Positions 1-64,000 of a stretch of DNA of 64,000 nucleotides are shown here, piece after piece. Each line of letters begins with the position of its first letter. Positions within the stretch are counted from its first letter, which is position 1. The translations under genes were made by a program, and so were the position numbers. The stretch is from Alphaproteobacteria bacterium (GTDB taxonomy: Bacteria > Pseudomonadota > Alphaproteobacteria > SP197), in NCBI GenBank assembly GCA_964291265.2, contig OZ219747.1, positions 1 to 64,000 on the forward strand. Direction: 5' to 3'. The notes under the pieces are model-generated. The model had not been told where the DNA came from, did not search any database, and was given only the letters and a program-made list of their open reading frames with translations.

Positions 1-372
1 CGCCGTGTCGTAGGCTCTCTTCGCCGCATCGGCCGCCGCCTTGGCCTTGTCGGCGTACATCTTCGCCTTCGCGGGAAGCTGGACGGACACGAGGCTCATC
101 ACCGCCGCCTGCGCCGCCTCCGAGCCGATCTTGGCCGGATCGTCGCCGGCCGCCGCCATGCCCTGGGCCGCGAGGTCCGAGGCGGCCTTGGCCGCCGTCT
201 CGGCAGCCTTGGCCTTATCCCGCTGCTCCTGGAGCTCCGGAGCCACCGCCGGAGGATCAGCCGGGGCGGCCGTCTTGTTGCTGCTGCTGCACGCCGCCAG
301 CCCGAAAGCGAGTACGACCACGCTGCAGGCCATCGCCACGTTCTTGTACATCGGTGTCTCCGTCTGTTTCAT
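1..372 (-). CDS. Surface lipoprotein variant A, copy 1 (5' part; runs off the left edge)
   Basis: Matches 9030-9401; MKQTETPMYKNV...LAFGLAAC lipobox followed by an Ala-rich region. Confidence 0.85.
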   Translation of the reverse strand, partial: MKQTETPMYKNVAMACSVVVLAFGLAACSSSNKTAAPADPPAVAPELQEQRDKAKAAETAAKAASDLAAQGMAAAGDDPAKIGSEAAQAAVMSLVSVQLPAKAKMYADKAKAAADAAKRAYDTA

Positions 373-487
373 CGTCGAGGCTCCCCTTCGACTGCGGAAG
401 AAACCCCGTGAAGGGGCCCTTAGGATTTTGCACGCATGAGGCATCCGCAGGCCATCCGCAGGCGGCCCCGACGAACGCTCGGCGCTC

Positions 488-516
488 AATATAGGCCTGC
501 GAAACGAAAGCTGCAA
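488..516 (-). promoter_or_regulatory. sigma70-like promoter of lipoprotein cassette A1
   Basis: Minus strand reads TTGCAG-17 nt-TATATT, ~115 bp upstream of the ATG; identical in all four cassettes. Confidence 0.6.
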
Positions 517-699
517 GCCCTGATCTCCACCCCGTTTTGCCGGCCGACGGCCGGGCGCGAGACCCCCCGGACCCGCTCCGCAGAAGACCCCGGCCAGCCC
601 GCACGCAAGCGCCGGGGAACGCAGGACAGGACAGCAGCGGCCCCCCGCCACCGCACCCGCCGCACGATGGCAAGGACGGGCCGACCGCCGCCCGCGCCC

Positions 700-1599
700 T
701 CACTCCCACTCGATCGTGCCGGGCGGCTTCGACGTCACGTCGTACAGCACCCGGTTGCGGCCCGGAACCCGATTGACGATCGTCGCGGCCACCGCCGCCG
801 ACAACTCCGACGGAAACCGGCAGACGCCCGCCGTTCGGACGCCTCGTCCGCACGCAGCAGGCCGTGGTCGACCAGCACGCAGGTCAGCCGGTCGCCCACG
901 GCCTCGTGCACCAGCCGCGCCGTCACGGCGCTGTCGACGCCGCCCGACAGCCCGCAGATCACCCGCCCCCGGCCCACCTGCGCCCGGATGCGCGCGACCG
1001 CGTCCGACCGGATCCGGCCGGCCGTTCAGGTTCCCGCCAGGCCGGCCGCCTCCCGGACAAACCGGCGGGGCAGCCGGGAACCGTCCGGCGTGTGCACGAC
1101 CTCCGGATGAAACTGCACCCCGCAGTACCGGCGGCGATCGTCGGCGATGGCCGCAAACGGCGACGCGGCGGTCCGGGCCACCCCCCCGGAAGCCCGGCGG
1201 CACCGCATCCACGCGGTCTCCGTGACTCATCCATACCGGATGACGTTCGCCCGGCTTCCACAGGCCGCCGAACAGCGCCGAAGGCGCCGTGACCTCAAGG
1301 TCCGCGCGCCCGAACTCCCGGTCCCGGGCCGCGTCCACCCGGCCGCCGAGCGCCTGCACCATGGCCTGCTGTCCGTAGCAGCTCCCGAGCACCGGCACGC
1401 CGGCCCGGAAGATCTCGGGCGCGACCGTCGGGGCCGCATCGGACACCGTCGAATCGGGTCCGCCGGACTGGATGACGGCGACGGGTGGAGGATCGAGGCG
1501 CCCGGCCGCCCGGTGCCAGGGGACGATCTCGCAGTAGACGCCGTGCTCGCGCACGCGCCGCGCGATCAGCCGGGTGACCTGACTGCCGAAGAGGATCTT
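700..1599 (-). pseudogene. guaA: GMP synthase pseudogene (frameshifts plus internal deletion)
   Basis: [44 protein letters not shown] and the terminal [18 protein letters not shown] lie in different frames; the middle of the ATPPase domain is deleted near 835. Confidence 0.9.
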
Positions 1600-2300
1600 C
1601 CCGTACGGTTTCCAGACATCGTGCACCGAAGGCCGGTCGCTTCCGCGATCCCGTCCCCGCGGCCTTCGCCGAGGCGGAAAGGGCGGATCCGCTTCGTACC
1701 GGTGACGGGGATCCATTTCCACCGACCGTGAACCCGGACGCCGGTCTCGTCCTTGGGCTTGACGGCGGCCGGGGCCGCAGCATCCCGGACCTGCCCGGCG
1801 ACACCGGAGAATCGGTCGGCGCCCCGGTCCAGAAGGGCGGAAACCGTCCCTTGGGGCCGGGTCACACCGAACCGGTCTGCGAGTACCGCGACGATCCGGC
1901 GACGCGGAATCCGGTGCGCTGCCCCAGGTACTGCACGATCGCCCCCGGGCCGTACGGGACCGGAACCGTCCCGCCCTCCGGAAAGCGGTTCGGGTTCCCC
2001 TCTCCGCAAGGGGCCACACACCGCTTGATGAATCCGGGGTTCGACGGTCTCAAGCGCCATCGGCGGAAGGTCCGTGAGCGGCCGGGTGGCCTGCACCTCC
2101 GAAGGCAATCCGGCCCGGGACCTTCCGCATCGACCGCAGGAATCGGGAGGAAGATCCTCGATCCGACCCGGCGTCTCGGAACGGCGCAGCGTCGTTCCCG
2201 GATGACCGGGCTGGCCGCCCGGCCGGCGGTCCGAAGCACGGCGGCGGACGGAAGTGCTCTCCATTCGTCCCCGGTCGGGAAAGGCCGTCACGGGGGGGAA
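1600..2300 (-). mobile_element. IS66-family transposase remnant
   Basis: [20 protein letters not shown] and VHDVWKPY motifs in shifting frames; fused directly to the guaA remnant. Confidence 0.65.
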
Positions 2301-2418
2301 CCGGGATGTCAAGCCGAAGTTACGACCTGACCCGGGTACCTCCACGCTTCCTTGCGAACTCCCGGACCCCGCCTCGGAAGGGCGCGTACACCCAAGCTGT
2401 CGGCCATGCTCGGCACAC

Positions 2419-2457
2419 AAAAGAGCGGCGCCCGATCCGCGCGGGATCGGGCGCCGC
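2419..2457 (-). terminator. Rho-independent terminator after lipoprotein B1
   Basis: Perfect 14-bp stem GCGGCGCCCGATCC/GGATCGGGCGCCGC followed by TCTTTT on the minus strand. Confidence 0.75.
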
Positions 2458-2511
2458 CTCGCTGACGACCGGGGCAAGCCCGGCGGCGGCGAACCTCAGC
2501 CGCTCACGGGG

Positions 2512-4338
2512 TCACTGCTTGCGGCCACCGAAGGCGCCGCGGAACTCGCCCTGCTTCTTGTCCGCCGAAGTGAAGTCGAAGATGCCGCCGACCTCCACCG
2601 CCATGGGGCCGTAGAAGTTGCCGCTGACCGTGCCCGTGTACTCCCCGGTCGTCTCCAACGTTACGGGGTCATCACCGCTCTTACTGCCCACGTTGGTGGC
2701 GAGGAGCACGGTGGCCTTGGTTCCCGCGAACCCGTTGCCGGCAATCGCACCCTCAAGCCGAGCGAAGGCGGCGGGGGTGTCGGGGTCGTCGACGTTGGAG
2801 CTGGTGGAAAGTGTCACATGAATGCCGTTCGTCACGAAGTTCACCGCCGTTTCCGAACCGCCGGTGTAGGACCGGATCATGCCCTCGCCATCGGCGTCCG
2901 CACTGCGGACCTGCCCAACCCAATGGCCATCATAGACGGCGTGTCCGGAGGTCGGCATGTCGGTGGTCATGCTGGTCAGCGTGCGGACAAACGGGATGCC
3001 CAGCCCATCAGGGTCTTCATTGTCGCCGCCGCTCACTTCCTTCAGCGTGACCCACGTGCCGTAGTTCATGTGTTCGTAGGCCATCTCGGCAGGAAACTTC
3101 ACATCGCCGCGGACGGATATCGCACCATACGTGATCTTCTCGGCGCCGACACTATCACGTTTCAGATAGATACGATCGCCTTTCGCTCTGGTCAGCCCCA
3201 AGAAATTGCCCGCTACAGGCGCAATGACGTAGTAGATTTCCTTGTTCTTGTTCTCCTCGGTATCGGCGTTGGAGTCCTTTGTGTCCATCTCAATCTTATT
3301 ATTGCTGACCATGACACCTGACGTTTCGTCATTAAGATTATTCCAATCCTCTTGCATGAGCTTGTAGAACTCTCCGCCTGCCCGATGAACTTTCAACTTG
3401 GGGTAGCTTGTGGTTGTGACTGCATCCGTTAAATCGAGCGCTCCGTACGGCAGGTCGTTGCTTACATCGTGGTCCGTCTCCTCGGGGTCGGGTCCTCCTT
3501 CACCCGCCGGGACATAGATGAAAACATCCTTGGAGCCGACATACTTGTCGATGATCCGCAAACGGGCCGTGTCGTCTTTCGAGTCGATGTCGACGCCGAC
3601 CGGCAGTTTCCGCGCCTCGATCTCCGGCTGCGCCAGTCTCTCGGGATCTGCTTGGTAGGTGATTGCCGTCCGCGCGGTGTGCGCGTCCTCTTCGATTTCT
3701 TGGGTTCCGGTTGTTACCTTCTGCTCGCCGGTGCCGGTTTCCGCCTTCGGAGCACCCGACATGATCGATGTGGCGCCGACCGTGTAGGTTCCGTCGGCGT
3801 ACTTGATCCCCATCTTGGCCGCATCCACCGCCTGTTTGGCCTTCGCATTGGCAATCGCGGCCTGCGCCTCGGCTTCCTTCCGGGCCGCCTCGGCGGCGCG
3901 CTTGGCCTCGGTCGCCGCCACCACGCTCGTCGTCGCCGCCGCCTTCGCGGATTCCGCCTTCGCCGTGTCGTAGGCTTTCTTCGCCGCATCGGCCGCCGCC
4001 TTGGCCTCGTCGGCGTACATCTTCGCCTTCGTAGCAAGCTGGACGGACACGAGGTTCATCACCGCCGTCTGCGCCTCATCCGAGCCGATCTTGGCCGGAT
4101 CGTCGTCGGCCGCCGCCATGCCCTGGGCCGCGAGATCCGAGGCGGCCTTGGCCGCATCCTCGGCCGCCTTGGCCGCATCCCGCTGCTGCTGGAGCTCCGC
4201 ATCCACCTTCGGAGGAGGATCAGCCGGGGCGGCCGTCTTGTTGCTGCTGCTGCTGCACGCCGCCAGCCCGAAAGCGAGCACGACCACGCTGCAGGCCGTC
4301 GCCACGTTCTTGTACATCGGTGTCTCCGTCTGTTTCAT
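2512..4338 (-). CDS. TbpB-like (transferrin-binding-protein-like) surface lipoprotein variant B, copy 1 (608 aa)
   Basis: Lipobox LAAC, Ala-rich helical region, C-terminal barrel motifs MPTSGHAVYDGHW and GNFYGP..EVGGIF..GAFGGRK; alternative start at 4317. Confidence 0.85.
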   Translation of the reverse strand: MKQTETPMYKNVATACSVVVLAFGLAACSSSSNKTAAPADPPPKVDAELQQQRDAAKAAEDAAKAASDLAAQGMAAADDDPAKIGSDEAQTAVMNLVSVQLATKAKMYADEAKAAADAAKKAYDTAKAESAKAAATTSVVAATEAKRAAEAARKEAEAQAAIANAKAKQAVDAAKMGIKYADGTYTVGATSIMSGAPKAETGTGEQKVTTGTQEIEEDAHTARTAITYQADPERLAQPEIEARKLPVGVDIDSKDDTARLRIIDKYVGSKDVFIYVPAGEGGPDPEETDHDVSNDLPYGALDLTDAVTTTSYPKLKVHRAGGEFYKLMQEDWNNLNDETSGVMVSNNKIEMDTKDSNADTEENKNKEIYYVIAPVAGNFLGLTRAKGDRIYLKRDSVGAEKITYGAISVRGDVKFPAEMAYEHMNYGTWVTLKEVSGGDNEDPDGLGIPFVRTLTSMTTDMPTSGHAVYDGHWVGQVRSADADGEGMIRSYTGGSETAVNFVTNGIHVTLSTSSNVDDPDTPAAFARLEGAIAGNGFAGTKATVLLATNVGSKSGDDPVTLETTGEYTGTVSGNFYGPMAVEVGGIFDFTSADKKQGEFRGAFGGRKQ

Positions 4339-4453
4339 CGTCGAGGCTCCCCTTCGACTGCGGAAGAAACCCCGTGAAGGGGCCCTTAGGATTTTGCACG
4401 CATGAGGCATCCGCAGGCCATCCGCAGGCGGCCCCGACGAACGCTCGGCGCTC

Positions 4454-4482
4454 AATATAGGCCTGCGAAACGAAAGCTGCAA
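4454..4482 (-). promoter_or_regulatory. sigma70-like promoter of cassette B1
   Basis: TTGCAG-N17-TATATT. Confidence 0.6.
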
Positions 4483-4665
4483 GCCCTGATCTCCACCCCG
4501 TTTTGCCGGCCGACGGCCGGGCGCGAGGCACCCCCGGACCCGCTCCGCAGAAGACCCCGGCCAGCCCGCACGCAAGCGCCGGGGAACGCAGGACAGGACA
4601 GCAGCGGCCCCCCGCCACCGCACCCGCCGCACGATGGCAAGGACGGGCCGACCGCCGCCGCGCCC

Positions 4666-5030
4666 TCACTCCCACTCGATCGTGCCGGGCGGCTTCGACG
4701 TCACGTCGTACAGCACCCGGTTGCGGCCCGGAACCCGATTGACGATCGTCGCGGCCACCGCCGCCGACAACTCCGACGGAAACCGGCAGACGCCCGCCGT
4801 CATGCCGTCGACCGACGTCACCGCACGCCGCCCGAGAGCGTAGTCGTACGAGCGGCGGTCTCCCATCACCCCGACACTCCGGACCGGCAGCAGGACCGCA
4901 AACGCCTGCCAGATGTCGTCGTACAGGCCCGCCCGGCGGATGGCGTCCAGCCCGGTCCGGTCGGCCTCGCGCAGCAGCGCAACCCTGGCGCGGGTGACCG
5001 CGCCGGGGATCCGGACCGCCAGCCCCGCGC
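4666..5030 (-). pseudogene. guaA: GMP synthase C-terminal fragment, truncated by an IS4 end
   Basis: GLAVRIPG...[25 protein letters not shown]...[11 protein letters not shown]; begins exactly at the IS4 TIR (5031). Confidence 0.9.
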
Positions 5031-5450
5031 CTTTCAACCGGACACACCCGTCTCATCGGACTCCTCGCCAACCCGGCCGTACATGGTGGCCCATGAGGAT
5101 CGGCTTTCGACGTCGGTCTGCGACGACGGGGGATGGACGGAAGGCAGCATCGACGGCCGAGAACAGCCCGCGCTCGTCCCTGGCGCAAGGAGTGGCGCAA
5201 CGCGAAGGGCGACCCGTACCTGGCCTCGGCACGCACGGCCTTGCCCGGTCTTGTTTCGTCGCTCGACATCGTCCTTCCCGCACCCAGGCCTCAATGCCCT
5301 CAGCCCCGGCATCCTTGAGCAGGACGATCCCGACAAGCCCCTTGCAGGGGCCCTGGAGGACCTCGGAGAAGTCACCGTGGAGCCGGTCGGCAGCGGCGCG
5401 GACAAGCGCGCTTGGCACGGTCGATGATGGCGACCTGGCATCCCGAGGGC
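5031..5450 (+). mobile_element. Left-end remnant of DUF4338-IS4 element
   Basis: TIR CTTTCAACCGGACAC; sequence homologous to 21420-21850 (AHEDRLSTS, EWRNAKG, LEDLGEVT, MMATWHPEG). Confidence 0.85.
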
Positions 5451-5454
5451 GCTG

Positions 5455-5741
5455 CAGGATCCCCTCGTCGCGCCCCGATGGCCTCGGCGGCCTGGGGGTC
5501 TCCGCCGCTTGCGCTCGAGACCGTCGAACCCCGGATTCCCCAGGCGGTGTGTCGCCCCTGCGGAGAGGGGAACCCGGGCCGCTTTCCGGAGAGCGGGACG
5601 GCCCGGTCCCGTACGGCCCGGGGGCGATCGCGCAGTACCTGGGGCAGCGCACCGGATTCCGCGTCGCCGGATCGTCGCGGTACTCGCAGACCGGTTCGGT
5701 GTGACCCGGCCCCAAGGGACGGTTTCCGCCCTTCTGGACCG
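5455..5741 (+). mobile_element. IS66 transposase remnant, inverted relative to 1825-2067
   Basis: Near-identical reverse complement of 1825-2067. Confidence 0.7.
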
Positions 5742-5984
5742 ACGCCCTCGCCTGGCATGAAGCGCGACCCCCGCCGGAATCCAGGGCCGGAAAGCCACGC
5801 GGAAGACGCCGGAAACGCAGGGGCTGGAACCTCGCCCGGCGGCTGCGGGACCCTCGAAAGGGGATTCTGCGGTTCACGCGGGACCCGTCCGTTCCACCGA
5901 CTGCCGCACAACGCACGCACACTCGGCCCGGAAGCATCACCCGGATTGGACAAACCAGAGCCGGTGCGATGCGGCTCCCTGCCG

Positions 5985-7322
5985 TCAGAAGGTTCCGACG
6001 ACGCCGAATTCGCCGACGACGCGGGTGTAGTCGTAGAGCACGAGGTTGCTCTTCCGCCGCTCGTGGCGCACGGTGATTTCCGGCATGAAGCCGAACAGTT
6101 CGACATACCGGTTGGACAGTCGGACCCACGCCGCCAGCGTCCGGTCCCGCCGCGCGTCCGGACCGAGCCACAGGAGCGGGGCCCCGTACCTGCGCCACAC
6201 GTGGGTCGCTCCCCCGCTCGCCACGAAGCCGCGGGGGAGCTCGCGCGACACCGACAGTCCGACCGTGAACGCGCGCCACGAATAGCCCTCCTGATCCAGC
6301 GCCTCGCGGCTCCAGCCGGCATCCGCCTGCAGCAGCGTCGCCTGGCCCAGAGCATGAACCAGATCGATCCCGGCCGCATCCGCGGTCCCCGTGCCGAGAA
6401 ATCCCTCATAGTCGACCCACTCGTGCCTGAGCGTCGCGCCCAGCCGCCACGTCGGCCCGGCCAGCCAGCTGCCCGTCAGTTCGAGGCCCTGGGCCCGGCT
6501 GTAGGTATCGCCGGCAACCCAGCGCTGCCGGACGGTACCCTCGGCGCGCAGGTCGAACGCGCCGAACAGAAAGCGCGGCCCGGCGCGCAGGCTGAGGATG
6601 CGGTCGCTGAATTCGCTCTTCCGGTAGGTCCGGGTCCGAAGCCCGCCGCCCACCCGGAACCGCAGGTCGGGCGAGAGCCGCTCCTCGTGGCTTCCGTACA
6701 GGTTCGCCGCCACCCCGACATCGCTGGTCCGGCGTGCATCGTCCGACAGCGTGGCGGGCACGCCGGACAGCGGGATCTGGCGTGCATCGGTGGCGGTGTT
6801 GATGTTGGTGTCGGGCGCGAGGGCCAGCGAGCCGGTGACCGACCAGCCCTTGCGCCGCCGGATCCGGTCGAGGAAGGCGAGGGCATTGGCGCGAACCTCC
6901 TCGGGCAGATTGCCCGCCCCGAGCGCCAGACGGAAATGACGCGCTGCGTTGCGGTCCTCCCCAGCCTGGAAATACGCCAGCGCCAGGTCGAGCCGCACCC
7001 GGGGCAGGTCGGGGTTGCGCGCCAGCATCGCCCGGAAACGCGCGATCGCGGCCGGCCAGTCGCCGCGCTGCATCGCAATCGATCCGTGCAGGAAATCCAG
7101 ATCGTCGGCATTCCCCTCGCCCGGCGGCACACCCTCGAGAAGAACCGCCGCATCCTCGGGCTGGCCCGCCACCAGCGCGGTCCGCGCGGCCTCGATCAGT
7201 ACCTCGGCAGAGACCCCGTCATCAGGCGGCTCCCGGTCCGGATCCTCCTGTGCGGACAAGGGAGCCGCAGCCAGAACCAGCGCGAGCAGAAGGGGAATCG
7301 CAAAACCCGTAGATCGAGGCAT
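5985..7322 (-). CDS. Slam-like surface lipoprotein assembly modulator (TPR + DUF560 beta-barrel; type XI secretion)
   Basis: Signal peptide, TPR (RVRLDLALAYF), APDTNIN motif, SNLVLYDY and C-terminal Phe; directly downstream of a TbpB-like lipoprotein. Confidence 0.85.
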   Translation of the reverse strand: MPRSTGFAIPLLLALVLAAAPLSAQEDPDREPPDDGVSAEVLIEAARTALVAGQPEDAAVLLEGVPPGEGNADDLDFLHGSIAMQRGDWPAAIARFRAMLARNPDLPRVRLDLALAYFQAGEDRNAARHFRLALGAGNLPEEVRANALAFLDRIRRRKGWSVTGSLALAPDTNINTATDARQIPLSGVPATLSDDARRTSDVGVAANLYGSHEERLSPDLRFRVGGGLRTRTYRKSEFSDRILSLRAGPRFLFGAFDLRAEGTVRQRWVAGDTYSRAQGLELTGSWLAGPTWRLGATLRHEWVDYEGFLGTGTADAAGIDLVHALGQATLLQADAGWSREALDQEGYSWRAFTVGLSVSRELPRGFVASGGATHVWRRYGAPLLWLGPDARRDRTLAAWVRLSNRYVELFGFMPEITVRHERRKSNLVLYDYTRVVGEFGVVGTF

Positions 7323-7382
7323 GCACGGATTGCCCGGCCAGCGTCCGAAAAGACAAGGCCGCCAGGGTCGTGACGGCGGCGC

Positions 7383-9401
7383 CTATTCGGGAACGTCCGG
7401 AATATCGAGCCGACGATTGACCTTCATCAAAGCACCCGGGACGGCACCCGACGTTGACGGGATCATCTCGGCCATCGGCATGCCGAACTTCGAGCCGCCG
7501 AAGGCACCGCGGAACTCGCCCTTCACCAACTTCTCCGACGTATAGTCGAACACGCCGCCGACCTCCTCGGCCTCAGAGCCGAAGAAGCTACCGCTGAACT
7601 CGCCCGTGAAGCCGGCTCCATCGGCAGTGGCGACCAGGTTCCCCTTGTTGGCCTTGACGTCGGAGACCTTGGTTCCCGAGAACATGTTGCCGGAAATCGC
7701 GCCCTCAAGCATGGCAAGCTGGTGCAGATTGACCTTGACGGTATTCTTCGCAAAGTCCGCCGTCACCACCGAGTTGCCGCTTTGCTCGGTAATCGGAGAA
7801 GGGTTGGTGGTGACGCCGCCGGCGCCCGAGACGACGGCCCTCGCACGAACATGCGCCGCCCAGGAACCGTTGTAGGTGGCGGTGCCGGTCGCCGGCATGG
7901 CGTCGGCGGCGGTCATGCTGCCGCCCTGCTTGGCCATGGCGAATGCGATGCCCAGCTCCTTCGGCTTCTCGCCGGAATCGCTCAGCATCGACCACAGGCC
8001 GAAATTGACATGATCGTAGGCCATCGATTCCGGAAAGTCGGAAACGGATATCTTGTCAGGGTCTCCCCGATAGTCTCCCGTCCAAGCCTGGATCATCTTG
8101 TACTGGAACGACTTCGTGCCGTCCGGCTTGGTGATGGTCGCGACCAGTTCCAGCCATGTCCTTCGGTCATTGCGGGCACCATCCGCGTCGTTACGGTTGT
8201 CTTGAATGTAGAAGACCTTGCCTTCTCCAAGTTTTTCCTCGTCGTCGCCCGTATAGATGTCGAACGTTCCGGCGCTCCCGTTCCAGATCCGGCCCCCGAC
8301 GGGTTCGACCGAGCCTGACGTGGCAAGGTAGAAGTTGCCGGACGCCTTCTCCACCACCTTCGGCCCGCCCGCATAGTCGGTACCGGTGTCATCCTTCGCC
8401 CACTTGCCGTAGGGAGCATCCGGTTCCTGGTCTACGGTGGCCGTGACTTGGGTCTCTTCGCGATAGAAGAATCCGACGGATGCCTTGCCCATGTAATGCG
8501 TGACGAGCCAGAGACGGGACTTGTCGTCCTCCGAATCGTACATGTTGCTGACCCGGATCTTGCGGCCCGTATTGATCTGCGGCGATCCCAAGACGCCCCC
8601 TGCCGGCGTGTCCCGGGATGTGAGGCCCGTGTATTCGGTGCCGGCGTTATGGATGCGGGGCCTAAGGTCAGCCACCATATGGGTCACGTCGGTGGTCACA
8701 ACCTTGTCCGTGGATGGGCTCACGGGATCCTTGCGGGCCACGGTCTTCTTTGCGATGCCGTCGTCAGACCCGAGAAGGCCGACCGTCACCGACTTGCCGT
8801 CGACGGTTCTCGTGGTCCCCGCTGTGCCGGGCGTGATCGACATGGCGCCGACCGTGTAGGTTCCGTCGGCGTACGCGATCCCCTTGGCCGCATCCACCGC
8901 CAGTTTGGCCTGGGCATTGGCGATCTCGGCCTGCGCCTCGGCTTCCTTCCGGGCCGCCTCGGCGTCGAGCCTGGCCTCGGCCGCCGCCGCCAGACTGGTC
9001 GCCGCCGCCGCCTTCGCGGATGCCGCCTTCGCCGTGTCGTAGGCTCTCTTCGCCGCATCGGCCGCCGCCTTGGCCTTGTCGGCGTACATCTTCGCCTTCG
9101 CGGGAAGCTGGACGGACACGAGGCTCATCACCGCCGCCTGCGCCGCCTCCGAGCCGATCTTGGCCGGATCGTCGCCGGCCGCCGCCATGCCCTGGGCCGC
9201 GAGGTCCGAGGCGGCCTTGGCCGCCGTCTCGGCAGCCTTGGCCTTATCCCGCTGCTCCTGGAGCTCCGGAGCCACCGCCGGAGGATCAGCCGGGGCGGCC
9301 GTCTTGTTGCTGCTGCTGCACGCCGCCAGCCCGAAAGCGAGTACGACCACGCTGCAGGCCATCGCCACGTTCTTGTACATCGGTGTCTCCGTCTGTTTCA
9401 T
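7383..9401 (-). CDS. TbpB-like surface lipoprotein variant A, copy 2 (672 aa)
   Basis: Lipobox LAAC, Ala-rich N-terminus, MPATGTATYNGSW, GSFFGSEAEEVGGVF..GAFGG. Confidence 0.85.
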   Translation of the reverse strand: MKQTETPMYKNVAMACSVVVLAFGLAACSSSNKTAAPADPPAVAPELQEQRDKAKAAETAAKAASDLAAQGMAAAGDDPAKIGSEAAQAAVMSLVSVQLPAKAKMYADKAKAAADAAKRAYDTAKAASAKAAAATSLAAAAEARLDAEAARKEAEAQAEIANAQAKLAVDAAKGIAYADGTYTVGAMSITPGTAGTTRTVDGKSVTVGLLGSDDGIAKKTVARKDPVSPSTDKVVTTDVTHMVADLRPRIHNAGTEYTGLTSRDTPAGGVLGSPQINTGRKIRVSNMYDSEDDKSRLWLVTHYMGKASVGFFYREETQVTATVDQEPDAPYGKWAKDDTGTDYAGGPKVVEKASGNFYLATSGSVEPVGGRIWNGSAGTFDIYTGDDEEKLGEGKVFYIQDNRNDADGARNDRRTWLELVATITKPDGTKSFQYKMIQAWTGDYRGDPDKISVSDFPESMAYDHVNFGLWSMLSDSGEKPKELGIAFAMAKQGGSMTAADAMPATGTATYNGSWAAHVRARAVVSGAGGVTTNPSPITEQSGNSVVTADFAKNTVKVNLHQLAMLEGAISGNMFSGTKVSDVKANKGNLVATADGAGFTGEFSGSFFGSEAEEVGGVFDYTSEKLVKGEFRGAFGGSKFGMPMAEMIPSTSGAVPGALMKVNRRLDIPDVPE

Positions 9402-9516
9402 CGTCGAGGCTCCCCTTCGACTGCGGAAGAAACCCCGTGAAGGGGCCCTTAGGATTTTGCACGCATGAGGCATCCGCAGGCCATCCGCAGGCGGCCCCGA
9501 CGAACGCTCGGCGCTC

Positions 9517-9545
9517 AATATAGGCCTGCGAAACGAAAGCTGCAA
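9517..9545 (-). promoter_or_regulatory. sigma70-like promoter of cassette A2 (probably drives lipoprotein A plus Slam)
   Basis: TTGCAG-N17-TATATT. Confidence 0.6.
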
Positions 9546-9728
9546 GCCCTGATCTCCACCCCGTTTTGCCGGCCGACGGCCGGGCGCGAGACCCCCCGGA
9601 CCCGCTCCGCAGAAGACCCCGGCCAGCCCGCACGCAAGCGCCGGGGAACGCAGGACAGGACAGCAGCGGCCCCCCGCCACCGCACCCGCCGCACGATGGC
9701 AAGGACGGGCCGACCGCCGCCCGCGCCC

Positions 9729-10628
9729 TCACTCCCACTCGATCGTGCCGGGCGGCTTCGACGTCACGTCGTACAGCACCCGGTTGCGGCCCGGAACCCG
9801 ATTGACGATCGTCGCGGCCACCGCCGCCGACAACTCCGACGGAAACCGGCAGACGCCCGCCGTTCGGACGCCTCGTCCGCACGCAGCAGGCCGTGGTCGA
9901 CCAGCACGCAGGTCAGCCGGTCGCCCACGGCCTCGTGCACCAGCCGCGCCGTCACGGCGCTGTCGACGCCGCCCGACAGCCCGCAGATCACCCGCCCCCG
10001 GCCCACCTGCGCCCGGATGCGCGCGACCGCGTCCGACCGGATCCGGCCGGCCGTTCAGGTTCCCGCCAGGCCGGCCGCCTCCCGGACAAACCGGCGGGGC
10101 AGCCGGGAACCGTCCGGCGTGTGCACGACCTCCGGATGAAACTGCACCCCGCAGTACCGGCGGCGATCGTCGGCGATGGCCGCAAACGGCGACGCGGCGG
10201 TCCGGGCCACCCCCCCGGAAGCCCGGCGGCACCGCATCCACGCGGTCTCCGTGACTCATCCATACCGGATGACGTTCGCCCGGCTTCCACAGGCCGCCGA
10301 ACAGCGCCGAAGGCGCCGTGACCTCAAGGTCCGCGCGCCCGAACTCCCGGTCCCGGGCCGCGTCCACCCGGCCGCCGAGCGCCTGCACCATGGCCTGCTG
10401 TCCGTAGCAGCTCCCGAGCACCGGCACGCCGGCCCGGAAGATCTCGGGCGCGACCGTCGGGGCCGCATCGGACACCGTCGAATCGGGTCCGCCGGACTGG
10501 ATGACGGCGACGGGTGGAGGATCGAGGCGCCCGGCCGCCCGGTGCCAGGGGACGATCTCGCAGTAGACGCCGTGCTCGCGCACGCGCCGCGCGATCAGCC
10601 GGGTGACCTGACTGCCGAAGAGGATCTT
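9729..10628 (-). pseudogene. guaA: GMP synthase pseudogene, copy of 700-1599
   Basis: Same translations as copy 1. Confidence 0.9.
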
Positions 10629-11329
10629 CCCGTACGGTTTCCAGACATCGTGCACCGAAGGCCGGTCGCTTCCGCGATCCCGTCCCCGCGGCCTTCGCCG
10701 AGGCGGAAAGGGCGGATCCGCTTCGTACCGGTGACGGGGATCCATTTCCACCGACCGTGAACCCGGACGCCGGTCTCGTCCTTGGGCTTGACGGCGGCCG
10801 GGGCCGCAGCATCCCGGACCTGCCCGGCGACACCGGAGAATCGGTCGGCGCCCCGGTCCAGAAGGGCGGAAACCGTCCCTTGGGGCCGGGTCACACCGAA
10901 CCGGTCTGCGAGTACCGCGACGATCCGGCGACGCGGAATCCGGTGCGCTGCCCCAGGTACTGCACGATCGCCCCCGGGCCGTACGGGACCGGAACCGTCC
11001 CGCCCTCCGGAAAGCGGTTCGGGTTCCCCTCTCCGCAAGGGGCCACACACCGCTTGATGAATCCGGGGTTCGACGGTCTCAAGCGCCATCGGCGGAAGGT
11101 CCGTGAGCGGCCGGGTGGCCTGCACCTCCGAAGGCAATCCGGCCCGGGACCTTCCGCATCGACCGCAGGAATCGGGAGGAAGATCCTCGATCCGACCCGG
11201 CGTCTCGGAACGGCGCAGCGTCGTTCCCGGATGACCGGGCTGGCCGCCCGGCCGGCGGTCCGAAGCACGGCGGCGGACGGAAGTGCTCTCCATTCGTCCC
11301 CGGTCGGGAAAGGCCGTCACGGGGGGGAA
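10629..11329 (-). mobile_element. IS66 transposase remnant, copy 2
   Basis: Duplicate of 1600-2300. Confidence 0.65.
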
Positions 11330-11447
11330 CCGGGATGTCAAGCCGAAGTTACGACCTGACCCGGGTACCTCCACGCTTCCTTGCGAACTCCCGGACCCCG
11401 CCTCGGAAGGGCGCGTACACCCAAGCTGTCGGCCATGCTCGGCACAC

Positions 11448-11486
11448 AAAAGAGCGGCGCCCGATCCGCGCGGGATCGGGCGCCGC
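11448..11486 (-). terminator. Rho-independent terminator after lipoprotein B2
   Basis: Same 14-bp stem and T-run as 2419-2457. Confidence 0.75.
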
Positions 11487-11540
11487 CTCGCTGACGACCG
11501 GGGCAAGCCCGGCGGCGGCGAACCTCAGCCGCTCACGGGG

Positions 11541-13367
11541 TCACTGCTTGCGGCCACCGAAGGCGCCGCGGAACTCGCCCTGCTTCTTGTCCGCCGAAGT
11601 GAAGTCGAAGATGCCGCCGACCTCCACCGCCATGGGGCCGTAGAAGTTGCCGCTGACCGTGCCCGTGTACTCCCCGGTCGTCTCCAACGTTACGGGGTCA
11701 TCACCGCTCTTACTGCCCACGTTGGTGGCGAGGAGCACGGTGGCCTTGGTTCCCGCGAACCCGTTGCCGGCAATCGCACCCTCAAGCCGAGCGAAGGCGG
11801 CGGGGGTGTCGGGGTCGTCGACGTTGGAGCTGGTGGAAAGTGTCACATGAATGCCGTTCGTCACGAAGTTCACCGCCGTTTCCGAACCGCCGGTGTAGGA
11901 CCGGATCATGCCCTCGCCATCGGCGTCCGCACTGCGGACCTGCCCAACCCAATGGCCATCATAGACGGCGTGTCCGGAGGTCGGCATGTCGGTGGTCATG
12001 CTGGTCAGCGTGCGGACAAACGGGATGCCCAGCCCATCAGGGTCTTCATTGTCGCCGCCGCTCACTTCCTTCAGCGTGACCCACGTGCCGTAGTTCATGT
12101 GTTCGTAGGCCATCTCGGCAGGAAACTTCACATCGCCGCGGACGGATATCGCACCATACGTGATCTTCTCGGCGCCGACACTATCACGTTTCAGATAGAT
12201 ACGATCGCCTTTCGCTCTGGTCAGCCCCAAGAAATTGCCCGCTACAGGCGCAATGACGTAGTAGATTTCCTTGTTCTTGTTCTCCTCGGTATCGGCGTTG
12301 GAGTCCTTTGTGTCCATCTCAATCTTATTATTGCTGACCATGACACCTGACGTTTCGTCATTAAGATTATTCCAATCCTCTTGCATGAGCTTGTAGAACT
12401 CTCCGCCTGCCCGATGAACTTTCAACTTGGGGTAGCTTGTGGTTGTGACTGCATCCGTTAAATCGAGCGCTCCGTACGGCAGGTCGTTGCTTACATCGTG
12501 GTCCGTCTCCTCGGGGTCGGGTCCTCCTTCACCCGCCGGGACATAGATGAAAACATCCTTGGAGCCGACATACTTGTCGATGATCCGCAAACGGGCCGTG
12601 TCGTCTTTCGAGTCGATGTCGACGCCGACCGGCAGTTTCCGCGCCTCGATCTCCGGCTGCGCCAGTCTCTCGGGATCTGCTTGGTAGGTGATTGCCGTCC
12701 GCGCGGTGTGCGCGTCCTCTTCGATTTCTTGGGTTCCGGTTGTTACCTTCTGCTCGCCGGTGCCGGTTTCCGCCTTCGGAGCACCCGACATGATCGATGT
12801 GGCGCCGACCGTGTAGGTTCCGTCGGCGTACTTGATCCCCATCTTGGCCGCATCCACCGCCTGTTTGGCCTTCGCATTGGCAATCGCGGCCTGCGCCTCG
12901 GCTTCCTTCCGGGCCGCCTCGGCGGCGCGCTTGGCCTCGGTCGCCGCCACCACGCTCGTCGTCGCCGCCGCCTTCGCGGATTCCGCCTTCGCCGTGTCGT
13001 AGGCTTTCTTCGCCGCATCGGCCGCCGCCTTGGCCTCGTCGGCGTACATCTTCGCCTTCGTAGCAAGCTGGACGGACACGAGGTTCATCACCGCCGTCTG
13101 CGCCTCATCCGAGCCGATCTTGGCCGGATCGTCGTCGGCCGCCGCCATGCCCTGGGCCGCGAGATCCGAGGCGGCCTTGGCCGCATCCTCGGCCGCCTTG
13201 GCCGCATCCCGCTGCTGCTGGAGCTCCGCATCCACCTTCGGAGGAGGATCAGCCGGGGCGGCCGTCTTGTTGCTGCTGCTGCTGCACGCCGCCAGCCCGA
13301 AAGCGAGCACGACCACGCTGCAGGCCGTCGCCACGTTCTTGTACATCGGTGTCTCCGTCTGTTTCAT
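11541..13367 (-). CDS. TbpB-like surface lipoprotein variant B, copy 2
   Basis: Translation identical to 2512-4338. Confidence 0.85.
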   Translation of the reverse strand: MKQTETPMYKNVATACSVVVLAFGLAACSSSSNKTAAPADPPPKVDAELQQQRDAAKAAEDAAKAASDLAAQGMAAADDDPAKIGSDEAQTAVMNLVSVQLATKAKMYADEAKAAADAAKKAYDTAKAESAKAAATTSVVAATEAKRAAEAARKEAEAQAAIANAKAKQAVDAAKMGIKYADGTYTVGATSIMSGAPKAETGTGEQKVTTGTQEIEEDAHTARTAITYQADPERLAQPEIEARKLPVGVDIDSKDDTARLRIIDKYVGSKDVFIYVPAGEGGPDPEETDHDVSNDLPYGALDLTDAVTTTSYPKLKVHRAGGEFYKLMQEDWNNLNDETSGVMVSNNKIEMDTKDSNADTEENKNKEIYYVIAPVAGNFLGLTRAKGDRIYLKRDSVGAEKITYGAISVRGDVKFPAEMAYEHMNYGTWVTLKEVSGGDNEDPDGLGIPFVRTLTSMTTDMPTSGHAVYDGHWVGQVRSADADGEGMIRSYTGGSETAVNFVTNGIHVTLSTSSNVDDPDTPAAFARLEGAIAGNGFAGTKATVLLATNVGSKSGDDPVTLETTGEYTGTVSGNFYGPMAVEVGGIFDFTSADKKQGEFRGAFGGRKQ

Positions 13368-13482
13368 CGTCGAGGCTCCCCTTCGACTGCGGAAGAAACC
13401 CCGTGAAGGGGCCCTTAGGATTTTGCACGCATGAGGCATCCGCAGGCCATCCGCAGGCGGCCCCGACGAACGCTCGGCGCTC

Positions 13483-13511
13483 AATATAGGCCTGCGAAAC
13501 GAAAGCTGCAA
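13483..13511 (-). promoter_or_regulatory. sigma70-like promoter of cassette B2
   Basis: TTGCAG-N17-TATATT. Confidence 0.6.
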
Positions 13512-13694
13512 GCCCTGATCTCCACCCCGTTTTGCCGGCCGACGGCCGGGCGCGAGGCACCCCCGGACCCGCTCCGCAGAAGACCCCGGCCAGCCCGCAC
13601 GCAAGCGCCGGGGAACGCAGGACAGGACAGCAGCGGCCCCCCGCCACCGCACCCGCCGCACGATGGCAAGGACGGGCCGACCGCCGCCGCGCCC

Positions 13695-14059
13695 TCACTC
13701 CCACTCGATCGTGCCGGGCGGCTTCGACGTCACGTCGTACAGCACCCGGTTGCGGCCCGGAACCCGATTGACGATCGTCGCGGCCACCGCCGCCGACAAC
13801 TCCGACGGAAACCGGCAGACGCCCGCCGTCATGCCGTCGACCGACGTCACCGCACGCCGCCCGAGAGCGTAGTCGTACGAGCGGCGGTCTCCCATCACCC
13901 CGACACTCCGGACCGGCAGCAGGACCGCAAACGCCTGCCAGATGTCGTCGTACAGGCCCGCCCGGCGGATGGCGTCCAGCCCGGTCCGGTCGGCCTCGCG
14001 CAGCAGCGCAACCCTGGCGCGGGTGACCGCGCCGGGGATCCGGACCGCCAGCCCCGCGC
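13695..14059 (-). pseudogene. guaA: GMP synthase C-terminal fragment, copy 2
   Basis: Duplicate of 4666-5030. Confidence 0.9.
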
Positions 14060-14963
14060 CTTTCAACCGGACACACCCGTCTCATCGGACTCCTCGCCAA
14101 CCCGGCCGTACATGGTGGCCCATGAGGATCGGCTTTCGACGTCGGTCTGCGACGACGGGGGATGGACGGAAGGCAGCATCGACGGCCGAGAACAGCCCGC
14201 GCTCGTCCCTGGCGCAAGGAGTGGCGCAACGCGAAGGGCGACCCGTACCTGGCCTCGGCACGCACGGCCTTGCCCGGTCTTGTTTCGTCGCTCGACATCG
14301 TCCTTCCCGCACCCAGGCCTCATGCCCTCAGCCCCGGCATCCTTGAGCAGGACGATCCCGACAAGCCCCTTGCAGGGGCCCTGGAGGACCTCGGAGAAGT
14401 CACCGTGGAGCCGGTCGGCAGCGGCGCGGACAAGCGCGCTTGGCACGGTCGATGATGGCGACCTGGCATCCCGAGGGCGAGGCGCGCTCCCCCCGCCCGA
14501 GGGCGCTGCAGGATCCCCTCGTCGCGCCCCGATGGCCTCGGCGGCCTGGGGGTCTCCGCCGCTTGCGCTCGAGACCGTCGAACCCCGGATTCCCCAGGCG
14601 GTGTGTCGCCCCTGCGGAGAGGGGAACCCGGGCCGCTTTCCGGAGGGCGGGACGGCCCGGTCCCGTACGGCCCGGGGCGATCGCGCAGTACCTGGGGCAG
14701 CGCACCGGATTCCGCGTCGCCGGATCGTCGCGATACTCGCAGACCGGTTCGGTGTGACCCGGCCCCAATACCCCAACGGCCGCTCCCCTCATGACAGAGG
14801 GCAACTCATAGGATCACCGGCCTATAAAGTCAAGCCGCGCAGGATCAACAACCCGACGGTACCAAAACGGCATCCAACGCAACCAACGTCAACACAGACT
14901 CAGACCTGACGAGGTGCCTGGGCAGTTACGAAAAAGATGGATCCAACAGTGTCTGGTTGAAAG
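14060..14963 (+). mobile_element. Internally deleted DUF4338-IS4 element carrying an IS66 remnant
   Basis: Left TIR CTTTCAACCGGACAC (14060) and right TIR GTGTCTGGTTGAAAG (14949-14963); 14930-14963 matches the IS4 end at 26210-26243; IS66-like end CCTGGGCAGTTAC at 14917-14929. Confidence 0.8.
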
Positions 14964-15197
14964 GTCCCAGTGGGGATGGATGTCCAGTCCCCGGAACAGG
15001 GGTTCGTCACAGGCGAACAGAGACCGCAGGGTGTCGAGCAGCAGGCTCTTGCCGAAGCAGCGCGGACGCGACAGGAAGTAATGGTCACCCTGCTCGACCA
15101 GATCCCGGATGAGAGGGGTCTTGTCGACGTAGTAGAAATCCTCGCTGCGAATCGTCGGAAAATCCTGGATCCCGACCGGAAGACGGCAGCGGCTCAT
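14964..15197 (-). pseudogene. AAA-ATPase-like / PD-(D/E)XK-associated protein, N-terminal stub truncated by the IS4 end
   Basis: LPVGIQDF..IR...YYVDKT and FLSRPRCFGKSLLLDTL (family motif RPRRFGKS). Confidence 0.8.
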
Positions 15198-15792
15198 CGG
15201 TCTCTCCCTTCGCGGCGGCGGAACCTGCGGCCGAGGCGGGAAGTGCCGGGCCTCCCGTGTCGTGGCTCCGAATGTCCCGGAACGGTCACGCCTGAACACA
15301 ACGGCCACGCTATCCGCCCGCCTGTCCATGAGCAAGGGAGAGATACGACCAGGGTGGACATGAAGGGCAACCCGCAGCCGTTGAAGCACCGTTCAGCTTG
15401 GCAACCCGGAGGCTCATGCTGCGAAGCGGCGCCGAGCATCGAAAGGCGCCTTGCAGCGTGAGCCGTTCGGCCCTGTCCTTCGAGAATGCGCTACCGGCCT
15501 GTCAGGGGCGTCACACGCTGGCTTCGCGCCTGATTCCTGTTGCATGGTGAACGTGAGAAATGTCCTCCGTGACCGGACGACGACGCGGAACGCACTCGCA
15601 GATCGTGGACCGATCGTCTCTCTCGATCGCCACGACGGCTCCCATCCCTTGTGACGCCGGCGTTTCGGGCGGTGTGCAGGGCAATCTCGCCCGATCTCGA
15701 CTGCGTTCGCCTGTCTTGCCGTCGCACCCCAGGCATCGTTTCGCGCAAGGCGCGTGAAGCCCGCCTGGTCGACGGGAGACCAGGCCCCGGGA

Positions 15793-16212
15793 TCAATGCG
15801 CGCGATCAGGGGCCGGGACGGCCTCGAGCATGGCCTCGAGGATCGCGAGTTCGTCCCTGGCGCGGGTGCGTTCGGTGTCGTTCTCGGCATCACGCAGATC
15901 AAGTTCGGCAGCCTCGATGCGGCCACGCACGTCTCCGGCATCGATGCTCGCCACCATCAGGGCCCTTTCCGCCAGGACCGTGCAGCGGTCGGGCAGAACC
16001 TCGGCGAAACCTCCGGCGACGAAGACCTGGTGCGCCACCCTGGCGTCCTCGTGGATGTCGATCACACCGGGACGGATCGTGGAAATCAGGGGCGCGTGAT
16101 CGGGCAGCACGCCGATGTCCCCGTCGCCCCCGGGTATCACGATCATGTCGAAGGTGTCGGAGACGAGAACGCGCTCCGGGCTGACCAGTTCGAAAGTGAC
16201 CTTCCCGGCCAT
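15793..16212 (-). CDS. atpC: ATP synthase F1 epsilon subunit
   Basis: FELVSPER, IPGGDGDIGVLPDHAPLIS, GGFAEV. Confidence 0.95.
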   Translation of the reverse strand: MAGKVTFELVSPERVLVSDTFDMIVIPGGDGDIGVLPDHAPLISTIRPGVIDIHEDARVAHQVFVAGGFAEVLPDRCTVLAERALMVASIDAGDVRGRIEAAELDLRDAENDTERTRARDELAILEAMLEAVPAPDRAH

Positions 16213-16216
16213 GACG

Positions 16217-18546
<2,330 letters not shown>

Positions 18547-18565
18547 GGCCGTTCAGGGTGCGCGA

Positions 18566-20098
18566 TCAGGCTGCGAATGAGCCAGTAAAGTTGTCGAGGA
18601 AGGCCTTGAGCTTGCCCGCCGTCGAGTCGGAGAGTGCACCACTCGAGCGGATATCGGCAAGCATGTCGGCGCCCTTGTCCCGCACGGCGGCGAGCATGGC
18701 CTGTTCGTAGCGCGTGACGGCAGATGGTGCGAGGCCGTCGAGATAGCCGTTCACACCGGCGAAGATGACGACAACCTGGTCCTCCACGGCCATGGGCCTG
18801 TACTGGTCCTGCTTGAGGAGTTCGGTCAGTCGTTCACCACGCGCCAGAAGCCTCTGCGTCGAGGCATCAAGGTCCGAGGCAAACTGGGCAAAGGCAGCCA
18901 TTTCACGGTACTGCGCGAGCTCCAGCTTGATCGATCCGGCAACCGACTTCATCGCCTTGGTCTGCGCCGCCGAGCCGACCCGCGACACGGAGATGCCGAC
19001 GTTGATGGCCGGACGGATACCCTGGTAGAACAGCTCGGATTCGAGAAAGATCTGTCCGTCAGTGATCGAGATGACGTTGGTCGGGATGTAGGCCGACACG
19101 TCGGAGGCCTGTGTCTCGACCACCGGCAGCGCGGTCAGTGATCCACCGCCGAAGTCCCCGTTCATCTTCGCCGCCCGCTCGAGCAGACGTGAATGGAGGT
19201 AGAACACGTCGCCCGGATAGGCCTCGCGGCCCGGCGGCCTGCGCAACAGCAGGGAAACCTGCCTGTAGGAGACGGCCTGCTTCGAGAGATCGTCGTAGAT
19301 GACGAGGGCGTGCATGCCGTTGTCACGGTAGTACTCGCCGATGGAACAACCGCTGTATGGGGCCAGAAACTGCATCGGCGCCGGATCGGACGCCGTGGCG
19401 GCGACAATGGTCGTGTACTCCATGGCGCCGTGATCCTCGAGCACCTTGACGATCTGAGCCACAGTCGAACGCTTCTGCCCGACGGCGACATAGACGCAAT
19501 AGAGTCTCCGGTTCTCGTCGCCCGATTCCCAGTTCTGCTTCTGGTTGATGATGGTATCGACGGCCACGGCCGTCTTGCCGGTCTGCCGGTCGCCGATGAT
19601 CAGCTCGCGCTGACCGCGGCCAATCGGCACTAGGGCGTCAAGGGCCTTGAGGCCGGTCTGCATCGGTTCACTGACCGATTCGCGGGGTATGATGCCCGGC
19701 GCCTTGACCTCGATGCGCCGACGTTCGTCATGTTCAATGGCACCGGCACCGTCGATCGGCCGGCCCAGAGCATCGACAACGCGCCCGAGAAGGCCCTTGC
19801 CCACCGGTACGTCGACAATCGAACCGGTCCTCTTGACAGTGTCGCCTTCGACGATGTCCCGGTCGCTGCCAAAGATCACGATGCCGACATTGTCGGTCTC
19901 GAGATTGAGCGCCATCCCCTGGACTCCGCCAGGGAACTCGACCATCTCGCCGGCCTGAACGTTGTCGAGGCCGTAGACCCGGGCAATGCCGTCGCCCACC
20001 GACAGAACCCGGCCGACCTCCGACACCTCCGCTTCGGCGCCGAAACTGGCAATCTGTTCCCTGATAATGGAAGAAATCTCGGCGGCACGGATATCCAT
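18566..20098 (-). CDS. atpA: ATP synthase F1 alpha subunit
   Basis: [30 protein letters not shown]. Confidence 0.99.
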
Positions 20099-20658
20099 CA
20101 GCCAGTCCCCTTCATCGCAAGCTCGAGACGTTGAAGTTTGGTACGTATGGTGCTGTCCATCATGCGCGATCCGATGGTGACCACGAGCCCACCGATCACG
20201 GACGGATCGACACTGGACTCGATCGAGACATCGCGCCTGACAATTCGTCCCAGGGTTTCCCGCAGGCGGGCCAGCTCCCCGTCGCTCAGGGGCCGCGCCG
20301 ATGTCACCTTGGCCGTGGTCTCGCCGCGCTGCAAGGCGTGGAGACGCAGGAAATCCCCGACGACTTCCTTCAGGGCATACAGACGTCTTGCCTGGGCCAG
20401 CACACCCACGGTGTTGCGGACCAGAGACCCGCATTCCATGGCATCAAGCACACCGGCCATGGCGCGGCCCTGTTCGTCACGGGACAGAAGAGGGCTCTCA
20501 ACGAGACGGCGAAGATCGGAGGAGTCCTCCAGAGCGCACGTGATCGCACGCAGGTCGTCGGCCACTTGATCGAACTCGCCTGCCTCCCCGGCAAGCTCGT
20601 AGAGCGCCCGTGCATAGCGTCCCGAAAGACCGGTCACTGCATGGTTGTCGGAGGCCAA
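20098..20658 (-). CDS. atpH: ATP synthase F1 delta subunit
   Basis: [26 protein letters not shown]; TTG start. Confidence 0.95.
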
Positions 20659-21029
20659 ACCCGTCAGCCCTCATCCAATCGGACAGGAAGTGAGTGCTCC
20701 CGGAACATACCGGGGCTTTCGCCCCGTCTATGTGGGCGGGAAGCGGATGGTCATGTAGCACAGCAGGACTCCGGGCGCAAGGCGGATTGCAGCGGCGCGA
20801 CGCCTCCGCCATCCCCCGTGGCCTATCGTCCACCGACGTCAACGGCTGCCCCCCTGTACCTGTCTCGGTCATGCCCTGGCCATGTCTCACTCGTGCGCCG
20901 CATCAAGTGTTTCGGCCGCGCCGGTTCGCAAGCGTTCGGTCACGCAGAGCGAAGGCGGGTGAGACGCGGGATATGTGCGTGGTTGCCATCGTCATCCTCA
21001 TCATGGTCCCCTTTGACCGAACACTTGTG

Positions 21030-21290
21030 ATTGAAGAGCACTTCAGACACTGAGGGTCGGAACACGGCGCAAGGACCGGCGAGATGAGGACACGTCTGGC
21101 CTTCACCGCAAGCCGCGTCGTCCACCAAGAACGAGATCACGGTCCTTGACCTCCACGGATCCGGCCGACAGCGCCCGGCGCGTGGACCTCCCCCGATCCC
21201 GAACCAATACATCGAAGCCTCCGTCATTGAAGTGACCCGCCTGGCAGGCCCCGGGTCAGGCGCGCCGCGATTGCCGACCCGGTGCTGTCC
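21030..21290 (+). pseudogene. Degenerate IS4 transposase C-terminal remnant
   Basis: Patchy nucleotide similarity to 25790-26100 (e.g. GAGATCACGGTCCT, CGTGGACCTCCC..GATCCCGAACC). Confidence 0.6.
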
Positions 21291-22469
21291 GGAGTAGGCT
21301 GCCGCCATGACGACCACCTTCCCTCTTCCAGCCCGTGAGCGTGATGCCCGTTGAGACGCCGGAGGCCTTTCGCAGGAAGAAATTTCCGACGAAGCGTCAC
21401 GATGCGCTGTTCCGGGCGCCTTTCAACGGGACAGGCTTGACTCGACGTTCATGAGGCCTTACATAGTGGCCCATGAGGATCGGCTTTCGACATCTGCGAC
21501 GACGGTTGACTGGCTGAAGGCGGCGTCGGCTGCCGAGGGCAGCACACGCTCGTCTCTGGCGCGGGGATTGTGCGAGCGCGAGGAGTGGCGCAACGCGAAG
21601 GGCGAGCTGTGTCTTGCCTCGGCGCGTGCGGCCCTGCCTGACCTTGCTGCGTCGCTCGACATCGCCCTTCCTGCACCAAGGCCTGATGCCTTCGGCACCG
21701 GCGCCGACACCCTTGAGCGGGACTATCCCGACAAGCTCCTCGCCTGTTCTCTGGAGGACCTTGGAGAGGTCACCTTGGAGCCTGTGGGCGAGGGCGAGGA
21801 CAAGCGCCTGGCCCGTTCGATGATGGCGACCTGGCATCCCGAAGGCGAGGCGTGCGCACCCGGAGCCCGGGTGAGCTACTGGATCACCTCGTCGCGCCAC
21901 GGTCGCCTCGGCGGCCTGGTGTTTGGTGCGGCGAGTTGGCACCAGAAGGCACGCGACGACTTCATCGGCTGGTCCCAGGGAGCCCGTGTCGCCCACCTCG
22001 GCGAGATCGTCAACAATGATCGCTTCCTGATTCTTCCATCGGTGGATGTGAAGGAGTTGGCCTCCCATGCCCTGGCCTGTGCCTGCCGGCGTCTGGCTAC
22101 GGACTGGCACGAGAAGTACGGGGTGATGCCGGTTCTGGCGTACACGTATGTGGGTCCCGAGCACAGCGGCGTGAGCTACCGGGCGGCGGGCTGGGAGCGC
22201 TGTGAGGAGATGACCTCGGGTCGACCTCCCGGGGCCACCGGCCCGGGCGTGCAGCGGTCCGTATGGATGAAGCCCCTGACGCCTGACTGGCGCGCCGTGC
22301 TGTGCCGGGAGCCTGAGCGTGTCATGGGCCAGGCGGCGCCCCTTGTCGGTGATGACAGGACCGACTGGGCGATGAGGGAGTACGCCCGCAGCAGCCACAG
22401 TGACGTGCGCATCCGCGAGCGCCTTGTCACCATGGGCCGGGCGTGGAACGATCGTCCCGGCGCGATCCT

Positions 22470-24917
22470 CAGACGTCCTGACCTCGGCTATGAATTTGTC
22501 CAATCAGTTTGATGCTTCTGGGCCGAGTTTGGGTGGGTTGTCTGGCATGTCGTAGATCATGCGCAGGTCGGTTCCTGGGAAGATCGTGCGCGTCTGGTTG
22601 AGTTCGTCGAGCAGTCCGGCGATGTCGGCGTCGTGCGCGTTGCTGGCGGTGCCGAGGAAGCGCACCCGCAGGACGCGGTTTTCCTGATCGGGGATGATGT
22701 CGGCGTCCGACTGGAACAGTTCGGCGAGGGGGCGTCGCGGGCGCTGCTTTGCGCCCTGGGCCTGGGCGACGGCGGCCATCATCCGGGTTTCGGCGCGGTA
22801 GGCGATCATGCGAACGATGTCGAGCAGCAGCCTCTCGCTGGAGGGCAGGGCGTCGAGCCTGTCGTTCTCGTCGAGCTCGGCCACGGTGACATGTTTCGGG
22901 ATTTCTGAACGCCGGACCTTGAGCGCCTCGTGCTCGGCGTCGAGCGTCACGATCTTGTCCTGCAGCGTCGCGGCGGCCGTGATGGCGGTGTCGGACGGGG
23001 CGCCCTTGAGCAGGTCGGCGACGCGGTTGCGCAGTGTGCCGAGCTTCTGGCGCAGCTGGCGGATGCGGCGGTCGCAGCGGCGCCAGTGCGGATGGACGAC
23101 GCGCGCTTCGGGGTCCTGCTCGACAAGGCCGTGCACGGCCAGCGCGTCGAGGCCGAACTCCTGGCGCATGGACTTGAAGAAGTTCTCCTGGGACCAGCGC
23201 GAGAACAGCGCGCCGGCGACCCGCTCCATGGGCGTGTGCATGTCCGTGGTGATCAGCGGCACCTGCCGGCCGCTGTCCAGAAGACGCCGGATCTGGCGCA
23301 CCTGCGGCCCGCCGGACAGCGTGATCCGTCTCTGTGCGAGCCGCACCTCGGCGGTGCGGACGCCACCTGGTGAGTGGAGCGGCGCCCGGACCGTGCGGAA
23401 CTCCCCCTCCGGCCAGGGACCGCCCCGGAACCCCTTGTGCCAGGTGATCACCGCCACCCCGCGCCGGGCGAGGCGGGCGAACAGCGCCGGGCTCCAGCCC
23501 TCGCGGTCGAACACCAGCGTCAGCCCCGGCGCGACCGCCTCTCCCCTGGCGAGGTTCGGCGCCTCCGGCCCCGGCAGGCCGAGCCGCTCCAGCGCGGGCA
23601 GGATGTCGTGCTCCAGCGCGTGCGTCATGGTCGGATCGAGGTCCTTGTGCAGGCACAGGAGCGGCCGGCCGCCGAGCGCGTTGACCCAATAGCCTGTCGA
23701 GGCCGGCAGACAGAGCTTCTGACGTGACACGAAGTGCTTCGGCAGGCGACCCTTGCGGCCGGTATACACCTTCACGTGCCCGTCCACCGACAGTGTCGCG
23801 CAGACATCCGGCGCCTCCGCGATCCAGTCCTTCGCCAGCGCGTCCTGCCAGTCCCGGACCCGCTGCGGGTCGCTCGCCAGCGCCCTGATCTTGCGCCGCA
23901 GCGTCTTGACCTCCGGGCAGCGGTCGAGCCCCAGGACCGCACCCCGTTCCCCGGGCGCCTCGTGGCGCAGCGCCTCGGGGTTGCGGATCCGGGCCATGAA
24001 CAGGAAGGCGAGCATGAGAAGCACGCTCGTCAGCCCGTAGTACCCTTTCGGCAGCGACAGGAACCTGTCCGCGTGCTCCAGGAGACCCTCCTTCAGCAGC
24101 GCCGGCAGCGCCGCCAGGACGCCGCCGCCGGCGACCGCCGAGAGTGGCTCGTCGAAGCGCGGAGGCGCTTCGCTCATGGCCCCCGTCGAGGCCGCGACGC
24201 GCCCGGCGCTGTCGCGCGCGCCGCGCCCCATCGGCGCGACCCTGTCGCGACGGTCCCGTTCGCCGCGGCCGAGAAGATCGTCCGGGCATCGCGTGGCCTC
24301 GTCGACTTGCGCCGCCTGCGGCCGCTCTCCGCCGCCGATGAAGCCGTTGCTGAGGTTGTAGTACGCCGTCGATCTCGCGATCCCCAGTTCCCGGGCCAGT
24401 GCCGCGGCGTTCATGCCCTCGGCCAGGAGACGGTTCGCCGCGGCTGCCGTCTCGCCTGTGATCACGCTGAGACCACGGCCCTTGCGTGGCTCGTAGAAGC
24501 TCGCTTCACCCCTGTCCCGGAGCTTCCTCATAAGCCCGCTGCACGGTCGCGCGGCTCACGTCGAAGGCCGCCTGCAGGTCTCCTTGAGGAACGCCGTGCC
24601 TGGCGAACCTCGCGATCCGCAGCAGCATGGCCGGCCGGTCGCCCTCGTCGTGGCAGTCGAAGGGCTCCATGTTCGAGAAGTAGACGGTCTGTCCGTCGAG
24701 GTCGGCAAGGGAGAAGCACGAGGTTCCGATCTGGACGGCTTCGGCAGGGTGCATTGCGAGCGTGTTCATGGCCTGGAATGCTCCAATATAGGCGTCATGT
24801 CATATTGGATCGCCCCACGGCTATGTTGTCAAGCAAAAAAACTGGGAAAAGCGTTCATTGTGTTGGAAAAAAAAGGGCCGGACTGATCAAGTCAACTCAC
24901 TGAGGTCAGGACGTCTG
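22470..24917 (-). mobile_element. Nested IS of uncertain family
   Basis: Perfect 16-bp TIR CAGACGTCCTGACCTC; 5-bp TSD ATCCT at 22465-22469 and 24918-24922. Confidence 0.93.
22504..24769 (-). CDS. Putative DDE transposase; N-terminal HTH part separated by a 1-nt frameshift near 24532
   Basis: DGHVKVYTG, LVFDREGWSP, RWSQENFFK; upstream ORF ends AFDVSRATVQRA, then one extra T precedes ATG AGG AAG. Confidence 0.75.
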
Positions 24918-26965
24918 ATCCTGCCGACGATCTTCCCCGGCGAGGCGGAGCAGAAGGCGGCCTACCGCCTGTTGTCGAATCCGAGGGTGACGATGGAGCA
25001 TATCCTTGAGGGGCACCAGGAAGCGATGGTGGAACGCTGCCGTTCGCAGCGCCTGATTCTTGCCATCCAGGACACGACGTTCTTGAATGACAACGGCTTG
25101 GAGGCGACCAAGGGTCTTGTTGACATCGGCGGCGGCGGCTCGGGCGCCCTTGGCATGGCGGCCCATGCCGGGGTTGCCTTCAGCGAAGGCGGCTCATCCC
25201 TCGGCCTGTTCCATCTCGACGCCGACTTCCGTCTCAAGCCGGATCAGAAGAAGGACGAGCCAGACGACAAGGAGAGCCGGCGCTGGCTCGACGGGTACGA
25301 CAAGGCCGTGGAACTGGCCGCTGCCTGTCCTTCGACAAGGGTGTTGGTGATCTGTGACCGTGAAGGCGACATCTGGGACCTGCTGGCCCGGAGCACGGAG
25401 CACGAGGCCGGTCTGCTGGTGCGCGTCAGGCGCTCGACACGGCGCCGCGTGGTCACCGCAACGGGCGCCTGCCGGGACCTTTGGGACTACATGGCGGACG
25501 AGCCGTGCATCGCAACGAAGCAGATCGACATCGCAGCCTGCGGAGGGCCGCGTCGTCGCAAGGAGCGCAAGGGCGTACGCCTCGAAGTCCGTGCGGCAAG
25601 GGTCGACCTGGCTCCGCCGGACAAGAAGCCTCAGGCAACGCCGCCGCTCTCCATGATGGCCGTGCGGGTCACGGAACCCGCCCCACCGCCAGGCCGCGAT
25701 CCTCTCGACTGGATGCTGCTCACCACCGAAGGCGACGTCACCGCAGACGATGCCCTCAAGACCGTCTCCTTCTACGAGAAGCGATGGTGGATCGAAGAGT
25801 ACTTCAAGGCCCTGAAGGTCGGCACCCGGATCAAGGACCGGCGCCTCAACCAGGCCGACGATCTGAGGAAGTGCCTGGCCTTCGACGCCATCACCGCATG
25901 CCGCGTCATGACCGTCGAGCGCCTCGCACGCTCGGCACCCGACACCCCGGCAAGCCACATCGTCCACCGCGACGAGATCACGGTCCTGAACATCTATAAG
26001 GTCAGCCGACAGCGCACGCCGCGTGGACCTCCCGATCCCGAACCGACCATCGCAGCCTTCGCCGTCGACGTCGCACGCCTGGCGGGCTTCATTCCCAGAA
26101 AACGTCAACCCCTGCCGGGGACTGAGAAACTCTGGCAGGGATACGAAATCCTCCTCACCTTCGTCGAACATCACCGAAATATGCGGAAACTGCAGGAACT
26201 CGATATGCTGAAAAAGATGGATTCAACAGTGTCTGGTTGAAAGTCCGGGCGCTGGTCGACAAGCCGTCCCGCGCCGCTTCGCTGCTCACCGACTACCTGC
26301 CGCCGAAGGTGGCTGCCCTCCTCGACCTCAAGGCGCCGCTCGAGGCGGTCAAGGGCAGTTTCGTCGACGAGGACGCCCATAGCAGCCAGTGCGATGCGCT
26401 GTTCCGGGTGAGATTGAAGGACGGCCAAGATGCGCGCCTCTACGTGCTGCTCGAACACAAGAGCCAGGTCGACGCCGCGACGCCGCTCCAGCTCCTGGGA
26501 TACATGGTCAACATCTGGCGGAGCGAGATCGAGCGGAGCAAGAGCGAGCGGAGCAAGAGCGAGGACGGCGGGAACGACATCAAGCTGCCGGCGATCATCC
26601 CCCTGGTCTTCTATCACGGCCGGGGGCGCTGGAAGGCGGCGCGCTCGGTGCTGGAGATGATCGACGCGCCCGAGGGGATGGAGTCGTTCGTCAGGGAGTT
26701 CGCCTATGTGGTGCACGACCTCGGGGAGGTGGCGCCGGACCGGCTGTCGACCTCGCCCGAGGTGCGGTCCGGGCTTCTGGCCCTCAGGTTTGCCTTTGCC
26801 AAGGAGGTGCTCCCCGAGCTTCTGGACGCGATAACGGGCGGGCCGGTTGCGGGGAGCGCGTTCGAGCGTCATATTGTGCGCTATATGACCGAGCACAAAG
26901 GCCTGACGCCGGCCATGCTGGAGGCGTCACTGCGCCGGACGAAGCCGGACCATTGGGAGGTTCTG

Positions 26966-27289
26966 ATGGGCACGATCGCACAAGCCTGGATAGAAGAGGG
27001 AAGAGCCGAGGGGCTCGAGAAGGGACTTGAGAGGGGACTCGAGAGGGGACTTCAGAGAGGACTCGAGAGGGGAAGAGCCGAGGGAATCGAGAAGGGAATC
27101 GAGCGAGGCCGGAGCGAGGCCCTCGCGGAACTTCTTCTTCGTCAACTGTCCTTGCGCTTCGGTGATGTGCCGGGCGCGGTCCGCGAACGGGTCCGCGGTG
27201 CGTCGGCCGCCGAACTGGTGGCCTGGGCGGAGGCGGTGCTGGCTGCCACGAGCCTTGATGATGTGCTGACCGCCAGGCCCAGGCACTGA
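26966..27289 (+). CDS. Putative RpnS small C-terminal protein from an internal start in rpn
   Basis: GGAGG-TTCTG-ATG inside rpn; MGTIAQAWIEEG followed by G(L/I)E(R/K) repeats and a DUF4351-like tail. Confidence 0.6.
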   Translation: MGTIAQAWIEEGRAEGLEKGLERGLERGLQRGLERGRAEGIEKGIERGRSEALAELLLRQLSLRFGDVPGAVRERVRGASAAELVAWAEAVLAATSLDDVLTARPRH

Positions 27290-27463
27290 GCCCGTCGCGC
27301 CACGCGCACCCGCCGATCATGGTGCCCGGGCGTGACGCCGACGCACCCTGCGGACGGACAGATCGCATGGGTTGCGCACCCCTGCCTCCCTGTCGCGTCC
27401 GTCCCCGGCACACAGGAACCGGCGTCACGGGAGCGGGGAGCGAAACGCACGGTTGCGCTGGTT

Positions 27464-27690
27464 CAGATGTCCTGACCTCGGGAGTGTTGGCGGTCAAGAA
27501 ACGTGACCCCCTGGGGGTTGCGGAGCGTGCCGAGGGCCTGCCGGCGGCGGCGCAGCTCGCGGTCCCTGTTGCACCAGTCCGGGTTGATGACCTGTGTGTG
27601 TCCGGATCCTGGGGGACCAGACCGTGCACCGGCAGGGAGTCGAGGTGGAGTTCTTCCCGGGCATGCTTGAAGAAGCTCTCCTGGGGTAAG
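27464..27690 (-). mobile_element. Deleted remnant related to the nested IS
   Basis: TIR-like CAGATGTCCTGACCTC at 27464; encodes QESFFKHAREELHLDSLPVHGLVPQDP, similar to QENFFKSMRQEFGLDALAVHGLVEQDP. Confidence 0.75.
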
Positions 27691-28722
27691 CGTTCGGTCA
27701 AGGGGTGATGATGAGGATGACAGATGCCATTGCCCCGGGACTCGCCTGCATCGCCGCCGACAATCGCCCCGGTCACCGCGTGAGCGAACGCTCAACGCGG
27801 TCGGGCATGAGCTCGATGTTGTTGTTGACGCCCGCCGGGGGTCGAGCCCGTGCCGGTAACGGTGGAGCATGTGAAAGCCGTCCGGCAGACTTGGCGGCAC
27901 TTCGGCAGGGGCAACCACCCGGCCAGCGCCGAATCTCGGCGACCGTGTTGACTATGCGCCTGCAGGCGCGACGGGCGAGCCGCTGCCGTTCGAGGGCGGC
28001 GACCTCTGCAGACCGACATCGCGGCCACGCAGGCTTGGCAGGACTCGCCGAAGGGGCGGAACTCAACGGTGATGAACCAGGTCAAGCGGTCCTCGTGGAC
28101 AACGCAATCCACTTCCTCGGCGATGGTTACGGGCCTTGCAGAAAACCAACAAGGTGTCGCGTGCACGTTGTCGGTGACGGCATCGACGATGAAGACGACT
28201 AACCCGAAGTTCCGGACGATTTCAGCGGTACAACCACACCAAGTCGTTGATCTTGCTGATAAAACGGCAGAGGGACAGCATGCAAATGTTCCCATGTAAC
28301 GGTGGAAATCTCTGCTGACACATGTGTCCATCGCCCCATATTCGTTGCCATGTACGTGGACATAGCCCCCAACCGCATGAGGCCCCCGCCAACAATCTCT
28401 CCCCCTGGCCCATGGAGAAGGTCGAAACCCTGCGGCCCTTCCAGGTCACCACGTGGCCCACGACGCTCCGGAAAAAGGCCCTGGACCACCTCGACGTACG
28501 CCTGTAGCGTTCCCAGTAGCGACACACCCGATTTTTTCAAACGTCAATACATTCATAACGATACGTCTGATCGGTTCTGGAACTTCGGACCAACATGGCG
28601 GCATCACCTCGCGAGAACTCCAGCGGGCCGGGGCCGATGCGGTCAACCTCCTGGCGCCATGGACATCGCCCGCGCCCTGACTGAACAGCGTTTCGAGGAG
28701 CTGACCTCGTCCCGATAGTCGA

Positions 28723-29100
28723 TCAGGGGTCCCGTGACAGGCCCTCGGCGGCGAGGCGATCGAGGTAGGCCTGCCAGACGCTCTCCCGGTTGCAGCCGAG
28801 TTCGCGGAGATAGTTCCACGTGTAGATGCCGGTATCGTGCAGATCGTCGAACGTGATGCGTATGGCGTAGTTGCCGACGGGCTCCACCGACATGATGCCG
28901 ACATGGCGGCGGCCAGGAACGGCCTTTCTCTGGCCCGGGCCATGACCCCGGACCTCGGCCGAGGGGCTCTCGACGCGCAGCAGCTCGGCCGGCAACGCCA
29001 CGGATATGCCGTCGTCAAAGTCGATCTCGAGCGCCTTCTCCCGAGATTTCAGACGGATCTCGACAGGCCGGTGGCGGCTGGCATGGGCCTCGCCCTTCAC
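28723..29100 (-). CDS. DUF971 / gamma-butyrobetaine hydroxylase-like N-terminal domain protein
   Basis: [38 protein letters not shown]; GTGA overlap with Trm112. Confidence 0.9.
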
Positions 29101-29288
29101 GTCTCCTCCCCGTCGAGGCGGCGCGCCTCGTCGACCAGCATGATCGGGATGCCGTCCCGGATGGGGTAGGCAAGGCCGGCTTCCGCGCTTATCAGTTCCT
29201 GGCGCTCGCGATCCAGGGTGAGCGGACCCCTGGTCAGTGGACACACGAGGATCTCGAGAAGCCGGGGATCGACATCGGTCTCACTCAT
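29097..29288 (-). CDS. Trm112 family protein
   Basis: [11 protein letters not shown]...[13 protein letters not shown]. Confidence 0.92.
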
Positions 29289-29497
29289 CACTGTCGCCCC
29301 TCGCTGACACAAGCCGTGACATCCACATCGCCTCCCCTGCTCCCTGCACTCCTCGATTCCCTTGCGCCTCGACCGCGCCTGGCACTCCACCGTGGTCCGG
29401 GGCTTCCCGCAGGCGCAGGTTGGCGGCCGCCGACAGGGCCGATCAAGTCCCGTCCTTCACTGCGCCGCGCCGTCTGATGACGGTGGCGCATGGCGCG

Positions 29498-30514
29498 TCA
29501 CAACCGACCTGCAGCCGCATGCTTCTCATGCGCATGGGTGGGGCGACCCAGGTACTCCGAAAGGTCAAACGATCCCTTCCGGCATTGACGCCGAAAATCA
29601 ATCATCCACTCACCGGCCAAGCGTTGAAGCGAATTCCTGTCCCTGCGCAGACATGCATTGTCGAGCGGACGCGACGCCAGGTCCGTGGCCGCCTGCAGGG
29701 CAGAATAGGCGTTGTCTCCGAGATGGAGGGAATATCCTTGATACAGTTGTTCGACATGATCCTCCAGGCAGAGCCAGTCGCGCCAGGCAGCACGCCGATG
29801 CGTGCCAGCACCCGCAGGCCTTTTCCTCATGAGATCCTTCGGTTTTCGTATGGCCAGAATGGCGTGAACAAGGCGCCTTCCGTCTCCCTTGTCAATCCGG
29901 TATTTCTGCAAGATCCTGAACGCGCTCCTGAACTCCTGTTGCATCGCTCGCACGCGATCATGGTCTACCTTGAAGGCAATGCGAGTTCCGATGTCCTTGC
30001 GCGCATGGGCAAACGAGAAGGAAATGATGTTGCGTCGCGCCGTCAGTCCATTGGAGCATGTCTTCCTGTAGCAGCCAATTGTGAATCTCAGGGCCCGCCG
30101 TCCATTGTAGCTGTTGGTGACCCGGACAAAGGGACCATAGGTGTCGGGCACGCCTTCGCGCGTGCCAACCATGAGGTAGGCGAAATCGAGCTTTGCCGTG
30201 TTGTGCACGAGATCCAGATGGCAATACCTGGCGGATGGAGGGGCGTCGACTGCCAGCAGCTCCCATTCGTCCTCCTTCGTCTCCCTGAACACTTGCCGAG
30301 CGCACACTCTCGCATAGTGCCGTGCCTCTTCGTTTGTGATCAGGGAGTAATCCTTGCCCACAATGCCAAGCACTTCTCCGGTCCTGTCGTTGATGACCGC
30401 CTTCTTGTCCTTGATTTTTGTCGCCGGTTTCTGACCATCACGAGGACAATGCGTGAATATCGGCTGGGTTGTCACGGGAAAAAACAGGTCAGTTGATTGT
30501 GTGATGCGCGCCAT
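29498..30514 (-). CDS. DUF932/DUF945 domain protein
   Basis: TGEVLGIVGKDYSLITN, NSYNG, YRKTCSNGL; lower GC than its neighbours. Confidence 0.75.
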   Translation of the reverse strand: MARITQSTDLFFPVTTQPIFTHCPRDGQKPATKIKDKKAVINDRTGEVLGIVGKDYSLITNEEARHYARVCARQVFRETKEDEWELLAVDAPPSARYCHLDLVHNTAKLDFAYLMVGTREGVPDTYGPFVRVTNSYNGRRALRFTIGCYRKTCSNGLTARRNIISFSFAHARKDIGTRIAFKVDHDRVRAMQQEFRSAFRILQKYRIDKGDGRRLVHAILAIRKPKDLMRKRPAGAGTHRRAAWRDWLCLEDHVEQLYQGYSLHLGDNAYSALQAATDLASRPLDNACLRRDRNSLQRLAGEWMIDFRRQCRKGSFDLSEYLGRPTHAHEKHAAAGRL

Positions 30515-31236
30515 GGGCAATCTGCCTCCCCGCCATCTTGAGGTGCCGGCGTCCTGTCGGACAGGCCGGGGACCAACATATGTGTCCCTTTCCGGTGAAT
30601 ACAACGGGCAGGTCCAATTGCAGCAGCAAGGCGTGAAGCACCGTGTCGGGCAGGTCGTCGAGGAATTGAGCGATACCCGCGGGAGCGCACAGCGCGTGAT
30701 GTCGGCTTGTCCGGGCTCCTTCGTCAGGGCGCGGTCACGTCATGGTGGCTTGCGACAGCTGTCGACGATGGTTGACCGGCCGAAGGCGGTGTCCGCGGCC
30801 GAGCATGAGCAGCTGCCTGTCGAGACCCGGTCATGGGGATTGCTTGCCGACAACGAGTTCATTGCGACCCGCCCGGGACAGTGGTTTCAGGTATCACCTG
30901 GCAACGCATTGCGCCGGGGCCTGCCGAGGTCGGAACACGGGAACAATGTCGGCCGAGAGGGCCCCGGCGGCGTTCGCCAGGAGCCTGGAGAACGCCCGCT
31001 CCATCTGACCCCATGACCGACATGCCGGTCGCTCGCTCGATACCCTGTTCACGCAGTCTGGCGGCACCGACGGTCTGATCGGCGTCTCTCTGCCACGAGG
31101 ACTGGTGCGAAACGCCGGAGGAAGCCGGTTCCGGTCCGGACGTCCGCGCGCCGGTGGGACAACGCTGCCGCCTTCCGTCGCCATCGCAGAAGCACCCCGG
31201 ACAAGGCATCAACACAGTCAGGCCGTGTTCGTCGAG

Positions 31237-31908
31237 TCACTGCCGGACGGGGCTGTCGTCGTCTTCCCGGCTGCCGATCTCGAGCAGGGTGGTGAGGATG
31301 CTGGCGCGATCGAGAAAGTCCCTGGCTTCGAGCAGGGCCTGCTTCTCCAGAGGACTGAAGGGGCAGACCATGGAGAGCGCCGTCACGAGGGTCTCGTCGT
31401 TCGCCTTGCCGATGGCGTCCCAGTCGGCCTCGATCTGCTTTCTGCGAAAGAACTCCTTGAGGTGGGTGATGAGGCTGGCGCGTTCGATCAGGTCGGTGGT
31501 GGAAACGGGCTTCATATCGTCGGCGAAGTCGGAGTAGTCGGCTTCGACCAGACGGTAGGCGCCGGCAGCAAGGGTGAGTTCACGCCTCACACGGTAGCGC
31601 GCCAGTCCGATCAGCGTGATCAGGAAGCGGCCGTCGTCGGTTTCGCTGAACTGGATGATGCGTCCGGCGCATCCGATGGCAAAGCAATGGGCCGATCCGA
31701 TGTCGTCGGCCTCCTCATCGGGCTGGATCATGCCGATGACGCGGTCGTCGGACTTGAGCGCATCCTCGACCATGGAGACGTAGCGGGGTTCGAAGATGTT
31801 GAGCGGCAGGGTGCCTCGCGGCAACAGGAGGGCCCCGGGCAGGGGAAGGACGGGAATGGTCGACGGCAGCCCGTCGATGGTTCGGTAGTACGGCAGGCCC
31901 GCCATCAC
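31237..31908 (-). CDS. Lon peptidase substrate-binding domain protein
   Basis: PLPGALLLPRGTLPLNIFEPRY, GCAGRI, EKQALLEA. Confidence 0.92.
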   Translation of the reverse strand: MMAGLPYYRTIDGLPSTIPVLPLPGALLLPRGTLPLNIFEPRYVSMVEDALKSDDRVIGMIQPDEEADDIGSAHCFAIGCAGRIIQFSETDDGRFLITLIGLARYRVRRELTLAAGAYRLVEADYSDFADDMKPVSTTDLIERASLITHLKEFFRRKQIEADWDAIGKANDETLVTALSMVCPFSPLEKQALLEARDFLDRASILTTLLEIGSREDDDSPVRQ

Positions 31909-31923
31909 GCGGCGACCGGAACC

Positions 31924-32835
31924 CTAGGCGAACCAGGCCGACGACAGCTTGCGGCGGCCGTCGATGGCCGCCTGGTCGGTCGGTCCCCAGGCCTCGAAGA
32001 ACTTGAGGAGCTCCTTGCGCGCCGCTTCGTCGTTCCAGTCCTTCCTGAGGGCAATGATGGCGATCAGCTGATCGACCGCGTCGTCGCGCCGGTCCATGGC
32101 GGCGAGAGCCCGAGCCAGCTCGAGCCGCGCCTCGAAGTCCGTGCCATCGGCCGCGACTCTCGCCTCGAGAGCCGCCATGTCGCCGGTGGCGCCGCCCAGG
32201 AGTTCCAGCTGGGCCCTGACGCTCTTGATGCGTTCGTCCTCGGCCATGACATCCTCAAGGCTGTCGAGAAGATCCGTCACCTCGCCCGTGCGTCCCAGGG
32301 CAATGAGCGCGCGGCACAGACCGGCTGCCGCATCGACATTGTCGCTCTCGCGCGTCAGGACCTGGCGGTAGATGGCTGCCGCCTGCTCCGCAGAACCCCC
32401 TTCAAGGGCCTCGTCCGCCTGAGCGAGGGCCTGCTCCACGGCACTCGGTCCGATGTTGCCGACCAGGCGTTCGACAAATGCCTTGATCTGACTCTCCGGC
32501 TGAACCCCGACGAAACCGTCCACCGGCTGCCCCTGATCGAAGGCGAACACCGCCGGAATCGACTGCACCCTCAGGGCCTGGGCGATCTGCGGTTCCTCGT
32601 CGATGTTGATCTTCACCAGCGTGACCTTGCCGGCAGCTGCCCGAACCACCTTCTCCAGAATGGGGGCGATCTGCTTGCACGGTCCGCACCAGGGCGCCCA
32701 CAGGTCGACGATGACCGGTGTGTCGCGGGACGCCACAAGGACATCCTGCTGGAACGTCGCCGTGGTCACGTCCCTGACCTCGCCGCCGGTCTCGGCGCCG
32801 GCCTGTGACTCTCCCCCCGGGATGATGAATGCCAT
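31924..32835 (-). CDS. Thioredoxin-domain co-chaperone (YbbN/CnoX-like)
   Basis: WAPWCGPCK plus C-terminal TPR, GRRKLSS. Confidence 0.92.
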   Translation of the reverse strand: MAFIIPGGESQAGAETGGEVRDVTTATFQQDVLVASRDTPVIVDLWAPWCGPCKQIAPILEKVVRAAAGKVTLVKINIDEEPQIAQALRVQSIPAVFAFDQGQPVDGFVGVQPESQIKAFVERLVGNIGPSAVEQALAQADEALEGGSAEQAAAIYRQVLTRESDNVDAAAGLCRALIALGRTGEVTDLLDSLEDVMAEDERIKSVRAQLELLGGATGDMAALEARVAADGTDFEARLELARALAAMDRRDDAVDQLIAIIALRKDWNDEAARKELLKFFEAWGPTDQAAIDGRRKLSSAWFA

Positions 32836-32916
32836 GATTGCCGCCTTCCTGGTCTCGTGGTCTGGTGCTGGTCCGTTAGGTGGGGCAACTGCCGGCGAAT
32901 CGCAAGGCCGGACCCG

Positions 32917-33984
32917 CTATTGCGCCGCCTTCACGAAGGCGCGCGAGTTCGGAAAGGCCGGCATGACCTCGTCGATGAACAGGCGCAACGAGGACTTCTG
33001 CAGTTCGAACGTCGGACCGGTCACACGATAGAGGAAACTGTCGACGCCAAGGGTCTCGTAACGGTGCAGCTTGGCGATCACCTCGTCGGGGGTGCCGAAG
33101 ACGAGGTTGGTGCGCAGCATGTCGGGATCGTATTCGGCGACATTGTCGAGCGAGGCAAGATCGACCGCCTCGACAAAGCCGTTCTTCACCTCGCCCAGCT
33201 GCTTGAACAGGTTCTCGAACTGCACCCCGCCCCTCTGCACCGCCTCGACAAAGGGCCGCCATCCACGCTCCCGGTCCTGGTAGACGGCGGCATGGCGCAT
33301 GGTCAGGAATCGCGGCCGCGGGATCTCCGGAACCCGCGCCAGCGCATCCTCGAACTGCTGCCTGTACTTCTCAACCTCGCTGAAGGGTCGAGTCAGCGCC
33401 CAGGACATGATGTTGCATCCCTGGGAAAGCGCCCAGTCGTAGGTCGAGGGGTGGCGCGCCGCGACCCACAGGGGTGGATGGGGTTTCTGCAGCGGTTTGG
33501 GACAGGCGGTTGCTGCAGGGAAAGACCAGAATGCGCCGTGGTGCTCGACGTCTCCGGCCCACAGGCCCTTGAGCACCGGCAGCATCTCCTGCATGTAAGC
33601 GACCCCCTTGTGCTGGTCCATGCCTCCCATCATGCGGTCGAACTCACGCTGATAGGCGCCGCGGCCGATACCGAACTCCACCCGTCCACCCGACATGAGA
33701 TCGAGCAGGCCGACCTCTCCGGCCACCTTGATCGGGTGCCAGTAGGGAGCCTGGACCACGGCGATGCCGAGGCGGATCCGGTCGGTGTTGGCGCCGAACC
33801 ACGCCAGAAGCTGGAAGGGGTTGGGCGCGATCGTCATCTCGATCGCATGGTGTTCGGCAGCCCAGACGATCTCGAATCCCGCCGCATCGGCCATCTGCAC
33901 CATGTCCATGGCGTGGCGGGCGACATCCCGCATGTCGACCGACGGGTTGTCACGTGCAAGGTCGATCGAAAGACTGAATCTCAT
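32917..33984 (-). CDS. LLM class (luciferase-like) flavin-dependent monooxygenase
   Basis: WAAEHH, SGGRVEFGIGRG, PKPLQKPHPPLW, GTPDEV. Confidence 0.92.
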   Translation of the reverse strand: MRFSLSIDLARDNPSVDMRDVARHAMDMVQMADAAGFEIVWAAEHHAIEMTIAPNPFQLLAWFGANTDRIRLGIAVVQAPYWHPIKVAGEVGLLDLMSGGRVEFGIGRGAYQREFDRMMGGMDQHKGVAYMQEMLPVLKGLWAGDVEHHGAFWSFPAATACPKPLQKPHPPLWVAARHPSTYDWALSQGCNIMSWALTRPFSEVEKYRQQFEDALARVPEIPRPRFLTMRHAAVYQDRERGWRPFVEAVQRGGVQFENLFKQLGEVKNGFVEAVDLASLDNVAEYDPDMLRTNLVFGTPDEVIAKLHRYETLGVDSFLYRVTGPTFELQKSSLRLFIDEVMPAFPNSRAFVKAAQ

Positions 33985-34080
33985 GGTGCCCCCTTGTCGT
34001 CGACAGCGGATACTACGCGAGGATCGATGCCGGTGACATCGCGGTGGCAAGGGGCGCCTCGAGCGCCCCTCGCACAGGCC

Positions 34081-34965
34081 TCAGGTCGAGGCGAGTCCGA
34101 GTTTCCGGCGCGCTTCGGCCGCGCCGACAACCCGCCCACCCATCATCTCGATGATCCCGGCCGCCTTCTCGACGAGCTGGCCGTTGGTCGCCAGCACCCC
34201 GCGCCTGAGATAGAGGTTGTCCTCGAGGCCGACCCGCACATTGCCGCCCAGCAACATGGCCTGGGCAACCATGGGCATCTGCATGCGGCTGATGCCGAAG
34301 CCCGCCCAGTTGGCCCCCCGGGGCAGGCTGTCCGCCATGGTCATCATGGAACGTGTATCGGCTCCGGCGCCCCAGGGAATGCCGAGGCAGACCTGGAAGA
34401 GGGGCGGATCCTCGATGAGTCCCTCGTCGTACATGGCGCAGGCGAGGCGGACCTGGCCGAGATCGAAGACCTCGATTTCCGGCTTGACACCAAGCTCGCG
34501 AATGCGCGACGCCATGGTGCGGCACCAGGAGGCAGGGTTGACGTAGGTTTCGTTGCCATCGCCGAAGTTGATGGTGCCGCAATCGAGAGAGCAGATCTCC
34601 GGGCGCAGGCGATCGACATGGCGAAGCCGCTCGAGCGGGCCGACGATGTCGCTGCCGGGGCCGGGGCGGGACGGATTGTCGTCATCGAGATTGAAGTCAC
34701 CGCCCATGCCCGCCGTCAGGTTGAGAATCACGTCGACGCCATCCTGCATGATCAGGTTGACGGTCTCCTCGAACAGGTCGGGATCGCGCGAGCCCTTGCC
34801 GGTCTCGGGATCACGCACGTGGACATGGGTCACCGCGGCCCCTGCATGGGCCGCCTCGATCGCCGCATCGGCGATCTGGCGCGGGGTCACCGGAACCTTG
34901 TCGCTCCGCGAAACCGTATCCCCGGCACCGGTGACGGCGCAGGTGATGATGACGTCCGTATTCAT
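34081..34965 (-). CDS. Beta-keto acid cleavage enzyme (3-keto-5-aminohexanoate cleavage family; CdhC-like)
   Basis: [24 protein letters not shown]. Confidence 0.93.
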
Positions 34966-35000
34966 GGATGGCCCTCCAGGTCAGTGAATTGGCTGAATGA

Positions 35001-35954
35001 TCAGAAACCGGCCGCGCGTCGGGCTTTCAGGACCCCGACAAGTCCTTCGTTCATTTTCGCCGACAGCGTCCGGAAGTCCTCTCCCGGGGCGGCCGCCTCA
35101 CAGCCATCGATGAGGCGCCTGGCGAGATCGTCGGTGAGTTCAGGCGCATCGAGACGGCTCCATGGAAACTTCAGTGCCGGTCCGAACTGCTCAAGGCAAT
35201 GGGCCATGCCGCCCTCGCCACCGCCCACATGGAACACCATGCACGGTCCCATGAGGGCCCAGCGCGGTCCGGGACCGTTGGTCACCGCCGTGTCGATCTG
35301 CTCCACCGTCGCCTCCCCGGCCGCAATCATGTGCAGGGCCTCGCGCCAGATCGCCTCCTGCAGTCGCGTGGCAATGAACCCGGGAACCTCGCGCTTCATG
35401 ACAAGGGGCGCCTTGCCGAGGTGGCGAAAGAACGCCGCCGTCCAGGGCGCCACGTCCGGATCGGTACGGCGACCGGCGACGATCTCGACCAGCGGCATGA
35501 GGTAGGGCGGATTGAAGGGGTGGCCGGTGACCGTGCGCTCCGGCGACGGACAGTGCGCCTGGATGTCACTCATGGAAAGTCCGGATGTCGAGGAACACAG
35601 GACAACATCCGGCGGCGCCAGGCGGCCCAGTTCGGCGTAGACCGCCTGCTTCACCTCGAGAATCTCCGGAACGCTCTCCTGCACGAAGTCGGCCCCGGCG
35701 ACCGCCGCCGCAAGGTCCGTGGTGACATGCAGCCTTCCGGGCGATGCGCCTTCCGCGGTGCCGAGCTGCTCCAGGGCGCTCCAGGCCGTCGCCACCAGGG
35801 AGCGGAGCTTTTCCTCCTCCCCCTCCTCGAGAATCCAGGACGTCACGTCACGGCCCGTGGCCAGGAAGAACGCCGCCCACCCGGCGCCGATCGGCCCGGC
35901 GCCAAGGCAGGTGACGGTCGAGACATCCTGTGGCTGCGGCCGGCCCATCGTCAT
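35001..35954 (-). CDS. L-carnitine dehydrogenase-like (3-hydroxyacyl-CoA dehydrogenase family)
   Basis: GAGPIGAGWAA, QESVPE, GHPFNPPYLMPLVE, GGEGGMAH..QFGPALKFPW. Confidence 0.85.
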   Translation of the reverse strand: MTMGRPQPQDVSTVTCLGAGPIGAGWAAFFLATGRDVTSWILEEGEEEKLRSLVATAWSALEQLGTAEGASPGRLHVTTDLAAAVAGADFVQESVPEILEVKQAVYAELGRLAPPDVVLCSSTSGLSMSDIQAHCPSPERTVTGHPFNPPYLMPLVEIVAGRRTDPDVAPWTAAFFRHLGKAPLVMKREVPGFIATRLQEAIWREALHMIAAGEATVEQIDTAVTNGPGPRWALMGPCMVFHVGGGEGGMAHCLEQFGPALKFPWSRLDAPELTDDLARRLIDGCEAAAPGEDFRTLSAKMNEGLVGVLKARRAAGF

Positions 35955-36751
35955 CTGCCGAGGAAGACCGGCTGGCGCCGTTCAATGAAGGCACTGATGC
36001 CTTCCCGCGCGTCATCGGAGGCCAGCATCCGCCGGTAGAGGGGAAGGTCGGCCGAGCGCATGGTGCCGAAGGCCCCTTCGACGGTCTCTCCCTCGATGGC
36101 GCGCAGCACCTCCTTGACCGCACCCAGTGCCAGTGGTGCGCCGGCGGCGAGGCGCTCGCCCCAGTGACGGGCCTTCGCCATGAGCTGGGCGGCCGGGACG
36201 ACGGCGTTCACCAGTCCCAGGCGCCGTGCCTCACCGGCCTTCATGCGGCGGCCGAGCAACAGCATTTCCATGGCGACATTGGCAGGCAGGCGTCGCGGCA
36301 GGCGCTGCAGGGCTCCGGCATCCGGGACAATGCCGAGGGGGAGTTCAGGCAGGGCAAACTCCACGTGGTCGGCAGCAATGACGAGGTCGCAGGCGAGCGC
36401 AATCTCGAACCCACCGCCGATGGCATGGCCGTTGAGGGCGGCGATCACCGGCTTGTCGAGATTCCACATCTCCGTGATGCCGGCGAATCCGCCAAGCGAG
36501 GCGTCTTCCGTTTCCCACCAGTTGTCGAGCTGCTGATCGCCGCTCTCGAGAGCCTTGAGGTCCCAGCCAGCCGAAAACAGGCGGTCTCCGGACGCCGTGA
36601 GAATCGCCACCCCGAGATCGGGATCATCACGAAAGGCGACGAAGGCCTCTCCCATGAGACGGCTCGTGGCGCGGTCGATGGCGTTGACCTTCGGCCGGTC
36701 GATCGTGATTTCCAGCAGCTTTCCGCGCCGCTCGACACCAATTCCCGCCAT
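35951..36751 (-). CDS. Enoyl-CoA hydratase / carnitinyl-CoA dehydratase (CaiD-like)
   Basis: IDRPKVNAID, FSAGWDLK, KPVIAALNGHAIGGGFE. Confidence 0.9.
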   Translation of the reverse strand: MAGIGVERRGKLLEITIDRPKVNAIDRATSRLMGEAFVAFRDDPDLGVAILTASGDRLFSAGWDLKALESGDQQLDNWWETEDASLGGFAGITEMWNLDKPVIAALNGHAIGGGFEIALACDLVIAADHVEFALPELPLGIVPDAGALQRLPRRLPANVAMEMLLLGRRMKAGEARRLGLVNAVVPAAQLMAKARHWGERLAAGAPLALGAVKEVLRAIEGETVEGAFGTMRSADLPLYRRMLASDDAREGISAFIERRQPVFLGR

Positions 36752-37494
36752 CAGATCAGCCGCGCCGGCGTATAGGAGGCACGGGCGGTGCCGATGGCCT
36801 CGGCAAGATCGAGGCGCCCCAGGAAGAGGGCCCTGCCGATGATGCAGCCGCCAATGTTCGGCAGGTACTTCAGCATCGAGACATCGTCGATGCTGGTGAC
36901 CGTGCCGCTTGAGATCACCGGCACGTCGAGAGCCTCGCCCATGCGCATGGTCCGTGCCAGGCTGTAGTCCCTGGGTTCCTTGTCGCGGTCGAGATCGATG
37001 AAGACGATTTCGGAGATACCGGCCGCCACCAGGCTCACCGCCATCTCCGTCGCCTCGAAGGCGGTTTCCTCGCGCCACCCCTCGATGACCACCATGCCGT
37101 TGCGTGCCGCCACCGTGGCAATGATGCGGTCGGGGTAGGCCGTGCAGGCGTCAGTGACCAGGTTCCGGTCCTTGACCGCCGCCGTCCCCAGGCCCACGCG
37201 CCAGGCTCCGTGCTCGAACCACCAGTGCACGGACCCGATGGACCGAATGCCGCCTGCGACCTGGACCGGAATGGTCACGCTGTCGATGAGCCGGCAGATC
37301 TGCCCGGCGTTGTGCCGGCCGCCCTGGAGTGCGCCGTCGACATCCACCACGTGGAGGCAGTCCGCACCGGCGTCAGCGAACCTGCGGGCGGCATCCTCCG
37401 GGGAGAGATCAAAGGGCTCTGGAGTCTCATGGCGGCCATCCACACGATTAACCGCCCTGCCTCCCATGATTTCGATGGTGGGGTAGATCTTCAT
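36751..37494 (-). CDS. Divergent HisA/HisF-related TIM-barrel protein
   Basis: LHVVDVDGA, VQVAGGIRS, LGTAAV, IIGRAL; the N-terminal catalytic Asp position reads Glu. Confidence 0.85.
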   Translation of the reverse strand: MKIYPTIEIMGGRAVNRVDGRHETPEPFDLSPEDAARRFADAGADCLHVVDVDGALQGGRHNAGQICRLIDSVTIPVQVAGGIRSIGSVHWWFEHGAWRVGLGTAAVKDRNLVTDACTAYPDRIIATVAARNGMVVIEGWREETAFEATEMAVSLVAAGISEIVFIDLDRDKEPRDYSLARTMRMGEALDVPVISSGTVTSIDDVSMLKYLPNIGGCIIGRALFLGRLDLAEAIGTARASYTPARLI

Positions 37495-37522
37495 GGTCCC
37501 GAACTGCATCCGGCTGGCGCCA

Positions 37523-37951
37523 TCATAGGCGAGAACTGCCCCCCGACGCGACTCGGGATGTCGCGTTCAGCGGCCTGAACGCCATGACCTCGATCTCGAC
37601 GCGAACATCGACCAGAAACTCGGCAATGATCGCCGAGCGTGCCGGCGGCTCCTCGGGAAAGTACTCGGCATAGACGGCGTTGAATCCTGGAAAGTCGGCG
37701 CGGTCCGACAGCCACACCATGGCCTTCACAACGTCGCCCAGAGTGCAGCCCGCTTCCGCCAGGGTCTCGCGGATCGTCTCGATGACGACCCGGGTCTGCT
37801 CCTCGATGGTGCCATGGGTCATCGGCTTCCCGCCCTCGAGGGGGACCTGGCCGGTCAGGAACACGAAATCCCCGGCCCGGACGGCGCGGGAAAGCGACAG
37901 GACGTGCCCGCCGATCGAAAGTGGCTCTCCGATCACCTGTTTCGCCGTCAT
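37523..37951 (-). CDS. RidA family protein
   Basis: FVFLTGQVP, IEEQT, FNAVYAEYF, PPARS, VEIEV. Confidence 0.92.
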   Translation of the reverse strand: MTAKQVIGEPLSIGGHVLSLSRAVRAGDFVFLTGQVPLEGGKPMTHGTIEEQTRVVIETIRETLAEAGCTLGDVVKAMVWLSDRADFPGFNAVYAEYFPEEPPARSAIIAEFLVDVRVEIEVMAFRPLNATSRVASGGSSRL

Positions 37952-38055
37952 CTTCGCGGGTCCCCCCTTGTCGTGGTGGAGAACACTGTGGGGAGTTGCG
38001 TTCAGTGTGCAAGCCCGTGTTGAATGACCCTTGCCAAGGAACGGAACCGTGGACC

Positions 38056-39540
38056 ATGGACGAACTCAGACACTACCGCATGCTGATCGACGGCGCATGG
38101 GTCGATTCCGCAGACGGTGGCGCCTTCGACAGCATCAACCCAGCGACGGGAAAGGCCTGGGCCACGGTCGCCGCCGCCACCGCGGACGATGTCGACCGGG
38201 CCGTCCAGGCGGCGCATCGCGCCTTCACCAGCGGTCCCTGGTCGACCATGCTGCCGACCCAGCGGGGCCGTCTGTTGCGCAATCTTGCCGGTCTGCTGGC
38301 CGAACGTTCGGAGGACCTCGGTCGGACCGAGTGCATCGACACCGGCAAGATGTTCAAGGAGACGCGCTGGCAGGCGCGATACATCGCCGAGTTCTTTCAT
38401 TTCTATGCGGGTCTTGCCGACAAGGTGACCGGCGAGACCCTGCCCATCGACCGCCACGACATGCTGACCATGACCACGCGTGAACCCCTGGGCGTGGTGG
38501 CCGCCGTCGTGCCGTGGAACAGCCAGCTTTTCCTCGTCGCCGTGAAGATCGGGCCGGCGCTTGCCGCAGGCAACACCGTTGTCCTGAAGGCCAGCGAACA
38601 CGCCTCGGCCGCCATGCTGGAGTTCGCCGAACTCACCATGGAAGCCGGGTTCCCGCCCGGCGTGGTCAACGTCGTCACCGGCCACGGCGAACCGTGCGGA
38701 CGGACGCTCACCACCCACCCCCTGGTGGCGCGCATCAGTTTCACGGGCGGACCGGCAACGGCCCGTCACGTCGTCAGGAACTCCGCCGACAATTTCGCCG
38801 AAGTCTCCCTGGAACTGGGAGGCAAGTCTCCCGTCATCGTGTTCGACGATGCCGACATCGAGAGCGCGATCAACGGTTCCCTTGCCGGCATCTTCGGCGC
38901 CAGCGGACAAAGCTGTGTCGCCGGCAGCCGGATCTACCTCCACGAGTCGATCCACGATGCCTTCATCGACCACCTGGTGGCGCGGGCCAGTGACATCCGC
39001 ATCGGTGACCCCCTGGCCGAAGAGACCCAGATGGGGCCGCTCTGCACCATGGCCCAGCTCGAGGGGTGCGAGCGCCAGGTGGCCCGCGCCGTGGCGGAAG
39101 GGGGCGCCCTGCTCACCGGCGGCAAGCGCCCGGACCATCCCGCCGCCGGGTGGTACTTCGAACCGACTATCGTGTCCTGCCCGGACCAGTCCATGGAGAT
39201 CGTCGATACCGAGATGTTCGGGCCGGTGCTCTCGGTGCTGCGCTTCGGCGCGGAAGACGAGGTGATCGCCATGGCCAACGACACGCGCTACGGGCTGGCA
39301 GCCGGAGTCTTCACGCGGGACCTTGCCCGTGCCCTGCGTGTCCAGAAACGGATTCGCGCCGGGATCGTGTGGGTCAATACCTACCGCGTGGTGTCGCCCA
39401 TCGCCGAGTTCGGCGGTTTCAAGGACTCCGGCTACGGGCGCGAATCGGGCGCCCAGGCGATCTACGACTACACCCGGCCCAAGACCGTGTGGATCAACAC
39501 ATCGGATGAGCCGATGGACAACCCCTTCGTCATGCGATAG
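38056..39540 (+). CDS. Aldehyde dehydrogenase
   Basis: PWNS, LELGGKSP, GQSCVAGSR, EMFGPV. Confidence 0.95.
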   Translation: MDELRHYRMLIDGAWVDSADGGAFDSINPATGKAWATVAAATADDVDRAVQAAHRAFTSGPWSTMLPTQRGRLLRNLAGLLAERSEDLGRTECIDTGKMFKETRWQARYIAEFFHFYAGLADKVTGETLPIDRHDMLTMTTREPLGVVAAVVPWNSQLFLVAVKIGPALAAGNTVVLKASEHASAAMLEFAELTMEAGFPPGVVNVVTGHGEPCGRTLTTHPLVARISFTGGPATARHVVRNSADNFAEVSLELGGKSPVIVFDDADIESAINGSLAGIFGASGQSCVAGSRIYLHESIHDAFIDHLVARASDIRIGDPLAEETQMGPLCTMAQLEGCERQVARAVAEGGALLTGGKRPDHPAAGWYFEPTIVSCPDQSMEIVDTEMFGPVLSVLRFGAEDEVIAMANDTRYGLAAGVFTRDLARALRVQKRIRAGIVWVNTYRVVSPIAEFGGFKDSGYGRESGAQAIYDYTRPKTVWINTSDEPMDNPFVMR

Positions 39541-39551
39541 GCGCCCGGACC

Positions 39552-41003
39552 ATGACCATCCTCGTCGTCAGCCGCAGAGACCTCACCCTGGACAACGCCC
39601 GCCGCGTGGCATGGGACCGGGAAGGCGTCGAGATCGGCGGCGAAGCCCTGGTCGCCATGGAAGCCGGCCGCGAGAGGCTGATGCGCATCCTCGAACACGA
39701 CCCCGACGTCACCATCTACGGGGTCACGACCGGTGCCGGCCAGATGGCGAAACAGAAGATCAGGCCGGAGGATCGCAGCAGCCATGCCCGCATGTCACCG
39801 ACCGGTGCTGCGGCATCGTGGGGCGATCCCCTGCCCGACCGCGTGGTGCGCCTCATCATCCTCGCGCGCCTCTCCAACTTCATCGAGGGCCACGCGGCCG
39901 TGTCCCCCGAGATCGCCCGGGGTGTCGCGGCCATGCTCTCGCAGGAGAGCGTGCCCGTGATCCCGGCGAGGGGCCAGGGTGGCGCCGGCGAGATTCTCTC
40001 GCTCAGCCACCTCTTCGCACCCCTCGTCGAGTCGGTCGGGGCCGATGTCAAGGATGTCATGTGCCTCGTCAACGGATCGCCGTCGGCAACCGGTCTCGTC
40101 ACCGATGCCGCGCTGACCGGTGAAGCCCGTCTCGATCTCGCAGCCCGGGTCATCGCGCTTTCGTTCGAGGCCTTCAACGCGCCTCTCGGCCACCTCGCCG
40201 GAGCCCTGGAGGACTACTGGAACAACCCCTGCGACGCCTGGGCCCTGCGGACCATGCGGACACTGATCGACGGTGGCCATGGCGGCAGCCGCCGACCCTA
40301 CCAGGCGCCGGTGAGCTACCGCATCGCGCCGCGCATGCTCGGCCAGGCGAGGCGTGCCGTCGACCTGGCGCGTGACGTGGCCAGCGAGTCGCTCCGGGCC
40401 GTGACCGACAATCCGGTGTGGATCGATGAACGAGACGAGGACCATCCCTTCGGCCAGTTCGTGTCGACCGGCGGATACCACAACCCCCACGCGGTTCTCG
40501 CCATGGATGCCTTGACGGCTGCATGCGCCAATCTCTGTGTCCTTGCCGAGCGCCACGGCGCCAAGCTTCTTGACGGCCGTGTCTCCCTGCTGCCCGATCA
40601 GCTGATCGACCCCGACCGGGAAGGCGGCATCCGGCGGGGATACATGGGGTGCCTGCCCATGGCGCAGACCGGCTACGAGGAAGAGGCGCGGTATCACGCC
40701 CAGGCCACCCTGCTTCCGGGAAGCGAGTCGGGAGGGTTCGGACAGAATGACGTGGCGAGCCCGGTGTTCCTCGCCTGGACCAAGCTGCAGCGCGCCGGCG
40801 AGTGTCTCGATCTGGCACTTGCCAGTCTCGCACCCATTGCCGTGAGGGCCCTGGATGTCACCGGGCGCCGTGTCCCCCGACCGCTGGCCGGAATCGAGGA
40901 GACCGTGCGCAACGTGCTCCCGAACCTGGAGGAACGGCGCGCCTTCGGCCCCCTGTTGGCCGACATCGCCAGCGCGTTCCGCGCCACCATTCATCCCTCC
41001 TGA
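39552..41003 (+). CDS. Aromatic amino acid ammonia-lyase (HAL/PAL) family protein lacking the ASG/MIO triad
   Basis: IYGVTTG, LVNG, TDNP present; GSVGASGD replaced by GQGGAGE. Confidence 0.85.
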   Translation: MTILVVSRRDLTLDNARRVAWDREGVEIGGEALVAMEAGRERLMRILEHDPDVTIYGVTTGAGQMAKQKIRPEDRSSHARMSPTGAAASWGDPLPDRVVRLIILARLSNFIEGHAAVSPEIARGVAAMLSQESVPVIPARGQGGAGEILSLSHLFAPLVESVGADVKDVMCLVNGSPSATGLVTDAALTGEARLDLAARVIALSFEAFNAPLGHLAGALEDYWNNPCDAWALRTMRTLIDGGHGGSRRPYQAPVSYRIAPRMLGQARRAVDLARDVASESLRAVTDNPVWIDERDEDHPFGQFVSTGGYHNPHAVLAMDALTAACANLCVLAERHGAKLLDGRVSLLPDQLIDPDREGGIRRGYMGCLPMAQTGYEEEARYHAQATLLPGSESGGFGQNDVASPVFLAWTKLQRAGECLDLALASLAPIAVRALDVTGRRVPRPLAGIEETVRNVLPNLEERRAFGPLLADIASAFRATIHPS

Positions 41004-41119
41004 ACGAGCGTGGCGCCGACGCCTCGAGGCGGACGGCGCATGTCCAGAATGGGGCCGGCGGCCTTGAAGTGCGGGGATCGTGGCCTACATCAGGCCAAGG
41101 CTAGAGTGAGGCATCCAAC

Positions 41120-43018
41120 ATGGCCGAAACGCAGACCGGCGCCCATCACGAGTTTCAGGCCGAGGTCAACCGTGTCCTCGACATCGTCGTCAACTCTCTC
41201 TATTCGAAGCGTGAGGTGTTCCTGCGGGAGCTGATCTCCAACGCGTCGGACGCCTGCGACAGGCTGCGTTACGAGGCCCAGCTCGACGATTCGCTGATGC
41301 GGGACGATCCCGACCTCTCCATCACCGTTTCGCTCGACGACAAGAATTCGCGCATCACGGTCACCGACAACGGCATCGGCATGAGCCGGGACGAACTGGT
41401 CGCCAATCTCGGCACCATCGCCGGTTCCGGCACCGCCAAGTTCGCCCGGCAACTGGCCGAAGCCGAGAAGGAAAAGGCGAAGAAGGAACGCTCCGACATC
41501 AGCATGATCGGCCAGTTCGGTGTCGGGTTCTATGCCGTCTTCATGGTTGCCGGATCGGTGACCGTCACCTCCAGGAAGGCCGGATCCGGGGAGGCCTGGA
41601 CCTGGACATCGGACGGCCGGACGGGTTTCGACGTGGCGGAAGCGCCGGCCGACACGCCGCGCGGCACTGCCATCACCCTCGAACTGAAGAAGGACACGAA
41701 GGAATTCGCCGACAGGATCCGTCTCGAGTCCATCATCAAGACCTATTCCGGTCACATCGGATTGCCGGTGTGGGTCGCCGCCGGAGGCGAATCGCGCCAG
41801 GTCAACGAGGCTGCAGCCCTGTGGACGCGGGCCAGGTCCGCCATCTCCGAGGAGGAATACACAGAGTTCTACCGCCATGTCAGCCATGGTTTCGACGAAC
41901 CCTGGCTCACTCTCCACAACAGGGCGGAAGGCGTCATCGCCTACACGAGCCTGCTCTTCATTCCCACATCGGCGCCCTATGACCTCTTCGATCCCAGGCG
42001 CCAGCACGGCGTCAAGCTCTATGTCCGCAAGGTCTTCATCACCGATGAATGCGAAGGACTGATTCCACCGTGGCTGCGGTTCCTGCGCGGCATCGTCGAT
42101 TCCGAGGACCTGCCTCTCAACGTCAGCCGAGAGGTGTTGCAGAACAACCCTGTGGTCGAGAGAATTTCGAGAGCGGTCGTCAAGCGGGTGCTGTCCGAAT
42201 TCGGCAAGAAGGCGAAGAAGGACGCCGAGTCCTATCACGCCTTCTGGGAGACCTTTGGCGCCGTCCTCAAGGAGGGTGTCTACGAGGATCACCAGCGTCG
42301 CGACACTCTCCTTCCCCTGCTGCGCTTCCGCTCGACGACACGCGACGGTTGGGTCAGCCTCGACGACTACATCGTTGCGATGAAGGAGGGCCAGGACTCC
42401 ATCTACCTGCTGATCGGAGACAGGCTCGAGACCATGCGGTCCAATCCCATGCTCGAGGCCTTCCGGGCGAAGGGTGTCGAGGTGCTCCTGCTCGATCACC
42501 CGGTGGACGAGTTCTGGACCATGTCGGTTGACGGGTACGAGGAAAAGACGTTCGTCAATGTCGCGCGCGGCGACATCGATCTTGCGGCCATCGCCGGAGA
42601 CGACGCCCTGACCACCGACAAGGCGGAGGAGACCGGCGACATCACGCCGCTCATCGCCATGATCAAGCTCGCTCTCGAGAACAAGGTCACGGACGTGCGC
42701 GAATCGAAGCGCCTCACCGACTCGGCCTGCTGCCTTGTCGTGGACGAGGGCGACATGAGCATGCGTCTGCAGAAGATCCTGCAGTCGACCGGTCGCGACG
42801 CCATGGCCGGAAAGCGCATTCTCGAGATCAACCCGGGCCATGCCCTCATCCGCTCGCTCGTCGAGCGGACGCGAAGCGAGGGTTCAAGCCAGCAGATCGA
42901 GGACATGGCCCACCTGCTTCTCGACCAGGCGCTGATCCAGGAAGGCGAACTGCCACAGGATCCGGCCAACTTCGCCAAGCGCATGAGCGATACGATGGCG
43001 AAGGCTGTCGCCCCCTGA
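41120..43018 (+). CDS. htpG: Molecular chaperone HtpG
   Basis: FLRELISNASDA, NLGTIAGSGT, IGQFGVGFY, LEINPGH. Confidence 0.98.
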   Translation: MAETQTGAHHEFQAEVNRVLDIVVNSLYSKREVFLRELISNASDACDRLRYEAQLDDSLMRDDPDLSITVSLDDKNSRITVTDNGIGMSRDELVANLGTIAGSGTAKFARQLAEAEKEKAKKERSDISMIGQFGVGFYAVFMVAGSVTVTSRKAGSGEAWTWTSDGRTGFDVAEAPADTPRGTAITLELKKDTKEFADRIRLESIIKTYSGHIGLPVWVAAGGESRQVNEAAALWTRARSAISEEEYTEFYRHVSHGFDEPWLTLHNRAEGVIAYTSLLFIPTSAPYDLFDPRRQHGVKLYVRKVFITDECEGLIPPWLRFLRGIVDSEDLPLNVSREVLQNNPVVERISRAVVKRVLSEFGKKAKKDAESYHAFWETFGAVLKEGVYEDHQRRDTLLPLLRFRSTTRDGWVSLDDYIVAMKEGQDSIYLLIGDRLETMRSNPMLEAFRAKGVEVLLLDHPVDEFWTMSVDGYEEKTFVNVARGDIDLAAIAGDDALTTDKAEETGDITPLIAMIKLALENKVTDVRESKRLTDSACCLVVDEGDMSMRLQKILQSTGRDAMAGKRILEINPGHALIRSLVERTRSEGSSQQIEDMAHLLLDQALIQEGELPQDPANFAKRMSDTMAKAVAP

Positions 43019-43439
43019 CCGCCAGCGTCCGCACCGGACATCGAGGGGCGGCGCATGATGCAGTTGACGGACAGCCGGGCGACCCGGGTCATCCGGTCCG
43101 GACTCGCGGCCGCACCCATCCACGGGGATGCCCCCGACCACACGGTCTCCCGGCGCAGCGATCTCCGGTCCCGCGCCATCGGCTTGCACCGGGACCTGGC
43201 CGAGGTTGAGCGCATCGTCGCGGGTGATCCGTGCATCACCCTGACGGAGCCGATGCCCCCGGGCGTCAGGGACAGATCAGGCAACCTGTTTGCGCGCCCT
43301 GCATCATCCTGGACGCCGTGTCCTGCGGAGGCCGCCAGGGTTTCGTTGACCTCGGCAGCGCTCGGCAACGTCGGTCCGCAGGCCGAGGGGGCCCTGCTTC
43401 GCGGTCGTCTTGGGCTCGACGGCCCGCCACATCGCCCTG

Positions 43440-43880
43440 GCGAGCGGGTCGCCGATCGTGATCATGCCGTGGTTGGCCAGAACCTGGCCCTGCCCGCCTT
43501 GCTGATCCGCCCGTATAAGGTGATGCGGATCCTGCACGTGACCGGTTGGCGCTGGCGGGAGAGGGGAACATCCAAGCGCGCCCCGGGGGCAGGTCGCCAG
43601 AAGGTTCGGGCGGCTCGTCTCAAGTCGAAACATCCGAGCGCCTGGGGGCAGGTCGTCGGCCGAGAATGATCCGGAGCTGGCGCTTGACCGGTCGCTCCAG
43701 AAGCACGCCTGCCCCGGATTCCTCGACGCGGAACGTCGGCGCTTCCCTGTCGATCCGGTCCCGGCACAGGGTCAGGATCTCCTCGCGGCGCATGCCGGTG
43801 CAGGGCCCGGACCGGAGGGCGTCGCGGATCGGGGGGTTGTGCGCCTCGGCCTCGATAGCGGCCCGGCAGCACCTCCGGAA
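43440..43880 (-). pseudogene. Tyrosine recombinase/integrase remnant
   Basis: Minus-strand frame reads IRDAL...TGMRREEILTL..DRID; downstream FPSP..TGHVQDPHHL fragments lie in other frames. Confidence 0.6.
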
Positions 43881-44152
43881 AGATCATCTTCAACGACATG
43901 ACGGCGCTCTGCTTCGCAGCGGCCGCGCAAGACATCTGTCAGAACTCGCAGGTTGCCCTCCTCTCGCGGCGTGCCGGTGTCCCCTGCTCGCCTCAGGTTC
44001 GACCGCCGTCCGAGGACGCATCAAGGTCGCTGAGCTCTCGCACACGCTCGATCCAGGGGCGCATCAGGCGGTCCGTGCCCCCCAAGCTCGCGAGCATCCA
44101 GTGGGCCCCTCCAGTGCCGGCGCGCAGGATGGAGCGTTGGCAGGAGACCGGT

Positions 44153-45068
44153 TCAGGTTTCCGATGACTTGCGGTGACAGGCGTCGACGTGAGCATGGCG
44201 CAGCGCTTCAGCGCATGCCTGACGATCATCCCTGCGTTCGGTGTTCGTCAGATCGCGGCCGAGGCGATGACGAAGACCGACAAGAGTTCGGCGATCGATA
44301 TCGGAATGGATGCGCCCCGGGTTGGTGTCGGTGAATTGCGCATGTCTCGCCAGATCGGAAGCGGAAAGTGTCTCGATCAAATGTCTCACCTCGACGGCTA
44401 CGGTTTCCTGGAATGTGCCGGAGGCCGAAAGGGGCTCGCTCGCTTAACGGCCGTCGGTCCGCCGCAAGCAGACTGTCGGTTTCGGGAGTGACCGATGCCG
44501 ACTGAACAGGACAATCCGCAGCTGTGTCGTCGCATCGCATCCATCTGCCGACGACCGTTTCGTCCCATTCGTGGCAGGTGTCGGCCTCCATCATCAAGCC
44601 GTCTGACTGGGAGCCTCTGGCCGGCTTGATGCCGAGCAGGTGGATCCGCACCAGAAGGTCTGCGCGACCTGAACGCCGATCTTGATGTCCTCGTCGCCGG
44701 AGAGGATCAGGGCATCAGTGATCGCACGGTTTCGTGCGAGCTCGATCAGATCCGTGACGATGAGCGAATCCACCCCTTTCCGCTGGCCGCGGCTGTTGAT
44801 CAACCCGAGACGCAACTTGGTATTCGCGGACTGACCGATCAAGTCCTGCTCAAGGCTTGGACGGTTGCTGATGAGAACGCCATCTTGACCAGTAGATGCG
44901 AAGCAAACGGGCACCGGAAGCGACGGTGCGGGCGGTCTCGGCCAATTGGTCGAGCGCTTCCTTTTCCGAAAATCGTATCGAATCCCGATCCAGTCTTTTC
45001 CCCTCAAGCAGGGTAGACCCCTGTGCATACAGGTCGCCAGCGTCCACGAAGACGGCGACCTGCGGCAT
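44153..45068 (-). pseudogene. NYN (LabA/DUF88) domain protein, frameshifted
   Basis: VAVFVDAG, RKGVDSLIVTDL, ILSGDED and SQSDGLMMEAD spread over several frames. Confidence 0.8.
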
Positions 45069-45499
45069 GGCGATGCCTCCGATGACGCAATGGGGCACCC
45101 GAGGGTGCCCCAAAATAGACGCGGGAGACGTTTCCTAACCGCCTTCCCACGGTCCCAGTGTACTGCGACAACCAGGTTCAAGTTGCATGCATGCGTGGCG
45201 GTTTCCCGGTGCGCGTCGTTGCACTGCTTCCTGTGGCCCGGCGGCCCCATGGCGAACGCGTTGGGATGACCGCACAGGAGACCGACACCACGATACGCAT
45301 ACCGGACCATTCCCGGCCGATGCGGCCGTTCCGTGCGTCGCGGTTGCATCACGCTGTTCGAGGCACCGGGCATCGCCACCGAGGACATCATCGGTCAGCG
45401 CCTCCCGCACTCCTGCCGGGAGAGCCCCTTCCCTCCGGGAAGCAGTGACGACGACCACAGCCGCTCTGGCGGTGGATCGTGCCCGGCCGATGGCGGTGT

Positions 45500-45810
45500 C
45501 GATCCCATGCCGCAGATCCGATCGCTTGGTGAGTTCCGGAGACCTCCGGATGAAGCGTGTGAAGGATGCGCCGAAACGCCGGGCTTGGACGCGCTGGCGG
45601 GGGCTGGACTCGGGATCAGCAAACCTGTCGCGGTGGTCGACATGCCAGCCAAGGGCGAGGATGCCGTCGCGGCGGCGGACTTCGAAGCGGCCCTCGTCGG
45701 CCGGTAGGCATGAACTGCAGCCCTCGGGCGTGAAGAACTCGACGAGCGGCTCCGGCGCACCCGCCGAAGGCGAACGCCATGGCGAGGATGGCGGACAACG
45801 GTACCCTCAT
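45500..45810 (-). pseudogene. DUF1223 (thioredoxin-like) pseudogene
   Basis: LVEFFTPEGCSSCLPAD...ILALGWHVD, out of frame with its signal peptide. Confidence 0.65.
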
Positions 45811-46997
45811 GGCGCGCCGAAGGGAGACGGATCCCTGTGTCGCCACCATTCCCGGGCGGCGAAGGGCACGAAGACGGCACAGAACAGGACGAGGGCGACA
45901 ACCATACCGGAGGGTCCGAGGATTCCGTTGATGATGCCGACGACAGGCGGGCCGGCAAGACTGCCGAGGCTCCACATCAGCGTGAATATGGTGATCGCCG
46001 ATGCCAGCGCCGTGCCGCGGTAGAAACTGCCGATCATGGCCAGGGCCACGACATAGAGGCCGCTGGTCAGGCCGCCGATGAGGAAGAAGAAGAGGTAGTC
46101 GATCCACGGCAGGTGCACCACCAGTTCGAGACAGGCGAAGCCGAAAACGGCAACGAGCAGCAGCAGGAGACCGACGAGGCGCCGGTCGCCCCGGTCGACC
46201 AGCCAGCCGATTGGCAACTGCAGGGCGACCGCCCCGGCAGCACAGAAAGACAGCTGATGGTAGGCGCGCTCCACATCGTAGTGCGTGTCGACGGCATAGA
46301 CCGGCAGAAAGGTCCACAGAGCCATGAAGGTGAGGGCGTATGAAAGATTGAGCAGCATGGGCAACGGCGTCTGGCGCATCGGTTTCAGGAGGGCGCGGAT
46401 CGAGGGGCGCGTGTGATCTCCAGGCATGATCGGCGCCAGACGCCGGGCGAGAATGACAGGCACGGTTGCCACCGCCATCAGCAGTGCTGCGAGAATGAAC
46501 GGCAGATTTCCGGTATGCCCCGCCCAGGCGAGAATCACCGGGCCGACCGCCACGCCCAGACCGAAACAGGAATTGTAGATGGCGAGGATCCGTCCCCTGA
46601 CGGCATCGGGCGCGGCCGCGGTGATCCATACCTCTCCGGCAACCCACGACGCCAGGCCAACGGCTCCCATGATCAGGCGGATGGCGGTCCAGCCGGTGAA
46701 CCCGGGAACCAGGATGCAGGCAAGGTAGAGAAGGCCCTCGAGGATGCCGGCCATGATCATGGCCCGCGCCAGGCCCCAGCGCGCCAGGACCAGTGCTGCC
46801 AGCGGCGCCATGAGGAAGGGGCCGACCGCGTTGGCGGCGGCGTTGATGCCGATGAGCTCGTCGCTGTATCCCATGACATCAAGACGCGTGGAGAAGAGCG
46901 GCGAGTTGAATCCAGCGATCATGGCGATGACGGTCATGCCGCAGATGATCGCGGTCAGGCTTGCCAGGGGAATGGCCTTGATGACGTCCGAACTCAT
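45807..46997 (-). CDS. MFS transporter
   Basis: About 12 hydrophobic segments, RGRILAIY, PIGWLVDRGDRR. Confidence 0.92.
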   Translation of the reverse strand: MSSDVIKAIPLASLTAIICGMTVIAMIAGFNSPLFSTRLDVMGYSDELIGINAAANAVGPFLMAPLAALVLARWGLARAMIMAGILEGLLYLACILVPGFTGWTAIRLIMGAVGLASWVAGEVWITAAAPDAVRGRILAIYNSCFGLGVAVGPVILAWAGHTGNLPFILAALLMAVATVPVILARRLAPIMPGDHTRPSIRALLKPMRQTPLPMLLNLSYALTFMALWTFLPVYAVDTHYDVERAYHQLSFCAAGAVALQLPIGWLVDRGDRRLVGLLLLLVAVFGFACLELVVHLPWIDYLFFFLIGGLTSGLYVVALAMIGSFYRGTALASAITIFTLMWSLGSLAGPPVVGIINGILGPSGMVVALVLFCAVFVPFAAREWWRHRDPSPFGAP

Positions 46998-47152
46998 CCT
47001 TCACCCCGGGCAGCCTGACGGTGTGCAAACCCGCACACCTTTCGAGTATGGAGCATGCACCTGAGCGCCTTCAGGCAGATTGATGATGCGTTGATCGGGC
47101 AATTTAGTGGACATGAGCTTTCGCGCTGCGCTTGGTTTGCGGTTCTTGAAGG

Positions 47153-48016
47153 CTACTTGGAAGGGAAGGCTGGTGTTCGTGCCTTGAGGACGTCGTTCCA
47201 GTCTTTGTGTCCGTCTGGGGGTCTCATGCGGAGAGCTCTTGGGTCTTGGCTGACGAGGCGCTCGGCGGCCTGTTCTCCGACGGGATCGGCGTCGAAGGCG
47301 ACGAGGATGCGCTTTGGCGTCCAGGCTTCGGCCCATGTTGGGAGACGGTAAGCGATGCCGGCGGTTGACAGGATCACGGTAGCGGATTGCCGACATTCCT
47401 TGAGGCACCATGCGGAGAGGGCGTCGATGGCGCTTTCGGTGATGATGATGGTGCGTGGCATGGAGCGGTCCACGGGGATCCAGAAGCTGCCGGCGGCCTT
47501 GCGTGATCCTCGCGCCATGGCTCTGTACTGCTTTCCGTCTGCGTTGGGGACGGTACCGACGATCTCGGCGCCGGAGAGGTCTCTTTGTGCGTTGGTGCAT
47601 GTGAAGACGGCGTTTCTGCGTTCGTCGGCGGCGACGAGGCCGTGCTGTCGGCAAGCGTCCAGGCAACGGTCTGGCAGGCGGCGGTCATGGGCGAGGTAGT
47701 GGCGTACGGCGTGCCAGGTTTCCTCGCAGTGCGTTGGTGTTCTCGGCCCCTTGCCGCCGGAGCGTGCGGTGAGGAGTGCGACGGCGTCGTTGAAGCTGCA
47801 GCGGTGTGCATGCATGACGAGATCGATGGCGCCGCCACCGCCGGACTGGGTGATGTGGTCGAACCAGCGTTGTCGGTTGACGCTGATGACGGATCCGTGG
47901 CGCTTGAAGCGTCGCGGGTCGCGCGGGTCTCTTCGGTAGCCGAGCCGCAGGGCGAGTGGTTCGAGGGGCTGGTTGCGGATGTCATCGAGATGCTGATTGT
48001 CCCAGGACCGGATCAT
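47153..48016 (-). CDS. DUF3991/toprim-domain primase-like protein
   Basis: WFDH..GGGGAIDLVMH...FNDAV, YL..R, ITESAIDALS, VAFDADPVG, KDWND. Confidence 0.8.
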   Translation of the reverse strand: MIRSWDNQHLDDIRNQPLEPLALRLGYRRDPRDPRRFKRHGSVISVNRQRWFDHITQSGGGGAIDLVMHAHRCSFNDAVALLTARSGGKGPRTPTHCEETWHAVRHYLAHDRRLPDRCLDACRQHGLVAADERRNAVFTCTNAQRDLSGAEIVGTVPNADGKQYRAMARGSRKAAGSFWIPVDRSMPRTIIITESAIDALSAWCLKECRQSATVILSTAGIAYRLPTWAEAWTPKRILVAFDADPVGEQAAERLVSQDPRALRMRPPDGHKDWNDVLKARTPAFPSK

Positions 48017-48051
48017 GGTCTGTCGAGCCTCCTGCGTGGTGGACGGGGGGT

Positions 48052-48113
48052 GGTTCCCGTTGGCGGTTCCCACCTGAACTCCCAGGGTGAACGGGAACCG
48101 GGAACCGGGAACC
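48052..48113. repeat. Heptamer cluster: GGTTCCC x2 facing tandem (GGGAACC)3
   Basis: GGTTCCC at 48052 and 48065; GGGAACC at 48093, 48100 and 48107. Confidence 0.7.
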
Positions 48114-48150
48114 GCCTGGCGTCGGGGCGTTTTGCGCCTGGTTGTTGCGG

Positions 48151-49098
48151 TCAGGCTTTGGCGACGCGATAGGCACCGGGACCGTCCTGTGCGACACGTC
48201 CTTCCTGGACGAGCTTGGCTAGAAGCGTGGCGACGGTCGTGTTCCGTGTTGGGACGCGGTCCCGGACCTGGCGCAGCGAGAGCGGGGCATCGGCGTCGGC
48301 GAGGACCTGGACGATGCGCTGTTCGGGGGTTGGCGGCTGCGGCCTGGCGCCGTCGGGTTCCTGTTGCCGCAGCTGCAGGGCGGCTCCGTTGCCGCTGTCG
48401 GTGAGTTCGATGTCGAGATCGGCGAGTCCGGGTGCGGCGCGGTGTTCGACGGTCATGAGGATGGTTTCGTGGCGGCGCCGCAGGTAGAGGTTGCTGTCGC
48501 CCCATGCGTGCAGCTCGCTGCTTCCGCGCAAGGCCTGTCCGGGCCGGCTGGCGGCGCTCTTGCGTGCGTGGTGGACGAGCAGCACGGCGGCGCCGGAGTG
48601 TCGCTGCACGTCGCGCAGGAAGCCGAGGATCGGCGCGATCTCGGCGACGGCGTTTTCATCGACGCCGTGCAGGCGGACGAGGGGGTCGAGGATGAGCAGG
48701 CGGGAGCCGTGACGCTCGACGGTCTCGAGCAGGCTCTGGCGGTCGGTTGGGTGGTCGAGGCGCAGTGCGGGGACGTCGATGACGGCGATGTCGAGGGTGT
48801 CGAAGTCGGCGCCGGCTGCGGCGGCGATGCCCTGGAGGCGGCGTCGCACGATGTGGCCGGCGTCCTCGGCGGCGAACATGAGCACCGGTCCGGGGTGCAC
48901 GGCCGGGAAGCGGCGCAGACAGGGGACGCCGGCGGCGACGGCGACGGCGAGATCGAGGGCGAGGAAGGACTTTCCGCACTTGGGTTCGCCGCCGATGATG
49001 CCGACGGCCTCGCGGCCCCACAGGCTGTCGACGAGCCACTGCCCCTCGGTTGGCCGGTCCTCGAGTTCGGCCGGGCTGCGGGTTGGCAGGCCGATCAT
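48151..49098 (-). CDS. AAA_25 / RepA-like (RecA-fold) ATPase, putative helicase
   Basis: WLVDSL, GGEPKCGKS, LLILDPL, LVHHARK, RGSSELH; C-terminal HTH-like segment. Confidence 0.85.
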   Translation of the reverse strand: MIGLPTRSPAELEDRPTEGQWLVDSLWGREAVGIIGGEPKCGKSFLALDLAVAVAAGVPCLRRFPAVHPGPVLMFAAEDAGHIVRRRLQGIAAAAGADFDTLDIAVIDVPALRLDHPTDRQSLLETVERHGSRLLILDPLVRLHGVDENAVAEIAPILGFLRDVQRHSGAAVLLVHHARKSAASRPGQALRGSSELHAWGDSNLYLRRRHETILMTVEHRAAPGLADLDIELTDSGNGAALQLRQQEPDGARPQPPTPEQRIVQVLADADAPLSLRQVRDRVPTRNTTVATLLAKLVQEGRVAQDGPGAYRVAKA

Positions 49099-49925
49099 CG
49101 TGTGCGCCTCGGCGGGATGGGTTCGCCCCAGGTTTCGAGGAAGAGCTTTTCGTCGAGCACCTCGCGGTCGGTGTCGAGGGCGACAGCGAGGAGGTTGTCG
49201 GCGAGGATGGTCAGGGAGCGCGGATTGCCGTCTGCATGGACGACGAGGGTCTCCTTGAGGCCGGGGGTCATGAGGCCTGGATTGCCGGCGGCGTCGAGCA
49301 GGTGGTCGAGCAGGCGGAGCAGTTCGTCGGGTTCGCAGCGCGTCATGACGAGGCGTTGACGGACCCGCGAGGCGACGGCTTGCAGGTCGGGGCTGTGCAG
49401 CTTGGCGAGCAGGCGGCTGTCGCCGGCCAGGACGACGCTGAGGATGGCGCGCGAGTCGAACTCCGTGGAGGCGAGCAGGCGCAGTTCGGTGAGCACGGCC
49501 TGCGGCATCTCCTGGGCCTCGTCGACGAGCAGGACCGGGCGCATGCGGGTGTCCTCGAGATGGGTGAGCCAGCACTCGCGCAAGGCCTTGAAGCCGGCCC
49601 AGAGGTTCCGGCGCAGGGTCGTGATGCCGAAGAGGTCGGTCATCTCGCGGTAGAAGTCTGCGGTGCTCGACGAGGGATGGGCGAGCACGGCGACGTCGAG
49701 GCCCTCCGCGGTCTCGAGACGCTCGTCGAGCAGGCGCAGGGCGACGCTCTTGCCGGTGCCATGCTCGCCGGCCACCACGGCGAAGCCGCCCTGGCGCACG
49801 AGCTGACGCTCGATCCTGCGGCAGAAGCTGTCGATCGCGGGCGTTGCGAGAAGGCCCTCGACCGGCAGGTCGGCGGCGAAGGGGTTCCACTTGAGGCCGT
49901 AATGGGTGAGGTGTTGGCGGTTCAT
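49095..49925 (-). CDS. ExeA-like AAA ATPase (transposition helper)
   Basis: YGLKWNPF, GEHGTGKS, LLVDEAQ, GNPR; ATGA overlaps at both ends. Confidence 0.88.
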   Translation of the reverse strand: MNRQHLTHYGLKWNPFAADLPVEGLLATPAIDSFCRRIERQLVRQGGFAVVAGEHGTGKSVALRLLDERLETAEGLDVAVLAHPSSSTADFYREMTDLFGITTLRRNLWAGFKALRECWLTHLEDTRMRPVLLVDEAQEMPQAVLTELRLLASTEFDSRAILSVVLAGDSRLLAKLHSPDLQAVASRVRQRLVMTRCEPDELLRLLDHLLDAAGNPGLMTPGLKETLVVHADGNPRSLTILADNLLAVALDTDREVLDEKLFLETWGEPIPPRRTR

Positions 49926-51439
49926 GACATGTCTCCCTGATCGTTGTTGTCCTTGCCTTCGTCGTTCGGGCCGGCCTCCTTGCCGAAGGGCAACCATGCC
50001 GGGGGCAGGCCGGTGGCGTCCTGCTCGTCGCGGAGGCGCTTGAGCAGCGGCGCCGGCCCGGTCTGTGGCTTCACCTCGTCGTCTTCTCTCCGGCGCCCGG
50101 TCCGGCGGCGGAGCCCCTCGGCGTTGCGAGACTTGTCCACCGGACGCAGGGTCGAGATGCGGTCCCCGGTGCGGCCGTCGACCATGTCGATGCCGGAGAG
50201 GTCCCAGCGGGCGACGCGCAGGTCGATCTCGCGCAGGTGGCGCCACGGCGCCGGCAGTTGATAGCGGACACTCGCCACCGTCACCGTGGCGTCGGAGCGT
50301 CGCACCTTGCGACGCACCTTGATGCGGAAGGCGGCCCGGAGTTCGCTGCTGTCCGGGCATGTCCGCGAGGCGTCCTCGCTGTCGATCACGCGCCTGAGCG
50401 GCGTGACCCCCGTCTCGCGGTGTACGCGGCGGTGATACTCGCGCTCGAACCAGATGACGGTGGCGTCGTTCAGGTCCTGCAGGGTCAGGGTCTCGACGTT
50501 CTCGAGCATCGCCATCAGGCGGCCCTCGACCTGGGCGAACAGCACCTCCTGCTTGCCGTTCTGGTACGGGCTGCGGACAAGCGTGTGGTGGTGCAGCACG
50601 CCGAGGGCGTGCAGTCCCTCCTGCACCTCCCCGGCCGTCATCGCCGATCCGTTGTCGGTCAGAAGGGACCGCGGCAGCCCTCGCTTCATGAAGGCCTGGC
50701 TGATGCCGTGAACGAAGATCTCCGTGGTCTCCCCGAGATACCACTGCATGTGGCAGACGAGACGCGAATGGTCGTCGATGAAGCTGAGCAGGATCGGCGT
50801 CCTCCACTCCCCGGACGGCGTCAGCACGCGACAGGTCCGCGCATGGTGGAAGTCGGCGTGCCACAGGGCATGGCTGCGCGAGACCTCGTAGCTCAGCACC
50901 TCGCGCCCCTCGACCGCAGGCCGCTCCGCTTCACCACCGAACTTCCGCTGCCGCCGCCGCCGCTCCAGGCCCGCCGAACGCATGACCCGGGTCAGCGTCG
51001 CATAGGACGGCATCGGCCCGAGCGAAGGGTCGGCCTCGACCAGCGCGCAAAGGTTGTCGTGGTGGAGCTGAACCGACCACGTGGGGTGCGCCCTGTACTG
51101 GTCGCGCAAGGCCGCCATCAGCAGGGGCGAGACGCTCCGCGCACGACCGGCGTCGCAGCGCACCCGACGGCGCAGCGCCCGCACCGGATCCCGGTCGGCC
51201 GACCGCGCCTTGTAGTACCAGCGCTCGATCGTCGACACCGAGAACCGGATCGTGCCGCCCCTGACGGGATGCTCCCAGTCCCGCCGCGACAGCCGTTGAA
51301 GCTCGGCCCGCAGACCCCCCTTCGGCGGCGGCGACGCCAGCAGCGGGCCAACCACCGCAAAGCGCAGCCGCGTCCAGGCGTCCCCGGCGTCCGCTTCGTC
51401 CTTCGTCACCACGACAGCCTTCCTCCCTCGTCGTCCCAT
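49922..51439 (-). CDS. DDE integrase/transposase (rve domain, Mu-like C-terminus)
   Basis: LWHADF, IDDHSR, TDNGS, PYQNGKQE, HRETGVTP. Confidence 0.9.
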   Translation of the reverse strand: MGRRGRKAVVVTKDEADAGDAWTRLRFAVVGPLLASPPPKGGLRAELQRLSRRDWEHPVRGGTIRFSVSTIERWYYKARSADRDPVRALRRRVRCDAGRARSVSPLLMAALRDQYRAHPTWSVQLHHDNLCALVEADPSLGPMPSYATLTRVMRSAGLERRRRQRKFGGEAERPAVEGREVLSYEVSRSHALWHADFHHARTCRVLTPSGEWRTPILLSFIDDHSRLVCHMQWYLGETTEIFVHGISQAFMKRGLPRSLLTDNGSAMTAGEVQEGLHALGVLHHHTLVRSPYQNGKQEVLFAQVEGRLMAMLENVETLTLQDLNDATVIWFEREYHRRVHRETGVTPLRRVIDSEDASRTCPDSSELRAAFRIKVRRKVRRSDATVTVASVRYQLPAPWRHLREIDLRVARWDLSGIDMVDGRTGDRISTLRPVDKSRNAEGLRRRTGRRREDDEVKPQTGPAPLLKRLRDEQDATGLPPAWLPFGKEAGPNDEGKDNNDQGDMS

Positions 51440-51461
51440 GGGAGGAAGGCCCTATACGGTC

Positions 51462-52076
51462 CTATGTCATCGCACTACAGGCACTCTCTGCGGGCGGCGA
51501 CAGACCATCGACGATCCTGCAGAAGCCGGTCCACGGCATGAGCCAGACCAGGCTCCGCAGAAGGCGCGATCGAAACGATCCGCCGCGCATCAAGCGCACC
51601 AGGGCCACAAGCGGAGGCTCGTCCGCCTCCACCGCCAGATCGCCACGTTTCCAGCGCCACGCCGCCGTCGCCGGGAACCTCTCCCGCCACCATCGACGCC
51701 ACCGGCCAAGCGTCCTCTCCGGGATGCCAGACATGCGGCTCGCCTTCGCCAGGGGAACACTGCCGCACAGAACCAGGAGGCTCGCAGCCAGGTATACCGG
51801 CGCCGCACGGAACCTCCGGCCGAAGAAGCGCACCGAGGGCGGAGTCGTCCGGCTCCTGCACTCAGCACAGCAGAAGCTGAAACGGCGGTTGTCGCCGCGA
51901 AGAGCAGGCGCAAGCGCGTGCGGCTTGCGCGGATACCGCGCGCTGTGAAGACGACCGCCGCAATGCGGGCATCCCTCCAGGCGGCAGCGCTCCGCCTCGG
52001 CCGCATCAATCCTCTCAAGGAGAGGCCAGACATGAGCGCAGGAAAGTATGGGACCCGGGAAGGAAACGTGCGACAT
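51462..52076 (-). CDS. Cys-rich (Zn-finger-like) transposon-associated protein
   Basis: GGAGG RBS; CPHCGG..RYPRKP, FCCAEC..TTPPSVRF, RTLGRWRRWW. Confidence 0.7.
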   Translation of the reverse strand: MSHVSFPGPILSCAHVWPLLERIDAAEAERCRLEGCPHCGGRLHSARYPRKPHALAPALRGDNRRFSFCCAECRSRTTPPSVRFFGRRFRAAPVYLAASLLVLCGSVPLAKASRMSGIPERTLGRWRRWWRERFPATAAWRWKRGDLAVEADEPPLVALVRLMRGGSFRSRLLRSLVWLMPWTGFCRIVDGLSPPAESACSAMT

Positions 52077-52113
52077 TGACTGGCCTCCGGTGATCTCACC
52101 GTCACGGAGACAA

Positions 52114-52150
52114 GCCCCTCGGCCGACTTCTTGCAAGTCGGTCGAGGGGC
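52114..52150. promoter_or_regulatory. 16-bp stem hairpin near the element's 5' end
   Basis: GCCCCTCGGCCGACTT / AAGTCGGTCGAGGGGC, one mismatch. Confidence 0.5.
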
Positions 52151-52286
52151 AATCACCCCAGACCAGCAGACAATTCAAGCAAAACCGACGGAATCCACGT
52201 CAAAAATCGCGCAAACGCTTAGCACCCTATACCCCTGGCCTGCCATGGCTCCATGGCGCAGGACGAATCACCTGGAGAGGAATGCA

Positions 52287-53153
52287 GTGAGCGAACGCGC
52301 CAGGGGACTGACGATCACCACACTGGCCATGCTGGTGATCACGCCCGATGTCCTGCTGATACGACTGATCGACACCGATCCCTGGACACTGGCCTTCTGG
52401 CGCGGGCTCCTGTCCGCCGCCGGACTCGTCGTCGGGCTCATGGCCGTCTACCGTCGCCGAGCTGTGGAGGTCATGCTGGCGCCCGGTGTTTCAGGTCTCG
52501 TGATCGGCATCCTCTTCGGCGTCGGCACCGTCGCCTTTGTCTGGGCCATCACCCATACCTCGGCTGCCAGCGCCCTGCTGATCATCGCCACCGGCAGCAT
52601 GTTCGGTGCGGCGTTTTCCTGGCTTCTCATGCGCGAAAGGCTGCCGATCCACACCATCGGCGCAATGATCGGGACCTTCGCCGGACTGCTGATCATCGTC
52701 TCCGGGGAAGCCGGCGCCGGCTCCTCCCTGGAGGGCGATCTTTCCGCCCTCGTTGTGGCCGCGCTCTCGGGCCTGACCTTCGCCCTCATCCGCAAACACA
52801 GGATGACGGACATGGTTCCCACCCTGGCCATCGGCGGTCTCGTCACAGCGACCATCGCCGCGGCCGTCTCCTTGCCGGTGGCCGTCGGCACGGGAGATGC
52901 CCGCCTGATCGCCGTCATGGGGTTCATCATGCTCCCTCTTGCCTTCGCCCTGCAGTTCATCGGCGCCCGCTACATTCCGGCCCCGGAAGTCCTGCTCCTC
53001 TTCCTGCTGGAGGCGGTCCTGGCGCCCGTTCTCGTGTGGGCGGTGATCGGTGAGGAACCCGCCGGCACCACACTCCTGGGCGGACTGGTGATTCTTGCCA
53101 CACTGGCCTCGCACGCCGTCTGGAGCCTGCGCTGCAAGGTCCTGTCCGGATGA
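52287..53153 (+). CDS. DMT (EamA) family transporter
   Basis: About 10 TM segments, FSWLLMRERL, LEAVLAPVLVWAVIGEEP. Confidence 0.9.
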   Translation: MSERARGLTITTLAMLVITPDVLLIRLIDTDPWTLAFWRGLLSAAGLVVGLMAVYRRRAVEVMLAPGVSGLVIGILFGVGTVAFVWAITHTSAASALLIIATGSMFGAAFSWLLMRERLPIHTIGAMIGTFAGLLIIVSGEAGAGSSLEGDLSALVVAALSGLTFALIRKHRMTDMVPTLAIGGLVTATIAAAVSLPVAVGTGDARLIAVMGFIMLPLAFALQFIGARYIPAPEVLLLFLLEAVLAPVLVWAVIGEEPAGTTLLGGLVILATLASHAVWSLRCKVLSG

Positions 53154-53579
53154 CCCGACCGGCGTTGTCAATCGGAACCGACGGGACACCATCAGCAAGA
53201 CAGGTCCGCGGAACGTCCGGACGTGTGACTGAATCCCGCTCAAGTCCATGCCATGGTCCTGCAACATGGCAAGGGCCGGCCGGCTCACGCCACGGTGGCT
53301 TGCGAGGGCGTCCATGCTCCGGGGTGACGCGTCGGAGTCTTGTCGAATGGGGCAAGGCAGTCACAACCGGCATCCGGCGATGCCCGGAGAGTCATGCAAT
53401 CGGGCAAGCCCGGCACCACCAGCCGCCTGGCGCGACACGACACTGCCGACTCGACCCGCCTCCTCCATCACCACGTCACGCGACGCCAGCAATCCCTCGA
53501 TGGCGGGCACGATGTCTCTGCGGGACATCCCGCAGGCGCGTTCAAGCGCCCGGATCATTTCCCCAGGTACGTCACGGCG

Positions 53580-55246
53580 GGGTGTGAGTCTAGTATGGCA
53601 GTTATGTTATGGTCTTAAGTTATGGACTTAGTTCCATTGTTTCATCTCATGCGGCCAGCGCCGGGGTGTGATGTGGGCTGATGTTGTCGTTGGCTGGTGC
53701 GTTGTCGCCCTCGATCATGGCGGTCCACGCGCTTTCGAAGCGGCCGGATTTGATGAGGGCGCGGAAGGTGAGAACGGCTTGTCCGCCGACGATGCGCCAG
53801 CGCATGCCGGAGCGCTTCATGCGCTGTGTGACGAGGGTCTTGTTGGCTGCCTCGACAAGTCCCGAGCCGATGGCGATCCCCTGTTGCTTCAGTGCGTGGT
53901 AGCGCATGCGGTGGCGATGCTTGCGGAAGAAGGCCAGTTCCCTGTCGATGTCGGCTCGGCCCGCCGGCTTGGCGGTGTCGCGAAGGTGGCGCAGCGCCCG
54001 GATCACCCTGTCGATGCCGCAGGGGTCGTGACGCAGGATCTCGCGGTACTTCTCGAACCAGTGGGGCGCCGCTGCATGGTCGGCCACCACGCGCAGATGC
54101 TCGCAGGCATGCCAGAAGTCGATCACCTCGGTTTCGGGTTCAAGACCAGAGAGGAAGGTCCAGTTGTCGGCGGCGGCGGCGGCGATGGCGCTGATCCTGA
54201 TCTCGGGACGCTCACGCCTGATATGCGCGACCTCGCTTGCCAGCTGCGCCTTCAGCGTGCACTTGCCGCGCTCGGGCATGCGGCCGAGATAGACGGTCTT
54301 CAGGCGCTCACCGTCGGCGTCGTGGAAGGAGACTGTGCCACAGGCCGCCTCGCGCCAGCAGGCCTCGCTACGGCCGTCCTCGCCGGCCCGCAGCGCCACC
54401 ATGACGCCGTCGAGCGAGACCGAGGCGGTGACCGCGTCCTGCGGAATGTCCTCGGCTTCCCGGATGCCATCCAGGGCCTGCGGGCCGAGACCTTCCCAAC
54501 GCTCCTGCATGGTCAGGCTCAAGCGCTGCAAGGTGCTCACAGACGGCGTCATGGCGCCGAGCTTGCCGAAGAACGCCTCCGCTTCCCGCGCCGTGCAGTG
54601 GACCATCATCATCAGCCCAAGCTGAGCCGCCGGCCGTGTCAGGTAGTCGTCGACGAGGCCCAGGCTTTCGTCCACCGGCATCAGCGACCGGCGGTGCCCG
54701 CCGGTGCGGTAGCGCGCACGCCGAAAGGTCACCGGGCCGAGCGAGGTCATGATCGTCTTCGGCGTCGGCGCCACACGGAACCAGTTCTGCCCGTCCCGCT
54801 CGATCCGGGGCGCACCGTCGTCCCGGGCCTCGGCACAGGCACCCAGGATCTCGCAGCCAAGCGCGTGCACGCTCTCAAGCACCCGCCGCTCCGCTTCCTC
54901 GAAGGCCTCGGCAGAGCGCTCTGAACCGAGCTGCCGATGACACACCGCGGTCACTTGCGTGACCGCTTCGACAACCCGAGGCGGCAAGCCGGAAAGATCG
55001 ATGGACGCGGAAGGCCGAAGCTGTGACACTGACATGGGAGCGCTCCTGATGTTGTGGGTTGAAGCCAGCATCATATCGCATCTTGCGGTGCGGAGCGTTC
55101 CCGCATCCACCGCCAAGCCCTGCTGTCGTGACAAAATCCGGTCCTGAAACGGGCAATTGTCACGAAACCCCGTTTTCGCCGCTCCATCGCGACCGCACAA
55201 CCGTGATAAATCAATGACTTGGCTTCGCCATACGAGAACTACACCC
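53580..55246 (-). mobile_element. ISKra4-like element
   Basis: Imperfect 20-bp TIRs GGGTGTGAGTCTAGTATGGC / GGGTGTAGTTCTCGTATGGC; 8-bp TSD TCACGGCG (53572-53579, 55247-55254). Confidence 0.85.
53647..55035 (-). CDS. ISKra4-like transposase (probably catalytically impaired)
   Basis: SLDGVMV, IDFWHACEHL, IGSGLVEAANK, RMKRSGMRW. Confidence 0.8.
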   Translation of the reverse strand: MSVSQLRPSASIDLSGLPPRVVEAVTQVTAVCHRQLGSERSAEAFEEAERRVLESVHALGCEILGACAEARDDGAPRIERDGQNWFRVAPTPKTIMTSLGPVTFRRARYRTGGHRRSLMPVDESLGLVDDYLTRPAAQLGLMMMVHCTAREAEAFFGKLGAMTPSVSTLQRLSLTMQERWEGLGPQALDGIREAEDIPQDAVTASVSLDGVMVALRAGEDGRSEACWREAACGTVSFHDADGERLKTVYLGRMPERGKCTLKAQLASEVAHIRRERPEIRISAIAAAAADNWTFLSGLEPETEVIDFWHACEHLRVVADHAAAPHWFEKYREILRHDPCGIDRVIRALRHLRDTAKPAGRADIDRELAFFRKHRHRMRYHALKQQGIAIGSGLVEAANKTLVTQRMKRSGMRWRIVGGQAVLTFRALIKSGRFESAWTAMIEGDNAPANDNISPHHTPALAA

Positions 55247-55991
55247 TCACGGCGGCTGAGTCCGGGGTCGCGCTCCGCAAGGCCTTCGATCAGGTCAGTC
55301 GCTGCCTGACCCTGTCTCTTGTCACCCTGAACCAGGACCTTGGTAACAGGCCCGATCACTCGCACGCACAGGCGGCAACGGCCTCATCCACCCGCCAAGG
55401 CTGACGTCTGTCCGACGGGAATCCGCGACACTGGTCGACGCGAATGCGGTCTGCCACATGATGCGGCCGCGGTCCGACCCGCAGGTCGCCGCCTTCAGCG
55501 CAACTCCGGCATACGCGATTCGCCCGTATTCGCCAGGATCCGCTCAAGCCTCATGGAACGCCCGCCAGTCAGGCGCCTCGCACGACAAGGCCGCCGGCGG
55601 CAGACACAGGCCGCCGCCCGTCAGCTGCAGGGCCGCATCCCGCGGTTCGTCGAAAGCACCCCATGGCCTCGATCATGAACGAGATCGTGTGATCAGTCTG
55701 TTGGCAGATGCTCAGAGGGACCGGAATCAGCCGTCAGTGCATGACCGCACGCCGGCCAGCCGCACCTCGCCACCATCGAGCAGGATGCACCTGATTCGGT
55801 CGCCGGCCGACAGGTCTGGCGCAACCCGCACGCCCTTCGGCAAGGCGGCCTCTCCCTTGACAGTCACTGTCGATTCCTGCACGTGACGTACCGTTTCCAG
55901 AATCGATATCGCAGTGCAATGGCACGCGTCACCTGACCTGCGCCCTCACGTCGCCTGGCGGGGCAGGACACCGTTCTCGCCGCCGCACTCC

Positions 55992-57182
55992 TCATGTCAC
56001 CGGCACGGTTTCCGGTTCGAGGTGGAGGTGGTCATCGGTGTAGGGATGGGCACGCGCCACATCCTCGTCGAGTTCGACTCCGATTCCGGGTGCGTCCGGC
56101 GGGATGACATGACCTTCCTCCCAGCGCATCGGGGACTTGAGGATTCTGGCGTGGAAACCATCCCAGCGGCGGATGCTCTCGAGTATCAGGAAGTTGGGCG
56201 ACGCCGTGGCAATCTGAACATTGGCAGCACCCTCGATCGGCCCGCAGTAGAGATGGGGCGCGATCTGGGCGTAGTGCGCCTCTGCCATGCCGGCGATCTT
56301 CTTTGCTTCCAGAAGGCCCCCCACCCGGCCGAGCGCCATCTGCAGGATCGAGGCCGCGCCGCTTGTCAGCACGCGGGCGAACTCGTGCTTCGTTGCCAGC
56401 CGCTCGCCGGTGGCGATCGGAATGGTCGTCGAGCGGGCAACACGGGCCATCTCCTCCGGCATTTCCGCGGCCACCGGTTCCTCGAACCAGAGCGGATCGT
56501 ACGGTTCGAGCCTGCGGGCGAGGCGGATGGCCCCCGACGGCGTGAACTGTCCATGGGTGCCGAAAAGCAGGTCCGCCTTCGTGCCCACGGCCTCGCGCAG
56601 CGCTCTCACGAAGGCTTCCGAAAGCGCCATTCGCTCCAGGGAAGGCTGACGCGGATCGAAGACGCTGTAGGGTCCGGCGGGGTCGAACTTCACCGCGGTG
56701 AATCCCTCGCGCACGTAGGTGGCGGCCCGTTCGGCGGCGACATCCGGATCGGCGTAGACGGCCTCCTCGTCGTCCCCGACGGCCGGATAGAGGTAGGTAT
56801 AGCTGCGCAACCGTTCGTGCACCTTGCCGCCAAGCAGCATGTAGACCGGCTTCGACGTCGCCTTGCCGATGATGTCCCAGCAGGCGATCTCGAGGCCCGA
56901 CATGACCGCCAACAGGGAGATCTCGGGACGCATGCTGTAGCCGCCGCCATACATTCGACGCCACAAGGTCTCGATGTTGAAGGGATTCTCGCCCATCACA
57001 TGACGCATGGCGATATCCTCCACCATGACCGCCACCACGTGGGGCGAGAAACTGGCCGCGTAGACCTCCCCGTAGCCGACAATGCCGTCATCGGTCACCA
57101 ACTTGACGAAGACGAAGAAGCGGCCACCGAAATGCGGCGGCGGATTGCCCACAACGAACGTCTCGATCTCCGCGATTTTCAT
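55992..57182 (-). CDS. Mandelate racemase/muconate lactonizing enzyme family protein
   Basis: TDDGIVGYGE, EIACWDIIGK, WFEEP, IATGERL, APHLY. Confidence 0.93.
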   Translation of the reverse strand: MKIAEIETFVVGNPPPHFGGRFFVFVKLVTDDGIVGYGEVYAASFSPHVVAVMVEDIAMRHVMGENPFNIETLWRRMYGGGYSMRPEISLLAVMSGLEIACWDIIGKATSKPVYMLLGGKVHERLRSYTYLYPAVGDDEEAVYADPDVAAERAATYVREGFTAVKFDPAGPYSVFDPRQPSLERMALSEAFVRALREAVGTKADLLFGTHGQFTPSGAIRLARRLEPYDPLWFEEPVAAEMPEEMARVARSTTIPIATGERLATKHEFARVLTSGAASILQMALGRVGGLLEAKKIAGMAEAHYAQIAPHLYCGPIEGAANVQIATASPNFLILESIRRWDGFHARILKSPMRWEEGHVIPPDAPGIGVELDEDVARAHPYTDDHLHLEPETVPVT

Positions 57183-57212
57183 GGGTAACGTCCCTTCTCA
57201 GGTGATGCCGCC

Positions 57213-58394
57213 ATGATGCGGACACCGTCGGCCGACTCAAGCGAGGCAATCCGCACGATGGATCCCCGAGCCGCGATCATCGCCGATCTCCGGCGTGTGA
57301 CACCGCCTGCCAGCCGTTCGCCGACACTGCCTCCGGCGGTCTACACCGATCCGGACGTGGTCACACTGGAACGCGACCGGCTGTTCCGCAGCGGGTGGGT
57401 GGGTTGCGGCCGCAGCGACCGATGGCCATCCGCTGGTTCGTGCGCTCCGGTCGATATCGCCGGCGCACCGGTCCTGATCACCAGGGACAGGAAGGGCACA
57501 CTCCATGCCTTCGCCAATTCCTGCCGCCACCGCGGCACGGAACTCGTGGGCGAATCATGCCGCCTCGCCCGCATCGTCTGCCCGTTTCATGCATGGACCT
57601 ACACCCTCGACGGCCGCCTGGTGGCGGCGCCCCGCATGGAGTCGGCCTCCGGCTTCGACATGGCGGACCACGGTCTGCGCGCCTACCACGTGACAGAGCG
57701 GGCGGGATTCGTCTTCGTCAGCCTCGACGCGGCGCCCTGCTCGATCGACGACTGGCTCGGTGACTTCGAGGCGGTGCACGCGCCCTGGCCCCTCGATCGG
57801 CTCGTCACCACGCGCCGCCTGGAACGCGACATTCCCTGCAACTGGAAACTCTTCCTGGAGGTCTTCAACGAGTACTACCACCTGGGCAGCGTCCACCGGC
57901 AGACCTTCGGCGCCCTCTACGCCGAACCCGATCCGCCGGACTCGGTATCCGGCAACTTCACATCGCAGTTCGGCACGACATCGGGAACCGGAGCCCTGAA
58001 GTCCGGCGACCAGGATCACGCTCTCGACCCCATGCCGGGGCTCAGCGGGCGCCACCTCTCGGGCACGCGCTACACGTGGATCTATCCGAACATGACGTTT
58101 GCCGTCGGCAGGGACGCGATGTGGATGCTGGAAGCCTGGCCTCGGGGTGCGGACTCATGCCGTGCCGTCATGTCCGTGTGCTTTCCCGAGGCGACGCGCA
58201 CGGCACCGGGGTTCAAGCGGGCTTCCCTGCACTACTATCGGCGCATGGATGAAGCCATGGACGAGGACATCGACGTCCTCGGAAAGCAACAAGGCGGCAT
58301 GGCGTCACCCGACGCCGTTCCGGGCCGTTTCTCGGCACTGGAACCGTCGCTGGCCAACTTTGCCTTCTGGTATGCAGCCCTGCTGGCTGCCTGA
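57213..58394 (+). CDS. Rieske non-heme iron oxygenase alpha subunit (choline monooxygenase-like group)
   Basis: CRHRG...CPFHAW, NWKLFLEVFNEYYH..VH, EDID; start uncertain (57213-57258). Confidence 0.9.
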   Translation: MMRTPSADSSEAIRTMDPRAAIIADLRRVTPPASRSPTLPPAVYTDPDVVTLERDRLFRSGWVGCGRSDRWPSAGSCAPVDIAGAPVLITRDRKGTLHAFANSCRHRGTELVGESCRLARIVCPFHAWTYTLDGRLVAAPRMESASGFDMADHGLRAYHVTERAGFVFVSLDAAPCSIDDWLGDFEAVHAPWPLDRLVTTRRLERDIPCNWKLFLEVFNEYYHLGSVHRQTFGALYAEPDPPDSVSGNFTSQFGTTSGTGALKSGDQDHALDPMPGLSGRHLSGTRYTWIYPNMTFAVGRDAMWMLEAWPRGADSCRAVMSVCFPEATRTAPGFKRASLHYYRRMDEAMDEDIDVLGKQQGGMASPDAVPGRFSALEPSLANFAFWYAALLAA

Positions 58395-58398
58395 GCCG

Positions 58399-58683
58399 TC
58401 AGCGACGGCGATTGCGGGGGAACCTGCGGGGATTGGCCCCGGGCACACGCGCCGTGGTGCTTTCGTCCTTGTGACGGAAATTGATGCGCGCCTTCGTGAG
58501 GTCGTAGGGCGTCATCTCGACCGTGACGCGGTCACCCGTCAACACACGGATCCTGGCCTTGCGCATGCGGCCTGACGTGTAGGCCATCACCTTGTGGCCA
58601 TTGTCGAGCTCTACCCGAAAATGGGCGTCGGGAAGAACCTCCGTCACGACGCCATCGGCTTCTATCAGATCCTCTTTCGACAT
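58399..58683 (-). CDS. infA: Translation initiation factor IF-1
   Basis: [44 protein letters not shown]. Confidence 0.97.
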
Positions 58684-59053
58684 GCAGAACTCCCTTGTGG
58701 TGACCACGTTCCACCCTTCCGGAGGCACGGCAAGGCGGGGTTTCCTGCTCCATGTGGACCAAAGACCGGCGAAGTGCAAGCGTCAGGGATCACACGACCG
58801 GACCTGCAACGGTCTCGACCCCGCGTCTTGACAAGCCGGTTCCAGGCAAGGCAAACACCCGGCGGGCATGCGAGATCGTCGGCATGCTCAAACTTTTTGC
58901 TTGTCTGTTACAGAATTTGGTTCACTATGGGGGAGTCCGCGGCAACCGGAGTCCTTGATCGCTTGCCTGCCGGAAGCCTGTCCTGTCCGACGAGGAGTCC
59001 CGTGACCACAACAGCAGCGGGAGTGGACACGTTGCAACATTGGAACAATGCGC

Positions 59054-59584
59054 ATGTCTGACGAGTATGAACCGGGATCCCCGGGCAGCCGTCTCAACGT
59101 CTCGGCCACCGTCAAGTGGTACAATTCGACGAAGGGATTCGGTTTCGTTCAGGTCAATCCCGACGAACCTGATGTATTTATCCATGCCTCCGCCGTGACC
59201 CAGGCCGGCCTGAGTGATATCCCCAACGGTGCCACCATCGAGTGTGACATCATCCGCACGGAGCGGGGATTCCAGGTTTCCAACCTTCACAAGGTCGACG
59301 TATCGACGGCGGAACAGATGCCTCCCCGTGATCGAGGCAGGGGGCCCCGCGAATGGCAGGGCTCCTATGATGACGAGCACGAGACCGACGGCACGGTGAA
59401 GTTCTTCGATACCAACAGGGGTTTCGGCTTCATCGTTCCCGACGACAGTGACCGTGACATCTTTCTTCCCGGACGCATCGTCACGAGAGCCGGCATTCCG
59501 ATGCTGGAATCCAACCAACGGGTGCGGGTCCGCTGGCGCGAGGGTGATCGGGGGCCTCTGGCAACGTGGGTGGAGCCTGAATGA
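59054..59584 (+). CDS. Double cold-shock-domain protein
   Basis: VKWYNSTKGFGFV..DVFIH and VKFFDTNRGFGFI. Confidence 0.93.
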   Translation: MSDEYEPGSPGSRLNVSATVKWYNSTKGFGFVQVNPDEPDVFIHASAVTQAGLSDIPNGATIECDIIRTERGFQVSNLHKVDVSTAEQMPPRDRGRGPREWQGSYDDEHETDGTVKFFDTNRGFGFIVPDDSDRDIFLPGRIVTRAGIPMLESNQRVRVRWREGDRGPLATWVEPE

Positions 59585-59623
59585 GCCGGCATTCCGGTCC
59601 TCAGTCACACCCGTCCCGGAGGT

Positions 59624-60742
59624 TCAGGGATCACCCATGGCGCTCAGCCATTTCGCCTGGAAGTCATGCACGGCATGCTCGCTGTACTGGCTGCGCCCGG
59701 GGTCGACGATGAACCGGCCCTGACGGTAGCCGAGAGAGTGCAGTCCCTGTTGCACGCTCTCGCACAACGGGATGTCCTCGAGGCGCACTTCGTGCACGAA
59801 GTCGATGATCTCCTGCTCTTCGGCGGTCGGTGTCGATTGCGGGAAATACCACTCGCAGCGTTGCACCGTTTTCTCAGGCCCGAGGGGAACATGGTGGAAC
59901 ACGGTCAGATTGCCCCCGGGGTAGGCCTCGCACACCCAGTTGGGCCACAATAGCCAGCTGGCAAAGTTCTCCGGCTTCGCCGCCCCCCTCGTAACCGACC
60001 GGTAGGCCACGTTCTTCTCGACCGAATGGTGGGCGTGGTGATGGTCATGGGTCGCGATGCGGTAGCTTTCCCAGTCAATCGCCTGCTCGATCAGCGAACG
60101 GTGCTGGTTCGGGCAGTGGAAGCACTCATCATAATTCTCCACGGAGTTCTTCCAGTTGGCCTTGAGAGGGTACTCGCTGCGGTCGGCGCACTTCAGTTCC
60201 GCCGCCATGGGAGAGAAGGACGCGATCTCGGATTCGAGCGCTGCCGCCACCTCACCGAAGGGCGGTGCGTTGCCATCGAGGTTGACGAAGAGGAAGCCCA
60301 GCATCTCGCCGACAGGGACTTCCTCCAGGTGGTACGCCGAAGCATCGAAGCTGGCCATGCGTTCACTGCCCCGCGCCGTGCGCAGGGCGCCGCTCTGATC
60401 ATAGGCCCAGTTGTGATAGGGGCAGGTGATGATCGGGCCAAGACGACCCTCTCCCTCAAGCAGGCGGTGGGCACGGTGCTGGCAGACATTGAAAAAGGCC
60501 TTGATCTCGCCCTTCGCGTCGCGCAGCACGACCACGCTCTGATCGACGATGTCCCGCACGATGTAATTGCCGTTGTCCGGCACCATCGAGACATGCCCGA
60601 CATACTGCCAGGTGGCATGGAAGACCCGGCGTTTCTCACGTTCCCAGATCGCCGGATCGTGGTAGTAGGATGCCGACATCGTCTGGGATCGTTCCGGATC
60701 ATCCTGGAAGCCGGTGACCTGAAGAGCAGCAATCGCGGCCAT
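59624..60742 (-). CDS. Rieske oxygenase alpha subunit, CntA/YeaW (carnitine monooxygenase)-like
   Basis: CQHRAH, CPYHNW, NWKNSVENYDECFHC..H, ESVQQGL.S.GY.QGR, SEHAV. Confidence 0.85.
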   Translation of the reverse strand: MAAIAALQVTGFQDDPERSQTMSASYYHDPAIWEREKRRVFHATWQYVGHVSMVPDNGNYIVRDIVDQSVVVLRDAKGEIKAFFNVCQHRAHRLLEGEGRLGPIITCPYHNWAYDQSGALRTARGSERMASFDASAYHLEEVPVGEMLGFLFVNLDGNAPPFGEVAAALESEIASFSPMAAELKCADRSEYPLKANWKNSVENYDECFHCPNQHRSLIEQAIDWESYRIATHDHHHAHHSVEKNVAYRSVTRGAAKPENFASWLLWPNWVCEAYPGGNLTVFHHVPLGPEKTVQRCEWYFPQSTPTAEEQEIIDFVHEVRLEDIPLCESVQQGLHSLGYRQGRFIVDPGRSQYSEHAVHDFQAKWLSAMGDP

Positions 60743-60835
60743 GACGTTCCTCGTGAAGGTGGTGCGCAGTCTGGACATATACATCAACGCTGTCACTGTT
60801 CAATCTCCGGACAGCGCCTGTAGACTTCGGCCGCC

Positions 60836-61174
60836 ATGCACGACCCTGCCGGAATCGAACGCCTTCTGAAGAACCGGCTCGCCCGGATCGATGATGATCA
60901 GGCGACCACGGCCGGCGAACGCGCTCCGGTGATGCTCGATCAGTCCCGGGTCGGCCGGCTGTCGCGCATGGATGCCCTGCAGGTCCAGGCCATGGCCGAG
61001 GCACAGGAACGGCGGCGGCGCGCCGAGCGTCAGCGGACAGAAGCTGCCCTCGAGCGCCTGGCCGACGGCACCTGGGGCCTGTGCACCGAGTGCGGCGAGG
61101 CGATTGCCGGGGCCCGCCTCGACTTCGACCCCACCGTCGCCCTGTGCATACGCTGCGCCCGGGAGGCAGGATAA
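60836..61174 (+). CDS. TraR/DksA C4 zinc-finger protein
   Basis: LDQSRVGRLSRMDALQ, CTECG...CIRC. Confidence 0.9.
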   Translation: MHDPAGIERLLKNRLARIDDDQATTAGERAPVMLDQSRVGRLSRMDALQVQAMAEAQERRRRAERQRTEAALERLADGTWGLCTECGEAIAGARLDFDPTVALCIRCAREAG

Positions 61175-62511
61175 TGCCCATGCTCAGCCACCGAAGTCCC
61201 GTGACCTTCCGGGACCCGCTCCCTGAACGCGTCGATGTCGTCGTCATCGGCGGTGGCATCGCCGGCATTGCCAGTGCGTGGTTCCTCGCCGAACGCGGCG
61301 ACAGTGTCCTCGTGGTCGAGAAGGGGAGGATTGCCGGTGAGCAGTCGAGCAGGAACTGGGGCTGGGTACGCCAGCAGGGCCGCGATGTCGCGGAACTCCC
61401 GATCATGATGGAGTCGAACCGGATCTGGCGAGGCCTGGCGGCAACCACCGGCAACGAGGAGCTGACGTTCACGCAATCGGCATGTGTCAAGCTGGTGGAG
61501 AACGAAGAGGCGGTCGGAGGCATGGAGGCGTGGCATGCCGTCGCCCGGGAACACCAGCTCGACACGGTCCTCTTCAGCGCCCGCGAGGTCGGGAACCGGT
61601 TTGCGGCCATGGGCGGCCGTTTCGTCGGCGGCATGATGACCGCATCGGACGGCCGTGCCGAACCCGAGCGGGCGGTGCCGGCCTGGGCGCGGGCCCTTCG
61701 GGACCGCGGTGCAGCCGTCATCGAGGAATGCGCGGCACGGGTTCCCGACGTCGCGGGTGGACGCATCGCTGGCGTCGTCACGGAAAGGGGCCGCGTTGCC
61801 TGCGACCGCCTGCTCCTTGCCGGTGGCGCGTGGTCATCTGGATTTGCCGCCAATTGCGGCATCGACCTGGCCCAACTGGTGGTGCGCTCCACGGCGGCGC
61901 GGACCTCTCCTTCGGAGGACATCCTGCCGCTCAACATGTCGGTTCCCGGGCTGGCGACACGGCGACGTGCCGACGGGGGTTACACGGTTTCCACGGGCGA
62001 TATCGCCGAACACTACGTCGGACCGCCCTCCTTCCGGCACGCCATGCGGTTCGTACCCCTGCTGCGCAAGTCCGCCCGCGATGTCAGGTTGCGCACGGCG
62101 GCCCCCGCTGGCTATCCGGGGAGCTGGGGTCTCGCCCGGCGCTGGTCGGCAGACGAGGAGTCTCCCTACGAACGCCAGCGCGTCCTCGATCCACCACCAT
62201 CGCCTCTCGTCATCCGGCGCCTCGAGGAACGCCTGCCGCGGCGGGCGCCTGCCCTTGCAAGGGCAGGACTGGCCGAGGCCTGGGCCGGCATGATCGATGT
62301 CACGCCCGACGCCGTTCCCATTCTCGGGGAACTGCCGGTGCCGGGGCTCTTTGTGGCCACAGGGTTCAGCGGCCACGGATTCGGCATCGGCCCTGCCATC
62401 GGGCGCATCATGGCCGATCTCGTCAGCGGCCGCAGTCCCGGACACGACCTGCACCGCTTCCGCCCGGGACGCTTTGCCGACGGATCAAGGATCGTGCCCG
62501 GACCCTACTGA
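61174..62511 (+). CDS. FAD-dependent oxidoreductase (DAO family)
   Basis: VVIGGGIAG, EQSSRNWGW, WAGMIDVTPD, GFSGHGFGIGP. Confidence 0.92.
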   Translation: MPMLSHRSPVTFRDPLPERVDVVVIGGGIAGIASAWFLAERGDSVLVVEKGRIAGEQSSRNWGWVRQQGRDVAELPIMMESNRIWRGLAATTGNEELTFTQSACVKLVENEEAVGGMEAWHAVAREHQLDTVLFSAREVGNRFAAMGGRFVGGMMTASDGRAEPERAVPAWARALRDRGAAVIEECAARVPDVAGGRIAGVVTERGRVACDRLLLAGGAWSSGFAANCGIDLAQLVVRSTAARTSPSEDILPLNMSVPGLATRRRADGGYTVSTGDIAEHYVGPPSFRHAMRFVPLLRKSARDVRLRTAAPAGYPGSWGLARRWSADEESPYERQRVLDPPPSPLVIRRLEERLPRRAPALARAGLAEAWAGMIDVTPDAVPILGELPVPGLFVATGFSGHGFGIGPAIGRIMADLVSGRSPGHDLHRFRPGRFADGSRIVPGPY

Positions 62512-62521
62512 GGCAGGATCG

Positions 62522-64000
62522 ATGCGCCCGAACATCCTCTTCCTGTGCACCGACCAGCAGCGTGCCGACAGTCTGGGATGCTATGGCGCGACCAGCGCGT
62601 CCACTCCCCATCTCGATGCCCTGGCGGCACGCGGCCTGCGTTTCGACAACCACCTGACTCCCAACCAGATCTGCTGCCCGAGTCGCGGCACCATGATCAC
62701 GGGGCTCCATCCCCGGCATCACGGCATGACGACCAACGGACGCACTCTCAAGCAGGGGCTCCACTTCCTGCCCGTCCTTCTCGCGGGAGCCGGCTACAGC
62801 ACCCACGCCGTGGGCAAGCTTCACCTGCAGCCGATTCTGGCTCGCGCGGATCGGTGCTTTCCGGAATCGATCGCCTTCTGGACATCGGATGTTCACGCGG
62901 ACTGGACCGGACCCTACTTCGGCTACGGCACGGCGGATTTCGTGATCGGCGAATCCCTGCTCGTCACCGAGGGCGGCCACTACGCCGCCTGGATGAAGGA
63001 GGAGCACCCGCAGGCCGTGCCGCTCTTCCAGCCCGCAGCCGCCCTCGAGGGTCCGCTTGACGATCTTCCGGAGGCCTGGGTTTCGGCGGTGCCTGATGCG
63101 CTTCACTACAACACGTGGATCGCCGACAGGGCGATCGCCTTTCTCGAGCGCGCCCGCCCGCCCTTCATGATGTTCGTCTCCACACCCGATCCCCATCATC
63201 CGTTCAGCCCGCCACGGCCATGGGCGGACCTCCATGAGCCCGGTCCCCTGCCCCGGCACGACCCGGAAGAACTCGAACGGATGCCGGACTACATCCGTCG
63301 GCGTCTTGCGAGCGACTGGATCGACAATGCGGCCGCGCCCGTGGAGCAGGGAGGGATGACTGTCACGTCAGGAATGTCGGATGCCAGCCTCGGCCGGGCG
63401 ATCGGCCTGACGCGGGGCATGGAATCCCAGGTGGATCACGCCTTCGGCCGGATCCTGGCGACGCTCGCCCGCCTCGGCCTTGCCGACGACACGGTGGTCA
63501 TCTTCACCTCGGACCACGGCGAGTTTCTCGGTCACCACGGGCTTCTGCACAAGGGACCGCCGCCCTGGCGCGACCTCACCAGGGTGAGTTTCATCATGGC
63601 GGGGCCGGGCATTCCTGCAGGCGACACCACCGAGGCGCCGTCGAGCCATCTCGACATCATGCCGACACTGCTCGATCTGGCCGGCATCGCCGAGCCGCCC
63701 GGTCTCGACGGAACGTCCCTGAAGCCGCTCTTCGAGGGCCGTTCCATCGACCGCAAGGTGCGTTTCCTCGAGTACCATCCGCGAACCGACCAGCGTCTCT
63801 ACAACCATTCCATCGTCACCGGCGGCCGGCGCCTCACTCTCTATCCCCGGGGCAAGGCCGACTGGGGCGAACTCTTCGATCTCGAGGCCGATCCGGACGA
63901 ACACCACAATCTCTTCCATGACCCTGCCCACCGTATCTGCCGGGATTCCCTTGCCGAAATCCTGACTGCATCCTTTCCGGCCGCTCCCGAGGCCGGCACC
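62522..64000 (+). CDS. Sulfatase-family hydrolase (runs off the right edge)
   Basis: MRPNILFLCTDQQR, ICCPSRG..TG (CxPSR), GKLHL, PDPHHPF, SDHGE. Confidence 0.9.
   Translation, partial: MRPNILFLCTDQQRADSLGCYGATSASTPHLDALAARGLRFDNHLTPNQICCPSRGTMITGLHPRHHGMTTNGRTLKQGLHFLPVLLAGAGYSTHAVGKLHLQPILARADRCFPESIAFWTSDVHADWTGPYFGYGTADFVIGESLLVTEGGHYAAWMKEEHPQAVPLFQPAAALEGPLDDLPEAWVSAVPDALHYNTWIADRAIAFLERARPPFMMFVSTPDPHHPFSPPRPWADLHEPGPLPRHDPEELERMPDYIRRRLASDWIDNAAAPVEQGGMTVTSGMSDASLGRAIGLTRGMESQVDHAFGRILATLARLGLADDTVVIFTSDHGEFLGHHGLLHKGPPPWRDLTRVSFIMAGPGIPAGDTTEAPSSHLDIMPTLLDLAGIAEPPGLDGTSLKPLFEGRSIDRKVRFLEYHPRTDQRLYNHSIVTGGRRLTLYPRGKADWGELFDLEADPDEHHNLFHDPAHRICRDSLAEILTASFPAAPEAGT

Follow-up and report, generated by a model that had tools for sequence, protein, structure and literature searches.

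The window, a stretch of 64,000 nucleotides from an alphaproteobacterial genome (G000), opens on a module of two paralogous lipoprotein genes, A and B, and one Slam gene. With a probability that we put at about 70 %, this module was acquired horizontally, and recombination keeps the leader, signal and stalk of the two genes alike while their handle and barrel stay distinct. Compared with its relatives, the window appears as a two-member, recently amplified instance of a family that is reshuffled over evolutionary time. The original prediction had seen in it an array of variable cassettes serving to diversify a surface antigen. The genome holds only two full-length paralogs, identically repeated and without a handle chimera; therefore the window does not amount to an array of variant antigens.

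Organization and origin of the array

Four cassettes had been described, each made of a guaA 3' stub, a leader and a lipoprotein gene (Table 1). This layout does occur four times, but with only two genes in identical copies: positions 1-5293 equal 9030-14322 with zero mismatches, therefore A1=A2 and B1=B2, the cassette proteins of copies 1 and 2 match at 100 %, and four distinct variants are ruled out. The stub is likewise present four times, but the one preceding A forms the end of a guaA pseudogene, to which it is fused. One Slam gene is found per A+B period, as announced, the period being 9,029 bp; the assembly breaks within the repeat, which comprises 2-3 or more units. On these identities, the array reads as identical 9-kb tandem copies of a two-gene module, apparently amplified recently. 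No Rfam structured RNA matched in 1-16000, and no plasmid record matched.

A rather unlikely alternative, which bears solely on the number of copies and does not conflict with the main reading, attributes part of the tandem repeat to an artefact of assembly: overlapping haplotypes that differ by an IS in the last leader would have been kept as two contig ends, the cells containing some two units or else a mixture of forms with one unit each. Contigs C1 and C2 indeed both begin within the array and have 12.6 kb in common at 100 %, lipoprotein A1 being truncated by the contig start with its remainder on C1. The artefact would also fit the short-read run X1, possibly from another sample, where contigs of A, B, Slam and the guaA remnant have similar depths (177-207, depth in contigs not being copy number) and one contig crosses the A-Slam junction without a break. 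However, C2 alone reads B-A-Slam-B-A, its two transposase remnants, outer and inner, are set apart by 5 differences, the inner one being an exact match to C1, and a distant alphaproteobacterial genome, G049, which has orthologs of both A and B (A' and B'), carries its own tandem amplification of the A' 3' end and Slam, three times. In the short-read contigs of runs X2-X4, from other or unknown samples, the A, B and Slam genes show allelic differences.

Table 1. Features of the array and its edge (window coordinates)
Feature	Position	Strand	Remarks
Lipoprotein A copy 1, 5' 124 codons	1..372	-	cut by contig start, continues on C1
Leader of A copy 1	373..691	-	TTGCAG-N17-TATATT at 516-488
guaA pseudogene	692..1597	-	5' part 841-1597 fused by deletion to last 143 bp
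Repeat, likely IS remnant	1825..2067	.	inverted relative to 5501-5741
Terminator-like hairpin, 3' of B	2424..2458	-	15 pairs
Lipoprotein B, 608 aa	2512..4338	-	lipobox, helical stalk, beta handle, TbpB_B_D barrel 461-607
32-nt block (YADGTYTVGA) in B	3771..3802	-	identical in A and B; 3' limit of homogenization
Leader of B	4339..4657	-	promoter-like motif 4482-4454
guaA 3' remnant, 123 codons	4658..5037	-	89 % to G049 guaA
Decayed DruA-like transposase remnant, internal copy	5075..5715	.	77 % to 21455-21847
Slam / T11SS outer-membrane protein, 445 aa	5985..7322	-	TPR_Slam + SlipAM
Lipoprotein A, 672 aa	7383..9401	-	Cys28; predicted helices 45-171; beta domain from 176; TbpB_B_D 502-638
32-nt block (YADGTYTVGA) in A	8843..8874	-	predicted first beta-hairpin after helical stalk
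Leader of A	9402..9720	-	promoter-like motif 9545-9517
guaA pseudogene, identical second copy	9721..10626	-	5' part 9870-10626
Lipoprotein B, identical second copy	11541..13367	-	
Leader and guaA 3' remnant	13368..14066	-	promoter-like motif 13511-13483
Transposase remnant, outer copy; array edge	14104..14768	.	5 differences from internal copy incl. ~25-bp indel
Multi-copy element adjoining array edge	14769..14929	.	10 near-full copies in genome

Both A and B are predicted lipoproteins in which a helical stalk is followed by a beta "handle" and then by a TbpB barrel. The lipoprotein signal was judged by reading the lipobox in the sequence (LAAC with Cys28 in both; the Cys column is at least 90 % conserved in the family). 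The HMM and structure checks agreed with the predicted fold: PF01298 (TbpB_B_D) scores 57.8 and 60.1 bits in A and B for a cut-off of 26 and matches 69 of 70 family members, and Foldseek with the predicted model gave matches to TbpB, HpuA, NHBA and fHbp (E 5e-10 to 7e-6). The Slam-cargo equivalog slam_lipo (NCBIfam NF041636) scores 48.2 and 51.0 bits, below its cut-off of 80. The assignment of a Slam with TbpB-barrel cargo is supported by domain matches, the gene adjoining lipoprotein A having PF04575 (78.7 bits) and PF24575, with SlipAM above cut-off; Slam matches are present at 21 of 32 related loci. Further variants were looked for across the whole of G000. By blastn, tblastn and HMM no third full-length A/B paralog was found, and blastn and tblastn returned only full A and B copies, each with its leader, and no silent donor cassettes. 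A separate short unrelated lipoprotein with a frameshifted Slam lies at about 1.93 Mb (C2:1929335-1931717).

A and B are predicted to be surface-displayed via Slam with a ligand-binding head. Slam, the predicted exporter, would carry both to the cell surface, where the stalk would hold out the handle-barrel head to bind host or community ligands. The head may be adhesin- or fHbp-like in role rather than feeding a TonB receptor: unlike the TbpB-type co-receptor, A and B have no TonB-dependent partner receptor (PF00593, PF07715) matched in G000 (100 % complete), G050 or G052, in a search with positive controls in 3 of 14 genomes.

The leaders of the four cassettes measure ~320-340 bp. All four carry the TTGCAG-N17-TATATT motif that had been called an identical promoter, but it agrees with sigma-70 at 8 of 12 positions, below the threshold of the scan; its G049 counterpart is TTGCAG-N16-TATAGT. 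G049 is far from G000 by AtpD (79 %, compared with 96 % and 94 % for the same-genus G005 and G002), yet the two are at 76 % for A', 70 % for B', 87 % for Slam and, for the guaA remnant of the window, 88 % nt. The guaA pseudogene is 88 % identical to the G049 guaA and 67 % to the genome's own. Together with the G049 orthologs, this makes horizontal transfer of the A-B-Slam unit, from a distant bacterium, likely. The lipoprotein family was found in one of 32 other genomes of the source's taxonomic family. The same comparison (67-75 % vs 88 %) rules out that the stub is an att site derived from the resident guaA of the genome. No lipoprotein gene follows the intact guaA of G049; therefore the original guaA-linked locus was not found.

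Concerted evolution of A and B

The ~1 kb of highly similar DNA reported between A and B was recovered at 94.7 % identity (3762-4800 vs 8834-9863). The identical 32-nt block at its end was also confirmed, but is not exceptional: other identical A/B blocks in the stalk measure 38 nt and 30 nt, this one is merely the last, and it encodes a hairpin found family-wide, so that a special site is ruled out. As for the abrupt divergence into low GC announced beyond it, GC and GC3 do drop (GC3 of 0.91/0.88 in the stalk, 0.78 and 0.67 in the handles of A and B), but the sequence there is still homologous: A and B are 43 % identical over the whole protein, can be aligned through the C-terminus, and the part beyond YADG also aligns across the family.

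Informative sites in the four genes of G000 and G049 were classified as genome-type, paralog-type or other. Counts are 24/1/3 for residues 1-130, 7/5/0 for 131-176, 0/3/0 for 177-190 and 6/334/7 for 191-672. The dS between A and B is 0.08 in the stalk, 1.6 in the handle and 0.68 in the barrel. The leaders of A and B are ~99.6 % identical over 500 bp and those of A' and B' 100 % over much of their length, compared with 82-94 % between orthologs. In trees, stalks cluster by genome and handles (quick method) fall into A-like and B-like clades that cut across genomes: these two handle types are old lineages that predate the G000/G049 split. The four genes are thereby shown, at the level of sequence comparison, to evolve in concert, with homogenization that weakens along the stalk and stops at the YADG hairpin. 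No A/B handle chimera was found in G000 or G049; therefore swapping is not seen in this lineage.

We infer that ordinary homologous recombination (gene conversion, unequal crossing-over) acts on the ~1-kb common block and that its tracts stop where homology ends, as proposed for the lpl cluster of Staphylococcus aureus. With two handle types, it would only homogenize the 5' part and alter copy number; in many-copy genomes it would make new combinations of stalk, handle and barrel.

Reassortment among relatives

The family comprises at least 150 clusters at 50 % identity (E below 1e-93), and other MAGs contain 7-19 matches. Its hosts are uncultured Alphaproteobacteria, Gammaproteobacteria including Ca. 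Poriferihabitaceae, and Binatia, and are probably sponge-associated. In G052, one stalk recurs at 99 % or more in 7 of 11 distinct CDS; it bridges N-termini 3 and 4 and handles 4 and 6 in all four combinations, showing, as far as MAG sequences tell, a genuine four-way reassortment of N-terminus and handle; mosaics in MAGs could include assembly chimeras. The breakpoint signal expected near YADGTYTVGA is present: in both G052 and G053, the tracts of identity among paralogs stop at A-equivalent residues 190-212, shortly after the YADG hairpin. A PHI-like test gave 0/1000 permutations in G052, G053 and G050, with a custom script whose result rate variation can bias.

The same exchange is not seen everywhere. 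New 5'/3' combinations among copies occur in G052 and are absent in G000 and G049, where two handle types are kept; in G053 the domains largely have one common grouping; and stalks are weakly homogenized in G050, G051 and three small sets (42-58 % within genome). Across the family, and even between genomes, conservation is higher in the stalk than in the handle, therefore part of the constant/variable appearance is plain constraint and alanine-rich composition. The proposal that the common upstream block is a recombination platform thus stands for the family, on an evolutionary time scale: it fits the 5' grouping by genome, the 3' grouping by paralog, the tract ends and the G052 reassortment, but G000 itself has two identical-copy paralogs and no new variants. 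The original prediction had itself named the existence of only two paralogs, the situation found in G000, as evidence against diversification.

Active antigenic variation, with the array as a cassette store from which exposed domains are switched at a fixed YADG site on ecological time scales, appears improbable. The clustered tract ends would suit it, as would the identical handles on different N-termini in G052, therefore recent swaps, and a pooled pN/pS among close paralogs of about 1.0 in handles and 0.42-0.49 in stalks (pairs not independent; usable G052 handle pairs 7 of 55). Yet silent cassettes are lacking in G000, where two types of handle occur, each copy comes with a leader of its own, the ORFs of the 9-kb unit showed no recombinase, and the tract ends are scattered across ~20 codons with 5 paralog-type sites upstream of YADG. 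Handle dN/dS is 0.64 for A-A' and 0.60 for B-B', and the comparison of constant and variable parts gave domain-wide values of 0.47-1.09, none clearly above 1 and offering no support for positive selection. A single old duplication under unequal constraint, in which selection preserved the stalk, the head drifted apart and the repeat is incidental, would agree with the two paralogs, the age of the A and B lineages and the better-conserved stalk, but is very improbable and largely refuted by the site pattern, selection being unable to explain either the genome-specific identity of the non-coding leader or the gap between stalk and handle dS.

Known systems and significance

Most known T11SS cargo comes from pathogens of animals and from a nematode symbiont, with one or few genes per Slam. 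Grossman et al. (10.1101/2024.09.26.615229 = PMC12282271) showed TepS-dependent surface display of Haemophilus Pls. In the parts of that paper available, Pls-like cargo and A/B both have a lipobox, an alpha-helical N-terminus, a beta handle/pedestal, a C-terminal TbpB_B_D and a DUF560/Slam neighbour; EAARKEAEA in A can be likened, by architecture alone, to the EEARKA repeat named there. The helical part of A/B is a predicted short bundle of ~125 residues, unlike the long repeat of Pls-like cargo. The main text, as available, contains neither "recombination" nor "sponge" and describes no paralog expansion, concerted evolution or domain reassortment. A DUF560 and TbpB_B_D pair from the sponge cyanobacterium Ca. 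Synechococcus spongiarum does appear in the supplement of the paper, and a T11SS outside Proteobacteria was therefore dropped as a novelty. A literature search, mostly of papers outside subscription, returned no published account of the A/B family or of Slam-cargo shuffling in sponge symbionts. TbpB, HpuA, fHbp and NHBA have the same barrel fold, whereas A and B have a single handle-barrel unit on a helical stalk, at 10-22 % identity.

In the available text on the lpl cluster (Tsuru and Kobayashi 2008, PMC2568036), a conserved internal region is the homologous-recombination site that shuffles 5' and 3' variable regions, and unequal crossing-over yields duplications, deletions and apparent conversions. 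A and B are similarly paralogous lipoprotein genes recombining at a conserved region, and the phylogenies on its two sides are likewise incongruent in G000 and G049. The protein families are unrelated, however, A and B being Gram-negative with predicted Slam surface export. Their constant block, unlike that of lpl, includes promoter and leader, relatives' copies are often dispersed among IS elements, and the family crosses phyla.

Neisseria pilE/pilS and Borrelia vlsE undergo antigenic variation by gene conversion, with constant flanks and a variable core. A and B resemble them in flanks, core and recombination, and differ in that silent cassettes and a single expression site are both absent, every copy being a full gene with its own leader.

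More speculatively, and with odds of only about one in four in its favour, a large T11SS cargo family, exchanged together with Slam between sponge symbionts belonging to several classes and phyla, might form a variable host-recognition repertoire. The constant promoter-signal-stalk block would then allow handle/barrel swaps during host life, tandem amplification would tune dose, and the window would represent a recently imported seed of such a repertoire, with two alleles. On the main reading, this family of probably sponge-associated uncultured bacteria reaches 19 matches in a genome, is passed between distant lineages and is reassorted at the boundary of a structural domain. The window represents the plain end of its range, with two genes in identical copies; in many-copy relatives, mixed halves likely give a varied cell-surface repertoire. 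Family members are concrete, expressible candidates for the variable symbiont surfaces presented to the sponge host.

Organization of the array

The window begins at base 1 of contig C2, one of the two contigs of the 4.8-Mb genome (G000). In a comparison of the window with itself, positions 1-5293 and 9030-14322 were identical, and the likeness extends as far as 5715/14768 with five differences. Four cassettes (A1, B1, A2 and B2) had originally been predicted: the layout of guaA stub, leader and lipoprotein gene is present in them, but because of this identity A1 and A2 are the same gene, as are B1 and B2, and only two genes remain, A and B. As predicted, each A+B period contains one Slam gene.

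Coordinates of the main features of the array (window positions unless a contig is named)
Feature	Position	Strand	Remarks
Lipoprotein A, 672 aa	9401-7383	-	
Lipoprotein B, 608 aa	4338-2512 and 13367-11541	-	
Slam gene, one per 9,029-bp unit	7322-5985	-	
IS upstream of last A copy	G000:C1:12615-15055 (L002:616-3056)		724-aa DruA-like/IS4-type transposase, ~11-bp target duplication

The other contig, C1, starts within the same array, C1:1-12614 being the reverse complement of window 553-13166 (100%). In its last unit a 2.4-kb IS, with four near-full, near-identical copies in the genome, lies directly upstream of the A promoter, about 40 bp from the -35 motif, and Slam is truncated after 22 nt at a 27-bp palindrome joined to an 88-bp IS end (G000:C1:17347-17461; 44 near-identical copies genome-wide). 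With a polymorphic IS the array would have two units; with dovetailing contigs it would have three, and a higher number is possible. The further variants to be sought in the genome did not appear: neither tblastn nor the family HMM gave a third full-length A/B paralog genome-wide. Their other match, at C2:1.93 Mb, is a second T11SS locus (L003, G000:C2:1929335-1931717), in which a frameshifted Slam comes after a short lipoprotein with a TbpB barrel. Decayed pieces of a DruA-domain element border the cassettes; a DruA-domain (PF14236) ORF at 21451-22512 has 58 tblastn matches in the genome and behaves like a transposase family member. The low-complexity repeat at 26998-27108 (12-bp period) is presumably of the kind known from Rpn-family transposase C-termini.

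Protein domains, leader and origin of the module

Both A and B have a lipobox and, at the C-terminus, a TbpB_B_D barrel that passes the Pfam cut-off, and the adjoining gene is Slam according to Pfam; both proteins fall under the NCBIfam slam_lipo cut-off. In the AlphaFold2 model built for mature A (mean pLDDT 80), helices span residues 45-171 (the stalk), strands start at 176, and YADGTYTVGA is modelled as the first beta-hairpin past the helical part. Foldseek top matches of the model were TbpB, LbpB, HpuA, NHBA and fHbp. The 1-kb block shared by A and B, the 32-nt block encoding YADGTYTVGA and the GC drop were all confirmed; the 32-nt block, identical in A and B, is merely the last among several identical blocks. 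The region beyond it, described as diverging abruptly with only scattered shared motifs, can be aligned both between A and B and throughout the family, which marks it, judging by these alignments, as a diverged homologous domain (beta handle and barrel) and not foreign cargo.

The architecture resembles the Pls-like T11SS cargo of Grossman et al. (PMC12282271), whose supplement includes a sponge cyanobacterial Slam-TbpB pair; from such family knowledge, Slam export of A and B and host-ligand binding are predicted. The search for TonB-dependent receptors gave none in G000 or in the MAGs G050 and G052 (G053 has one match, and G049, a distant alphaproteobacterium, five); this absence argues against a TbpB-like uptake role in G000. 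The predicted promoter motif is present but scores under the promoter-scan threshold. The leader at 9399-9516 (-), like the other three, is predicted to form a strongly folded 5' UTR (-51.7 kcal/mol, computed without shuffle control), and the stretch surrounding the Shine-Dalgarno of the A/B leaders is identical in G049; translational control through the folded leader is possible. A weak terminator-like hairpin (7377-7358) separates A from Slam.

Among 32 other genomes from the taxonomic family of G000, just one has a member of this protein family. Orthologs in G049 share 76% (A), 70% (B) and 87% (Slam) identity, and come with the leader seen in G000 and with a guaA stub that has decayed; AtpD is 79% identical between G049 and G000 (same-genus genomes, 94-96%). 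The guaA remnants of the window are 88-89% identical to the intact guaA of G049, versus 67% to the host's own. On these comparisons the A/B/Slam module was likely acquired, flanks included, from a G049-related lineage, direction and donor being read from identities rather than from a tree. In G049 the orthologs of A and B (A' and B') are each present twice, at separate sites; the leader of B'2 is interrupted at about the same position as that of the last A copy of G000. Locus L024 (G049:C1:743484-749454) has a 1,990-bp segment, made up of the A' 3' end and Slam, repeated three times in tandem, an independent exporter amplification. In G002, a same-genus genome, two weak barrel matches with 545-aa frames, 2,421 bp apart (L008 and L011, G002:C1:1.485-1.491 Mb), may form a further tandem pair of T11SS cargo genes.

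Concerted evolution of the 5' block

Informative sites among A, B, A' and B' were counted as genome-type/paralog-type/other. They are distributed as follows: 24/1/3 in residues 1-130, 7/5/0 in 131-176, 0/3/0 in 177-190 and 6/334/7 in 191-672. Over several hundred bases the leaders of A and B agree at about 99.6% and those of A' and B' at 100%, versus 82-94% between orthologs. For the A-B pair, dS was 0.08 (stalk), 1.6 (handle) and 0.68 (barrel). This pattern is concerted evolution of the 5' block, waning along the stalk and stopping at the YADG hairpin. Stalk and handle trees were built from 32 of 75 collected proteins, the handle tree by a quick method. The stalk tree is grouped by genome, while the handle tree has an A-like (SH-aLRT 91) and a B-like (SH-aLRT 95) clade, each drawing on several genomes; a third genome (on a 1,623,413-bp contig) has both handle classes, joined to its own stalk.

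Reassortment in the wider family

At E <= 1e-30 a profile search gave 343 representatives, and the top 150 each lay below 1e-93. Each of the 32 loci taken from the genome collection belongs to a MAG; the titles are Alphaproteobacteria, Hoeflea, Defluviicoccus, Gammaproteobacteria, Ca. Poriferihabitaceae, Binatia and one short Chloroflexi contig; these names suggest a sponge habitat. A Slam match lies nearby at 21 of the 32. Family matches number 19 in G053, 16 in G052, 10 in G050 and 7 in G051, from which 16, 11, 7 and 4 distinct full-length CDS, respectively, were analyzed.

In G052, stalks average 93% amino acid identity and handles 44%; one stalk (at least 99%) is common to 7 of the 11 CDS, and all four possible pairings of two N-termini with two handles are represented. 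The copies have 1.2-2 kb of upstream DNA in common (95-99%), resembling the G000 leader block. In both G052 and G053, long identical tracts stop within A-equivalent residues 190-212; G052 has another such zone close to the barrel start (510-515). The mosaics are read from MAG assemblies and may include assembly chimeras. A PHI-like test gave 0/1000 permutations in each of G052, G053 and G050. Against this picture count the stalks of G050, G051 and three small sets, which lack strong homogenisation, and G053, where domains mostly follow one grouping. The closest G053 paralogs diverge most in the barrel, not the handle; this Binatia MAG has head-to-tail arrays of 3-4 family genes (L110, G053:C1:1549511-1557061, and L111) and only two intact-looking Slam matches for its 19 family matches. 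As to selection on constant and variable parts, close paralogs gave dN/dS of about 1.0 in handles and 0.42-0.49 in stalks, and no domain was clearly above 1 in these or in orthologs (0.47-1.09).

The most likely mechanism is homologous recombination acting on the common block of promoter, signal and stalk and halting where sequences diverge; no recombinase was seen in the unit and no silent cassette in the G000 genome. The same model has been put forward for the S. aureus lpl cluster (PMC2568036). No description of this expanded, reassorting T11SS cargo family was found in the literature searched. The recombination platform of the original prediction had its boundary right and its mechanism is borne out by the relatives, while diversity within the window was over-counted. 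With many handle types, such recombination would yield new combinations, as seen in G052; with two, it would yield homogenisation and copy-number change, as seen in G000.
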